Below, one piece after another: positions 1-64,000 of a stretch of 64,000 bases of DNA. The notes beneath the pieces are model-generated. The model ran no database searches, was not told the DNA's origin, and saw only the letters and a list, made by a program, of their open reading frames with translations. Position numbers and translations under genes: made by a program. The number at the start of each line of letters is the position of its first letter. The stretch's first letter is position 1. This DNA is from Vermamoeba vermiformis (lineage: Eukaryota): assembly GCA_045837725.1 (NCBI GenBank), contig JBEWZL010000113.1, forward strand, positions 1 to 64,000. Direction: 5' to 3'.

Positions 1-615
1 GGACGAGCTTCGAAACCAAGAAGTTGCGGAATTATTCCTCAATGCTGACTATAGCGGTAAATAGATCTATTGCTTCCTGATCAGACGGTCAGCTAACACT
101 GCTCATAGTTTGGGAGTCAGAGGCGAGAGTCTTTTATGACAAAAATGACGACGAGGAATTTCCAAGCGTTTCAGACACCTCAATATTTGATCAAGAACGA
201 GTGCAAGAAAAATATCTAATGCGCAAAGACAAGCTTTCATTCGCGCTAACTTCGAAAGGTACGCATCCGGCAGAATTAATTTCAATTCAATTGAGATAAC
301 ACTTTCGTAGACAATCCGAAATCCCGTGTTCGCTTTAAGTTGATAGTCGAAGAGTTTTACGATGTTGAAGAAGCAGAGATGCAAAACTCGTTTCAGATCC
401 ACATCCGAACACCAGACCAATCGTTTGAGTTTAGCGGAAGCGAGTCAGATAGCATTGAAGATGTTCTTCATGAGGTGGATCAAGCAGTAATAGATACTTT
501 ACAACTCAAACACATCAATACCAAACAATTTGCATTAATCCTTTGCGCGATCTGTGACCAACACGAGAATACTGAAGTAATGAATAAAATTCGCGCTAAC
601 CGCGAGAAGCACTAA
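1..615 (+). CDS. 3' part of a multi-exon hypothetical protein (5' end outside window)
   Basis: GT-AG introns at about 57-108 and 259-310 join open exons; the last exon is ORF 340..615 ending ...KIRANREKH*. Confidence 0.5.
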
Positions 616-730
616 AAATCTTAATTCGCATATGAAGATGGTTTCTGATTTTCAAACAGATCCGAGATCCGAAATAAAACGATTTTGTATTTGGCACAAA
701 TAAACAAATTCCAAATCCTTTATTCAATCA

Positions 731-3700
731 TTAATGAAACATCCAACTGTAATTGATACTCAGCTGGTCTAATATCAGTGCTAATCCGCTCTGCTGATCC
801 GGAAGTTTGCCCCATGAATGAAGCACAACCAACTGTAGTTGGTGAGATTGTGCCAGAACCTCTGCTATCGCGTTGCAGCATGTGCCTAGCTCACCGTTTG
901 ACGGAGCAAGAATATTCCGCAAATGAAGGGTTGATAAGCGAGGGAGCATCGATTGCAGCGTCTTGATATACTTTTCTTTCAGTACGAGTTCATTAAACTT
1001 GCGAGTACTGTAGATCGGGAGCATCAAGTCTTGGATCGATTCATGCTGTTGCAGTGCCAATAAGAACTCATCTTCACCTTCAGTCGTGTTGTTTTCATTG
1101 TCAACTGGATACACGATGTGAAACTTTGTGAGCTGTTTGTTTCGAAGGAGATTGGTCAACGATGCATATGAAGTGAAATGACAATTGAACAGCACCACAG
1201 ATGTTATTGATGGACTCGATGCAATGTCACTCATCAGTTGTTCAATCAACGATGATGATTGGTCGTCGTTGTGAGTGCAGAACAAGTTCATCAGTTTGAT
1301 AGACTTGAGAACTGAACTCGATCCTAGTAGATAGCATCACGTTATTAGTATTCAGCCATCGTATTCAGTCTTACGTTACTTACGAATGATTTGTGAGGCA
1401 TTGTGAATTGTGTGCTTGAGTGCCTTGTTATCGATCAAATCAACGATCATTGTCTTGCACTCATTTGCATCACTTCGAATACTTGCATCATACATGCAAA
1501 TATTGTTTTGCATTCGATCGCGCTAAAAATAGAAAGTGTTACCGACCGGATCTACATCTGTTTGGATCGTTACCTTATTTTTCAAGAACTCCTCTAACTC
1601 CTGTTTTACATGTTGCTCCAGCTCGTAGTTTGCACCATCTTACGTATATAATTTTAGAATTGGAACGATATTCTTTTAAATTAACTAAACCCTGTACCTC
1701 TGAGAATTATGTTTTCGTCTTGTAATTGCTTGGGTGTTTCATGAAAAGGTAAGTCGTCTTCATACTTTGTAATGAAGAGTTGAGCTGTTTCATCGTTATC
1801 ACTCATTTTTCGACCACTATAATAAATCGCTTCTTCAACGAGTAATTGTTTCGTTATGTGTCGGATCCGCAAGTGGGCACTGTCTTCTTCGGGTCGGGCT
1901 TTAGATTCCTCGTATTCATCCAAACTATATCACATTAGTACTGCTAGCCTACATACAGTATCTTACTATTGCAATATTTGTTCTTCATGATCTTCGTCGG
2001 CAACATCGTTGTCACTGCCAAGTTTTTGTTCCGCACTAGAAATTTCGTTGGTAAATTTCACTATTGTAGTCGGCACAGCATACCTCTTATCGTTCATTTC
2101 GGCATTACATTCCTCATCGGACTCAAAGCTTTCGTATTCCTCAACTTCATCTAGCTGGGCAAATTTCACGCACTTTTTGAGACTATCTACAATAATGCTG
2201 TGCAAGGGGTCGTCATTGGCGTCTTCTTCTTGTTTGACATCGCTATTGCTCGCATTTTGTTCTTCCAAGTCAGTGATGGGCTCGTCAATCCAGTCACTGT
2301 CCACGCTTGATTCGTCCGAGTAGTGTTCGCTGTCAGAGTACATCACGATCGGATTCTCGTAATATAACTCTTCGTTATCTGGATAGAGATTATTTGGGCT
2401 GCAGTTTATCTTCCGCATCGCCTCTATGATGTGTTTACGTTCAACTACGAAAGGCTTACTAGAGTCATCGTCTACTGGTTTTAACTTCGCAGCTTTACCC
2501 AATGTCCGACCAATGAAACTGACTAGCATACGAAGAGCATATTCTAATTATATTATGATCAGTTTATTGAGTATTGTGGGGAAAAAACCGATAATTGAAA
2601 ATCACGTAAACTTTTTTCATCAAAAACTTACCAGTAGCATTGGGTGTAGCACAAACAATACCTCCTTTGCGCATCAGGCGATGAATCGAGTGCCGAACTT
2701 GAATGAAACAAATTAATATTAAGGATATTCGGACATTCAGGTCTTACTTGACAACCAATCAGGCATCATATCAAAGTCATCGTCAGTGGCGATGTCTGCT
2801 TGAAAGTAACTCGTCCAGGGATTGATCAGTGCGTTTAAATTGAAGTCGTAACCACCGTCGGCAATGTAGAACACTTCTGACACGTTGTTTTGCACTTCGT
2901 ATGCTGAATAAATAGCGCTCAAGTACGGATACTTCTCTTCTGCTCCCTGTTTTAAGAACAACAAATCACTCACGCGAAGCTTTTGAAGTGCACAAATCAT
3001 CACTGAAATGAGCGATGAAGACTGGTCGAGTGTTGCGGCGTATTTGAGCTGAGTGATCACTTCGTCAACAATGTCACCTGTTCGAACGATTGATCGCTCG
3101 TACTTGGCTTGCTGATATTGACAGGTGTCAACGTCATTCGTCAAACAAACTAGGAAAACTTACGTTGATGAGAATTGAATCATGACACCGAGGAGGTGGA
3201 CAATGGCCAATTACAATAGCACTCAGCACGTGAATGAACAGCTTGAGCGAGCGTTCTGAGGACGAAATTTCACTGAATCTAAGTTAGCAAAACCCAACTA
3301 ACTTTTTAAAGCGAGTCGACTTACTTAAATAGATTATCGCGAGTCTCATGTGAGATGTATCCATCATATTCGCTGTCAGTTGATTGGCTTGATTCATCAT
3401 CAACCTGCATTTCCTGGTCAACAGCGGTCTCTAATCCATCGACCTCACTTTCTTCTTGACTTCCGAATTCTTCTTGTTGAGATATCGCAGAATTTGATTC
3501 TGGGTTGAAATCATCTTCATATGATTGATCTTCTTCTTCGTCCCAACCAGCCTCAAATATTTCGCTATCACTATCGTTGTTTTTGCCAGCATCTTTGCAA
3601 GTTTGGTTGTCTGGCTTGTCCGCCAAAGCTAACGCAATTTCTTCGTCTTTTTCGTCGTACAGAGCAAGCTCTGACTGCTCTTTCAGACAGCTACATTTTG

Positions 3701-4512
3701 CACCACTGAACGCTTCGTTAAGTGGTTTGGAGTCACGCCAAATCTCGAATTGATGATACTTCATTTGAGTTTTCAATGCCAATTTCTTGTACGCCACTTT
3801 CGGAAAGAATCTTTGTGCGAGTAGAAGGGCGTCTTTGATTGGTGGAATATCTTCGTGATCTGTCAAAGCTGAAGTTAGTCGTGTAATAAACAAAATTGTT
3901 CGTTACTTACATTCGTAGAAATATTTAATGGGAAATTCGGCGAGGTACTCGTCTTCTGATACTAAAAATCGTTGGTCATTCAAACAACTGCCAGAGAGCG
4001 GATCTTGATCTTCGTTGAATTCCCACTCAAAATGGGCTTCATGAACAGGACCGTATCCTTGTGCAGATCTTAGTGCTACCATTAATTGAAGTTAGATTTG
4101 TCAAAACATTGCAAGCCGGTTGTTTCTACCTTCATCCAAAATAGTTTCGCTGATATCTACATCAAAGCGCTGTAGAGCGGCCAGATATATTTCGTACCAT
4201 ATCTTATTTGGTAACTTTTTGATGTGATTATTCCAGTGTTTGGAGGTTAACGAGAAGAGCACAAGTGGGAGAGGATCGACATCCCGAAAAATAATTTCCA
4301 AAATCTCTTCTGGTAATTTTTTAGGCAAATCTATAGCTTAAACAATATTAGCTTACCACAATAATATTTTAAAAATTTTTACAGTGCAGATATAAGATGA
4401 ATCAGATCTTGGTTGACACTGAAAGCCGTAAATTACCTTCAGGCTCAATACGAGCTTTTTTAATATTTCTTTTATCGTCCCAATCTTCTTCAGCCTTTCT
4501 TTTCTTCTCCAT
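731..4512 (-). CDS. Multi-exon F-box protein with acidic tracts, a histone H4-like fold and a C-terminal RNI-like LRR region
   Basis: ATG at 4512 (MEKKRKAEE..., NLS-like). F-box motif LPEEILEIIFRDVDPLPLVLFSLTSKHW. ORFs 3321-3893, 2737-3144, 1966-2529, 1681-1923 and 731-1291 are separated by GT-AG introns. The C-terminus has LRR-like Leu periodicity (SITSVVLFNCHF, RLSTLHLRN). It could be two genes. Confidence 0.6.
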
Positions 4513-4685
4513 TGTAAAACCAACAGCAGACAATCAAATATCTGAGATAGACGAATACAATACTAAACATTGCTAGTTACGGGGTTTGTTCTTACGGACT
4601 CCTTTCCTATTTTTTTCTGTGGTAATTAATTCACAATACCAATTATGTTGCGACTTTCATCGTTGATTAAATCTAATTGGTCAGT

Positions 4686-4733
4686 GCGATTTGTGACCAA
4701 CACGAGAATACTACGACACTGACTAAAATTCGC
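4686..4733 (+). repeat. Short duplicated remnant of the 3' end of the gene at 1-615
   Basis: 4686-4712 gcgatttgtgaccaacacgagaatact matches 547-573 gcgatctgtgaccaacacgagaatact at 26/27 nt; both are followed by taaaattcgc. Confidence 0.7.
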
Positions 4734-4804
4734 TAAGCGATGGCGAATAAAAACAAATTAACGAATTACTATCTACATTTATTTACAGTAGTTCAGTTGC
4801 GAGA

Positions 4805-7800
4805 TTACATATTGCGTTTTTGATTTTGGACAACTGACTCATAGCGTTCAACAAAATCCGCGTAGTATTGATATTGACCAGTAAAGAACATTGCGTTCAT
4901 AGGAGATGGCTTAACTTCTGTAATTTGAACGGTAGACTTTGTGCATTTAGCTTTTTTCGTTTGTCTCGGATCCAGGTTCGCGACATCTTCGTCATTTTTT
5001 CTCTTTCGCTCTTGCGAGTTTCCTAACCTTAGATTATTATTGTGTGTGACGGCTCCGGCTACATTCATATTCGATACAAGATTATCCTTGTAGAGCTTTA
5101 GGTCGGTTCTGGGAATGATCGGAAGTACACGGAAAACAGCGCTCAATTTCAACTGGTATTCCACGCTGTCGTAATTCCGAAGAACTTGCTGCAAGTTTGA
5201 GTTCTGTAAATGTAACTCCCCAATCGTCTTTTTGAACGTTTTAACGTCGAGAATCATATCGGGAACTTTCACCAGATCGAAGCCAATGTCTACTTTCATC
5301 TCACTATACGAACCGTTAGCAACACTATAGAAGCACATGTATGGCATTCTACTTACTGCCTCACGTAGCCGTATAAGTCCATCACTCTGTGACTCGGATT
5401 GCATTGGACTACTAGCGAAGGTCCGTTCACCAACCTGAAGGTCAAGGTCAATATGAGTTGAGGTAGAACGTTCATTCAACGTACTTTAAGCCTAATGTAA
5501 CAAGTTCCTCGTTCTTGTTGGTTGAGATTTTGTTAATCGAGAACATTTCTCGCAGACTGCAATAAAAATTAGAACGATGACAAGTATAGCAAAAGGGATT
5601 CATTCTTACTCGTTGATTTCCGATTCAGTGTACGAGTGGTATCGATAATTGGGATCGATTAAAGGCTTGGAAGCTGGTGCAGCTTGTTGCGCGTAAATTT
5701 GTTGAGCACTTTCGTCCAATCGCTTTGCAAGAACTGTTCGAAATTCCACATTGCTTTGATTCACTAAAACGATACATTAATGCCACTGTGCGACAGTATT
5801 GCACTATCGCGGGAACGTACCCCTTAGCGAGGTGTGCCATTGATTCACTGCTTCGGGCAATATGTGTATCGATTGTAAGTACTTCATCGAGGGCAGTAGT
5901 TTGCAAATGTCAGCGCCGTGAGATTTGACGCGCCATCCGAGCTTTAAAATACGTGGAGGAAAACCTAGCCGCGCTGAAGGTCCCAAAGCAAGTTGACCCT
6001 CGATCCACAACATTTTCATGTTTGGACCGCCAAGTACAATGTCTTCGTTGATCCGCACATTGTTCATTTCCAAATATAGTAAGTTAGGCAATAACTCGAA
6101 GTTCGTCTTTGACACGAAGTTGAATTCGCAGTCTAAGTATGGGTCATCCGGTGTGTATTGCCTTCGGGCCTTAGTTTTCCGCAACATGAGGAACTTCAGC
6201 GGGAAGTTTCCGGCTCGATCCGCGTTCAATATGCCAAGTTCGACTTTGAATTGTTTGTTTGGGGCTTGACTCCACGCCAGCGTTGTCAAAGTCATTTTTT
6301 CGACTCGCGGGAATGCTTCCAATAATATTGATATCCACACTGTATTTTGCTTTTGAAATTCTTTAACCAAAGCTGGCGCCAATTTCACCTATTGCCAAAT
6401 AAGGTCAGTTACTAAGATGGAAAGTATTTGAGAAACGAACCTTTTTTAGATTTGTAGCGTAAGATGAGATGGCCCAAAGTATTGGCAGATCGACCCTGCT
6501 TTCCAAGTGTAAAGTCTCCAAATGCGGCAGAGCAAAAGAAGTTTCGACGCCTAAGCCCGGGTTTCGGATCGTGATCTGATTCAGTGTTAAATTCTTAAGG
6601 TTCGGCAACTGTGATAATAGCAAGCCAATGTCTTGTATGACCACGTTAGTGAGGTTTAGTATTTCTAAGGAAGCCACTTGTTGCACTGGCAGCCCGAGAT
6701 ATTGATTAGGATGCATCGATCTCGCATTCACGATTTTTGGATTCGTTTTCCAGATGTCATCGCCAGTAGGTGCCTTGAATAAGTACCCTTCGTGGTAGTC
6801 CAATTTCATCTGCACCTTATTGCGTTCAAGTTCCCAGTGGCCCATCATGCCTTTGCCAATTGGATCTTCGAAAGAATTCAAGTACGGGCACGCAGAAGAC
6901 AATGTGTGCAAAAAATCTCGCGACATGATCACATTTGCGTTGGTTTCCAGCGTGCGGAGATTGACCGCCCTGGAAAATGTCAAAAAAGTGTCAACTTGTC
7001 AAATCGGGTCCGAAAATACGTACGCGAATAGTTCAGGTTTAGAGTCGACGGCAATAGCTCTGCTCGGATTGTAGATGAATCTTTGCAATGTTTCGGCACC
7101 AGGATTATGCAAGAAAAACAAGAATAATTCTCGTTGGATGGATTCACAGTAAGCTCGTTGACTGAGGGTTATCTCCACACTACGTAGATTCGCGGGTATG
7201 ATTATCGCTAGAAATCCTTCTTGTGGATCGCAAGCTTCGATTGCCTTGAAGTGCCTGTGTTTCAAGCAATTCGTCAGTAATTACATTTTGATCCTAATAA
7301 GGAAAATCTTGCGTCAACATTTCGCTCGTGCTGACAACACGAACAAGACATTTGTAGTGTTTTGCAACACGGTGGCTGCCAGTTCAATCAAATAATTGGC
7401 AACCCAAAACTTGCGCAAATTTCGAAAATTGATCCACGGATCGAGGCTTGCCAACACGAAGCAAACCCATCCACAGTGGATCGTAGCGTATCAATAAGAT
7501 ACTATGTTAAGAACGTAAGATTTTCACGCTTTTTTTAGCTTACTCCAAGCATGGCAAATGAGTCAAAGCCTCCAACCAGGAATGATTCATTGAACAGTTC
7601 TCGACCTCTAATGACCGTAGTGGACTTGCTTTTCCTTCTGTGACATTGAGCATGCGGGCATCGTCAGTAAGAGAAGTAACTTTGCGTAAATTGGCTAGTC
7701 GAAGCCTATCGAGATGTGGCAGTCTATTAATAGCTCATTTAGTCGGGGAATGCTTGTGGATTGATACAATTATACATAATAATGAATGTTTCTAATACTT

Positions 7801-8445
7801 CAATGATAGGAAATTGAGCTCCGACGAACGGAAAATAAACAATCAAATTCTTTTTTCAGATGTGGCAAAAAACGAGATCAAAGCTGCAGCTATTGACGTC
7901 TGTACGTACCTTAATATATGTCCGATAACTGCATTCGTCAATAGCTCATTTCCGTTGAATATTAGAGATGTCAGTTGGGTGCACTGTTAATTAACTTTCA
8001 TCAATCAAATGTATTCGTGAATCGATTTTCAAACATGCTTTAGATCGAATAAAATGTACAGTCGCACAACAAGTATCAATAAAGCATGGAAAAACTACGC
8101 GCGGAACAAATCAATATTTGATTCAATCTCTACCCACCTGTTTTAAAACTTTCACAACATCTTCGTCTCGTATGGCAGTGCAATATGATAAATCTAGCTT
8201 TAATAATGACGACGGAAGCTTTAAATGCAGCATATCAGGTCGTTCTATTAAATGACATCAGATCTTAATAAAGAAGTAAAACAAATATTCTTACCTAAGC
8301 ACTGTTCCTTTATCATCGCTGCTACGTGTTCTTCGGTCCAATCATTTAAGTCATAGAAGTGCTCATTCTGCAATCTGTCATTGACACAACTGAGATCGTG
8401 TAACGAAACCACTTGATCTCTATCTTTTTCAGCCTCGGTGCTCAT
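4805..8445 (-). CDS. Multi-exon leucine-rich-repeat (RNI/FBXL-like) protein
   Basis: LRR motifs SLLKLDLSYC, LPHLDRLRL, NLRTLET, SLEILNLTN, LPNLKNLTLNQI, LPHLETLHLES, LPNLLYLEMNN. ORFs 8248-8445, 6999-7265, 6405-6983, 5804-6388 and 4805-5479 link through GT-AG introns (e.g. gtacgttg...ccttcag before VGERTF). Confidence 0.6.
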
Positions 8446-9534
8446 TCAGGACGAATTTAACTTGTGTTATTCAATACTTTACATCAATATAAATAATATG
8501 TAATGCTTCCGTTGTGGTCATACAGGTGATTTTCAATTCTTTTATGTAAAATTCGCTTTTTAACTTGTGTGACACACCGTTTAGCGGTGAATGACCGCCT
8601 GCAAGGTATTTTAGGAACACAGTCGTTGCTATAATTTTGTATCGGCTTATAAGTATATCGCCGTTCTATTATGCATATAGGCGTCATCTTTTGGTACTTG
8701 TTCTATTTGTGCATCCTCGACTAAAAAGCGTTGAACTGGGCACGTAGCCCAATAACACTACTTCGAGGCACGTTATTATATATCATATATCTATGATGTT
8801 TGATACACAATCTACCGATATCTCGGGTATTTAGAATTGTCGGCTAATCGCCGCTCTGCAATCAAATCGGTAATCTCCCGCAGCGTAAAGCAAATTAACA
8901 AAAAAAGAATAACACACGTCGGAGAGATTCCGATACAAACGTTGGCGGTGATTGCACGATAAATAAACCAAGGGCGCAAAAAACTCCGCCGATCAGATGT
9001 CGGCCTGAATTAATTAATGAAGCGCAGAGATTTCAATTTTACGTAAGATTCGTTCACAAGTAAATTAATAGGCGAATCTTAACGCACAATAAATTTATTT
9101 CGGGCAAACTCAGTAATTTATACCAGATACGGATTTATCCAGTTTAATTACTTCGCTTACCACCGTCATTTATCGACGACATTATTAGCAATGAAGTTGT
9201 TATTAATATGTTGATTTTTGCTCAATTATCTACCTTTACCTCAGCTGACCAGAGAGTACCTCCGCCTTTGAAGTGTCGCCTTGGGCTGATTTATCGAGCG
9301 TTGGTTTGTAACTATCATATACGTCATCTCTTTTCGCTGACTCGATCAAACAAAATGCTTTTGGCAAATAGCCTATTTTTTGATTTTATTTCAGCCACTT
9401 TTAAAACTACAAAGTGATTCTAACTTCTACTAATAAAACAACGGAATGATGAGCAAGAGGCAAGAAGATCGGGCTCTTTAAGAGTTGCAAACTAAATTTA
9501 ACTGGAACTAAATTTAGCTAGTTGGATCGCAAAT

Positions 9535-11460
9535 TTAGACGATGACTAATTGAGGTCTGTTGACATCCGACTCGACGGTGTTGATCAACATTCGCTGATT
9601 AGTCTGAGTGGTGGCAATGAACGCGAATGAGATCGTAGCGTAACCACCACTCTTGCGAGCAATGACGTAGTTGGTCACGTCGAACTCGTACCAAGCAATC
9701 GGGTGATTGACAGGGGTAGTCGATATGACACCATTAGTGGGAGGCTTATTGCAGAAGGTAATAGTGCCTTGGCTCCAGCTGAGGCAGAAACGTTAGAATC
9801 ATCACAACTTCTAATTTTGGAAATGGACTTGAAACTTACGAATTATCGTTGACAGAGTTAACAGCCACAGTCAAGGTAGTGCCTTCATAATATCCGAACA
9901 ATCGAACAACAGCGCGATGGCCGGCAGTCACGGGAGCCAAGTTGCTCAAGGGGAACTTGACGTAGTATTGCCAGGTGTTATCATCAGTCATTCCTTTTTG
10001 AACATAAGCAGTAGCATCAAGGGCGTAGTTGTTACCGCAAAATTGGCCTAATTAGGAAAATTTAATACTTGATATTGAAGAATTTCGGTTCATGACTTAC
10101 CACCGCGAACAGAGGCGTCTTCGAGAGCAGTCACGCTGTTAACAGTAGGCGAGAGAGGGGTAATGGCCAATTGAGGTTGGTTAGTGTCTGCCTCTAAGCT
10201 GTTGAAAACTGTCAATTCGTTGGTAACCGAATCTGCGACCAAAGCAAAGGTGATTGAAGTGGCACCAGCAGTTTGTCTGCCCTTGACATAGTTCGTGACG
10301 TCAAACTCGACCCAAGTAGCAGTATTTTTAGCACTCGCTTGAGCAATGTAGGTTGAGCTGAGAGCAGGCTGGTTGTTCCAGGTGATAGTAGTTTGGGTCC
10401 ATCTAAATAGTGTGTGGTGAGTCACAGTGTTAAGACAATGGGCACCTCGTTCGACTTACGCAATGTTGGTAGAAGTGAAGACATCAATGAGATTAGTGCC
10501 TGTGCCTTGGAAGTAGCCAAACACGCGGAGCAAGACGCGTTGAGTGTTAGTAACGGTAGCGAGATTGTTCAAAGGGAACTTCAAGAAAGAGATGCGAGTG
10601 TACTCATCGGTGGTCCATTCTTTCACAACCAATTCAGGAGACAAACCGAAGTTAGTTGAACTGAAAGATCCTGTTGCAGAAAGAATTTAAAAAGTTGCTC
10701 TAAATATACTACTTTTTGATGCTTACCACCACGAACATAAGCGTCGTCAGTTGGGTTGACAACAGATTGAGTAGGAGCAGGAGGCAATACAACAAGCAAA
10801 GGCTGGTTCACATCAGCTTCCAAGCTGTTGACCAACACAATGTCTGTCGTAATGTTCGAGGCACGGAACACGAAGGAAGTGACGGGTTGGCCGAGGTTGA
10901 TTTGATCACGGACGTAAGTAGTAACGTCCCATTCGTACCAGAGGATCTGGTGACCAACTTGAGTTGATGAAAGGATTACACCAGGAGCGGGCTTGTTGTT
11001 CCAAGTGATCGTGTCTTGGCTCCAACTGCGCGACAAGTATGAGTATTGCAATTTGACACGTGTCACCAATAGATATTTGTTTCTAACTTACTTGTCGCTA
11101 GGAACAGACCAGCAAGCAACAGTGACAGGGAATCCAGTGCCTTGGTAATAACCAAACAATCTAATCACCACGCGAGAATTTCCGAGAGTCACGAGATTAT
11201 CGATCGGGAACATGATGTAGTACCAGCGAGTGAAGCCAGCTTGATCAGACGTCTTAATGTAGGCAGTAGGTTCGAAGCCGTAGTTTGTGTTCGAGTAAAT
11301 ACCTAACATTTTATTATAAAATTAGTCTACTTGGATCTGGATCATCAGAGCACGTACCATCACGCACAGTGGCATCTTGAACGGGCTCGGTTTGAGTGAC
11401 ACTGCCGTAGACTGCTACAAAGGCAATGCAAAACGCTAGTGCTATGAGTGAGGAGCGCAT
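9535..11460 (-). CDS. Secreted protein with three tandem DNRLRE/CBM96-like carbohydrate-binding domains
   Basis: Signal peptide MRSSLIALAFCIAFVAVYG. Three repeats each show DAxVRxG...N(Y/F)G...(M/K)FP(I/L)...RLFGY...WxQxTITWNNxP...W(Y/V)E(W/F)DVTxYV...NSLEAD..QPxLxI. Six GT-AG introns. Confidence 0.8.
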
Positions 11461-12214
11461 CTGGATCTTTTTATTGAGTCAAAGAGCTTGCTGTTTGTTG
11501 GTTTGTGTTGTTCTGCTTGTTGTTGAGTTGAATGATGCCATGCTAATTCTTTTATACTTGGTCGTCGGAAATTAGGATCAACTGTACGCATGAATTTTCG
11601 GCGCTTCATCCAGATTTTTGCAAATCATCTGCAGGTAACGCCCAAATTAAGTTTCAAAAACCAAACAAAATAATAATACCATAATACCATTCAAATGCTG
11701 GGAGCCTTATTTACCGATAAGGCTGAAAGGTTATTAATAATAATCTGTCGTTGCGACAAGATAAATTCAAAATTTAGACGAATTTTGACTGCTCCCAAAA
11801 ATATATAAAGTAATATTTATAAAGTGCATTTTGACGTTAATTTGAACTGCATCGGGTTTTTCCTGCAGGAAAATAAAAATCATCTGATCGAATTTTAAAT
11901 CTATCGCATTCAAACGCCCATCAAACAAAATTTGTTATATAAATAAGTAGAAAAATAATTAAACCAAGCCGCTCAAGAGATTCCGATTTACCTTGCAAAT
12001 TGCCAAGTCGGCTAAGTTTGCGACTGATAGTCTGAAAGAGTCCCATATGCACTAAATAGCCATTATATTGATATTAATACTGAAGCCTGTTCTTAGGCAA
12101 GAAAGGCTCGTTGAGAACTGACGCAAACAATTTTTTTCGACGTAAGCATCTGAAACACACGTCGTGCTTACCGAAATATGATAATTACAAGCACTAACGT
12201 TATAGAACAATAGA

Positions 12215-12835
12215 ACTCTTTGTATTATAATGGGTTAGTACTAAAATATGCTTTTTTCTCTCAGGATCGTACTAATCCCACTCACAGCGGACCTTGACCA
12301 CGTATTTGACGATAGAAATTTAGAAACAGCTATACATGAAGAATTTTGTGAGAAAATAGTAGAGTTTGGCATCGATTCCAAATACATAAAGCAATTTCAA
12401 ACCGGATTTGAGTTTGATCAGGTAAGTGCAAACATTTACGCTTAATAATAAATTTTAAAATACCAATGCATACAATAATTTTCCGTTCGAATTTCATTAT
12501 TGCAAATGCGGCAAATTTATTTGGAAAATTATTTTGGTTTGGATCTGACACTTTCTCGATTATAGACGAATATTTTATCGGAAATCAATGAAGATGAAAA
12601 ACGATATTTAGATAAAAAATCAGATTTATTTGTTAAAACAGTAGAGCTCGAAGAATTAGAGCAGTATTACGAAGACAACAAATTTTCAATGACAAACGAG
12701 CAGCTGCAAGAACATGACGATAAAATAGCAATATTACAAGACGAAATTTCTAAAATACAGAAAGAAGTCGACGCAGAAACAGATTTGCAATTAAATGTAC
12801 TTAGAAAACAGATTGGTAAAGATAAAGACAATTAA
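12215..12835 (+). CDS. Small hypothetical protein with coiled-coil C-terminus (start uncertain)
   Basis: Exon IVLIPLTADLDHVF...FEFDQ, then intron gtaagt...tatag, then an open E/K/L-rich exon (TNILSEINEDEK...GKDKDN*). Confidence 0.35.
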
Positions 12836-13439
12836 GAAAATACCTATCATCATTAATAACATACATATATTAATTTATACTCGTAATCTCGTTTTATTCG
12901 TAGTACTTTGTTGGATCGATCTGATCTTCCAATGTAAGAACTTGGCTGTTTGATGTGAGTACTATATACTTCGAATTACTCCCTTTAGTATCGCAGGTAA
13001 TAGCTATACTCATTGGCAAACTGTCTAGATGCGGTATGTACTTGCTTAATAGATCTAGATTCAGCCCTTTTTTTGAATTTGCCATTGCAACCGTAAGTAC
13101 CACCGGCGGTTCTATCTCTGTCAGAACGGTTGCTGCAATGCCAAGCCTATAACTCTGCGAGTGACTTATCTTATCCCACTAAATTTGGCACACAGGAAAA
13201 GTTCAGAGCTCTGCTGGTAACATTCCCGAAAATCTTCATGAATTGGGCGTGCACGTTTTTTCACTTAAGAAAGTGATTAATATGTAACAACGCGAGATTT
13301 AGGTGTACCTAATGATCACTGAAGTCTCAGAGTAGATATCCCACAATTGCGATGGACTCTAGTGTACCGTAAGTTTACCGCTCTTTTCGAAGCTCGCAAT
13401 ATCGGTTCTCCTCTCAAAATCGGCAGTTTAATTGCTATT

Positions 13440-13503
13440 CAACCGATATCAGATTTTGTGACATCAATTTGCTGTCAAAGAAGTAAATTTTGAACGTTAG
13501 CGA
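13440..13503 (+). promoter_or_regulatory. Conserved upstream block shared by both beta-propeller paralogs (copy at about 14934-15004)
   Basis: caaccgatatcagattttgtg...gctgtcaaag...taaattt occurs about 135-145 nt upstream of both ATGs. Confidence 0.55.
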
Positions 13504-13576
13504 ATTTTGTTTTGATTCGCAGCATGATTTATTATTTGACGAGCTATACATATAACAGCACCCCTCGATGTTAAAT

Positions 13577-14900
13577 ATGTCCCCGAAATTTCTGTTATCA
13601 ATAGCACTCGTACTACTTAGCCTCTCTTCGTCGCTGGCAATCGAGGTATACTAAGCAAATTCCCACAAACTAATAATATTCAAAAGATCTGCATCTAACT
13701 TTACAACTTTAGTTTTTGAATGTAACCGCCACATCAAGTGTTTTTGGCACTACTTCATACCCCGAAATGATATTTAAAGCAGGCGGAGATTGCATCGTGG
13801 TCGCCGATCATTCTCCGCTTGACAATGCTGTCTACTTCCGAATCCTCCGAAGAAACGCAACGAGCCAATACGACGAGATCTATAATGATACTACCTCGTA
13901 CGCTAATGACGTGACTACCAATGGAAACTGGTTTGGAGCTCTTGGAGGCTACAGTAGCGGATATCATTTATTCCAGCTGGATTCGAACAACCAAATAACC
14001 AACGGTCAAACCCTGCCAGACACTAAAAGTGGATTAGGATACCTTCTTTCCGACAATACATTCGTCTTCATCAATGCTACAACCATTCGCACTTACAAGA
14101 TCTCGAGTGGAGTATGGACGGTCATTCAGGAAATTTCCTCGCAGGGTGTTTCCGTTCAACTCAAATCGAAATTCAGAGTTACCTCGAATACTATGGCTGG
14201 TATTAGTACCAACCTTCAACAAACGAATGGTACTATTTACTATTGGACTCGAAACGCAGATCTGACTTGGTCACTTGCTGGAAGCATTGACTTCGATGAT
14301 ATTCACCCAGCATGGGCCTTATGGAATGGTGATAGTGCGCTTTTCGTTGGCGATCCTGGTCTCGGTGTTCTGAGAATTTACACGAAGAATAGCACTGGCG
14401 AATGGACTTACGAAAACTACCCTCAAAGTCTTCTGCCGAGCATTACTGGTGTCGGATACTTCCCGGCAATGATGGTGTTACTCAATGAAAATTCAGCGGT
14501 ACTTTCAGCTCCTCAAGACGGTTACCCACAAATGGATCGCGTTGGTGCCGCAGTGATTATGACACGTGTCAATGGGGTTTGGAACTTCACGACATTGATC
14601 AAATCTGATGTTAGTCTCTACTTGTTCAGCGCTGGTTTAGACGCAAATGACTACGACATTGTGTTTTATTCCGCTGTAACTCCGACAACTACTGCCTTTT
14701 ACACGTTGCCGTACAGCACTGTCGTTGCTCCCGATGGCTCAAATAACTCTCCTAACAGCGATTCGAACAATCCCGCGTCTAGTAGCGGCCCGTCAACTTC
14801 TTCGGGACCAAATAGCACTCCTTCTATGACCAGCGGACTTTCGATAGTAATGCCAATGTATTTAATTCAATTGTTTGCCGTAGTTGCGTTGATTTATTAA
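13577..14900 (+). CDS. Secreted, probably GPI-anchored beta-propeller (FG-GAP-like) surface protein, paralog 1
   Basis: Signal-peptide exon MSPKFLLSIALVLLSLSSSLAIE and one intron. Motifs LFVGDPG, VLSAPQDG and VGAAVI, then a Ser/Pro/Asn-rich stalk and a hydrophobic C-terminus. Confidence 0.7.
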
Positions 14901-15076
14901 ATGAATTTAATAAACGATACTACCAACGCCCGACAACCGATATCAGATTTTGTGCCATTAATTTACTAAAGCTGTCAAAGGTATAAATTTCAAATGTTAA
15001 CGAAGGTTAAAAACAGATTCAATACTCATTTTATTTACTTTCTACTGTAGAACAACACAATATTTGCATCAAAAAT

Positions 15077-16482
15077 ATGCAGTTACGTGTTCAATTCTCT
15101 ATTCTCTTGGTGCTGCTGGGCCTATCCGCAACGTTGGCAATCGAGGTATACAGAAAAATACTTTTATCAACAATTTAGTTGGACTTCGTGAATCAGATTG
15201 TTAAATAACGACTCAATTATTTATTTGCGAAGGTTTAATAAGAAAATTAATTCGAAGCAAATTAAATCAGTGGATGATCTGACATTTACGTCTTTAGTTT
15301 CTGAATGTAACCGTCAACGCGAGCCTCTTTGGTGCAACTCAATATCCGGGTGTACTTTTCCAAGCAGGAGGAGACAGCATTGTTGTTGCAGACCAATCTC
15401 CGATCGACAACAATCCCTACTTCCGAATCCTGCGTCGAAACTCCACTTCTCAATACGACGAGATCCACAGGGAACTGTTGTTCGCTAACGACGTCGCCAC
15501 AAACGGAAACTGGCATGGATACCTGAAAAGCGCCTACCTGGATGGCGGTTATTACTTGTTTCAACTGGATTCGAACAACAACGTCACAAACACGCATTAT
15601 TTCCACGACTTAACGTCTGGCTTTGGAACTCTTTTGTCGGACAATTCGTTTGTTTTCGCCAATCCATCAATGATTCAGACCTACGTCATTAAAGACGGCA
15701 ATTGGACGCTCATCCAGACAATTGAAGTTCAGCGCCTTGTAACGTACTACAAATGGAGTTTCCACGCTGACTCGAGCACAATGTCTGGCTTGACTACCAA
15801 TGCTGAACGGACTAACGGTACTATCTTGTATTGGACTCGGAACGCGGATCTGACTTGGTCTCTCGCTGGCAGCGTTGACTTTGGCAACAATATTTATCCT
15901 AATTGGGCAAGATGGAATGGAGGCGATACTATCTTCGTCGGAGATCCTGGCAACAGACTTCTCAGAGTTTACACGAAGAACAGCACTGATGAATGGACTT
16001 ACCAGAACTACCCTCAGACTTTGGCTGGCATCACGGGTGTTGGATACTTCCCTTCAAGTTGCGTACTAGTGGATGCTAACACCGCCGTGCTTTCTGCCCC
16101 TCAAGACGGAGCCACAGTCAACGACCCACGAGTTGGCGCGTCAGTTGTGATGGCACGCGGCAGCGGCGGTTGGAATTTCACGACAGTTTTCAAAGCAGAT
16201 CGAAATCTGTACTTGTTCAGCGCTGGATTGGACATTAATGACTACGATTTGGTTTTCTATTCAGTCGTATCAGCCAAAACTACAACTTTTTATACGCTGC
16301 CTCTTAGTGCTGGTACGCCGAATAGCGCAGACAACCCACCTAGTAACGAGTCGAACAATCCTTCGAGCAGCAATACGCCTTCATCTATGCCTAGCTTCGA
16401 CAACGTTCCGGTAGCATCTACTGGATTTTTGGTAGCAATGCCGTCATTGGTCGTCCTGGCAACGATTTGGATTCTTTTGTGA
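15077..16482 (+). CDS. Secreted, probably GPI-anchored beta-propeller surface protein, paralog 2
   Basis: Signal exon MQLRVQFSILLVLLGLSATLAIE with the intron at the same position as paralog 1. Shares TNGNW, YWTRNADLTWSLAGS, FVGDPG, GITGVGYFP, SAPQDG and YLFSAGLD with paralog 1. Confidence 0.7.
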
Positions 16483-16857
16483 TTTAAAAGTAAAGTGACA
16501 GTTTAAATGGTGTTGTCTGCATAAATATACGACTAAAATCAATGAATCATTACCATTTATTCAAGTAATATTAAGCGTGGCGCGCGAACACGTGCAACAG
16601 CTCCCAAAAAGAGAAACTTTTTTCTTTGAAACGAAACAACTTTTATCAATTTTATTCGCATTATAATGTTAGGAGTCACGTGTCGGACTCCCTGTTATGA
16701 GTATTAGTTGTTTTTGTGTTTTTTTGGAAGATCAAATCCCAATCGAGTGAAGCCAAGCCGAACTTCCTTTTTTGTATTTTACTCCGCGGTCGGCTGTATA
16801 AATAGTTATCGGCAGTACTGGACGAAAGTATTTTTATCGAAGTTTATACAGACTGCA

Positions 16858-18954
16858 ATGAGAGCGATAGCGCTTATATTGTTTTTGTTTCCTGTTGTTT
16901 TTGCTGGGCAGATCAGCTTCAAATTAGACGACTACGGCCTATCTCAGTTTTTTTATAATGGTCAACCTATCTTGAACGCCTCGAGCTCATTCTTCTGCTT
17001 CGGTTACACTCTTACTCACCCAAATGCCACTAAACAATTTATTTACCAAGATCAATCCATACTCAATGGACAAAACAAGAGCGTCGATGCGGATGGAAAT
17101 GGTTTCACTATACTTCGAGATGATTATAAATATTATTGCAGATATTCTGTGCCAGTTGAAAGTGAATTTATGATTTCCTGCGAAGTTTCGAATCTACATC
17201 CAAGCGCCTCTATGAGTGGATGGGCGTTCGCTTTGATGAGAAGAATGAAACCACCTGCAGAAGTGACGATATTTAATCGAGGAGAAACTGGTTTTGACGA
17301 GGCTTCGTATTCGGTTGTTACCACATCGGGCGGAGACTTTGCAATGGTTGCTTATCCTATGAGCTACCGAGTTCCAACAACAATCGCCACCACAACAAAC
17401 TACGATGAATACTCGATGTCTGCTTACTGGAGTCCCCGTAAAGCGGAAGGTAATTCATTGCAACATTTTTTTTGAGGATCCAACTCACACGTTTTCATCC
17501 AGACTTCATTCCGGTTGGTGGCAGTATTACTTTAAAATGGAAAATTAAATTTTTTGCCCTTAATACCGATATTCTAGAGATGGCTCAAGAGCCCTTCGAT
17601 TTATTCACTGAGCAGTACCCAATGACCTTAAATTGGCCCGATCGGTAACCTTTTAATTAACAAATTGGAGAAGCTCAATAATTCTAACGATTTTAGACGT
17701 CCTATCCTCACTCACTTTGCGGCATCTGGTTTCCATGCATCCCCGACCAACCCTCGTGGTTTTTTCAACCAACCGGAAGCAGATTTCGTTAGCGAATCTG
17801 GCAAAGCTAATTTCAAGACAACTCTCCTTGCTTCAGCGAGAGATATGGTCAATAATATGAAAGCTGTCAATGCGCAAGGCATGATCTTGTGGGATATGGA
17901 AGGTGAAGAATTGCCTCATGCAATCACGTACATAGGAGATCCAATTCACGCTGAGCTCATGGCGCCAGAAATGGTCGGTGCCATTGATGAGTACTTCAAA
18001 ATCATCACCGACGCAGGATTCAAGTGTGGTTTGACCATTAGACCTCAACAGATGGAGTTTGGTTCGGAAGTGCCCGTTGGTCCTTGTGTCAACAACTCGG
18101 TCTACATTCATTACAATGGCGACTTTCAGAAGAAAGGATACACGTGCATTAACGACGTCTATTATATCTCGTTGCCTTACTTCCAACCACCAGGAGGAGA
18201 ACCAACCGAAATTATGATCAACAAAATGAAGTACGCCAAAGAGCGATGGGGCTGCACAATCTTCTACGTAGACTCTAATGCTCATCCCGGTGCATTCGCA
18301 TATCCTTCAGACATTCATGAAGCCGTTTTGGATGCCGTACCTGGTATTCTGGTGCTACCTGAAAATGATTATCCGCGTTACTTCAGATCCATGGCTCCTT
18401 ACGGTGAAATTGATATGAACGTTTGGTTTCAAGATTCAATGTACCCTGAATCATTTGCAGCTATCAACGTTCAAGACGGAGCTCTGAACATTGAGCTTCT
18501 GACCGAATCTACTCTACGCGGCAACGTGTTTCTCGCTCGTGGCTGGTTCAGTGATACAAGAACAACAGACCTATATTCTATTCTGCAAAGCGTTGAAAAG
18601 AACTATACTTACAGCATCGATGGCGCAACTGAAGTTCAAGGCTACGTCGGACAGAAAATTAGCATTGGTGTCACTTTGACTGCCGATAGGAAGTCTGGAA
18701 TTACCTTTGATTGGCAGGCTACAAAAGCAACTATAATACCAGATTACAATCAATTCCTCTCAACAGTGGAAGTTGTTTACAACGAGCCTGGAACTTACAC
18801 CGTCGATCTGATTGTTCGTCGTGGAATCACTGCAAAGAACCATACTGTCACGGTCAACGTTACATTGGACCCTTCGAAAACTAGTGGAAGTTCGGTCTTG
18901 GAAGCGTCAGTGCTCTTTTTGGTAGCAATATTATTTCTAAAATTAGTTTATTAA
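16858..18954 (+). CDS. Secreted protein with N-terminal beta-rich domain, putative glycoside-hydrolase-like TIM barrel, PKD/Ig-like domain and hydrophobic tail
   Basis: Signal peptide MRAIALILFLFPVVFAG and two introns. Motifs WPDRRPI, TNPRG, QGMILWDMEGEE, YIGDP, APEM, GLTIRPQQ, RWGCTIFYVDSN; PKD-like YNEPGTYTVDLIV; C-terminal hydrophobic segment. Confidence 0.65.
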
Positions 18955-18997
18955 GAATAAATAAATAAAGGCGTATGTCACATTTACGACCTATGAA

Positions 18998-21900
18998 TTA
19001 CGCAGAATTGATGCTTGAATTCGTGGTTTGCGTGCCATTATTGACCAGTTCGCCGCTTTTAATGTCTTCAGAGGCCGAATAGAACTTCTCGGTCAATGAA
19101 TCTTCAGGCACTTCAGCTTCATCTTCATGTCGATCACCTTTCGTGCTGTCATCATCTTCATTTTCATGAGTGCTGAAGTACTCGTCGTTACTAGCCTCAA
19201 TGCCGTTCTGGCTCGATTCTTCGCTTTCGGCGCCTAGCGATCGTCGCATACTGAGCAGATCTCGCAACTCTTCCGTATTTTGAAGAGTTGGAGCCTCGCC
19301 CTTTTTGTAGATCCCAAATATAACTCTAGCATGTCGCTTTGATTCGAAATCTACGAGCACTGAGAGCTTCGTGCAATGATAATTGAACTTGGCGCTGCTC
19401 AAGATCGGGTTGTTCCAGAAAAGTGTCAAAATGTCATTCACTTGCGTGCCGTCTTCTTCGGTCCAAGAAACTTCGTATGACACGTAAGCCTCTGTACCAC
19501 TCAAGCGCGAGTTGGATCCGGTACCAAAGCTAACGTCCGCATCAGAAGAGATCTAAAAGTGGTATTAGTAAATAGCGGCAAAAAATAACTTAAATTGGCC
19601 AGTCTTACTTTCTCTGCTGGTATTCTGCCCCAAAAGCCGTGCTTCAAGACAGTGTCACTTCGCTTCAATTCGAATGGCGTATCGTTCATGATCGTAACTT
19701 CAACCGACTTGTAGGCCTTGTTGATCTTATGCTACAAACACAATTGTTAGATTGTGTTGATATTAGACAACCGGTGGCAAAAGACTTACTCTCCAGCTCT
19801 CCGCAATCATGTTGTGCTTCTCAATCGCAGCAACTTGAGAAGATTTCAGGCCTTCAAGTGCCACGTCATCAACATGAGTCTTCTTGTGCTTGTTGATCTT
19901 GTGGTGCGTGACTTTCTCTAGCGATCTTTTATCCACTTTGCTACGTCGACTACGTTGTTGCTCTAGGTGGCCTTGTTCATCGTAGTACACTCGGAAGGTA
20001 ATGCCATCACTTTCGCGGTCTTGTTCGACTCTGAAAGCAGGCGTTGCTTGGTGGTAAAACTTTGTACGAAGGCCAAACGCCGTCTTCGTGAAGTAAAAGC
20101 CACATCGCTCTTTCATATTGATCAGAGACACTAATAAAAATGTCAGTATTTAAATACGCGTATGACTCCATTGTCTTACTCGTAGTGTTTTTCTCGGCAC
20201 CAGCGAGATTGGCAGGGCTGGACTTGGCAAGAGCTCTACTCAGTCGCTTGGGTTCGCGAAGGACGTTGTGGTTCTCCTTCAAGCCCTTGGCAAGTTCTTC
20301 AGGAGCAAAAGTGACATTCTTCACGTGAATGATCTGGCCCTCCTCGTCCATCATCAGGCCGTTGTTGAGATTGATGTTGTTGGCGTTCACTTCAATGTTG
20401 TTCTGATTGATGTTGTTGAAGGTTGTCGGGATGTCACCAACACTGTACGATCGGCTTCGCCTCAAGATTGACTTGCCGCTACCGGTCAACGAGGTTCTTT
20501 CCGGAGATCCGTCTGTCTTTGACGCGGTTGCCGTGACGGGCTTGGGCTTAGGTCCTTTAGATCCAAACATAGGCTTAACAGGCGCATTCTTCTCGTCGCT
20601 TGACATAGCCCTGTTAGATCTTGTTCGCTTCAGCAAGCTCTTGGGAGCATGAGGTGGGCTTGAGATGGACTTGGTACAGTACACGACCCAGCCTTCAAGA
20701 CCCGTGAACAGGTACGAGCTGTCAGCTAGCACGTGAATTGTCTCGCTGCTGCCAGGAGCAATATTCTCGGGAGGCAAAGTACCCTGCAGCCAATGTCAGT
20801 AATGCAATTCGTTGTGAATGTACGAGTTCAACCCACCCAGCTACCACGGTCCATTCGCCACTTGATTCGGCGAAGGTAATTAGGCGTGCGATTATCGATA
20901 GTGATTCTCATCAGAGGAGATTTCTTCTTGTCCTCGGGCTTTTCCGTGCGCTTCTGGTAATGGCTAATAATCCTATTGATAGCAGAAACAGCACGACCAA
21001 CACCGTCTTGGCTTCTAATTTGCTCACCTACAAAGACTTAGCAAGAACTCTCTAGGCTTCTAGCCCATGCTAACTTACCAATACTGGCAGCGCGTTGGAT
21101 CATCTTTTGATCGGTCAACATAATATCGATACTCTTTGAGAGCTTCTCGGTGGTGATGCTCTTCACGCTCATGTGCGAAGGTCCAACGCCAAGGTCCTCA
21201 ATTCTCTTGGCCCAGAAGAACTGATCGCCGAAGAAAGGCACGATCATAGTCGGAATACCAGCACGCAAGGCAGCAGCAGTAGTACCAGCACCACCGTGTT
21301 GAATAGTCCCTGCGCATTGAGGGAACAACCAATCGTGAGGCACGTTGTCAACAGGGAAGATGTAGTCAGGATATTCTTCAGCACCCATGCCTCCCCAGCC
21401 CTTTGACAACACAGCTCGTGCGCCAGACATCTTGACAGCTTCAAAGATCGTCTTTGTGAGGCCATCGGGATCTTCAACAGTCACGGAACCGAAGCCGATG
21501 TAGATAGGCTTTGGTCCAGCTTCGAGCCACTTGACAAGCTTGGGGTCGGGCTTGTAGTTTTTGTCAGGTTCCATGAACCAGTAGCCCGTGACGTCAATGT
21601 ACTCAGGCCAGTCCTAGCTCACGTTAGTACCGCAAAAATGGATTGGCAATGTACACTTACGTGAGGCTTAGGGAGCACGGAAGGACTCCAACAGTACAAG
21701 AATGGAATGTGACGATCGGAGTGGATACGATAATCAGTAATTCCCAAGAAAGGAAGACCGAGTACTTGAGATCTGAACTTGTTCAAAATGCTTCTCATGG
21801 GCTGGAACATGCCTTGCTCCATAGCCACAAAGCTGCTGTAATTGTAGATAGGCGATGCAGCGGAGCTGACGGCGAAGGGCTAGTGACTGTTAGAACGCAC

Positions 21901-24270
21901 GTCAAGCAAATAGCTCGTTGGTAACTTACATTCGGGAACTGCGTGGTTCTGGTCCAAGGGATCGTGAATACTTCAACGAGAGGAATGCCAAGCTTCTCGG
22001 CAATTGAAGGGCCTGCCATACACGCGGGGTTCTCCAAGATGACGTCCGTGTCAGTCTTACAGGCGTCCCAACAGGTCACGAGCAAGTCAGCCATGAAGTG
22101 AGTGAACTTGCTGAGGGCCTCTTTGAAAAATGAAATGGAGAACATGTCGTTCTTGACGCAGAGTGCCATCAAGTCTTTGGGATCGCCAGCCAGCGGGTAG
22201 AACGCCAATCCGTTATCTTCGACGAACTTTCGATGAGCCTCGTGAGTAGCGATCTTGCACTTGTGGCCGTAAGTCTCCAAGCGAAGAGCCAATGCAATGA
22301 CAGGTTGAACATCACCACGACTGCCAACGATCATAAAAGTAAAGCGAAGATTTTTATCCGAGGCCACTATGAACAGAAGTGCATTAGTGACAAGTTCAGT
22401 GTACACGAGACCAACACTTACTGATTTCATCACTGCTCTCTTCTTGGATAACCTTGGCGTAGTCAGAAAGCTTGGGAGAACTTGAGCCTCGCTTTTGCTC
22501 GGCCAAATGCAAGCACTTCTTCAACAACGTGAAGGCGTTGTGACGATACAAAAACGTGTTGAAAAAGAAGGACTCGTCCTTAGTTTTGATCAGAATAGAA
22601 TTCGGGAACAAAAACAAGCTGTTCTGTTTCTTGATTTGAATGACATCTCTGAACGGAATAACAACCTGAAACCAAACGTCAATATGAGTTTCTGACAATG
22701 AGCGGACTAAAACGTACGATGTTTTTGACGCCAAAGATGTTCGAGTAGAAACAGACGTAGTTTTGCGAGACGTACATTCGTCCCGAATGACTGATCATTC
22801 GTACAAGACTGCAAGAATAGCCTGAAAATTATTGGATTAGATTTCAATTTGTTCTGAATAGAATAAGAAACGAAAAATAAATTCTAAAACTCATTCTTGT
22901 GCGTTTATGCATAAACGAACTTACTTTCAATTAAGACCTCCGATTCGGGCAATTGGAATCGTTTGTGAAATATTGTGTTCTCGGTGCTGTTAATGTCCTT
23001 CGTATCAATAGCACCGTTCGAGCTTTCTTCATCGTGAGGTGGCATGTCTTCCTCTTCTTCTTTGTCCTCTGCTTGAGGCTTTTTCAGACTTTCATCTCTG
23101 AGTTTTAAAATCTCTTCTTTCAATGCATCAACGTCTTGACTAATGCTCGAGAAATAGAACTTAAAAGGATATTAGTATCTTATTAACGGATTATATTAGT
23201 AAGAGGCTACTTCTTGACCATCGCGAGTGTTCACTTGAAATCCGTTCGAGTACATGTACGAGTTGACCGTATGGATAAATTCAACAGTACGCAAAGGTAT
23301 AATAGCCTGTTTTATACATAAATCAGCCATCTGTTATATTGCACGACGAAAGATCCAGTCACAGCTCGTTAGCTTGGAAAATTGGATTCGAATTTACGAA
23401 GCAATTGCAGAATCAGCTCGAAAAAACATACCAGAACATTAGATTGGTCTGTTGGCGTCCCAATCTTAGATCGCATTGCTTCGATCCATTCATCGCGATC
23501 TGATTCATTGGCCGCAAACAAGTACCAAGTCTTGCGAGTTGTCGTGATCGAGAAGCTAAAATTTTTCTTGGTGATTTCAGGACCTACTTTCTCGACAGAA
23601 TGGATGTCACACCAATTAATAATACTTTTAGGGTTATATCGGTGCTAAAAAGAAGAGTTAGTGACAACCCTTTAACGGATGTGAGTCACGTACTTCCGGC
23701 TTCTTGCAAAAGATAATGGCGTCGCTCTCAACGAAGACATATAGCTTCCTCCAATATGTCTCTCGGGAGGATTTGAATAAATAGCCTTCTTTGATAATTC
23801 TTTCTTGCTGTCATAAGAAAAAACGGAACAAAATTAGATCCGCGACACTTTGATGCTCCGCGTTTTTGAAATTTTAAATAGCTTACCAAAGGTTTATGAA
23901 TATCGACAAAGAATATTAAATGGTCTTCAGCGATGCAGAACTTTCCGAAGACCGTTTTGTCTCCTTGAATGAACGAGCATGGGAAATCTGAAAAAAAAAA
24001 AGCAATCTTAGCACCACACCTTAAGATAATACTCTCTGTTCGATAAATACCTTTTATCAACTTCTCTTCCTTCGGTAGACTGAAGACTTGGCGTACCATA
24101 CTCTCAATCTCTGGATTACCAACAACAGGCTCTACATTCTCGTCTTCCTCTTCACTGTCCATTGACATTGTTCGCCCTACGCAATGTATTAATAACTTGC
24201 TCGAACGGTGGTCCAAAAATTGGCGACAGTACTTACAGAGTGATCCGGCTAAGGCAGAAACTTCAGCCAT
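18998..24270 (-). CDS. ATG26: Sterol 3-beta-glucosyltransferase (ATG26/UGT51 type: GRAM-PH-GRAM-GT28-UDPGT) with two C-terminal aegerolysin-like domains
   Basis: GT motifs IVGSRGDVQPVIALA, IYIGFGS, VPHDWLFPQC, HGGAGTTAAALRAGIP, PFFGDQFFW. GRAM motifs (FSLPKEEKLI, FQLPESEVLIE, GRMYVSQNYVCFYSNIFG) and a PH motif (TTRKTWYLFAANESDRDEWIEAM). The frame continues through GT-AG introns to 18998. Confidence 0.85.
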
Positions 24271-25561
24271 TTTGATGATCTGTTTAATAAATAGTTTTGT
24301 GGGGTTTAAATAAATAATATGTTAAAAACTGAAAGGAAGGAAAAGAATGAAAGAAAGCGGCTTCTAGACTACTGAAATCAAACCACTTTTCACTGTGTTT
24401 TCGCCGCATTTTCGCCCGCTTGTTCTCGATCGACACGACAATGTCATGGCCAAATATGCGTGTATTTATATATATATTGCTACGGTTGATACAAAATGAT
24501 ATGGCACGTAAATGAATTGAAAAACAAAATCAACGACTAAAATTTCAATTAATCTAATCTGGAAGCACTCTGGTATCTAATTTAGGCGTACCTTGCTCGT
24601 GTGAAAATAGCCACACCTATAATAATACTTGTGCTCGATAGTAGAAACTCGGCAGCTTATTCATCTAAATCTAGCCGTTACAAGGCTTGGTTGAAGGTGG
24701 TTCCTATCCGTAGCGCATGTTCAGTTCAAAATACACAATAATACAAAGAGTAGGCACAATGCATTAACAAATTACTTCAAGGTCGTGTGGAGAACAATTG
24801 AGTCTCAAATATCAAAAATCCTGTGAAGACGCACACAGCCCTTTCACGAAGCAGAAAGTGATCGCCTCCGTTTATACGGTGACTGCTATGTTGTACGGTG
24901 ACCCTTATGACTATGGTATCATCCACCAGTAGTCTTATCGCAGAGTGGCCTCAACCAACTTGCATGCAAGCCAGATTAAGTCGTTTCAAAAACTACAAGC
25001 ACAAAAATCAACAAAATTAATGCCGTAGTGGTAAAAATAATATCATGATATCATGCCATTTTTTGGAAGATATTTGGAATTTGGTTTTGACATAATTTTT
25101 GTCAAATCAAATCCACTGCAAACAAACGTACCCACTGCGTTCTGCAAAATCACTTCTATCAATCTTAGCAATCTTAGTGATATCCGGCAAGGCAATCACA
25201 TTATACATGTTACCCGGCCCACCTCTAGGTCACAAGCCCGTGCGATCTGGGGACAGCCATTCGACATTACCTGATATTGCTAATGACTTTACGAGCTCAC
25301 AGGCCGTTGACAAGCGCGCAGTGTTGCGCTTTGTGCAGTTCGATTCGGAAGGTTACCGGGCCAACAACACGTAAAAACCCCTGTCCGAAACCGAAATCGT
25401 CGCTAATTTTAGCCCTTAAATCCTCAATTTGTTTCCTTTTAGAATTCCATAACTTTATTTTCAACCCAAGCACAGACAGGATACACCGCTCGCTCCCGTA
25501 TTCTAGTACAACAGTGGTCAAGTAAAGGCAGTGGAACCAAAGTTAGATCCGTGACACGATA

Positions 25562-28527
25562 ATGAATCAACTCGTTCTACTCGTGCTGCTGTTTGCCATT
25601 GGGAGCAACCTGGAGATTAATAGTGTCTGTAAGTACTATTGTAAATATGCAATATTGCAATAATATACCGATGGCAACGGTTAATATTTTGCCGAAGACG
25701 TTGACCAAATTATTAATTTAAATTGCTTTACAAACAAAACTCAAACTTGATTTCGCTTATTGCTTCGTGCTCTATAATTACAAACTACAATTAATTTATT
25801 GAATGCTTTGTCAATAATTTTGGTGACACTTTCCATCCAGATTCGCTGCCGACCTATTATTCAGATACTGGACTGACGGCAAACTTGGTACTGGATGTTT
25901 CCCTAGATCGGTTTCAAGTTCGCGTCGTTCCTACAAAGAACGATAGTACTAAATTCGCTGTATGCTTGGCCTACGGAACAACGCTTAATGTCGTATACGT
26001 CTCCAAATATGAGTACTCTACTCTCAACAAAAGCTTTACGTTTGTTTACAACGTTTCTTTGGGCGGAGTTAATACCTTTCAAGGGTGGTCTTTCCCCGAT
26101 CGAGGATCAGAAGATTGTGCCTCGATAGCTCTCATAACTGAGGTGAATATTATGAAAAGTACGCTGCCATTTAGCACGATCTAACATCGATTATTTAGCA
26201 AAATGAGCTTATCATAGGTCCCAATTTTTATTCTCTGAATCCACTGGGAGACGGACCTGAGCTGCTGGTGGGTCCTACGAGAGTAAACTCATCGACCGAA
26301 GAAATGATGATAGTCATGGCCAATAGCGTAAGCATATCACAAGCACAACCCATTGTTACTAATACTCTGTGGTAGTCAATGATTCGAAACCTCGATTATT
26401 CACTTTTGCAAAGTGCGGGAGCAGGTTTGAAGGATAGTTCCCTTAGTGTCTGCAATTATGGTAAGTTGTTGCATTTGTTTAAAGCTATGCTAATTCCTTA
26501 TCCGTTAGGGCCGAGTTCATTTTTTGTCGCGCTCGGAATTACTGCCGGAGGTTTGCCTCAGCAGGCACAAGTTTTCAACCAAAACTTGGGCAAACCTTGG
26601 ATTATAGGGAACACAACTTATCCCGCAAGAACTCCGTCGGTCGCTGGGTGGCCAGCTAGTGGCAAATTCATGATCTGCTATGACAATGGCGGAAACGTAA
26701 CCACGGCAAAGGTAAACAATTTTAAGTTATTTTCTTTAAAATACGAAAATTTTAACTAATATTGTTATCCAGATTTTCTGCCGTGCATCAGCGAGTGACA
26801 AGGAGACTATTATTGATGACCAGGGTGCTAGCTCAGTATTCTCGAGAGTTACCGTTAGCCCGGTGCTCGAGACACACGCAATCGTCAGTGCTTTAGCGAC
26901 GGATACTAGCCCTCATTTTAGGCTTTATGCTGTCGATAGCAACACTGGCACATTAGTCCCTGACTCAACGTGGGTCGGTGATTCAGCTGATGCAGTCACT
27001 CATGACTCGCACTCGGGCGTTATTGCCGTGGGTGTCCTATATCAGACCCAGTTAACTATTCGCATTCTACAGTTCAATGTACGTACGAGAATACTGTTCT
27101 TTTAAGCTAGCGTACTAACAAAAGCGACTTAAAGCCTCCCAGCACACCAGTGAGCTCTACAGGTCCTCCAAGCACATCTGGCGGGCCACCTCCTGCCGAT
27201 TCACCTTTAAGCACACCAAGTGACCCGTCTTCACAAGGAGTCCCACAAAGCGTACAAATCGGCGTCGGAGTTTCAGTGTCGGTGGCAGGCGCCGCTGCGG
27301 GATTGTTGCTGTTACTGCTATTGTTGAAGAAGAGACGTGATAAAAAGAAGAAACAGGGCGACCAAGTGCCAATGACTAATGACGACGAAAGGACTTACGC
27401 TGGCATTCCTACAGGAAAGTATTCAAACTTCAACACGACGAATGAAAGTGTCACTACGGCTACAGAAGAGGACGGTATTGCTGTCCCGACGTCGATTAAA
27501 CCGTCGGAGATTGACCAACGAATGCACATTCCGTACAAGAGTCTCGTGTTCGTCAAAGAGATTGGTGCGGGAAGCTACGGCAAAGTCTATCTCGGGTACG
27601 TCGTTCAATGTCACGTGCCTTACGTGTTCTAACTGTAGAGTGTTTCAGTGAATGGAGAGGAGCGAAGGTTGCAATCAAAGTGAACAACACAGTGACTGAT
27701 GTCGATGGATTCCTCGCTGAAGCTAAACTCACACTGTAAGTAGAGTTAAACGTGGTGCTATTTTGGTTAATCTAATTGTTACCAGTGGCATCCCTCCTCA
27801 TCCGAACCTTGTGCAAACCTTTGGTGTGTCACTTGATGGACCCAATCCTTGCATTGTTCTCGAGTATTGTGGTGGTGGATCGCTTGATAATTTGTTCGGA
27901 TCTGAGAACTTATCGAATGAGAAGAGGCTTGACTACGCACTGAAGATTGGCTACGGCTTGCTTCACCTCCATTCACGCAATATCGTGCATCGTGACTTGG
28001 CAGCACGCAACATCTTGCTGACAAATGATGGTCAACCAAAGATCTCAGACTTTGGTATGTCTCGTATTGTTCAAGAAGAAGCTGCCAAAGGACGAACGAA
28101 AAACATGGTCGGTCCGCTCAGATGGATGTCTCCTGAAAACTTAAAGGACCGAACGTATAGTTTGAAGTCTGACGTTTGGAGCTTTGGCATTACCTGTAAG
28201 CCGTTAATTCCAGATCAGAGTCGGTACCGAAGATCTTACCTTTTGATTCAATAGTGTACGAAATTGTTGCCGGAAAAGAACCGCACGTTGACGAAGATCA
28301 GCTAGAGATAGCGCTGAAGATTAGAAATGAAGGTGCGACGCCCAAGATCCCCGAAGACTGCGATCCAGTTCTTCGCGAGTGCATGGAAATGTGTTGGAAG
28401 TTCAACCCGGAAGAGCGACCTGTAAGTACTTGAATGCAATTATATATTCCTTAAGATTAAGTATTAATATGTTGACTAGACAATGGAAGAGGTTTGTGCG
28501 TTCCTTCGATCTAAATCCTCCGCTTGA
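25562..28527 (+). CDS. Single-pass receptor tyrosine-kinase-like protein 1
   Basis: Signal peptide, beta-rich ectodomain, Pro/Ser stalk, TM (IGVGVSVSVAGAAAGLLLLLLLL) then KKRRDKKKK. Kinase motifs IGAGSYGKVY, VAIK, HRDLAARN, DFGMSR, GPLRWMSPE, SDVWSFG. Confidence 0.88.
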
Positions 28528-28770
28528 TCCATTTTTTTGAGCGCGGGTAACGATAACTTGGTTTGTATATATTATTGCACATGTGCAAAAGGTGCATGGA
28601 GCAAATTAAAATTAAATCGTAGTTGCCTAATTTGGATCCGAGCGACCTTTAATTTTCAGACAACGGTTCTTTTTACAATATTTTTACAATTATTCCAAGA
28701 TTTGAAGGAGCAATAAAGCTTTGCAATTATTTATTATTAAGGCCCAGGCTTAGAGCGGCTACCTTGAATA

Positions 28771-31700
28771 ATGGAGATGCGAGCAATGTACTGGTCTCTT
28801 CAACTCTTTCTGTTCGCGTGCCTTGCCTTGTGGGTTAATAGTATGTATAATTATAGCACAGTACTTTAATATGACAATAATAGGACAGTAATAGGATGAG
28901 ATTAAATAATAGTAGAAAATAACTCAACCGTTTTTTTTTTAAAAATGAATATTTTCGAAGCTTGTTTAATAATTACTCAGAGCTGCTATCATTGTGTAGC
29001 GGAAACTAGGGTTTTTTAGAATTCTAAAATTAACGGATTGCTTTACCAGGCACGAGTGCTCAAGCCCCACCCAATTACTTGCCACAGTTAACAATGATTC
29101 AAGCATCTACCGTTAATGCGTCACCAGATAAAATTCAAGTGCAGGTCGTACCGGTCAACAATGCCAACCGAGATTATGCGATCTGTGTTGGCTGGAGAGT
29201 CGGCACAACTATGACGCTGACGAAGCACATGTATTCTGCTCTCACGAATACTGTCTATAATTCGACTGATCTGTCCACTACGACCGCTATCAAGGACTTC
29301 TACATTATGAGCCCGGGTACATTGCAGTGCCAGGTTCTCTACCTCACCACGGTAAGAAACGAGGCGTTGCCACGAATGAATGCTAACTCTTATTACAGAC
29401 GAATTCACTGATATCTTGCTCAAATGCTGGTACCACCAGATGCAGCGCTGACTTGCCCTTGGAAAATAACCCAATCTATATCGGACAAGTTAACCAAGCA
29501 GCAGGAGTATCGGATGGTATTTTCTTTTATACGAATGGGGTAAGTATTCAATTTGAACACACAAAGACGATCAAATCTGATTATTTGATTGGCAGACTGA
29601 CGCATTTGGAGATGGTTATCAAGGAAAACTAGCCCCACCCGCTCTATATAGTTCCTTATCGGCGACTTTGTGGGGTAAGTTAGTTTTAGTTCAATCTTGT
29701 GGTTCTAATAGGCTCTTAGGGACATCTAACTACATCACCGCTCTTGAAAAGACTAACGGTGGGTACGTACCACCGGGAATTTACGAAAAGGCGGTGGGCA
29801 CGTGGACTCAACAGTCCGTCGCGCAAGTTGCTAGAGCGCCTTCAGTTGCCGGGTGGTCTGGTTCCTCACCTCAATGGGTCGTCTGTTTTGACACAGGCGC
29901 TAACGACCCCGCTGACTCTTATGTAAGACACACAGTATGTGCTAAATTTGAACTAATAACTTTCGTAATAGATCTATTGCAAAGCAAAAGGTCAACTTGA
30001 GAATACAATTGACGATGGCGCAGGGGCAGGTGCCTTCTTTGAGCAATCAATGGTCAGTGCCGTTCACGACGATTATGGCATCGTGTCAACTGTCGCCTGG
30101 TCGCAGTCCACGCCAAAGATGAGAATGTACGTTATCAATCGTGCAGATGGATCTTTAGTCCCAGGGACTGTGTGGTTGGATAACAGAGTTGCAAATCGAG
30201 TGGCGCACCATTCTGCCAATGGTCTTGTCGCAATAGTGCAGTTTAGTTCTTCGGCGAGTGACCTGCGCCTTTATGCACATGATTTTAAGGTAAGCAATTT
30301 CACGGGCGAGACACGTAGACTAACTAGTTGCTCAGCCTACGTTTTTACCCCAAGGTCCAGTTACAACGGACCCGGTGGCGCCTGTTGCTTCCCCCTCTCT
30401 AACACCTCAAGCAAGCAACTCTCCGTCATTAAGACCATCGGCACCGCTTGCTGCAACAACACCCGGATCTCCTCTATCACCCAAACCAAACCAGACACCA
30501 CTAACTGCTCCCAATAGTGAGTTAGCACCCGATGGTTCTGTTATCGGGACTCCAGGTACGCCTGATTCTGGCTCGGCGGGTTTGACTCAAGGAGCAAAGA
30601 TCGGTGTTGGTGTTGCGGTCAGTGCAGTTGGCGCAGGTGCAGGATTGTTCGTACTTCTCTTCTTGCTCAAGAAAAAGCGTGACAAGAAGAAGCAAATGAG
30701 CGACGAAACACCAATGGCTCCAGTCGATGGCTCAAAAGAACCTGGCTCTGACAACACTTACGGAAACCTGCCTGGAATGGACAATGGCAAGTACTCGAAC
30801 ATCAATCTGACCAGCAACAGCAAGTATGGCAACGTCTCGGTCACTGGTAGTGATGATGGTATTGCAGTACCAACATCGATTCAGCCATCAGAGATCGACA
30901 AGAGAATGCACATTCCTTACAAGAGTCTCGTGTTCGTCAAAGAGATCGGTGCGGGAAGCTACGGCAAAGTCTACCTTGGGTAAGCATCAGACTCATTAGT
31001 TGTGACGAGCGAGATACTTCGTTCGATGTCCCGTGTCTTACGTGTCCTAACGATCGAATATTTCAGTGAATGGAGAGGAGCGAAGGTCGCAATCAAAGTG
31101 AACAACACAGTGACTGATGTCGATGGATTCCTCGCTGAAGCTAAATTGACTCTGTAAGTCCATACGAGCAACGATTCCTATCAATTAATTACTCACCCGC
31201 TTAATTACAGTGGCATTACACCTCATCCGAACCTTGTGCAAACATTTGGTGTGTCACTTGATGGACCCAATCCTTGCATTGTTCTCGAGTATTGTGGTGG
31301 TGGATCACTCGATCAACTGTTCGGTGGCGACAAAGGACTGACCAATGAGAAGAGACTTGAGTACGCACTGAAGATTGGTTATGGTTTATTGCATCTCCAC
31401 TCACGCAATATCGTGCATCGAGACTTGGCAGCACGCAACATCTTGCTGACAAACGATGGTCAACCAAAGATTTCAGACTTTGGTATGTCTCGAATTGTTC
31501 AAGAAGAAGCCGCCAAAGGACGAACGAAAACGAACTTTGGACCAATCAGATGGATGGCACCTGAATGCTTGAAAGACAAATCGTACAGTTTGAAGTCCGA
31601 TGTTTGGAGCTTCGCCATGATTTGTAAGCGATGAGCGTTAATGGTGTCGCTCTAAATCCGAACTAACGTTGTCCCAGTGTACGAACTTGTTGCAGGCAAA

Positions 31701-31953
31701 GAGCCTCATGAAGACGCAGATCAACTTGAGATTGCACTGAAGATTCGAGACAAAGGAGAGACACCAAAGATCCCAGAAGACTGCGATCCAGTTCTTCGAG
31801 AATGCATGGAGATGTGTTGGAAGTTCAGTCCTAATGATCGACCCGTAAGTACCACGTTAATACTATAAATATTAATATGTAATTAATAACATTACCATTT
31901 AGACAATGGAAGATGTTTGCGACTTCCTCAGATCGAAGTCGCCGGATTCTTAA
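28771..31953 (+). CDS. Single-pass receptor tyrosine-kinase-like protein 2
   Basis: Same exon layout. Signal MEMRAMYWSLQLFLFACLALW, TM IGVGVAVSAVGAGAGLFVLLFLL, HRDLAARN, GPIRWMAPE. Confidence 0.88.
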
Positions 31954-32235
31954 GTAAGAAAATTTCTTCTCCTTATCTGGAAATTACTTTGTAAAATAAT
32001 AATTAGAAATTAATTCTATCTTATCACGTGCGTAATCATTGAAAATAGTTGTCGTCCGTTAATCACAATCTCCCGGAAGAGATTTTCTAAATTTGGGTTG
32101 TTCAACGAACTAGTCGTTTCAAAACATTAATTTTATTCAATTTACGTTTCTTTATTTCAATTTGTTAACCCCGCAACAACATTTCTCGACGAAACGTTGT
32201 GGTCAAGAAGTCGCTGTGTGGTTTTCATAGGCTCA

Positions 32236-35210
32236 ATGGATCGACTTCGTTATGTCGTTCTCTTTCTGGTTTGCTTGGCTTTGATAATTTCCGGAGAAAT
32301 ACGTAAGTGTTTAGTGCAGTGAAATCGGCAAAATTAGGAGATTGCCAAGCATGTTTAAATTTATATAAAAATGGATTAATTTACTTTTGTCATAGAGGAC
32401 TCCCCAAGCCCTTACGTACTGCTAAGAACTGCGCCGAAGATTATTTTGGATGCACAATTTACGGTCATGAACAAAATGGTCGTTAAAGTGGTTCCTACTG
32501 GAGCGTTCAAAAACCAAGACTTTATCATTTGTCTAGGATATGAATATCTTACATCTTCTTCTGCAAGTTTAATTGGCCTAAAGAAGTATTTCTATTCCAG
32601 CCTCAACGGATCGATGTCGCTACCGCAGGATATTCCCGTTACAATTAACTCCTTCAGAGATTTCGCTTTTCTCGATAAAGGCGATGATTCGTGTTCCACT
32701 GGCATTCTCGAAGAAGTAAGTAACTAATAAAACTTTCAAGTATTAAAAGTTGCGGGCAGATCAGCTCCAATTGGAAAGTTGGCTCGGCAGACACATTTTC
32801 CAACGTAGCCATGGACAGAAATCCAATACGAGCCGCTATCACGAAGCCAGATTACAGCGGAACGGCAATATTATCATTCTTTTGCAATACTGTAAGTTCG
32901 CATGCTATTTGTTTTATAGAATTTTTTTGACTTACGCGGACAGACTGCTTGTTTCGACAACACCTACAACCCCATATCTCAAGCCTCTGGGAGCTCTATA
33001 TACAGCTCTATCAACGTAGCTAACATAGGTAAATGATTGCGGTACTGAGATTGGACAAAGTCATTAACATGCCATTTCACAGGTCAATCGTCGTACTTGG
33101 CAACGATGTCGTTTAATCCTTCAGCGGGTCTCAAACAAGGTCAGGTTAGTATGTTCAGCAATGGTGTTTGGAGTGTTTCTTCTACGAGTAATACCGCCCG
33201 TGAAATTTCCGTTACTTCCTGGGACGACAATGATTTCATGTTCTGCTACGACAACGGAATCCTTCAGCTAATAGATTCACCGACAGTACGTCCGTTGAAT
33301 ATACACTTGATTTGTATTAACTTTGAGTAAGATTTACTGCCGATCCAAAAATTCTGGAAGCGACATCATTATCGACGAAGGAAGGCCTAACGCTGCTAAC
33401 GCCACGTTCAGCCAAGTTAACGTTAGTCCTGTTAACCCCAACTATGCCTTCGTTTCTGCATTGGCGACCAATGGCGTTGGCTCCCACTACAGACTCTACT
33501 CTGTTACCAAAGGTTCAGATGCCGCTCTTGACCCGCGAACGCTTTTGATAGGCACCTCCGCAGTGCGAGTTGCGTCGCATTCCAAAGGCAATATTATTGC
33601 TGTGGCTGTCTGTTACGCGGCTGCTATTGACCTCACTCTCTATGGGTTTGATGTACGTTACGTCTTAACTATTGTTGACGTTCTAACGCTTCTTTTAGAT
33701 GAGCGTTTTCAACCCACCTGTAGCACCTCCTGTTGCCACTCCAATCACTCCACCGCAGGCAGCACCGGTCACCACCGCCCCACAAGCAACTCCGAACACA
33801 AATTCTCCAGTTGCACCGCCTGGTTCTTCCCCCATAGGCACTCCTACAGCCACAGTAGTCGACCCCCCAGTTGCTGACTCGGGTTTGACTCAAGGAGCAA
33901 AGATCGGTGTTGGTGTTGCGGTCAGTGCAGTTGGTGCAGGTGCAGGACTGTTCGTTCTTCTCTTCTTGCTCAAGAAGAAGCGTGACAAGAAGAAGCAAAA
34001 GAGTGACGAAACACCAATGGATCCAGTCGATGGCTCAAAAGAACCAGGTTCTGACAACACTTATGGAAACTTGCCAGGAATGGACAATGGCAAGTACTCG
34101 AACATCAACCTGACTGGCAACAGCAAATATGGCAACGTCTCAGTCGCTGGTAGTGATGATGGTATTGCAGTACCAACATCGATTCAGCCATCAGAGATCG
34201 ACAAGAGAATGCACATTCCTTACAAGAGTCTCGTGTTTGTCAAAGAGATTGGTGCGGGAAGCTACGGCAAAGTCTATCTCGGGTAAGTCGTTCAACGTCA
34301 CGTGCCTTACGTATTCTAACGATCGAATATTTCAGTGAATGGAGAGGAGCGAAGGTTGCAATCAAAGTGAACAACACAGTGACTGATGTCGATGGATTCC
34401 TCGCTGAAGCTAAATTGACTCTGTAAGTTCATAAGCAACGGTTCCTATCAATTAATAGCTCACCCGCTTAATTACAGTGGTATCACACCTCATCCGAACC
34501 TTGTCCAAACCTTTGGTGTGTCACTTGACGGACCCAATCCTTGCATTGTTCTCGAGTATTGCGGCGGCGGCTCGCTCGATCAGCTATTCAGTGGCGATAA
34601 AGGACTGACCAACGAGAAGAGACTTGAGTACGCACTGAAGATTGGTTACGGCTTGCTTCATCTCCACTCACGTAGTATCGTGCATCGTGACTTGGCAGCA
34701 CGCAACATCTTGTTGACAAACGATGGTCAACCAAAGATTTCAGACTTTGGTATGTCTCGAATTGTTCAAGAAGAAGCCGCTAAAGGACGAACCAAAACGA
34801 ACTTTGGACCAATCAGATGGATGGCACCTGAGTGCTTGAAAGACAAGTCGTACAGTTTGAAGTCCGACGTTTGGAGCTTTGGTATTATTTGTACGTGATT
34901 ATCGTTGTCCCGCTACAAACCCGAACTAACATTGTTCTAGTGTACGAGCTTGTTGCAGGCAAAGAGCCTCATGAAGACGCAGATCAACTTGAGATTGCGT
35001 TGAAGATTCGAGACAAAGGAGAGACACCAAAGATTCCTGAAGACTGCGATCCAGTTCTTCGCGAGTGCATGGAAATGTGTTGGAAGTTCAGCCCTAATGA
35101 TCGTCCCGTAAGTATTATATACAAAAATTATATTACATACTAACTAACACCAACGATAGTCAATGGAAGATGTTTGCGCTTTCCTTCGATCCAAGTCGCC
35201 GGATTCTTAA
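32236..35210 (+). CDS. Single-pass receptor tyrosine-kinase-like protein 3
   Basis: Same exon layout. Signal MDRLRYVVLFLVCLALIISG; TM and kinase almost identical to copy 2. Confidence 0.88.
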
Positions 35211-35411
35211 AACTGGCTATGTTTATACATATTAAATCTTGTACAACTGAAAGGGTATTCCCTATGTAATATTAAATAAATAGAGTAGATCCGATTGAAA
35301 ATCAATTACAAATGCACAAGAGGAATTTTATCTAAAAGATCTAAAAAATTAACAAGAGTAGCTATTTACACACGCGAAATATAAGACAGTAGCGAATAAA
35401 ATAACCTTCGC

Positions 35412-36818
<1,407 letters not shown>

Positions 36819-36947
36819 TGAACAGTTTAACACTTGTTGATGGAAGTTTTATCTATTGTAGCCTTGCTGCTCTGGAAGTAAAATTAAAGTCTTTTGAAGT
36901 TTCAGTTCCCTTTCTTTCAGCTCTGCGCCAACACAAAAGCCACGAAG

Positions 36948-39900
36948 ATGTTGCTTCGTGTACTTTGTAAATCATCCAAGATAATCGCTCGCCCTAGGGG
37001 CTCGAGCTTGACACGCCTGGCAAGAGGCGTTCCATCTCTCGAGAATCCGACTGCATCTCAACGTATTCAAGGCAAGTAATTATCGCGTATTGAAAATTTT
37101 TATTAATATATTACCGTGTTAGTGCCTACCCTTTGGTAAGTTTCTGGGTAATTGGAATGAACTCACTCGCATCGGGATTCTGACGTGACCTGATCCAGAT
37201 CATCTGACTGACTTTAGGGGTCTAAACTCGCCCAAAAATAGTGGTGTTTTCTCGCCCTACAATAGAGGTATTTTTACTACTCGCGCTCCTACATCAGGTT
37301 CGACTTTGCCGAATCAAGAATCAACTTCTTACCAGAGTAAGAGAGGTGCGTCTCTAAGAGAATGAAATTATAATAATACTAAGCGGCGAATTAATTATTG
37401 TTAGTTGCTGAATGGACTCGTGCTGACGTCGCTCAGTGGGCAAGCGATTACAATTTGCTTTGTAACAACGATGGCCGGTCTAAATTACATAATTATGATA
37501 TTACTGGCGAAGTATTAAGCACCTTTAACGAGAGTGCAATCAAGAGCAGCGGTTTAAGCACTGAGGAGGCTAGGCAAATATTTGCAGTAGCTGCTCGATA
37601 CATGCTAGCAACTAACGAGTGCAGCACCGCAATTATCATGAATAATGTGCAAGCGACTTTGGCAAGAATCAAGAACGTTCTTGAAAATGGCAAAAATCTC
37701 AAGTATCAGCAGGAGAACATTTCACCGCTTGCTGTGGATTGCTTACCGTTAGCAAACGATGGTCTTTATTGGGACACGGATTATTTTGAGGATATACGAG
37801 GCACGACGTTTTATGAAGAGTTCAAGGAACAAATTCAAGGGTCTGTTGCTTCCGTGCAGAATGCCAAGTTGCACCACTTGATTCAAAGTAAGTTCACAAC
37901 ACAAATAGTGCTATTTTTGACAGTTTTGAAGTGAGTGGCACTGGAAAAAGTCATGCAATGAAGCAATACATCCGGCAGCATGGTGGTGTATTCATTAGTT
38001 TCATACGTGAAACACATGGACAATTTCTGCGTGAAACTGAAGAAGCCATATCAAAAGTTATTAATGATACTCCCTACCTTCAATCAAGACAAGTAGGAAC
38101 ATTCAAGCAAGAGCAAAAATTCACAGAATTTGCAAAGATGGCAGTGGAGTCAATTCCATTATCATTTGTTGAATATGCAAAGTATTTTTACAAACATGGT
38201 AAGTTGGTGTAAGTTGGATAATGACTGAAATAACACCTTTACAGCCCAAGAGATAGGAATGAATGATGAGGACCAAAAAGAAGCATTTCTTCGTGCATCT
38301 TTGGATGAAGGTCAACCAGCAATCTTTGCATTGCACAAAAGGAATTTGAAACTGTTGCAAGAAAACCCAACTCAATACAACAGTCTGCGCTCTGATATCA
38401 TCACCTATGCTAAACAGCAGAAGATGACCTTTGCCTTTGATGAAATTCACCAAATGTCGGAGACCTTTGTAGGTCAATTTCTACACAGTGCAACCATAGT
38501 TAAAGGTGGAGTGCAAGTGTTTCAATCGACTGACAAAAAAGAGGTTACTGAAACTGAATGGCAAACGTTTCTTGTAAGTGTCTTAGCTCTCACATCTATG
38601 ATCTAATTTATTCTTCAGCATGAGAGATTGCGAAGAGAACGCCAAAAAAAATATCAGCCTGCAATGCCTGGAGATTTTCAACGACCCACATCACTGTTGT
38701 ACATCTTAGTGTTGGTAATGGAGGACTTTGCAAAACAAACAATTCCAGTAAGTCTGTAGACTTGCAGAATCTCAGCACTAACAATTTGTATAGCAAATGA
38801 CTGCATCAACAGTATATTCTTCAACCTTGTATAGCTTTAAAGGCGAGCTATATTCACGTGACAGACTGCCCATTATTCCAATTATAGTGCCGCAGATTGA
38901 TAATACTGTAGCAAGATTTCTCAATATTATCAAGCATGCATTTGGTCAAAAAGCAGAAGAATATCTACAAAAGAACCACCAACAAACTTTGCAAGATCTT
39001 TCATCTCACTCAAAGTTCCTTTTTGATATTTTTAGAGTTGAGCTCACTTGAACTCTCAACAAATACTAATATTAGTAGGAAAATCTATCATCCAAAACTA
39101 AGATTGAAGAATTGCTAGATGCCATGATGATCAGAGGGCAATTTACTGCCAAAAATTTCAGTACAAAATATTTAGAGGCTGCATTACAGCGTGATGAGTT
39201 GAAAAAGGTTTGCATTTAATTGTAACTTTATTGTATTAATTGGTCCTCAGGTGATGGCAAACACTGTTCTTCAAGTGAACCTTGGAGGTCATTTAGCAGA
39301 GCTTAGCCCTATAGAGGTAGAAGGGCTTGTCAGTTCTGGTGTTCTTCGGTTGCCAGAAGGATACAAATCAGGTTCAAGGTTTGGTGTAATTGCATCACAT
39401 TACGATGTTTATATGCACCAAGCTATGCATCAATATCCTTTACAAGAACTCATTCAAGTAAGAAGCAAAGGTACTGTATTTGTTCTTGACTAACAAAAGT
39501 TGCAGCTTGTACCTGCTCTTATTTGTGAAAATGCTCCAAACGACACTGGGCAGCTTGGCAAATATGCATGCTCCCTCCTGTTGAAACAGCATGCTCAAAC
39601 ATTTGCACCAGCTTCACTTTTATCGCTAGTGACAGAATTGAACTTAGCAAGTACTGCCAAAGATTTTGTTTTGTCACCAGCACTACATTGCAAGAGATGG
39701 CAAGATATCCCTGGAACTTGGACCATGTTTGAAGACTACCATGGGTACAAAGATGTTCTACTTCGACCTAGCCCAGCTGCAGGACCAGATGCAATATGTG
39801 TGCTCCTTAAATTTGGCACACAAGAGCCTGGTGGCTTTTTGCTACTTCAATCCAAGAACCATGCCCAATCACTGAACGAGAATGACTTACCTGCTGCTCT

Positions 39901-40338
39901 GAAGTCTGTCGATCCTAATCAAATGTTTAGAGGTGCAAAAAACCAACGACCACAGTTTGTTGCAGCTGTTAAAAAATTGCCTGCTACATTTGCATGGTTG
40001 CGAGTAAGTTAAATGAGAACTTAGCTCATGAACTTTCAATGCTAATCATAATGTAGGTTATTTATGCCAAAGCTTTTACAAAACAGGCATGGGAGGATAT
40101 TTGCAACTACAATACCACAGAACATGGCAAGAAGTTTCCAATCATCCTTCTGACTGCCCACAACCTTCCTACACTTCTTCAAACAACGGACATATTTGCA
40201 CCTATAAATTCACGAGGTACCCCAGACAGGCAAACAGCAGAAGGCCTTGACTCACCTGCTGGTATTCCGCCCAAAAGCCTTACAAAAAGAGAAATTGCTT
40301 CACTAACCCGAACCTATGGGCTAAAGCTTAAATTCTAA
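36948..40338 (+). CDS. Crinkler/RHS-type effector-like protein: basic presequence, SAM-like domain, P-loop NTPase, PD-(D/E)xK nuclease
   Basis: SAM-like EWTRADVAQWA...DITGEVLSTF...IKSSGLS. Walker A-like VSGTGKS, Walker B MTFAFDEIHQ. REase-like RPSPAAGPDAICVL...FLLLQSKNH. About ten exons joined in frame. Confidence 0.7.
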
Positions 40339-40435
40339 TCCAAACATTTATTTTACAGTTGTTTTGAACTCAATATGAAACAGTAATAAATAATCGACGT
40401 TTTACAGCACGTATTACTGCACTGCTTGACCTTAT

Positions 40436-43400
40436 TTATCCAACGATGTTGCTGAAGGCGCTGCAGGTTTTTTGGCTCCAGGCCTCGGTGGAAGTTTCGG
40501 TCCGTTCAGCTGACCAACCGACGGATTTCTCAACATTGGAGGCTGTTTGTGTTGGCCCGGAGAGCCCGGAGAGCCCGGAGTTCGGTGACGCACCACCGCT
40601 CACCGCCATTGGTCGCTTTTTAGCTGGCGCAGCCAATCCCTTTGCGTTAGGACCGGGAGCCACGGGCTTTTCCAACGCGTGTCGCGTGCCAGCTGCAGCA
40701 GGGCGAGCAAGAACAGGAGCTATAAATAGACATTAATAATCACGTGTGATAAGAATAAGCGGCTAGATTACACGTACCACCATTCTCGCGAGGTGATGAA
40801 GGTGTCGCAAGGTTCACGTCGTGTCTGTGCGACTCTGGCGCTGAAATTCGTTTGTTGTAAGGAGGGGCTGATTGCGGGCCACTGCTCGGTCCGTCACGTG
40901 GTGAAGACGCCTTCGATGAGTCCGGTGAACCATTAGTGCTGTTGTTCGGTGAATTCTTCGTGCCACTGAGGTTCAGTTGTTGAGGCTTGATAGCGTCGCT
41001 CAACCGAGGTGCAGGGGTAGGACTTGAATTAGGCCCCGCGACAATTTGATTGGCATTGAGCTTAGGATCACTCGGACGTCTCGGGGCAGGAGTCGGTGAC
41101 GTTGGTGTCGAGCCATTGGGACTCGTAATCTGATTGTCGTTCAACTCGCCGCTACTTGGCTGCTTTCGCAACGTGCCACTATTAACAGCGTTGCCTTTAG
41201 AAGGGTCACTGGGCCTTCGCGGAGCTGGCACGGGCGCTGCATTCGCGTTAGGACTATTGGCTTGATTGGCGTTCATTTCCGCAACGCTCGGCTGTCTTCT
41301 CAAAGCACCACCAGACGTGCCTCGTGGCGTTGTTGGCGGCGTCGGTCTCGTCATTGGCGTTGGTGAGCCTTCGTCATGAGTGTTCGCGCTTGTTACTTGA
41401 CTGGACACATCAGCAACGCTCGGCTGTTTCCGCAAAGTGCCACCAGAAGTGCCGCGAGGTGTCGTCGGTGGCGTGGGTCTCGTCATGGGCGAGGACTCAC
41501 GGTCGTCCTTGTTCACTTGACTCGTGTTCAGCGCTGGGTCACTAGGCTTCTTCGTGACTTGGCCCGTGTTCAATGAGGGGTCACTGGCCTTCTTAGTGAT
41601 CTGGCCCTCGTTCAGAGCAGGATCGCTCGGTTTCTTCGTGATACTCGGCGAGGTCTGTTCTTCCGTAGGGTGATTTGGCGACAAGGGCGGTGATTTAATG
41701 TTAGGTTTTGAGGCATTTCTAACTATTGTCGGCGGGGCAGTAACGCTATTAGCGGCATTTCTAGGGGACTCTTGGGTCGGGCTGGCGCTATTATTGGTGT
41801 TGTTGTTATTGCTACTATTGTACAAAGCGGGGTTTGGCGCTAATGAAGGGCTCGGCATGCGTCTATCTGGAACGCCTGTTGAGCGGCTATTTGGACTTGT
41901 CGGCCTTAATGTTTCATATGGTCGTTTTATTCCTACAATTTTGAATCAATATTGGAGCATTATTAAGCTGAAAACATTTTCCGAAGAAATCTTTCGGAGA
42001 AAATTAAGATTTTGGATTAGAGACCATGCCGCAATAACTTACCTGCTTTCATATTCTCGCGTTGCACGAATTTATGTAGATCAGCTGGATTAACCATAAC
42101 AGAAGCTCTCAGCGACAATTTTTCAAATAGAAGTCCGGCTTCGTTGTCTTCTTCTTTTACCGGCGGTTTTAACGTGACACTCATAGCGCCACTTGTAGTA
42201 TTTGTTTGGTTCTTGCCTTCAGCGGATGACTCTGAGACTGATTCCTCACTAGACCAAAAAAGTTAGACAGATCCGTATCAATTAATATCCTTAAAATATT
42301 TTCGGGCTGTCGCTCGTAAAAAAGTGTTATTGTTATCGCTTATGGTTATTTTTATATAAAGAATCGACTTACTTGATTGACGGAGGTCGATCTGATTTAT
42401 CTTTGTCTTTCTTGTCCTTATCCTTGTCTTTATGAGTTCCTGATGTCCTCTTCTTAGAGCCCTTATGACTACCTGATTTTCTTGAATTCTTCGGCGAGGA
42501 ATTATTGGAATTGGAATTATTGGCTGGAACATTTGGCGACGCGGGTCCTGGAGAATTCAGCGGTGTACCTGATTCGCTAGCTGAATCAGATTTCAAAAGT
42601 TCAATAGGTATTCTACTATCTTCTCTTTGTATATTATCCATCCTTTCATCTGCAACGAAATATTAGATCCAAGATCAAGATGCGAATCCGCAGAAAAATT
42701 TGCTCGAACGGTATGCTAATGACGATAATATGATTATACGTACTCATCTTATTATTATAATCTGCAATTGTTTCCACTAACGAGACAATCCAACTGGCCT
42801 TTTCTTCGAGACTTTTTGATTGAAAATACAACATTTTTCGTTGCGGGCTAATGCACAGCTGGAAAAAATGTCCGTTGACTGTAATTGCATTATATTAAGG
42901 ATAATAATGCATAAAATAATATTAAGATAATTTTTAAAATTAATTGGCAGGTGTCAAGATCGTTTTGAGAATGGTCGAAAAAACGGATCTGGTCCTTCAA
43001 CCAATTAACGTAAACCAATATCGTTAAATAAGGATACGATCATCGCTCTCGGGTATATCGAGCACTGATACTGCATGAAGACTAGCGACAATTTTGACTT
43101 TCAATTTTTTGGATCCAAGTTTGAACGCACTCGCGAATGAATTGCCTTGCTGTGCAAACACCAAGATATCGTTGAACAAAAAGAATGTGATCTGTAATAG
43201 TGCTTGGTAAGTACATGAACTATATACCATTGCGAGTTCTTACCTCTTTTTTACGGTGTTTTTCTATTCGTGTAAAACTGGCCTCTCGAATAAATTTTCG
43301 GTGCGGAGCCACCAAATTCTACGATAAAGTAAGCATAATTAGCCTTATATTTCGCATATATATGCACATATATGATAATATTATCGTATTAACATACGTC

Positions 43401-44946
43401 AGGAGGGTTACTCAATCGATTTTCAATTGCCACGATTTTGTTCATTCGTTCGTGTTCTTCAATGTCTTTATTAACTTCATCAGCAACCTAAATATATTAT
43501 TAATATCGTATGATAAGCTATTAATATAGTAAAGATAGCGTGGCAAATGGTGCACGTACTTCAACAATTGCTTGCAAAGCCTCTTTGATATTTCCATAGT
43601 CCATATTTGTAGAAGGCGTTTGTTTGATTAATTCTTCTAATAATAAGCGATATCGCGGAATCCTAATATTTTAACGATTAATTAATGATAAATATAGCTA
43701 TATTTTTTTTGTTTGGATCCTTTGCAAGCTAAAATTGTCTAAAAAAATAAATCATGATGAAATTACAGTGCAATTTTGCAATCATAATACAAGGATCAAA
43801 TAGATGCACAATGAATAAAAAATAAACGACATGACGCATGACGTTCGCAACTTTGTTGAATTGTTACCTTTGTACTGGCATAATTAGTAAATCTCTTAAT
43901 TGCATGTGTTCTTTATGCTTGGTTCGTTGGGTCTAAAATAGCCGTTAGTCATAGATACGAAAAAGATTCGTTAAAATGATGTAATAGCAATTTCTAGATC
44001 TAGATCAGGAATTAATTGCTAAAAAAATATCGAATGTATTCATATAGAGCACATCCTCGAGTTTGGATCGTAATTTCTTCTCCTAACTGAAATTGAATCC
44101 AGATCCAAAAAAAAATGAAATTTTTGACAACCGTGAGTTACTCTTATTATTCCTACCTCCATAAAGTTTTTAAAGTCCTTATGCTTGGCCTGTAGCTTCA
44201 ATAATAAAGCTTGACTATGATCATAATTGCGAAGATACTCTGCATACATTTTGAAATACGGAGTCTGCATAAAATTAGGTTAATTTACCGCGGCTAATTT
44301 TGACGATCGAATGAACATTCGAAATTTAAAATTTCCGATCTAAATTTACATTTCAAATTCAAATTTTATCGGATCCAAAAAAAAACCTATTATGGAAAGC
44401 AATGTAGAAGAGAGCGAATTCCAAAATTATTGGCAAGCTCTACTGCGAGCTTGCCTTTGCTAAAGTATAGTAAATACATACCATCTTCACAAAAATATCG
44501 CCCAGTTGAAAGGATGCACGTTTATTGTTCATCCGTGTCCTAAGTTGAGCTGAGAGTTCATAATTGAATTGATAGATAATCTCCACGTTTGCAAATAGTA
44601 CTTTGATGTCATCTGCGCTTAATACTTGTTCAGGCGTTCCAACGAGGGCTCGGATTGGCAATATAAAGATCTGATCAAAAATTAATAACTGTAGGTGTCA
44701 AAAAAATCCTATAATAGTGCAGCACGATAATACACTCCAAATAGCCATCATAGGCGGTTGAAACAAAATTCTAGGATGAATTCTCGTTGTTGCGTGTAAA
44801 AGTGCCATAAAATTGAGATTGGCAGTGATTAACCATTTACATGATGATTGAATTATTACCTTCACCAATCGCTCTAAAAAATTAACATAACTCTGCTCTG
44901 TTTTGACAATTTCTTCAAGCACTTCAAACCGTCTTGAAAAATCCAT
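40436..44946 (-). CDS. RhoGEF (DH-PH) with long Pro/Ser-rich repetitive C-terminus
   Basis: DH motifs EEIVKTEQSYVNFL, LFANVEII, YAEYLRNYD, LLIMPVQRIPRYRLLLEELIK; PH motifs FFLFNDILVFA, EEKASWI; low-complexity tail. Confidence 0.88.
41060..41640 (-). repeat. Intragenic coding repeats in the RhoGEF tail
   Basis: KK(P/A)SDP(A/S)LN x3; PMTRPTPPTTPRGTSGG(T/A)LR(K/R)QPSVA x2; PAPRRPSDP x2. Confidence 0.75.
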
Positions 44947-45400
44947 AGTTGGATGTCGATATCTACACAAAGAGATAAATATCGACCAGTAGGCCTGTAT
45001 ACGTTGAGTATAGGGCCTTGTTAATTATATGATGTGTTGTTGCTTCAACTGGGTTGTGCACAAAAAAATCTTGAAGCGCGAAATTATGAAGTCCATGCCA
45101 AACTGCTTGTCAAATTCATCAATCAGTTTCGGTCTGAAAAAACAATTAGCGCAATATCATAGTTAATATACCCCTTAAATTACAACAAATCCCAGCGAAA
45201 TCGAACATTGCCTACATCTCAGAAAAATTGAGGAACTAATTTGAATTGCAGAGAATGCACGCGTTGCGATAAGCGTACATTGGCGATGTATAATGCTAAT
45301 GTCAACTATTAAAATTCTTTTTTCTAACGGTCTAAGTCTTTTGCTCGCGTCTTTTTGTTTTTTATTCAATTTCTCTAGTGAGCGCAACAACAACGCAAAA

Positions 45401-47328
45401 ATGTCCTCAGACGACGAATATGATATGATGTACGACTCTGAAGGAGACGCTGATATTGGCGGCTCTGACAACGGATCTGAACAGAGTGGAAGTGAGGATG
45501 AAGATCCTGAGGTTGAAGTTGAAAACAAATACTTCGAAGCCAAGGGTTAGTATTTGTGGATAAATAATTATAGTGCACGTAGTAACGACGCGTTATTATT
45601 TTAGAATTGGCTGAGGAGGACCCTAGAGAAGGTTTGACCGCCTTTGAGGAAGTTTTAGATTTAGCTTCAAAATTGAAGAAAAAAGATGATGAAGAGAAAA
45701 ACTGGTTAGTATTAATTTTTAGAATTATATTTGTATCGATTCACCGATATTCTAATTTTATTAGCAACTTTATTGTCGAATGCTAATAATTTTTGGTATT
45801 GCAGGGGATTTAAGGCCTTGAAGAGAATTATTAAGCTCAATCACCAACTCAAAAAGCATGATAAAGTTAAGGAAAAATATCAACGCATGTTGAAGGACTT
45901 TAGCGCTGTTTTGGTCTCTCAAGAAAAAGCCCTTAACAATTTATTGGATGCTATTGCAGAATCACCCCACATTAAAGATTTATATGATTTGACACTCGAG
46001 TCATTCGAAAAGAACGGAAATAAGGTAAATTTATTTAAAATAAGATTGTCTGTCAATTTAAATTATTTTTCAAATCTATGGTCTTTATTGCTTAACCAAC
46101 AATTTTTTCGCATTTATGCAAACGACAATTATTAACGACATATTTTCATATTTTTAGAAAGCATGCTTGCGTTTGGAGCTTCGTCTCACCAAGGTCTTGG
46201 CTCAAAAGAAGGATTTCGTTACTCTCGAAAAGGTACGTTCAAAATTCTTTTAATCAAACCAGCTTATTAACCTCTATATATAAAGAAATTGCGCAAAATG
46301 CACGCTGAATGCCAACTTCCTGACGGCCGCGACGATCCCAGCAAAGGCAATCAGCTGATGGAGATCTATGCTATGGAAATCTCTATGCACTCTGCTCGTG
46401 CTAACTACAGAAAATTAAAGGAGCTCTATGAAAAGGCTCTTCAAATCAAGGGTCTCTGTAACCCCAAGATCTCGGGTATCATCCACGAATGCGGTGGCAA
46501 GATGCACATGCGGTAAGTTCCAAGCGCTTTTTATACTACAGAAACAATAATTCAAAAGTATTTTGCGCTGTTTTATTATGTAGAAGCGATTCTAATGATT
46601 TATTCAATTTAGTGAGCGTAACTGGGTTAACGCCAACACTGATTTCTTCGAGGCTTTCAAGAACTACGACGACGCTGGTGCTCGCTCTGACAGCGTCAAG
46701 TGCTTGAAGTAAGTAGTAGCCGGCAATGTGATTATAAGGGTACCTTTGTCTAACCTATCAATTAATTAGGTACTTAGTATTGGCTAACATGTTGAGCGGA
46801 TCCAAGATCAATCCTTTCGACGAACAACGAGCCAAGTCGTACCAAAACAATAAGGACATTCGCGCTATGATTGACCTCATCGACGCCTACCAACGACACG
46901 TGATCAAGGCCTTCGAGAAGGTGTTGAAGGAGAACAAGGAAGCTATTTTGGGTGACGAGTTCATTGCGGACTACATCCAAGATCTGATGAAATCTTTGCG
47001 CTCTGAAGTGTTGTTGGAGCTTATCCAGCCTTACACCAACATCAGCTTGCCGTTCATTTCCAAGGAGTTGAATATTACGCCTAAGGAAGTCGAGGACTTG
47101 TTGGTCGAGTTGATTCTTGACAACAAGATCCGCGGTCACATTGATCAAGTCAACCAAATGCTCTTGTTGTCTGCTACTAAGTACGTATTCACAGTGCCTA
47201 GTACTATCAATATATATATTAATCTACGGTCTCGTAGGTCTTCTTCGTACTGGAAATACAGATCGATCCAGAAGTGGACCGACAACTTGACGTCATTGGA
47301 GAAGACTATTTTGGGTCGCGTCAACTAA
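45401..47328 (+). CDS. CSN2: COP9 signalosome subunit 2 (PCI domain)
   Basis: VENKYFEAK, WGFKALK, GNQLMEIYAMEI, GIIHECGGKMH, DFFEAFKNYDDAG, CLKYLVLANML, INPFD, GHIDQVNQML. Confidence 0.9.
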
Positions 47329-47651
47329 AGTTACTTCATGCCGCGCACGAGCTCAATAATAGTAACATTTAAATGTAATTAAGACGTTGCTTAACCGATC
47401 CCAAAAAATTGTACATCTGGCCGAGTTGAATTTTAGTTGTATTGATTCATGCTTATGGTTTTAAAATAAAGGTACGGTTATTGTAAGTGTTTGTATCAAG
47501 CAGTTTTTGGGCTGGAATTTACACATAAGAAAGAGCCGGGATCCACATTTTCTCAACTAAGCGCACTGTTGAAGAGCAAACTTGACTCCTTAATATTATT
47601 TTAAGAACAGTATTGTAATTTTGCGGATCCGATCTAAACCGAAATTCAACT

Positions 47652-48155
47652 ATGGAAACAGAAGGAGTGCAGGTTAGACAGCTCGTACCGGATGACTTTG
47701 AGATCTGGAAAGAAATACGATTAGAAGGTGTTAAAAATCATCCAACGTCTTTTGGAGGATCTTTTGAAGAGGAAAGTCTTCGATCGGACGAGAAATGGCG
47801 ATCCTCCTTGCTTGCCTCGAATATCTTTGGCGCATTTATTCAAGAAAAAATTGTAGGATGCTTAGGATATTATATTTGTGACGGACAAAAGATGAAACAC
47901 CGCGGAAACGTTTTTGGAATGTACATCCGGCCAGAAGCTCGCGGAAAAGGCGTTGGAAAGATTTTGATGAACTACGTACACGATCACGCGAAAGATTGTG
48001 TGATGCAATTACATTTAACTGTATTGACAACTAACTACGCTGCAATTAACTTGTATTTGAAGTGCGGATTCGTGATCTACGGAACAGAACCTCGTAGTTT
48101 AAAGGTGGATGGCTTATTTTACGATGAATATATGATGGTCCTGTACATAAAGTAG
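47652..48155 (+). CDS. GNAT-family N-acetyltransferase, intronless, bacterial-like
   Basis: Motif A GMYIRPEARGKGVGKILM and motif B NYAAINLYLKCGFVIYGTE in a single 167-aa ORF. Confidence 0.88.
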   Translation: METEGVQVRQLVPDDFEIWKEIRLEGVKNHPTSFGGSFEEESLRSDEKWRSSLLASNIFGAFIQEKIVGCLGYYICDGQKMKHRGNVFGMYIRPEARGKGVGKILMNYVHDHAKDCVMQLHLTVLTTNYAAINLYLKCGFVIYGTEPRSLKVDGLFYDEYMMVLYIK

Positions 48156-50503
48156 CAATTTGACTCGAATAAATTGCATTCATGCAAAATCACTTCTGAC
48201 ACTGGCAGAGAGCGGCAGAACGAGATTATTGTTCGAAATTGAGACAAGTCGTTTCCATAATATTTTTGTAAATTTTAATGGCTAACACAAGTTTGGTACA
48301 CTTTCAATATTAAAATTAAATAAAGCCGCAGTTCACGTTTGGCTTCTGTTATAAACGGTGCCCCAGCAACCTTTCTTCGGCAACAAAACAGGCAGATGTT
48401 TTGCATAGCCTGCAGGTTGGGTTATTCTACGACAATTAGTTATGTCAGATCTACGGTTTTTTCATGCACCTACTTTAATTCGATACCCATAGACGACATC
48501 GGGCTTAATATCAGCGTTCCATTAGGTCTTCAAACAATACATCGCAGAATGAAGGCCTAATCGCAAGAATCAAAGTAAGTACCAGAAACAAATCCAAGCA
48601 GAAAAACCTACTTATTCAACTTCTCTGTAACGTTCTTTGGCTCAGGGATGGCCTGACCTTTTTGTAATCGTTTTTAAAATCGGTCTCCTTCTTCTTAGTT
48701 ACCGAGGGACGATTTGTTGTTTTTTTCGATGGTTAGCTCAATTGCCTTAAAAGCGTTGTAGAGCTGCAGAAAATTAATAGGTGCTCCAATTTAGCAAAAA
48801 ATAATTTTACCGCATCGATATCTTCGGTGGTAGAAGTGTACTGAAGCAGATCTACTGCTTCTCTCTTGATCGAAAGTTTTATTAGTTAACTTGCGTAAAG
48901 TTAAATATTGCTTACATGTAGTGACTATCAGGAGGTTCATCAAGAGCCACTGGGCTTGAGCGGTGTAATCTTTTCCAGCACATGCCACAAAAGTTGCCAG
49001 GATAATGAGTACTATCCGGGATTGCAGCGACTTCCAAAATTAAATGCATAGAATTCCTGTTAAATACGTTAGATTTTCTGATAACTCTGATCCAGTTGCT
49101 TACCCAAAATTGACAAAATTGAATGACAATGCTGCCATGAACATGAAGAAAGGTGCTTCATTTTCTCTCTTTTGGTCGCTAGAGTTGTTTTTGAGCAACT
49201 GTAGAGAAGTAGAATGTTTGCCTTACTTTTAGTCCAATTATTGTGGTCCCTGGGAGGCCAAGGTGTCGATCAACTTTCCTGTAGACCGAGGTTTAGTCTT
49301 CTTAATGAAGTAGACTCGGTCTGTTAGTTGATGGTATCCCGAGATGAAACCTATGACTAATTTAGTACGGAACAATTGACCAACTTATCGAGAGACAACC
49401 ACTTACGTTGATTACTTTCTTTGAACTTGCATCGATTTCATACAAGACCTGCGATGGATTCAGGTCGTTGTGGATTTGAATGGGATTTCGTCCTAGAACC
49501 GAGCGGGGCAACTGGGCGAACAGGCATAGCATTGGCTTAACCCCAGAAACAATCATTTGCTGAGCTTTAGCAAGTGGACTCAAGCTATCATAATATTATG
49601 CGATGCCTTTTAGCAGTGGTTAGCGGAGAAATAGAACAACATCTGACTTCGACACGAGTGACGGATTGAGTTTGAACGCGCGACCTCAGTGGATTTAATT
49701 GAAAAGAGGACAAATAGAATTTAAAAGAGGGTAAGGCGCCTCGAAACGATTTGATGGACGGAAGTCAGGCAAAGAGCTCGAGAGATTTGGCGGATGTCGA
49801 AAATCGAAGAAGACAATAAAAGATTTGCTCGAATCAATCGGTAAGCCGGTATATGGTCAATTTCAATGAACGAGAAGTAATTTGTAATGCCTAAAAGCAG
49901 GCCGACGAGCAGATTTGACAAAAAGAAAAATCGAAATTTGGCTTACTTTAATTTTTAAAATTGAAAAAACCGTAAAACTTGTATGTGTAGCAGTATTAAA
50001 ATGTACTAATATTGTTTAAGTAATATTTAAAAACATACCAAGCGAGACTTGCGTCCGGATCTCCAGCTCGATCTTCGTTACAACGGAGCCAGGCGGAGAA
50101 GAAGCCTTACTGTCGAAGAATATGTAGATGCATGCACAAAGCAGTCGTTATTGAAGCTTGTCGATGAGTTGTGGTGTTGCGCTGATGTAACGAAGAGAAT
50201 AAAAAATCTCCAAACTCGGTTTGTTTTTCTGTTACAAAACGAACATCACTTTGTTTGTAGCTAAAAATGGCGATTTTAAGTCTTTACGCGATGATATTTG
50301 GCCTTTACGCGACTTCAGGAGCTAAGCCGAAGTGCTCTCTGAGCGTAATCGGTGCCACGGAGTTGAAACTGAAGCGATATTCAAATCTGAAGCCCATTAA
50401 AAGTCTAACAAACAATAAGAAATCGCGATTATTACTAAATTAACTTTATGTACAATCAATATTTATAAATGCAAAAATAGGAAGCAAAAGACCGACTTCC
50501 TTG

Positions 50504-53500
50504 TTACGACTTTGAATTTGGCGTGGTGGATTCGCGCACCGAATTATTTTTCTGTGGTGTTCCAGGCAATGACTGCGACGCCGAATGGTGATGGTGGTGG
50601 GCACTATCAATAGCTTGGGCACTGAATTGTGGTTGCGATTGAGATCCGCTCGGATGTAGTTGGTTCTTTAAGCCACCAGTGTGCTGGTCCATATTAGCGC
50701 TGCCACGCTTCAACCTTTGAATGGCGACTAAGAGCAGCTTGGCAGTATTGCGCACGTTGACTTTTTCGTTTTGGTTCTCGTGGATCTTGCGCACAATAGG
50801 GTAGATCTCCTCTGCGATAACGAGCTGATTGGCGTGGTGCAAGAACAAGTTGGAGACCAATTTGAGAATATTGACCTTTGAAAAGGCGTCGTTGTTGGGC
50901 ACAAACTTCAAATAATGGTTCAATAACAGCTGCATCAGCTTGGCCTCGCTGAACGCTCTGTTGAGATCCACTGACGCCGAGACGAGCGACATAATAGGTT
51001 CCAAAATACTGTATACGGCAGCTATATAGTATTATAACATTAATATTAGGTTCAGCAGGAGAAGAAAATTCGTGGAAACTTGGATGTGGCCAAGAAATAT
51101 TTTTGGTCGTACCTCCAGCGAAGGGTTGCTCGGCAAATTTGAACACTTCCATAATCTTTTTGATGTTTTGCGAGATCTTAATAACATTCTCGACCTTTTC
51201 AGGTTCAAATCCGAACCAGTCTGAAATGGCCACAAGAGCGTCGACAAAATAGTGTGGATCCTTCAACAACGTCAAGAAGAAATCTGCACATGAAATAGTA
51301 TTAGTACCACTAATGAATATAAATCGTTATTTTTAATGACGTACCAAGTCCCTTGTGTTTCCACAATAACTCGCGGCACTTCTCCGAAGCCTTAGGCAAA
51401 CAGAACAGCAACGGCAAGGCAAACTCCTTGAGAATAGGACGAGTCTAAATAACAAACAAATCTTATTAGTGATGCTGTTATGGAATAAAAGCCTGTTGTT
51501 CGATTCGATCGAACGTCATCGTCTATTTGTTCGAAAAAAGTTTCTCGCTAAACGATGGATCTGGACCACGCTGCTCCGCAGCTATGGTCACGTGGAGTAT
51601 TCCAAATATGGTAAATATGTAGCACTCCCCAATGACATGATAACCACGGAAGATAACTACAAAACCAGTTTTTGGAAGAAGTATAAATTTGTCGTAAACA
51701 CCGGACCAGGCAACAAAAAATTTGACAGCAATGTTAGGAATAGACTTACCTTGACGAGGTGCATCAAGGGCGGGATGGCGCCAGCAACAGCAGCACGTTC
51801 TTGCGACTGCGGGTTCAATTGCAACAAATAGAACAAGCTGTTGAGTGCAATGTTGTGAATCATTTCGAGCTTTTCAGCCTTTTGTTCTTCCAACAGCGCA
51901 GTCAGCACTTCAATGTAGCCGTTGTTGATGAGCAAGTTGCGCAGGTGCGAGTCATACGACAAGTTTTTGATCACGTGCAACAACTTCAACAGGGCCTCCG
52001 TCTTGATCACGTTGATGCGCAACAGTGATTTGATGGCTATTGGCAGGAATATATTAGATCGCGTTATTAATAAGTTCGTGTAATGTGATAATATTTCCTT
52101 AAAAGGAAACTACTTTTCACGTTGGCTTTAAACAAATTTTGAGTTGAAGAATAAAGATATTTTGGAATAGCGTTACTATAAATGGTAAACTGTTTCGAGA
52201 CTTACGTTGCAAGACATCGGTGGCACACATCTTCTCGGTGACTTGAGCATCGGACTTGGAGAAGAACAACAAAATTTTGACCACCGTTTGGACGTACGAA
52301 TCCGCTTCGGGATCCGCGGCTTGAACTTTAGCCAAATTGACCAAGACTACTGACAGCCGTGAGAGAAGGCCGCTCTTAACGAACAAGTAGCAAAACGCTC
52401 GTTTAGGCGTTGGTGTCTGTAATTCAAAAATGTTCCAGATCGCATCCAAAGAGTTATAGATCAGGTCTTTGAATTCACTGAAATCTGGTTCCAAGAAATC
52501 AACCAATGACGGCAAACCGCTATACATAACATAATTAATACTAGTAGCTATAATCTAATCATCTTATTGACGCATGAAAAGATAATGAAAAAATTTCTGA
52601 GTTTCCTTTTTTGGAAAATTATCACGTGACTTACCCGCAAGCGATGAACATTTGCAAAGTCAATGACTTGGTGTTGCACACTTCTTTCACGAACTGCGCG
52701 CATTGCAATCGCACCTCTTTGCAGTGCAAGTGCGAGCTATATTTGGTAATCAAAGGAATGCCGCCCAACAAGCAGATCGTGTCGCGCAACTTCTTGCTGG
52801 AGTTGACCACGGTGTTAATTAACTTCAGTGCGGCAATCGTGACCTTCTCGTTGTTGATCTCGAGCAGTTCTAACATGGGCATGATACCGTTGTTCGTTGC
52901 CAGCAAAAATAACTTGTCTTCAGGGTACTTCAATAGGACTTCGCACTATAAGAAAAAAACCACGGTTAGAACTAAAAATAGCACTTCGAAAATAAAATAA
53001 AATTACTTGTAAATCAAAAATAAGTCAGCTCGTTAAAAAGCAAAATTAGGCTTCCATTTATAAACCATGCGAATATTAATAAATTTAATAAAACCCAAGA
53101 TCTGACATCGTTTTGGAAAAAATTAAAAATGTTGCAATTTGTCGGTGACGTACCAATTCATCGCAAGCCTTAATCAGCTCGTCTTCGTTCGTTTCAGTTC
53201 TGATCTTGTTGACATTTGTGTTGAAATCACGTGTCAATTTCTCTTTAATTCTGTCCGTGATCGACTCGTTGTTCGCTGCAAGTTCAAAAAGTGGCGTATT
53301 AATATATAGTCCTATATATTAACCTTTAATATAGACGTACCTTTAGTATCGTAATCATCGGTAGTCTCTAATGAATCGGGAATTTCATTCTCATTAGACT
53401 GCAAATTTGTCGCTAATCGGAGTTGAAGTTTGTTCAGATCCATCGATTGGCTCGTAACTAATAAAACATCATATTAATAGCATAATAATATAGGAGGTAT

Positions 53501-56500
53501 TAACGTACATTCAATATCGTCCATAGTGAAATCAGAATCAGCTTCGGTGAATTTGTCCAATTTTTTGCCGAACAACACGTCCTCGCCTTGGCGCACAGTT
53601 TTTGAGCCCGACAAAGTGTTTTCACGCGTTTGCGGGTCATTTTCATCGATGTCGAGACTAGCCAGTTGTTGGGCTAAAAATAAAAAAGCATTAATAACAA
53701 TCGAAATATATTATTGTTGATAAATTCGAAGAAAAATAACAACGCTTTGGAACTTCAGCTTCGAAAACATAATATTTCCTTTTTTGGAAGAAACGCAGGA
53801 TCTGGATCTGTTTTTTTTTTAAGTGATACTTACTAATGCGTTCAAGACCGGCTAATTTCTTCGGCTTCAATTTCTTTTGTGGCGTAACAAAGTCCTTTTC
53901 AAAGTCATCGTCGCTTTCACTTTCTTTGAACTGATCCAACTTATTGGCAACATTTTCGCCGATCAATTCGTCATCGGAGTCCATCCGAGATTTCTTTGCA
54001 TTAATTGTTTTGGCTTTGAACACTTTCGGCTTCTTTTGAACGGGTGCTGGGACTTTGAAAAATTCTCCGGATTTGGAAGACATCTTTTGCTGAGTTTTCG
54101 GACTAATTTCCTTTTTTGGTGCGCCGCCCACAGGAGTCAGATCCAGCTTAGTAGTCAATTCGTCGACTTCTTTCCATTTATCCAAATCATTTTCTTGTGC
54201 CCCGTGAATTTGCAATTTTGGTTTTTTCGCGCCATCACTTGCCTTTTTTGTACCAGAAGTTGTTCCGCTGGCGGAAGTTTTTCCCGTTGAAATTTTCTTG
54301 CCGCTCAATTTTGCAGTTGACGAACTCGTTTTTGGTTTCTTTTTCTCGGGCTCTTCTTTCCATTTATCCAAATTTGAACCGCCAGATGCAGAACCGTGGC
54401 CACCACTTGACTTTAATTTACTTGGTGTGCTCGGGTCTTCTCCGGTTGGACTTTCCTTTTTCGGTCTCGGAGATTTTTTCTTCACCACTGTCCCGTTTAA
54501 AAAAAATTATTCAGTATAATTAATATTTGCGAATATTTTAGGCAAGGTTAACTAATAGGTATAATTGTTGTTAGAGAAATGGATTCAGATGGAATTATTA
54601 TTTTCACTGAACGAATTAATTAAAGTGTCACGTACCGTTCGGTGAAGTATTAATGGTACTTTCAGCGGCTTGAATGGCCATTTGAAAGGCTTGAATTTCG
54701 TTCTTTGCAGCATCGAGCGCAGTGTTTTGCTGGGCCAGTGCAGCTTTCGCTCGTCTGAGCCAGGGATGTTCCATCAATTTGATCGCACTCACGCGCAGAT
54801 TGACGTCTTTTTGAAAACACTGCATCAAGAAGTCTTTAAGGCCCTATAAATAACATATACGTTAATATCAATCTTTGCAAATATATTCTAATAAGCGCAT
54901 TAATAATACTATCAAACTGAACCGTAATGAAAAAACGAAATTTCCCGGTCGAATTTTTTTGCCTGGATCCGGCCATGGTTCGTTCATAAGGTGATTTACC
55001 AATAAAAATTCAAACGATATAAAGCAATTGATAATATATAATATAGATTAAGGCGTTGAGAATTAGTGCGTACCGTAGAAATGCCTTCAGGCAGCGGCGG
55101 ATGATCGTCGCTGTAAATCTTGTAGAGTGCAGTCGCGAAGGGCAAGTCAAAGTAGGGAGGCTTGCCAGTAGTGAGTTCAATCACCGTGCAGCCCAAACTC
55201 CAGATGTCACACGCTGTCGTCAGACCTCCTTTTTCCAGCGAGATCAACTCGGGGGCCACTGTGTAACAAAAACGATGATTAATATCTCGGTATTATTCAT
55301 GAAAAAAAATATATCGATATATTTCCAATTACAGCTAAAATATAACAAGAATTATTGAATTAAAAATTACGATAAAAAAAATAATTGAACAATCTATTTA
55401 ATGGAGCAGAGCTCATATAACACTATCAAATGATTATATAATAGTAATGTTAACACTAATGTATATATTCCGTATTTAATACGTACTCCAATACGGTGAG
55501 CCAGCAGGATCAGCGTCAGCACCAACAGAATCCAACTGTAATTCGCGTTAGTATTTCAGTGAAAAGAATAGTTGCAATATCATCAAGACATAGCTATAGC
55601 CTTATATGGCTACTGTGATATGATCTTGTACGTACTCTCGTGGCGACACCAAAATCAGCCAGTTTGACCGTGCCATCAGTTGAAATCAAAATATTTGCGC
55701 CTTTAATAGAATACTATATTTAGAACCACCGTATATAACTTTGCAAACATTTTTCTTCCCAATAAAAATTACCGCAAAGACTCGTCGCTTATTATTGTAT
55801 ATGAATTACACGTACCTTTAATATCACGATGGATCACACCCTGTTCGTGCAAATAAGTCAAGCCATCGAGTGCTTGGTACATATACGCTGCGACTAGCGT
55901 TTCGGGGAATATTCCGTGATGGCGCACCATATCAGCTAACGATCCGTTTTCAACGTATCTTTTAAATAGCAAAAATTCAGTACAGTCGATAGGAAAAATA
56001 ATATTATAATTTAGATATGATTGTATTATACGATAATAATAGATATTTTTGGAATTATTTGAATTAATTTGAATAAAAAATTCGGTTGGTGGATCGAGCT
56101 GAGAATTAATTTTTTGGTTGTATGACTTACTCCATAACGATAGATAGCTGTTTTTCAGTCCTATGATGATCGATATATTTGACAATATTCTTGTGGTGCA
56201 ATTCTTTTAAGAGCTCGATCTCCATCTAGTTCCCAGTCCAAAAAATTCATTAGTCTTTATTCATTGATAAGACACGTTAAATTTTAACATAAATAATTTA
56301 ATAATAAATATAGCGATATTAATATTACAGAATCAACCAAAATCTTACCATCAAAGCTGAGATTTGGGCCTTCGTTACTTTCCGTTTCAAATCGATTTGC
56401 TTTATAGCAACAAAACTGCCCCTTAATTGATGCACTGCTTTCCATACTCGACCATAGCCACCTTTACCGATTTCTCCAATCAAGATCTGGCATGTAAAAA

Positions 56501-56647
56501 ATAAATAATTATTTTAAAAATTACAGCGTTAATAATCCGCAGTATTATACGTACAAAATCAAGCACGCTGCCTTTATTTCCTAAATTTTGATTTTTTTCT
56601 TTGTCTTTCGGCTTCACCGGTTGCTTGTCTTTATTTTCTTTCTCCAT
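50504..56647 (-). CDS. sepA: SepA/Cdc7(S. pombe)/MAP3K-epsilon-type Ser/Thr kinase with C-terminal ARM-like repeats
   Basis: [94 protein letters not shown] region with [18 protein letters not shown] and [14 protein letters not shown]. Confidence 0.85.
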
Positions 56648-56883
56648 CTCGCCGCAAAATTCTCAACGAATCAGCTAGATGCGCAACAATCATCAACCCA
56701 ATATTAATAAATATATACACAAGGTTATATTGTCGATAAATAAATAATAATAAACCAAGTTTCCGTTACAAACAAACGTCACGCTAAAAACCTGCGAGAA
56801 ATTTGCCCGCTGTAAAATTATCAAAATCTTTTTGTTGATATCGCTTTGTATAATATGCGACACCTATAAGCATATTTTGTTTG

Positions 56884-57880
56884 ATGCAAGCTACTCATCC
56901 TTGGGTTGATTTCGTCAGATCTAATGATACGCAGCAAATAATCACTTATTGCAGCCAAAACGACGTTAGTCAGCTTATTAATTTGCAAGATGCACGAAAT
57001 TTAAGCACAGGTATTATATTTAGATATTTATATCTAATTTGCACGAAGGGAAAGTCAAATCTGATCGTGCCCTCATCTCAATCTACCTTCCATAATTATG
57101 TTAATCTTTAAAGCTAATATTTTTCGCTTAGCACTCCATATTGCAGTGTCTCAAAACAACGAAGCCGTCGTGCAAATTTTATTTGAGAAAGGAGCGAATC
57201 CGTTTTTACGAGATGTCATTGGAAATACGCCTCTTGACCTTGCAGCCACTCAATCCCGATCAAATATGGTCTCTTTAATATTAAGATACTCAAGTCATTT
57301 GTCAGGTAAGTCCCCCAAAGATTAGATCCAAAAAGCGCGCCAAGTTTTCACAGCTGCTTTGGGTCTTCAAAAACCTTGACTAGCAATTGCCTATTAGTGA
57401 ATGGTATGATATTTATAATAGCAATTGGTAATTTATTATATTGTAGGCATTCCAAGCAACTACATCCAACAAGCAATCCGTTTTGCAAGATCTCGCCTCA
57501 GCAGCCTTAAACGATCTTCTGTAATCGTAGAAAATATAAGACGCGAGATTAATATCATAGTACAAAGCCTAAGCAAGTTCTCGCACGAGATTGGCGAGCA
57601 CGATACGGCCGATCAGCTCGATCTCATTAACCTGAAAGTACAGCAATTAAATATGGAGGCTATTAAGGAGCAAGATATTGACGATTTAGATTTAATGCTA
57701 AATAAATTAGCCATTAAATCGTATCCTAACACGAAACATAACAATTTCAGATCGACTAACGATCCAGAGTATCTTACGCTCAAAATTGTGTCTGAAGCTG
57801 CTAAGCGATGCATATTCGTAACTAAGTGGTACAAAGATTATTCAGATCATGATTGCCGTAAGGCGGGTCAATATTCGTAA
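56884..57880 (+). CDS. Small ankyrin-repeat protein
   Basis: INLQDARNLSTALHIAVSQNNEAVVQILFEKGANPFLRDVIGNTPLDLA across GT-AG introns, followed by a helical C-terminus. Confidence 0.75.
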
Positions 57881-57925
57881 CTACAATAATATTTATTTAT
57901 TTTTACTTTTTACAGGCAATTTTAA

Positions 57926-58309
57926 CTAGCAATCACCGCATGTGTGGTACTTGTAAGTTACTAATCTCGTACTGGTGACCAAGCTTGTTGATTCGCACAG
58001 TGTGTAGCAGCCAAATGCGTTCCGGTACTTGAAGCTGAATCCTTCTCTGGTGACCAAAGAGTTGAAGTCGCCATCGTTGTATTGGACGGCATCGTCGTAG
58101 ATAGTCTGGAAATGAATTTTTCCATTCGCATCCGAAGATGTGATCTTAACGAGTCTAGTTTTACCAGGGCCTGGCTGCGTAATTGTCACGTTGTACAATC
58201 CTCCGTCCGGCATGACTGTAGATGCGTGGACAACCGGGTTCTGATCGGCGTACGCGAGAATGGCCGAAAAAGAAAGAAGACCGAGTAAAATAAGGAGTTG
58301 TGTTGTCAT
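57926..58309 (-). CDS. Small secreted, intronless, Cys-containing hypothetical protein
   Basis: MTTQLLILLGLLSFSAILAYA signal peptide; 127-aa ORF with four Cys (GCYTLCE, HTCGDC). Confidence 0.6.
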   Translation of the reverse strand: MTTQLLILLGLLSFSAILAYADQNPVVHASTVMPDGGLYNVTITQPGPGKTRLVKITSSDANGKIHFQTIYDDAVQYNDGDFNSLVTREGFSFKYRNAFGCYTLCESTSLVTSTRLVTYKYHTCGDC

Positions 58310-58655
58310 GTTTTGTTTTAAAATCTGTACACATTTTGTCGAATTTATGTTTTTTGCCACGCGCCTTCCGAAGGTTAGGTCGCTTCTGGAATAGGTTCTG
58401 AAAGTCCATAGTAGGAAATCGATTTTTAATGATTCTTATTTTTTTCAGCAGGTCGACTGAAATGTCTACCGAACTTTCGATTAACCCACGAGGAAGCTTC
58501 TGTAAAGCGGTGATTCGAAAATTAATAGGGACTGGTATTCTGTATGATCAAATGCCGACGATAATCGTTTTATTAATCAACATTCGTTCAACTAACAAGT
58601 GTAAAATCCTGTCCAAGATTGACAAGCGCAATAAATCTGCATCGCAAAAGCCTCC

Positions 58656-61600
58656 CTAATTCAAGCCAAATAAGGAGACAGTCGCTGAAAGGACCAAAAA
58701 GAAAATCAACGTCGGAATGGTTGAAGGGAACTGCGACGGTGCGGATGAGAATAAGAAATTCCACTGCCAACTTGAATAACGCTCGTCGATTTCGTTTTTG
58801 CGCTCAAATTTGTTGTCTTTGTCTTCTTCAATCTCCAACATCTATCAAAAGCAATCGGTACATAAATAACTAACCAAATACTAATTTTAAGATCTGAAAA
58901 AACTTACGTCTTTCTGTGCTCTATTTAGCAAAACGATCATTGAAGAGTAAGGAGTCACAATTGAATGCTTGATAGCCACTATAATACAAAAGTTAACTAC
59001 GGTGCAATTTTTTAAATGCCGGGATCCGAGACGTACCTTCATGAACTTTCTCCAATGGATTTATAACCTCACCGTCTTCATCAACGTGCATTCTATTTTC
59101 ACGAAGATACTTTTGCATGTATTTCTTGGCTGCAAATTTCAACAGCGAATCGCTGCACGGTTTCATATCGGTTTCATGAAGCGAATCTTTGCCCGGGATA
59201 TAGCGCAAGATAACGTCTTCAACACTTAATGCTACCTTAGCATCGTTGATGAATAGCGCTTCCGTAGTAAAATCTTGGAATTTGTTCGGATATTTTCCGT
59301 TCAAATGAACCATCCAAAAATCTCCGCCTTTAAAGTATATTTCTAAATTAGGCAAGTCCGCGTAAGCCAGATATTTGTACTCACGTGCAAGGCCTTGTGG
59401 TTGCTCGCTTCGTTTATAGTAAGGATCAATTGTACCTTCATCGGTTAACAGAATTGTAATGTCGTAAGTGGCGTTCAAACTAAAAAAACCAAGTCAGGAA
59501 ACTGGTTTGGAACTGCGAATAATAACATACTGCGCCTTGCTCAATACAAGCTCGTCATAATTAGTGCTTCCTAAGAATATAATGTCTTTCTTCTTTAGCG
59601 GCAATTTTACTTTTGCGAATGAAGTCGGATATGGCAAACACTCCGTCATAGTGCACGTAGTAACTCTTCGGCGAGCAGTAAATACATCAATGGTGCCAAA
59701 TTTTTGTTGCAGATTTGTTACGGCTTCAAGAACTGAGTTCTCGTACACTCGCATGCTATTTTAATTGTAAGAATAAATTCGCGGAATTTTTATCGCAATA
59801 TTTTCGTACCTGTACGAAGCATCAATAACGACAGCTACTGTGGTAGTTTCAGGATCAAACATCTTCTTATCACTACCAGCAACTACGACGCGTTCATTGT
59901 TGATTATCATAGTGCACGATTGCGCATCCGTCTTTCGCGGCAATTTGACTGATAATTTTGGCATCCAGCTATCAAATTCACTTCTAAAATAATGAATAAG
60001 TTCATATAATCTACATGAATAATACGTACTTGGTCTCGGTACTGTTGAAGATAATAGTTGTTTCTTTCAATGAATGCGAAATAACGCCATCAGCTCGCAA
60101 TAACGTAGGCAAAGGAACTTCTCCGGACTCCGTTTTGCTGAAACTAGTAATATACCATATATGAATAAGCATAATAAATAATCAAAATTTTGTCCAATGA
60201 TACGTACTCGTACGTCATCCACATGTGCATTACATTTGAGTGCGTGGGAATAGGATAGACCCTGATATATAGATATAGGTTAGATAAAGGTTTTAAATAA
60301 AAGAACGAGCATATTACTTCAAACGGTATTGTACTGGACCAACTTGTTCGAGTAGTGCCGGATCCACTCTTCGTTCTTTCAGTTTGTCGTACACCTAAGC
60401 TCACAAAATTAGAAAAATATTATAATACATTATGTATATTATCAAATACATATTATAGGAAACTTACTCTTTGCGCGGCTCCGCGCGGCGAGACCAAGTA
60501 CTTGTGGCCTTGCAATCTGGTTCTTATTAGCAATCCATCTATTTGTATCATATCTAATGTATAAGCCTTACTTGTTAGGTTTCATGTCTTTTGGTATTTC
60601 TTGGAACCAAACTCCGGTCAAGATGCAGTTCTCGGGCAAGTTGAAAAGATAAGAAACTTCCTGCTTACCCTAAATTAGTAATCGTTCCAAGAAATAATAT
60701 ATTAATTGTTACTACATACCTGATTCCAATGGTTGGAGTTGTATGATTCATGAATTTCAACGGATCCGGTGTCGTCTGCATTTGGCGTTAGCCCATAGAA
60801 TAGTACAATAATAAAATGACCATATATATACATACCAGACAAATCGACTATATTAATGGACCTTTCGGTGATGGTCACGGTTCCATGATGGTGCTCGCCA
60901 TGGAAATTAAAGAGCTCATCGCTGATCAATAATTAATATCATTCAAACGACGTACTACCTTCATAATTATGGCGTGTACTTACCTCACCATTGCGTCATC
61001 AAAGAAAGTATGATAGAGTTTAACTGCTGCTTGTTTAGTCCTTGGATAAGTTGGGCGTAACAACTTCGTAAGAGGAGGACTAAATTTCATTTCAAATCGT
61101 TAATAAAATGATCATTTGTCTTTAGAATGCGTGGCTTACATTCCGATGATATCGTCATAAAACCAAAATAATAGAGAACTGCGTCGGTAGTCAGGCTTAG
61201 TTCTTGTCGTGTCTGAAATCAAACCTGCATAACGATTATTAATTAGAACGTTCTTTTACGTAAAATAGTATTATTGTTATGTTACCTGCTCTAATACGAG
61301 TAGCGTTGCTGTATATACTTCTGTCAGTGAGCTCGTTTGACTCGAAGCGTTCATGAAACTCGTCAAAGGTCCATTCTGGCGCCTAACCAAAAAAACTATT
61401 AATCATGTATAAGGATTGTATTTGGATGTACCTTTGTATTGTCTACTGCGAGTGTAAGTTGAGAAACACAAAGGAAGAGAAGCAACACTGACAATGTGAG
61501 AACAAAAGGTACGATCTCGAAATACTTCGTGCCTTGAGTCTCCTTTGGATCACTTTCGGAGCAAGATAGAATAAAGAGTTCCACGAAAACCTAAACTACG

Positions 61601-62323
61601 TTAGAAAAGTGCTGTTATTTTCATAACTATTCTTACGAAAGTTGCAACGGTTGGGATCCAAGGCCAATTGTCACTGCTGTAGTAACAGCCAACAGCAACT
61701 GGAACGCTAAAAATAATGTAAAATACCCAGCGGATGGTCTAAGAGTATTATTTTCGTTAGTTTAAGGCAAGGAGATTATCAAAAAGAGCGTACCAAAAAG
61801 ATCCGAGAAAACCAGTTGGATGTCGGCCTGAATCGTTCAAGGTTACAAATCTGCATATAAATATACATTGTATCTTATATTACCGTATTGGTTTCATCGC
61901 AAAAGTAAGTATAAAGATCGAAAACAACAAGCGACCTGACGCGAAGGTGTCACTTTTCTATTAACGACTAGCATGAGACTTACCAAAGAACGAGGCACTA
62001 GATAAGACAGAAGGTATGTTTACAAATCGGTGCAATGCTAACACTGAAGTCGGAAGAATGACCTCTGTCAGCCAAAGTGTCTTGAACTCGGATCTACGCA
62101 CGAGAGCAAACATACAGAGTACGTACTATTATTATTCGTTAGTAATTCGTTTTATATTGATTTTAGTACTTACGAAACCTAGAATTGACGCCAAGGCCGT
62201 TGTAAAGCGGTCCCATAGGAGATTCGAAAAGAAAAATTTGGCGGCAGGCCAAATCCAAGAGAATGAAGCCGAAGAGACGGCAAGAAACAATAACAACACC
62301 TTTTTCCACTCCTGTTGTGTCAT
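58656..62323 (-). CDS. Multi-exon hypothetical membrane protein (several N-terminal TM segments, large soluble region, possible C-terminal TM)
   Basis: Hydrophobic exons (KVLLLFLAVSSASFSWIW, WVFYIIFSVPVAVG, IVPFVLTLSVLLLFLCV). ORFs 59761-59964, 59494-59754, 58993-59478 and 58656-58841 are flanked by splice signals. No recognised domain; the 3' end is uncertain. Confidence 0.45.
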
Positions 62324-62778
62324 GTTTGCATATAAATAAGTTAAATTAAATCATTCACATCGCGTTAAATATCATTGATGTCGCAATGATTGTAAACTGC
62401 TTCTTCTGCAACGTAAGCCAATGAACCAAAATCTGACGTCAGAGGCTAATTGCTAGGTCCCTTCGCTTACGTCGTACTTCTAAATAAGGCAGCACTACCG
62501 AGTGCCATACACGGAGCCCATGTCGCCCTTTGAACTATCTCTGGCCACCGCACTAAATCCAATGATTGAGAGCAAATTAAAATACCTTCAATATTTATAT
62601 TTCTTTACGAAGAGTAATATTGAATTGGTAGCGCCAAATAATAAAAAAATTAAATGAAATCTGACAGATTCGATTCGTAGCGATTACAATAAATTAAGGT
62701 TACCACTGCGTTAAAATAGATGGTGATATTTATATTTATTATCACTAAAGTTGCAAAATGAACTGCAAAATAGTTTGC

Positions 62779-63527
62779 TTATTTGTTCATAACAGCCTTG
62801 TAGCCATCCGAAGCTTTGAAGCCGTGCAAAGGAGCGAATAACTCGGCGTAGAACGGCAACTGAGCTAGTTTTGCGAGCCAAGCCTCGATCTTCGGATACG
62901 CTTTCAAGTCGTGGAGTTCCAAGTCTCTAAGTTGAAGAATTTCTGAGCCAAGAGCAAGATCGGCAATAGTAGCATTAGCACCAGCGAGGAATTCGTTGGG
63001 CTTGAGTTCGAGTTCAAGAATGGCCAACGCCTTAACCATCTCTGCGGTTCTTTCTTTCAAAGGAGTCTCGCAGTCGATATGAGGACCAACTAACATCTTG
63101 GCAAAGAAGCGATAGAAAGTCTGAGGCATGACCGTTTGGCGAATCTGGTACAAAAAAAAAGGTAAGCAGTTAGAACAATTAGCCTTTACCCCAAAAAAAT
63201 GTTAAAAATTGCGCTTACGTTAGTGTGGAACCAGTTCAACCATTGATTGACTTTAGCGCGTTGCTTCAAGTCGGTCGGGTACATCTGGGTCAATCCGAAT
63301 TTTTCGGCGATGTACTGCATGATGGAGTTACTCTCGTAAAGAATGAAATCACCATCGACGAGCACAGGAATACGACCGTTAGGGTTAATCTTCAAGAAAG
63401 CTTCGGTTCTATGTTGTCCAGTGACCAAATCCACCATCTTGGGTTCGTACTGGATGTTGTTCGACTTCAGGAGCCATTCCACGGCGCGAGAAGGTTGAGA
63501 CAAAGGGTGAGTGTATAATTGAAGCAT
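62779..63527 (-). CDS. Glutathione S-transferase, theta class
   Basis: SQPSRAV, FLKINPNGRIPVLVDGDFILYESNSIMQY, YPTDLKQRAKVNQWLNW, FLAGANATIADL; one intron. Confidence 0.92.
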
Positions 63528-64000
63528 TGTGGTTACTGGTTAAACGTGGCAAAAAACACAAACCGTTTGAACTTTTTTGGTCGATTTCTCGTCTCACCCA
63601 GGCCCTCACTCAGTGTACTTCCCACTCTATAGAGTTTATCCTTCCGTAGTAATTTAATCAACTGCAATATCGAGATCGCAAGCGAGGATAGAGGTTCCAG
63701 CAAAATAGATCTGCTTCATGGAAAAGGCAAGCCAACTTCTAAATTAGGAAATACTTTCTTTGAATTTTCTGAGCTTCTTGAATTTACATCGCGTGCCGCA
63801 CGGTCCATCTGTTGCTACAAAAAGTTCCAAAACTATAGTTTATAAGCTGCCCGCGATTTATCTATAACTATACCACGAAAATAATTGCAGTAGCTATTTC
63901 AATAATCAAAGTTTAAATCCGAAGAAAAAAGAACCGTATAATACAAATAAATTACTATGTATAAGCTGTGGATTGGTTTACCGCGTATTTGTGTGTTGCG

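Follow-up and report, generated by a model that had tools for sequence, protein, structure and literature searches.

Positions 36948–40338 of the 64,000-nucleotide stretch of Vermamoeba vermiformis DNA that we analysed (the window) hold a real gene, which belongs to the nuclear genome of a microbial eukaryote and is rich in introns. Its core consists of nine exons on the plus strand, from 37405 to a TAA stop at 40336–40338, which together form a single open frame of 854 codons and are separated by eight introns, all GT–AG and 42–53 nt long. Two candidate exons at the 5′ end extend the model to 937 codons. The encoded protein has approximately 937 residues, 854 of which are secure. The features of the locus are as follows.

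36948–37075, plus strand: candidate exon 1, with an ATG and a basic, acid-free, amphipathic, presequence-like leader; taken from the open reading frame at 36888–37079
37218–37336, plus strand: candidate exon 2, a linker rich in S, T, P and N that contains no Met; from enumeration of splice models
37405–37887, plus strand: exon 3, open frame with a SAM-like helical region (about 37407–37613), then a helical linker and a pre-P-loop strand
37932–38198, plus strand: exon 4, which opens with the Walker-A-like SGTGKS (37934–37951)
38245–38573, plus strand: exon 5, which carries the Walker-B-like FAFDE (38430–38444)
38619–38747, plus strand: exon 6, open spliced frame; with exons 7 and 8, what is left of the putative NTPase module and a helical region
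38794–39036, plus strand: exon 7, open spliced frame; as exon 6
39079–39207, plus strand: exon 8, open spliced frame; as exon 6
39251–39457, plus strand: exon 9, a possible winged-helix-like linker, suggested by sequence pattern only
39506–40003, plus strand: exon 10, a PD-QxK (Mrr-type) nuclease-like core with GPD (39782–39790) and LLLQSK (39839–39856)
40057–40338, plus strand: exon 11, the last strand or strands of the C-terminal domain, an S/T/P-rich tail and the stop

Five of the eight core introns are missing from the contigs of run X5, which come from a relative that is about 96–97% identical (contigs 95–99% alike), and the transcript is therefore spliced in a close relative. Three RNA runs that carry the same species label (X19–X21) gave 0 reads here and carry no weight either way. 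Both introns flanking exon 5 and the intron at 38748–38793 are spliced out in these contigs, and the intron before exon 11 appears as a 53-nt skip, which the aligner placed 3 nt rightward; the introns at 39037–39078 and 39208–39250 are not among the X5 joints shown. The intron before exon 4 is ambiguous and lies at either 37888–37931 or 37868–37923. By codon score, the predicted frame is the best in all nine core exons, and the reading frame is uninterrupted both in the window and in the close relative. The signals of the spliceosomal introns, of which there are at least eight, resemble one another, as in a resident nuclear gene, and the neighbours on either side are ordinary host genes. A tblastn search found no paralog within the 64-kb window.

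The candidate leader and 5′ exons

The ATG at 36948 starts the peptide MLLRVLCKSSKIIARPRGSSLTRLARG..., whose first 27 residues abound in Ser, Leu and Arg, with seven K/R and no D/E, so that the start peptide and the absence of acidic residues described in the earlier note both stand. For residues 1–15 the helical hydrophobic moment is 0.68, at the 99.9th percentile within the protein itself; the candidate leader has the basic, acid-free, amphipathic N-terminal helix expected of a mitochondrial presequence. Taken alone, this leader is only mildly unusual, because 9 of the 507 ATG-started open 30-mers in the six frames of the whole window are as basic and as free of acidic residues.

The same note had joined exon 1 to the SAM-like exon, a join that was not confirmed: the best donor downstream of exon 1, at 37076, is out of frame with the acceptor at 37404, and X5 transcript depth over 36954–37334 is zero. 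Candidate exon 2 is needed because the best splice signals otherwise put exon 1 out of frame with exon 3; to stay open, the frame between the two requires either this extra exon (37218–37336), flanked by introns of 142 nt and 68 nt, or use of the weak donor at 37063, which leaves a single intron of 342 nt. None of the ATGs between 36949 and 37404 yields an open model into acceptor 37404, and those further upstream, at 36715 and 36728, yield open models only via introns of several hundred nucleotides. Codon scores in exon 1 are best in the predicted frame yet barely positive (0.01–0.03); in exon 2 the predicted frame scores 0.21 and the other two frames are negative. A divergent small-GTPase gene has its own ATG 129 nt away from that of exon 1.

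Motifs, conservation and searches for relatives

In the numbering of the 937-codon model, SGTGKS occupies residues 245–250, FAFDE residues 395–399, GPD residues 771–773 and LLLQSK residues 790–795. FAFDE and the C-terminal GPD...LLLQSK are thus present as had been claimed, in an order compatible with an NTPase followed by a PD-(D/E)xK-type nuclease. The Walker-A-like string SGTGKS is also there, but it is not canonical and lacks the first Gly/Ala. Regular expressions found no [AG]x4GK[ST] in the 937-residue model, GTGKS is preceded by LHHLIQ, and the choice between the two candidate introns before exon 4 decides whether the Walker-A-like motif has Q or E at its first position. Similarly, TFAFDE fits hhhDE and not the strict hhhhDE. 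The two Walker-like motifs are 150 residues apart, a long spacing for AAA+ or STAND modules. The PD...QxK motif occurs once in the protein. Of 20,000 shuffled versions of the protein, none contained the Walker-A-like motif, the Walker-B-like motif and PD...QSK together in this order, with motif definitions that were drawn up after the sequence was seen; singly, the motifs occurred in 2.1%, 14.8% (hhhDE, Walker-B-like) and 2.5% of shuffles. The motifs lie in the strand-like hydrophobic contexts expected of them.

Among 1.84 billion protein representatives, phmmer reached only four true relatives of exon 10, and no annotated full-length eukaryotic protein. Numbered within the exon, residues P94, D95, Q115, S116 and K117 are the same in all five aligned sequences and thus in all four relatives, down to 39–46% identity, although their surroundings vary; the hydrophobic strands around PD and QSK are likewise kept in all five. 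The relatives' fragments terminate in W[LIV]RVS, which implies a donor at the same position. Exon 3 is matched by an open-reading-frame fragment in a relative (P0009, 96% identical) and exon 5 by another (P0008, 94% identical), and exon 9 aligns with the N-terminal part of the relative P0007 at 36–39% identity. A word-index protein search at its near setting returned the 94–96% relative as the sole match to exons 5 and 3; for exon 10 the word-index search gave no match. No DNA of the relatives was confirmed in metagenome, viral or prokaryote genome contigs. A bacterial repeat protein of 2,560 residues (P0004) was rejected as a relative because its match was a low-complexity artefact.

Relative to the close relative, the gene differs at 29 sites, 18 of them non-synonymous and 11 synonymous (omega of roughly 0.5), a value that is as expected for a conflict gene and could equally mean weak constraint and no enzymatic role. 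Judged by these comparisons, the protein is a lineage-restricted, fast-evolving orphan that occurs in almost no other sequenced organism.

Per-exon searches of Pfam, NCBIfam and PADLOC gave no usable match, including to Mrr_cat, SAM_1/2 and the AAA families, and those of the relatives P0002, P0003, P0005, P0007 and P0009 that were scanned had no match in the same collections. A Pfam hmmscan to E 10 of exon 10 with P0002, P0003 and P0007 also gave no match, Mrr_cat (PF04471) included. The stop-to-stop open reading frame of exon 4 matched the P-loop family AAA_33 with an E-value of 0.24, and its 12.1 bits fall short of the cut-off of 27. Sequence searches of the PDB with exons 3, 4, 5 and 7, alignment A1 and P0007 returned nothing.

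At the head of the core protein, the claimed SAM-like domain was not confirmed. Neither exon 3, nor its first 75 residues, nor P0009 matched the Pfam SAM profiles (PF00536 and PF07647); the three best named Atlas clusters for exon 3 carry SAM_1/SAM_2 with scores of 0.78–0.80, a weak lead. An AlphaFold model of exon 3 contains five low-confidence helices in residues 5–69 (mean pLDDT 39.8), and AlphaFold2 with five sequences gave a mean pLDDT of 35.0 for exon 10. Because the models have pLDDT values of 35–40, the Foldseek runs are void rather than negative: exon 10 had no match in the PDB at E ≤ 0.001 and exon 3 had none, from models too poor for either outcome to count. A Shedu nuclease row at E 5.8 was given no weight.

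For the C-terminal part, the signature to compare is PD-QXK, the name given to that of the Mrr catalytic domain (PMC11037411). Such a PD...(D/E/Q)xK signature is present here in strand contexts and is conserved among the relatives, as expected of an Mrr_cat/PD-(D/E)xK domain. No significant match to the Mrr_cat family profile was found in Pfam or with hhalign, which gave probabilities of 0.7% for the C-terminal profile against EcoKMrr and 2.3% against a nine-sequence Mrr alignment, for which 8 of 123 matching plasmid records were used.

A putative NTP-gated nuclease and its relation to known systems

Our preferred reading, which we hold tentatively, is that the gene encodes a lineage-restricted orphan in which a putative P-loop-type NTPase is coupled to an Mrr-like (PD-QxK) nuclease and carries a SAM-like head. 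We infer its domain assignments, catalytic activity and regulation from sequence. The protein would begin with the candidate basic amphipathic leader and a candidate disordered linker, followed by a SAM-like helical domain that would drive self-association. Next would come an NTPase module of the P-loop type, in which Walker A is degenerate and hhhDE is Walker-B-like, then a helical or winged-helix-like region and, at the C terminus, the PD-QxK (Mrr-type) nuclease-like domain. We hypothesize that nucleotide binding or hydrolysis, together with SAM-driven oligomerization, gates a nuclease that cuts nucleic acid, and that the protein may act as a conflict or surveillance factor akin to NTPase-coupled restriction-fold effectors.

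The most serious competitor, which we consider somewhat unlikely, is that the protein is an orphan of some other function, such as a lineage-specific structural or regulatory protein, in which the strings that resemble Walker and PD-QxK motifs are vestiges or arose by chance. The blank family, profile and fold tests are what such an orphan would give, as are the non-canonical Walker A, the 18 of 29 non-synonymous differences and the mere four relatives among the 1.84 billion representatives. Coincidence fits poorly with the absence of the three ordered motifs from every shuffle, with the strand-like hydrophobic contexts of the motifs and with PD and QSK staying invariant at 39–46% identity amid variable surroundings. 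Descent from Crinkler/RHS (CR) effectors, with SAM as an alternative header on the classic module of NTPase, HTH and REase toxin, is the reading of the earlier note and is distinctly doubtful. In order and size the putative modules do fit the NTPase, HTH and REase arrangement, which a review gives as the commonest C-terminal architecture of Crinklers (PMC5289972). However, regular expressions found no LxLFLAK-like or HVLVxxP motif in the 937-residue model, and no exon matched a Crinkler header in Pfam. Exon 10, moreover, reached no annotated full-length eukaryotic protein with phmmer. CR genes usually form expanded families, and the gene is without a paralog in the window.

The same review recounts the work of Zhang et al. 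(2016), which reportedly ties prokaryotic pairs of NTPase and REase to transposable elements and gives these modules a transposon origin (PMC5289972). This link and the rapid evolution of the protein are the points in favour of a domesticated or decaying transposon gene, an explanation to which we attach very little probability: the gene is single copy within the window, its frame is intact both there and in the relative, ordinary host genes lie on both sides, and its eight or more introns have the mutually matching signals of a resident nuclear gene. A further proposal concerns the destination of the protein and is unlikely: the candidate exon-1 leader would direct it into mitochondria, a different organelle or an endosymbiont, and it would act on organellar DNA. 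This proposal draws on the charge of the leader and the strongly amphipathic helix of its first 15 residues, on the finding that no ATG in 36949–37404 gives an open model retaining the SAM-like region, and on codon scores that favour the predicted frame in both exon 1 and exon 2. Against it stand the zero X5 depth across the junctions of these exons, introns that would measure 142 and 68 nt when those elsewhere in the gene measure 42–53 nt, the proximity of the divergent small-GTPase ATG (129 nt), and the 9 of 507 random open frames that are equally basic. The most far-reaching version is highly unlikely: a small protist lineage would possess its own family of SAM-scaffolded, NTP-gated PD-QxK nucleases, and a presequence would send this protein to mitochondria or an endosymbiont, to serve as a restriction-like surveillance or cell-death enzyme without annotated relatives.

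If the preferred reading of an NTPase-coupled, Mrr-like nuclease is true, a eukaryotic protein would unite an Mrr-type nuclease with an NTPase switch and an oligomerizing SAM head, a logic that prokaryotic type IV restriction and Crinkler-type effectors already use. The family would be too divergent for standard annotation and may be aimed at an organelle, and it would offer a data point on how protists take up and rebuild restriction-fold effectors; if the reading fails, the gene is one more fast-evolving orphan.

Immune NTPases of the STAND and AAA+ classes that carry nuclease effectors include bacterial Avs and NLR-like proteins, and SAMD9 and SAMD9L are SAM-headed NTPase effectors of animals. 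The putative logic here would be the same, namely an oligomerization or adaptor domain, an NTPase switch and an effector that targets nucleic acid; the likeness is one of arrangement, with no sequence similarity shown. The present protein differs in having no visible sensor repeats (TPR, LRR or WD) and in placing its putative effector at the C terminus, and SAMD9 is much longer.

The nuclease-like part is closest in pattern to Mrr_cat (PF04471; EcoKMrr), in that both have a hydrophobic strand that opens with Pro-Asp and, about 20 residues on, a hydrophobic strand that ends in Q-x-K and is followed by a helix. By eye, and unscored, the QSK stretch and the next helix parallel ...YVQAKRW...LQAFYGAL of EcoKMrr. 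Some prokaryotic proteins fuse the Mrr catalytic domain to an NTPase (PMC11037411), and the same coupling to an NTPase-like module in one polypeptide is suggested here. Unlike the Mrr_cat systems, the present gene is eukaryotic and split by introns, and its nuclease-like part is C-terminal to the NTPase-like part and preceded by the SAM-like region and a possible presequence.

Compared with CR effectors, as described in the review (PMC5289972), our protein has no Ubl header motif, no detectable annotated eukaryotic relative and no paralog cluster within the 64-kb window. It would share with them the order of its modules, a similar overall size and an α-helical N-terminal ‘header’ that replaces a secretion signal; its presence in a free-living-type eukaryote would fit their reported range.

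Gene structure and genomic neighbourhood

On the + strand, nine open segments between 37405 and 40338 are joined by eight GT-AG introns (42-53 nt) into a single 854-codon frame that ends in TAA, and the codon score is highest in the predicted frame for all nine core exons. Eleven contigs from X5, a public sequencing run with a different organism label, align to the window, two at 99 % identity or more and nine at 95-99 %. Five of the eight core introns (38199-38244, 38574-38618, 38748-38793, 39458-39505 and 40004-40056) are missing from these contigs, the last as a 53-nt skip set 3 nt rightward by the aligner; the remaining three are not among the joints shown. Although the recorded kind of run (RNA or other) is a guess, intron-free contigs imply spliced RNA, and hence transcription and splicing of this gene in a close relative.

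Before the P-loop exon, two frame-preserving introns compete (37868-37931):

37888-37931, + strand: strong donor GTAAGT, weak acceptor AAG; product ...LIQMSGTGKS
37868-37923, + strand: weak donor GTTGCA, strong acceptor CAG; product ...NANFEVSGTGKS

Position 37923 is the first AG past the strong donor GTAAGT, and joining the two would bring a stop codon into frame.

Of the 29 listed differences between the window and X5, 18 are non-synonymous and 11 synonymous (roughly omega 0.5). Across 37407-40338 the changes are strand-asymmetric, with 11 A>G against one T>C (binomial p 0.016, base composition allowed for), and C precedes 8 of the 11 A>G sites; the excess may reflect CpG decay in one lineage or an RNA-level change. 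The X5 contig also carries a 9-nt in-frame insertion in exon 7, at 38867, which gives three extra residues.

The window resembles a compact eukaryotic genome (GC 35-50 %), with no tRNA or Rfam matches in it, and adjoining open frames have kinase, PCI, GNAT, glycosyltransferase and LRR-like domains:

731-6998, minus strand: row of open frames; weak LRR matches, below threshold, in 731-1336 and 6405-6998
27727-28254 and 34419-34898, + strand: two open frames whose matches to a Tyr/Ser-Thr kinase profile are near-identical (E 4e-42 and 3e-43)
36586-36953, minus strand: small-GTPase (Rab-like) gene, ATG 36818, exon 1 end 36781, head-to-head with the studied gene
40740-41945, minus strand: S/P/T-rich open frame of 401 codons with repeated ...TRPTPPTTPRGTSGG... 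units

The two kinase frames are probably tandem TKL-type paralogs. Without a Pfam match, the S/P/T-rich frame contains a 42-nt tandem repeat (41515-41614) and reaches a GC of 0.50 against 0.35-0.45 elsewhere. The small-GTPase gene is well covered in X5 (bin depths 66 and 37), its transcript extends into bin 36827-36953, and its start codon lies 129 nt from that of the studied gene (36948). Its next exon bears a 10-residue peptide.

The amino terminus

An upstream start is needed if the SAM-like region of exon 3 is translated, because that exon has no in-frame Met before core residue 65. ATG 36948 is the first ATG in its open frame, and no ATG between 36949 and 37404 opens a model into acceptor 37404. 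From 36948, the best splice signals demand a second small exon (37218-37336), flanked by introns of 142 and 68 nt; exon 1 can be joined directly only via weak donors, for example 37063, where the intron would be 342 nt long. Codon scores are best in the predicted frame for candidate exon 1 (0.01-0.03) and candidate exon 2 (0.21), on a scale where three of four control segments were negative in the first of three frames. X5 depth is zero across 36954-37334, but elsewhere in the gene it is only 0.2-5.8, and so it speaks neither for nor against these exons.

Motifs, relatives and domain tests

All of the motifs quoted in the earlier note are real and present in the sequence, including a Walker-A-like motif, which takes a non-canonical form. 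The Walker-A-like, Walker-B-like and PD...QSK motifs, as defined post hoc, occurred together in order in none of 20,000 shuffles, a combination beyond chance expectation.

A phmmer search of 1.84 billion representative proteins, with exon 10 as the query, returned five matches. One, a bacterial repeat protein matching through low complexity, was discarded; the other four are unnamed exon-sized ORF fragments, with identities of 95 % (P0001), 46 % (P0002 and P0003) and 49 % over 59 residues (P0005). A cluster mate, P0007, spans the regions that correspond to exons 9 and 10. All four relatives end in W[LIV]RVS, where the frame reads on into a GTAAGT donor at an identical position, and the intron position is therefore conserved. 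Residues invariant between exon 10 and these relatives include a P-D that heads one hydrophobic stretch and a Q-S-K that closes the next. A word-index protein search with exons 3 and 5 brought up the 94-96 % relative alone, and scans of metagenome, viral and prokaryote contigs confirmed no relative.

Every remote search was run on single exons, and the putative NTPase module, split over at least four exons, was searched piecewise. Searched in this way, exons and relatives gave no match in Pfam, NCBIfam or PADLOC save an AAA_33 P-loop far below threshold, and PDB sequence searches were blank. AlphaFold2 reached a mean pLDDT of 35.0 for exon 10 (five sequences) and 39.8 for exon 3 (two sequences), a model quality that voids Foldseek on either. 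The SAM-like assignment draws on a five-helix pattern in exon 3 at low AlphaFold2 confidence and on Atlas, whose three top-scoring named clusters carry SAM_1/SAM_2 (scores 0.78-0.80; a lead only). Judged from sequence, exon 9 may be winged-helix-like.

Possible functions and comparison with known systems

We tentatively read the protein as an NTPase-coupled Mrr-like nuclease. An orphan protein with another function is a somewhat less likely reading. Organelle targeting, as proposed in the earlier note, is improbable: the leader is presequence-like in charge (7 K/R but not one D/E among 27 residues) and amphipathicity (first-helix moment 0.68), but 9 of 507 random ATG-started open frames in the window match it in basicity. 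Membership by descent in the Crinkler/RHS (CR) effectors is less probable still in our estimation, given that neither a header motif nor a profile match was found and that the 64-kb window surveyed contains no paralog family. The estimates for targeting and CR membership overlap with that for the Mrr-like nuclease. The earlier note was thus largely right as to sequence, and its interpretation stands as a reasonable conjecture, neither confirmed nor refuted by our tests.

For the Mrr-like nuclease, PMC11037411 describes PD-QxK as the naming signature of the Mrr catalytic domain and reports fusions of that domain with NTPases in prokaryotes. By eye, the QSK segment of exon 10 runs parallel to the QAK surroundings of the Escherichia coli enzyme EcoKMrr. 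On the other side, the evidence goes no further than motifs: with the C-terminal profile, the hhalign probability was 0.7 % for EcoKMrr and 2.3 % for a nine-sequence Mrr alignment (E. coli plus 8 of 123 matching plasmid records). The review PMC5289972, citing Zhang et al. 2016, describes CR headers as variable and possibly alpha-helical, notes CR proteins in free-living eukaryotes as well, and gives NTPase + HTH + REase as the commonest Crinkler C-terminal module, which the studied protein resembles on paper.

Follow-up and report, generated by a model that had tools for sequence, protein, structure and literature searches.

A step-bounded CpG-poor segment inside an intact, intron-rich orphan gene of Vermamoeba vermiformis

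Why should part of a single gene be almost emptied of CpG when the DNA on either side of it is not? The window analysed here, a stretch of 64,000 nucleotides of Vermamoeba vermiformis DNA, poses this question at one place. An earlier note on this DNA had proposed, from hand counts of CG, a sharp CpG-depleted island at positions 37860–40338, and a sliding-window scan over the whole window confirmed it (CpG o/e 0.30 versus about 1.14, z = -7). The hand counts proved exact: one CG in 38041–38340 (at 38292), two in 38881–39300 (38891 and 39190) and five in 37381–37440 (37384, 37387, 37419, 37427 and 37430).

The segment 37860–40338 contains 28 CG in 2479 nt, which gives a CpG o/e of 0.296 at a GC content of 0.39. 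For the whole 64-kb window the value is 1.11, and about 1.14 when the island is left out. Compared with 566 windows of equal length (2479 nt) placed wholly outside it (mean 1.15, sd 0.12, minimum 0.85) the island has a z of -7.0; no second 2.5-kb stretch in the 64 kb is this depleted, all others being at 0.85 or above. The same picture was obtained at finer scale. Among 64 one-kb bins the two belonging to the island have values of 0.37 and 0.22, and the remaining 62 are all at least 0.79. Windows of 400 nt inside the island (n = 41) have a median of 0.28 and a maximum of 0.53, those outside (n = 1213) a median of 1.15, a 5th percentile of 0.80 and a minimum of 0.43. The TpG and CpA excess was also checked over the window, with a TG+CA o/e of 1.43 in the island versus 1.07. 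As a coding reference we took every stop-to-stop ORF of 190 aa or more that the window contains outside the island, 20 in all. Their CpG o/e ranges from 0.61 to 1.28 at a GC content of 0.38–0.54, and since the island exons, at 0.33, lie below all 20 of them, the island falls outside the range of other coding exons. The neighbouring exon, which had been described as CG-rich and as part of a RhoGEF gene, is both: 40740–41945 has a CpG o/e of 1.15, and Pfam RhoGEF matches are found on the exons at 44040–45024.

The CpG-poor segment extends over 37854–40394, its limits being the last CG of the dense run on the left (37853) and the first dense CG on the right (40395). Between them runs a sparse series of CG from 37973 to 40309, and the true borders lie within 37854–37972 and 40269–40394. 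A maximum-likelihood two-rate segmentation gave 37808–40394 with a log-likelihood gain of 53; the borders proposed earlier (37860 and 40338) were correct to about 60 nt. On the left side CpG o/e steps from 1.04 in 37654–37853 down to 0.23 in 37854–38457, and the first 600 nt inside this border contain not a single silent CpG and just five Arg CGN codons. The right flank (40395–40719) has a value of 0.99. Partial depletion is absent from the 200–300 nt adjoining the island on both sides. At the left border the P-loop domain begins with its first strand; the right border lies at most 57 nt past the stop codon. We found no meaningful junction homology or repeats at the borders; an 18-nt inverted match of 78% between 37808 and 40364, close to the two borders, belongs to a set of 23 comparable pairs within 3.2 kb. 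It is mainly these step-like borders within one gene that make the segment unusual.

The island consists of exons 2–9 of an intact gene on the + strand. Eight GT..AG introns of 42–53 nt, each with a branch-site-like motif, interrupt a spliced frame that is open over 855 codons without an internal stop. The CpG-poor part makes up the back two-thirds of this intron-rich gene. The 5' part (36948–37404, + strand) is CpG-normal, matches no Pfam family and possibly starts at an ATG near 36948. It comprises serine/threonine-rich open frames at 36888–37079 and 37189–37365 and a phase 1 intron of 68 nt with 3 CG at 37337–37404. Exon 1 of the modelled part, the 'header' (37405–37887), is an open frame and CpG-normal up to 37853 (21 CG and an o/e of 1.03 in 37405–37853); over 36948–37853 the o/e is 1.10.

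Intron 1 (37888–37931, 44 nt, GTAAGT..AAG) was predicted from the sequence and a frame check. It is the only splice that takes exon 1 in frame into the P-loop, and its AAG acceptor is atypical. Exon 2 (37932–38198), read and checked in the same way, carries a Walker-A-like SGTGKS at 37934–37951, recognized by eye, and is followed by intron 2 (38199–38244, 46 nt, GTAAGT..CAG). A contig of run X6 that is about 96% identical begins at 38244/38245, and its preceding 8 letters match the end of exon 2 in 7 positions, so that the contig is spliced at intron 2. Exon 3 (38245–38573) contains a Walker-B-like FAFDE at 38430–38444, again found by eye. Exons 4–7 (38619–38747, 38794–39036, 39079–39207 and 39251–39457) follow from sequence reading and frame check, with introns 3–7 at 38574–38618, 38748–38793, 39037–39078, 39208–39250 and 39458–39505 (45, 46, 42, 43 and 48 nt). 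One X6 contig (38868–39093) is unspliced over intron 5. Intron 7 is read through in P0002, a fragment of the orthologue, with a shift of frame inside it, which fits a noncoding stretch. Exon 8 (39506–40003) holds the nuclease-like core with GPD at 39782–39790 and QSK at 39848–39856. The position of intron 8 (40004–40056, 53 nt) is common to distant homologues: at this site P0001, P0003, P0004 and P0007 continue with W-[LVI]-R-V-S, the read-through of a GTAAGT donor. Exon 9 (40057–40338) ends with the stop codon at 40336–40338.

The way in which CpG has been lost is informative. About 80 CG are missing from the island, and TG and CA together exceed expectation by about 107. Around 85% of the silent-site CpGs are gone. 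Third-position C is found in 5 of 104 cases before G versus 99 of 226 before other bases (Fisher p = 1.6e-14), and NCG codons number 7 of 167 in the island versus 287 of 1298 in neighbouring genes. The 367 nt of the eight island introns are free of CG, against an expectation of about 12.5 (Poisson P(0) = 3.6e-6); the 24 predicted short introns of neighbouring genes contain 42 CG in 1229 nt, with only one of the 24 being CG-free. All 28 remaining CpGs are exonic: 16 belong to Arg CGN codons (six of them CGA), 7 to NCG codons and 5 to NNC codons followed by G. Arginine is encoded by CGN in 16 of 29 cases, a share of 0.55 compared with 0.66 in neighbouring genes. Since the losses fall on silent and intronic sites and Arg CGN codons were kept, the pattern points to a CpG-specific decay filtered by purifying selection. 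The CpG specificity, the gain of TpG and CpA and the near-saturation at silent and intronic sites with retention of Arg CGN are direct observations, and the sequence features of a deamination footprint are present, namely low o/e at equal GC, reciprocal TpG/CpA gain and loss that is strongest at unconstrained sites. The proposed signature of past 5mC deamination therefore held up, with CpG-specific loss mirrored by TpG/CpA gain, near-complete at silent sites and with CG-free introns.

RNA-supported genes are located on both sides of the island. Upstream lies a divergent small GTPase gene (36100–36852, - strand), Rab/Roc-like with a Roc match of E = 7e-4 that is below the Pfam cut-off; it shares an intergenic promoter region with the island gene. 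Reads of X21, an RNA run under the same species label whose reads are 90–99% alike, show this gene to be expressed and spliced (joints 36156 to 36315 and 36361 to 36606). Downstream, the 3' end of the RhoGEF gene (40194–41945, - strand) is convergent. It comprises a long Ser/Pro/Thr-rich exon (40740–41945), a 58-nt intron (40720–40777) and a last exon or UTR reaching at least to 40194, as seen in a spliced 954-nt X6 contig (40194–40719 joined to 40778–41204); the assignment is based on Pfam RhoGEF matches of the upstream exons. As the transcript extends at least to 40194, it overlaps the last exon of the island gene. The RhoGEF 3' part is CpG-normal from 40395. For expression of the island gene itself the signs are sparse and mixed. 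Among the contigs of the relative one has intron 2 removed and one retains intron 5, and no X21 reads fell on 37000–40400 although the GTPase gene was covered, which is weak evidence given the divergence of this strain.

At the protein level the gene is an orphan. An exhaustive search of 1.84 billion representatives returned seven matches, one of them spurious and six credible, all of these unnamed fragments. P0001 (95% identity) and P0002 (86%) were taken as fragments of the orthologue; the next-nearest homologues have 46–47% identity. Word-based protein searches found no relative, there is no recognized CR/CRN protein among the relatives, and no relatives' DNA was found in JGI metagenome contigs or IMG/VR. 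In Pfam, NCBIfam and PADLOC nothing rose above noise for any exon or homologue, the sole profile match being AAA_33 for the P-loop part at E = 0.24. The nuclease core of exon 8 had no match in these three collections and none in a PDB profile search. Exon 1 and the upstream frames matched no Pfam family at E up to 1 or 10, and no Crinkler/Ubl header was found in them. Feature searches of the Atlas provided leads only: a SAM-domain cluster as best result for exon 1 (score 0.79) and Mucoromycota hypothetical proteins for exon 8. An AlphaFold model of exon 8 from six sequences was unusable (pLDDT 37.8). In the alignment of these six sequences (A1) P94, D95, Q115 and K117 are invariant, so that the third nuclease motif has an invariant Q at the D/E place of PD-(D/E)xK. 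The name 'NTPase-nuclease / CR effector' had been derived from short motifs only, which do not establish membership in the CR group. The gene would best be described as an orphan with a possibly SAM-like header and C-terminal P-loop (SGTGKS, FAFDE) and PD..QxK nuclease-like motifs, from which a function may be presumed.

The earlier note had offered two sources for the module, selfish or foreign DNA that was methylated as such, or a recent recombination from a methylated transposon or virus-like element. A module acquired from a CpG-poor virus, a transposon or another organism would explain the sharp compositional break and the orphan protein with six credible relatives, all fragments, and no family match; moreover, some protists have many methylated genes with a viral ancestry, according to the main text of PMC12344493. 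We nevertheless regard a foreign origin as quite unlikely. For the methylated gene islands of fungi, that text reports no viral ancestry. The gene is intact, spliced and under purifying selection, and its eight spliceosomal introns have host-typical length and signals, 24 of the 54 predicted introns of other genes (42–61 nt) belonging to the same size class. One intron position is common to the 46%-identical homologues. With CpG contexts set aside, no difference in codon choice separates the island from the 20 reference ORFs (p = 0.26 and 0.31), and the distance over 13 dinucleotides (CG, TG and CA left out) is 0.104 for the island compared with a host mean of 0.116 (range 0.06–0.23). Because intron sizes, CpG-independent codons and the other dinucleotides match those of the neighbours, a recent viral or foreign origin is unsupported. 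Insertion of a transposon or virus was rejected: the 64-kb window contains neither another copy nor a paralogue, the locus shows no terminal repeats, target duplication, transposase or viral domains beyond short repeats at chance level, and read depth is single-copy-like and equal to that of the flanks (416–737 in the island, 318–983 in the flanks). No relative was found in IMG/VR.

We considered two further alternatives. The absence of a long ORF, with at least seven pieces in three frames, and the missing X21 reads (weak, the strain being 5–10% diverged) might point to a decaying pseudogene or dead element. Every frame break, however, is a GT..AG intron of 42–53 nt, the retention of CGN shows selection, and intron 2 is spliced in an RNA contig of the relative; the open spliced frame of 855 codons refutes this reading, which we consider scarcely conceivable. 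Any CpG-specific process would fit the raw depletion, including selection against CpG in the transcript and a RIP-like or editing-type burst of mutation, but we hold such causes to be very unlikely. Introns and the 3' flank are depleted alongside the exons, which argues against selection on the coding sequence. A burst would hit Arg CGN and CGA like silent sites and would break the frame, whereas 16 CGN survive in an intact frame. For a RIP-like process TpA/ApT (0.74 versus 0.81 in the rest of the window) and (CpA+TpG)/(ApC+GpT) (1.56 versus 1.15) deviate in the wrong direction, and no duplicate copy was seen in the window or from read depth.

Methylation-driven decay of a native module, either in place or at another locus before a swap, is probably the origin of the segment. 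We tentatively prefer the version in which long-lasting CpG methylation acted at this locus, on a native single-copy gene segment; 5mC as the cause, its action here rather than at a previous locus and a tie to silencing are what we infer from a footprint known from one locus and from sequence alone. Heritable CpG methylation over about 2.5 kb of a gene under selection would have led to deamination of 5mC to T. The methylated domain would cover the gene body, beginning where the P-loop domain starts and ending shortly after the stop codon. The header and the active promoter region that also serves the GTPase gene would hold its left limit, the 3' end of the RhoGEF gene its right limit, and the gene would normally be a silent or weakly expressed orphan. 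This version is favoured by the RNA-supported flanking genes, by X5 and X6 (about 1–4% diverged), which carry pieces of header and island alike, and weakly by CpG-independent dinucleotides, in which the header lies closer to the island than do 45 of 49 size-matched host chunks. Against it, the border must have been kept within about 100 nt throughout the loss of about 85% of silent CpGs, a step which a recombination junction explains more simply, and the agreement of both borders with the ends of the C-terminal protein module would be a coincidence. Methylation of the body that spares the 5' third of a gene also departs from the usual picture and is not described for repressed silent genes in the main texts of PMC8647823 and PMC12344493.

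It is possible instead that the C-terminal module decayed at another, methylated locus of the same lineage and was then joined to an unmethylated header. Recombination or gene conversion would have brought in the module together with introns, stop codon and some 55 nt of 3' flank; its source would be a paralogue lying in a compartment that is silenced or rich in repeats. The CpG deficit would then be inherited and the borders would be the junctions. The idea of a chimeric gene put forward earlier is tenable only in this form, as a swap from a methylated copy within the lineage. The step-like borders next to 200–300 nt of undepleted DNA and their position at the first P-loop strand and within 57 nt after the stop speak for a swap. 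Host-like introns and codon use fit a donor of the same lineage equally well, and in CRN/CR proteins recombination is described as concentrated where the header meets the C-terminus, of which many alternatives exist (main text of PMC5289972). On the other side, the window holds no paralogue, the nearest homologues beyond the orthologue fragments are just 46–47% identical among 1.8 billion representatives, the sole candidate for junction homology is the 18-nt match mentioned above, and the header resembles the island in CpG-independent dinucleotides. As the diverged X5 and X6 already hold both parts, a swap would not be very recent. Rather doubtful is an extended form, a cassette system in which nuclease-type C-terminal modules from a methylated silent archive are moved by recombination behind unmethylated, promoter-bearing headers, the CpG-poor block with its module-precise borders being the scar of a switch, or a milder one in which only the toxic module is the target of methylation and the borders stay in place to within about 100 nt throughout the decay.

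Where the genes of a genome have otherwise retained CpG, a sharply bounded CpG-poor block serves, from sequence alone and at little cost, as a marker of long-term local methylation. What is marked in this case is an intact gene under selection and not a dead repeat, and of this gene the C-terminal module only. If 5mC persists, the locus would offer stable methylation of part of a gene with nucleosome-scale borders, and a handle on how borders are set between active neighbours. A block that had been swapped in would give the date and the extent of a domain-shuffling event in a family of nuclease-like orphan genes. With methylation in place as with a swap, extending the scan to all of the genome would reveal whether preferred targets are to be found in this gene family or among orphans generally.

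In vertebrates methylated DNA is CpG-depleted, and in invertebrates gene-body methylation is accompanied by a bimodal CpG o/e. The island resembles both in its loss of CpG, gain of TpG and CpA, loss at silent sites and retention at constrained ones, and the gene-body type likewise spares the 5' end. In such animal genomes a large part of all genes is affected, most of them housekeeping genes with broad expression, whereas here one of about 25 genes in 64 kb is affected, an orphan with little sign of expression. The animal or plant type was rejected for this window of 64 kb, in which none of the 20 reference ORFs falls below 0.61. RIP of fungi acts on duplicated DNA, preferentially at CpA, and leaves raised TpA and broken reading frames; the likeness to it is limited to C-to-T change in a sharply bounded segment, and the hallmarks of duplicate, CpA preference, raised TpA and broken frame are absent.

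Sarre et al. are said to have reported in 2024 repressive 5mC on silent, often virus-derived protist genes. Such methylation is described for several protists in the main text of Sarre et al. (2025, PMC12344493). Local CpG methylation of particular silent genes in an otherwise unmethylated gene space, which is the idea behind the 'targeted methylation' of toxin-like modules that the earlier note had suggested from one locus, is what our locus would share with these cases. Unlike the whole genes and multi-gene insertions described in that text, the back part of one gene is concerned here, no viral ancestry was seen, and introns and codons are host-like.

CR/Crinkler effectors consist of a header followed by a C-terminal NTPase, HTH and REase, and their C-termini are exchanged at the header junction (Zhang et al. 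2016, via the main text of Amaro et al. 2017, PMC5289972). The island gene is similar in having an N-terminal header and then C-terminal P-loop and PD..xK nuclease-like motifs; it differs from this description in the lack of a Crinkler/Ubl header, of an NTPase/REase profile match and of a CR-type relative, and in the invariant Q in place of D/E. In the main texts of the literature searched we found no CpG-poor block confined to part of a crinkler-type or NTPase-nuclease gene.

In the early-diverging fungus Rhizophagus irregularis CpG methylation is bimodal, and the genes of one class are highly methylated; these are mostly orphans without known domains, crinkler-type genes making up 0.4% of them (main text of Dallaire et al. 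2021, PMC8647823). Fungal 'islands of methylated genes' are also attributed to Bewick et al. (2019), as cited in PMC8647823 and PMC12344493. Unlike the fungal genes as described there, our locus presents a footprint in the sequence alone, which covers part of a single-copy gene under purifying selection and has step-like borders inside an exon. Like them, it is an orphan gene and belongs to a minority of affected loci in a CpG-replete background, which in fungi is mostly unmethylated.

The CpG observed/expected ratio (o/e) of the window is 1.11 overall at a GC content of 41%. The interval 37860-40338 contains 28 CG in 2479 nt, which corresponds to a CpG o/e of 0.30 and a TG+CA o/e of 1.43. A CpG-depleted island had been proposed here in the earlier note, whose three CG hand counts were all exact on recount. 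The depletion proved to be real in a sliding-window check over the window: compared with 566 windows of the same length elsewhere (mean 1.15, sd 0.12, minimum 0.85) the island has a z of -7.0. Two of the 64 one-kb bins lie inside the interval, with ratios of 0.37 and 0.22, and the remaining 62 are all at or above 0.79. At a window size of 400 nt the median is 0.28 and the maximum 0.53 inside the island (n=41), compared with a median of 1.15 and a minimum of 0.43 outside (n=1213). The window's five longest stretches free of CG are all situated in the island, as are nine of its 15 longest. The island exons have a CpG o/e of 0.33, whereas the 20 stop-to-stop ORFs with a length of 190 aa or more that are predicted elsewhere in the window (reference ORFs) all range from 0.61 to 1.28; the island therefore falls outside the range of coding exons. 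These comparisons concern one locus within one 64-kb window. Two minor dips in CpG, neither longer than 500 nt, were found at 48851-49350 and 33701-34100 (400-nt minima of 0.43 and 0.54) and fall far short of the island in both strength and length.

The island is part of a + strand gene that at first sight seems broken, with seven or more pieces spread over three frames. A decaying copy was rejected, as each break is a short intron. Exons 1 to 9 were read from the sequence at 37405-37887, 37932-38198, 38245-38573, 38619-38747, 38794-39036, 39079-39207, 39251-39457, 39506-40003 and 40057-40338, leaving introns of 44, 46, 45, 46, 42, 43, 48 and 53 nt. Joined, they form a single open frame of 855 codons (the first one artefactual, the start being one base early) that ends with the stop codon at 40336-40338. 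The donors are GTAAGT (five times), GTAAGA, GTTGAG and GTTTGC (once each), the acceptors end in AG, and a CTAAC/CTAAT-like branch motif is usually present. Upstream of exon 1 a 68-nt intron (37337-37404) is preceded by serine/threonine-rich frames reaching back to about 36950; we infer both this 5' end and the exon 1-exon 2 junction.

A contig of X6, a sequencing run from a relative, is about 96% identical and starts at exon 3; the eight letters ahead of this agree with the last letters of exon 2 at seven of eight positions, so that intron 2 is spliced in this contig. Among the protein-search matches, P0002, a fragment of the orthologue, continues through intron 7 with the frame shift lying within the intron and the exon before it in frame, and past exon 8 P0001, P0003, P0004 and P0007 read through the GTAAGT donor at the identical position in all four. 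Against the gene model, an X6 contig (38868-39093) is unspliced across intron 5, and intron 1 has an atypical acceptor (AAG) without RNA support. Logan contigs of the DNA run X1 span the island without a missing bin, the listed pieces being without differences and no indel being reported; therefore the frame structure is not an assembly error. The X1 depth (416-737 in the island, 318-983 in the flanks) is comparable inside and outside, and this rules out a high-copy repeat.

The module, i.e., the C-terminal remainder of the protein behind a CpG-normal N-terminal header, carries a Walker A-like SGTGKS in exon 2 and a Walker B-like FAFDE in exon 3. Exon 8 contains the motifs GPD and QSK, with P94, D95, Q115 and K117 invariant in all six aligned sequences. 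Its predicted alpha/beta pattern would be compatible with a PD-(D/E)xK nuclease core, but exon 8 has Q in place of the D/E of that family. Pfam, NCBIfam and PADLOC gave nothing above noise for the protein, a PDB profile search with exon 8 gave no match, and the AlphaFold model of exon 8 (pLDDT 37.8) is too low to use. An exhaustive search of 1.84 billion representatives returned seven matches: two near-identical fragments, four fragments at 28-49% identity and one spurious bacterial repeat protein. A cluster look-up yielded no names for the seven. The header gave a weak SAM-like lead and no Crinkler domain. The term CR-type effector used in the earlier note thus describes the layout fairly, but membership in that family is at most putative.

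How the CpGs were lost can be read from those that survive. All 28 lie in exons, 16 of them as codon positions one and two of Arg CGN, seven within NCG codons and five across a codon boundary. Six of the 16 retained CGN codons are CGA, one step from a stop codon. At third positions the share of C among C+T is 5/104 = 0.05 before G and 99/226 = 0.44 before other bases (Fisher p = 1.6e-14), compared with 0.44 and 0.48 in the 20 reference ORFs and 0.36 and 0.40 in the header exon. NCG accounts for 7/167 NCN codons in the island vs 287/1298 in the reference ORFs, NCA for 0.49 vs 0.29, and CGN for 0.55 vs 0.66 of the Arg codons. The eight island introns contain no CG in 367 nt where 12.5 are expected (P(0) = 3.6e-6); 24 short introns predicted in other genes contain 42 CG in 1229 nt, and one of these 24 is CG-free. 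As about 80 CG are missing and TG+CA are in surplus by about 107, roughly 85% of the dispensable CpGs have been converted to TpG or CpA, whereas losses that would alter or truncate the protein were avoided. The deamination signature that had been suspected is thus present: the CG deficit is matched by a TG+CA excess, and silent and intronic CpGs are nearly gone. The CpGs have decayed gradually and specifically, by C-to-T change, while purifying selection acted on the gene. Heritable cytosine methylation leads to decay of this kind. A single mutational burst was rejected, as it would also have struck the CGN codons, which persist. RIP was likewise rejected, its indices being opposite in direction (TpA/ApT 0.74 vs 0.81; (CpA+TpG)/(ApC+GpT) 1.56 vs 1.15).

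Both borders of the island are sharp. A two-rate likelihood scan placed the low-CpG segment at 37808-40394. In the CG positions, high density is kept as far as 37853 and returns at 40395, and the sparse stretch extends over 37973-40309. On the left the density drops in a step: o/e is 1.04 over the final 200 nt before 37853, and the 604 nt after it contain five CG, all in Arg CGN codons, and no silent CpG where about 27 are expected at reference density. This step sits at the strand leading into Walker A, some 35 nt ahead of intron 1. On the right the border can be placed within 40269-40394, at the stop codon or no more than 57 nt beyond it, and o/e is 0.99 from 40395.

The left neighbour, an expressed small-GTPase gene, is divergent and shares a short intergenic region with the island gene. 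To the right, CpG-normal from 40395, follows the last exon or UTR of a convergent RhoGEF gene (- strand), identified by RhoGEF matches and a spliced X6 transcript contig. This transcript extends to 40194 and hence overlaps the last exon of the island gene, so that the 3' ends of both genes could form double-stranded RNA (40194-40436); the X6 contig is unstranded and could merge two transcripts. The Ser/Pro/Thr-rich terminal RhoGEF exon contains an 82-nt direct repeat (41278-41491, 82% identical, 132 nt apart) encoding a repeated low-complexity peptide. At 40260-41343 several variant contigs of X1 occur at about one third of the local depth (e.g., 159.7 of 426.5 and 115.3 of 359.1), which suggests three haplotypes or a trisomic region. 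At 36100-36800 the RNA-seq run X21, which has the species label of the best DNA holder, differs at many fixed positions, 48 of 71 reads being only 90-95% alike; the label therefore spans quite diverged strains.

Further away, three tandem units, each roughly 3.3-3.4 kb long and with block identities of 75-95%, occupy 27468-35114 and carry tyrosine-kinase-like protein kinase genes (Pfam Pkinase/PK_Tyr_Ser-Thr at 27727-28254). At 13700-16482 a pair of neighbouring paralogous ORFs, each about 395 aa long (13713-14900 and 15298-16482), has about 72-74% DNA identity and no Pfam family. An exon at 45716-46135 weakly matches the axonemal protein PACRG/ParcG (E = 0.005, below the Pfam cut-off), a hint that the organism may build flagella or cilia.

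We considered whether the module came from a selfish, foreign or virus-like source, as the earlier note had suggested. A heuristic intron search, which picked up the 158-nt intron that RNA supports in the GTPase gene but failed to list an RNA-supported 58-nt intron, gave 60 candidates, 54 of them outside the island gene; since 24 of these 54 measure 42-61 nt, the island introns of 42-53 nt are typical of the genome. Codon choice independent of CpG does not differ from the reference ORFs, neither for C- vs T-ending codons (p = 0.26) nor for G- vs A-ending codons in AAR, GAR, AGR and GGR (p = 0.31). The lower GC3 of the island (0.32 vs 0.47) is largely explained by about 70 expected silent CpG losses. 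For the 13 dinucleotides other than CG, TG and CA the island has a mean distance of 0.104, compared with a mean of 0.116 (range 0.06-0.23) for single reference ORFs against the rest. No relative of the module was found in IMG/VR, no transposon or viral domain in the island with Pfam, and no meaningful terminal repeats around it. An 18-nt inverted match near both borders (37808-37825/40364-40381, 78%), whose left arm is coding, is probably due to chance, as 23 comparable pairs exist within 3.2 kb. As all features but CpG resemble the neighbouring genes, the data do not support that the module was acquired recently from a virus or distant genome.

Two histories within the same lineage fit the borders. 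Methylation may have acted at this locus, a reading to which we tentatively give a little less than an even chance. The methylated domain would then have been hemmed in by an active gene on either side and would have spared the 0.9 kb next to the promoter. For this reading speaks that relatives diverged by 1-4% carry pieces of both header and island, and, weakly, that the header, judged by dinucleotides independent of CpG, resembles the island more closely than do 45 of 49 reference chunks of equal size. Alternatively, the module could have decayed at another methylated locus and later been recombined behind this header. The sharp border steps and their striking coincidence with the limits of the protein module favour such a swap, and C-terminal swapping is described for CRN/CR proteins (PMC5289972); we regard this second reading as somewhat less likely than the first.

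Local CpG methylation of a few loci is already known. In Rhizophagus irregularis a minority of loci, including orphan genes and a few of crinkler type, is methylated within an otherwise unmethylated gene space (PMC8647823). Protists carry repressive 5mC on silent, often virus-derived genes, and methylated gene islands have been reported in several fungi, where no viral ancestry was found (PMC12344493). No partial-gene CpG-poor block of this kind was described in the literature searched. The present footprint is unusual in that it is confined to part of a gene, ends in steps and lies in a gene that selection demonstrably maintains.
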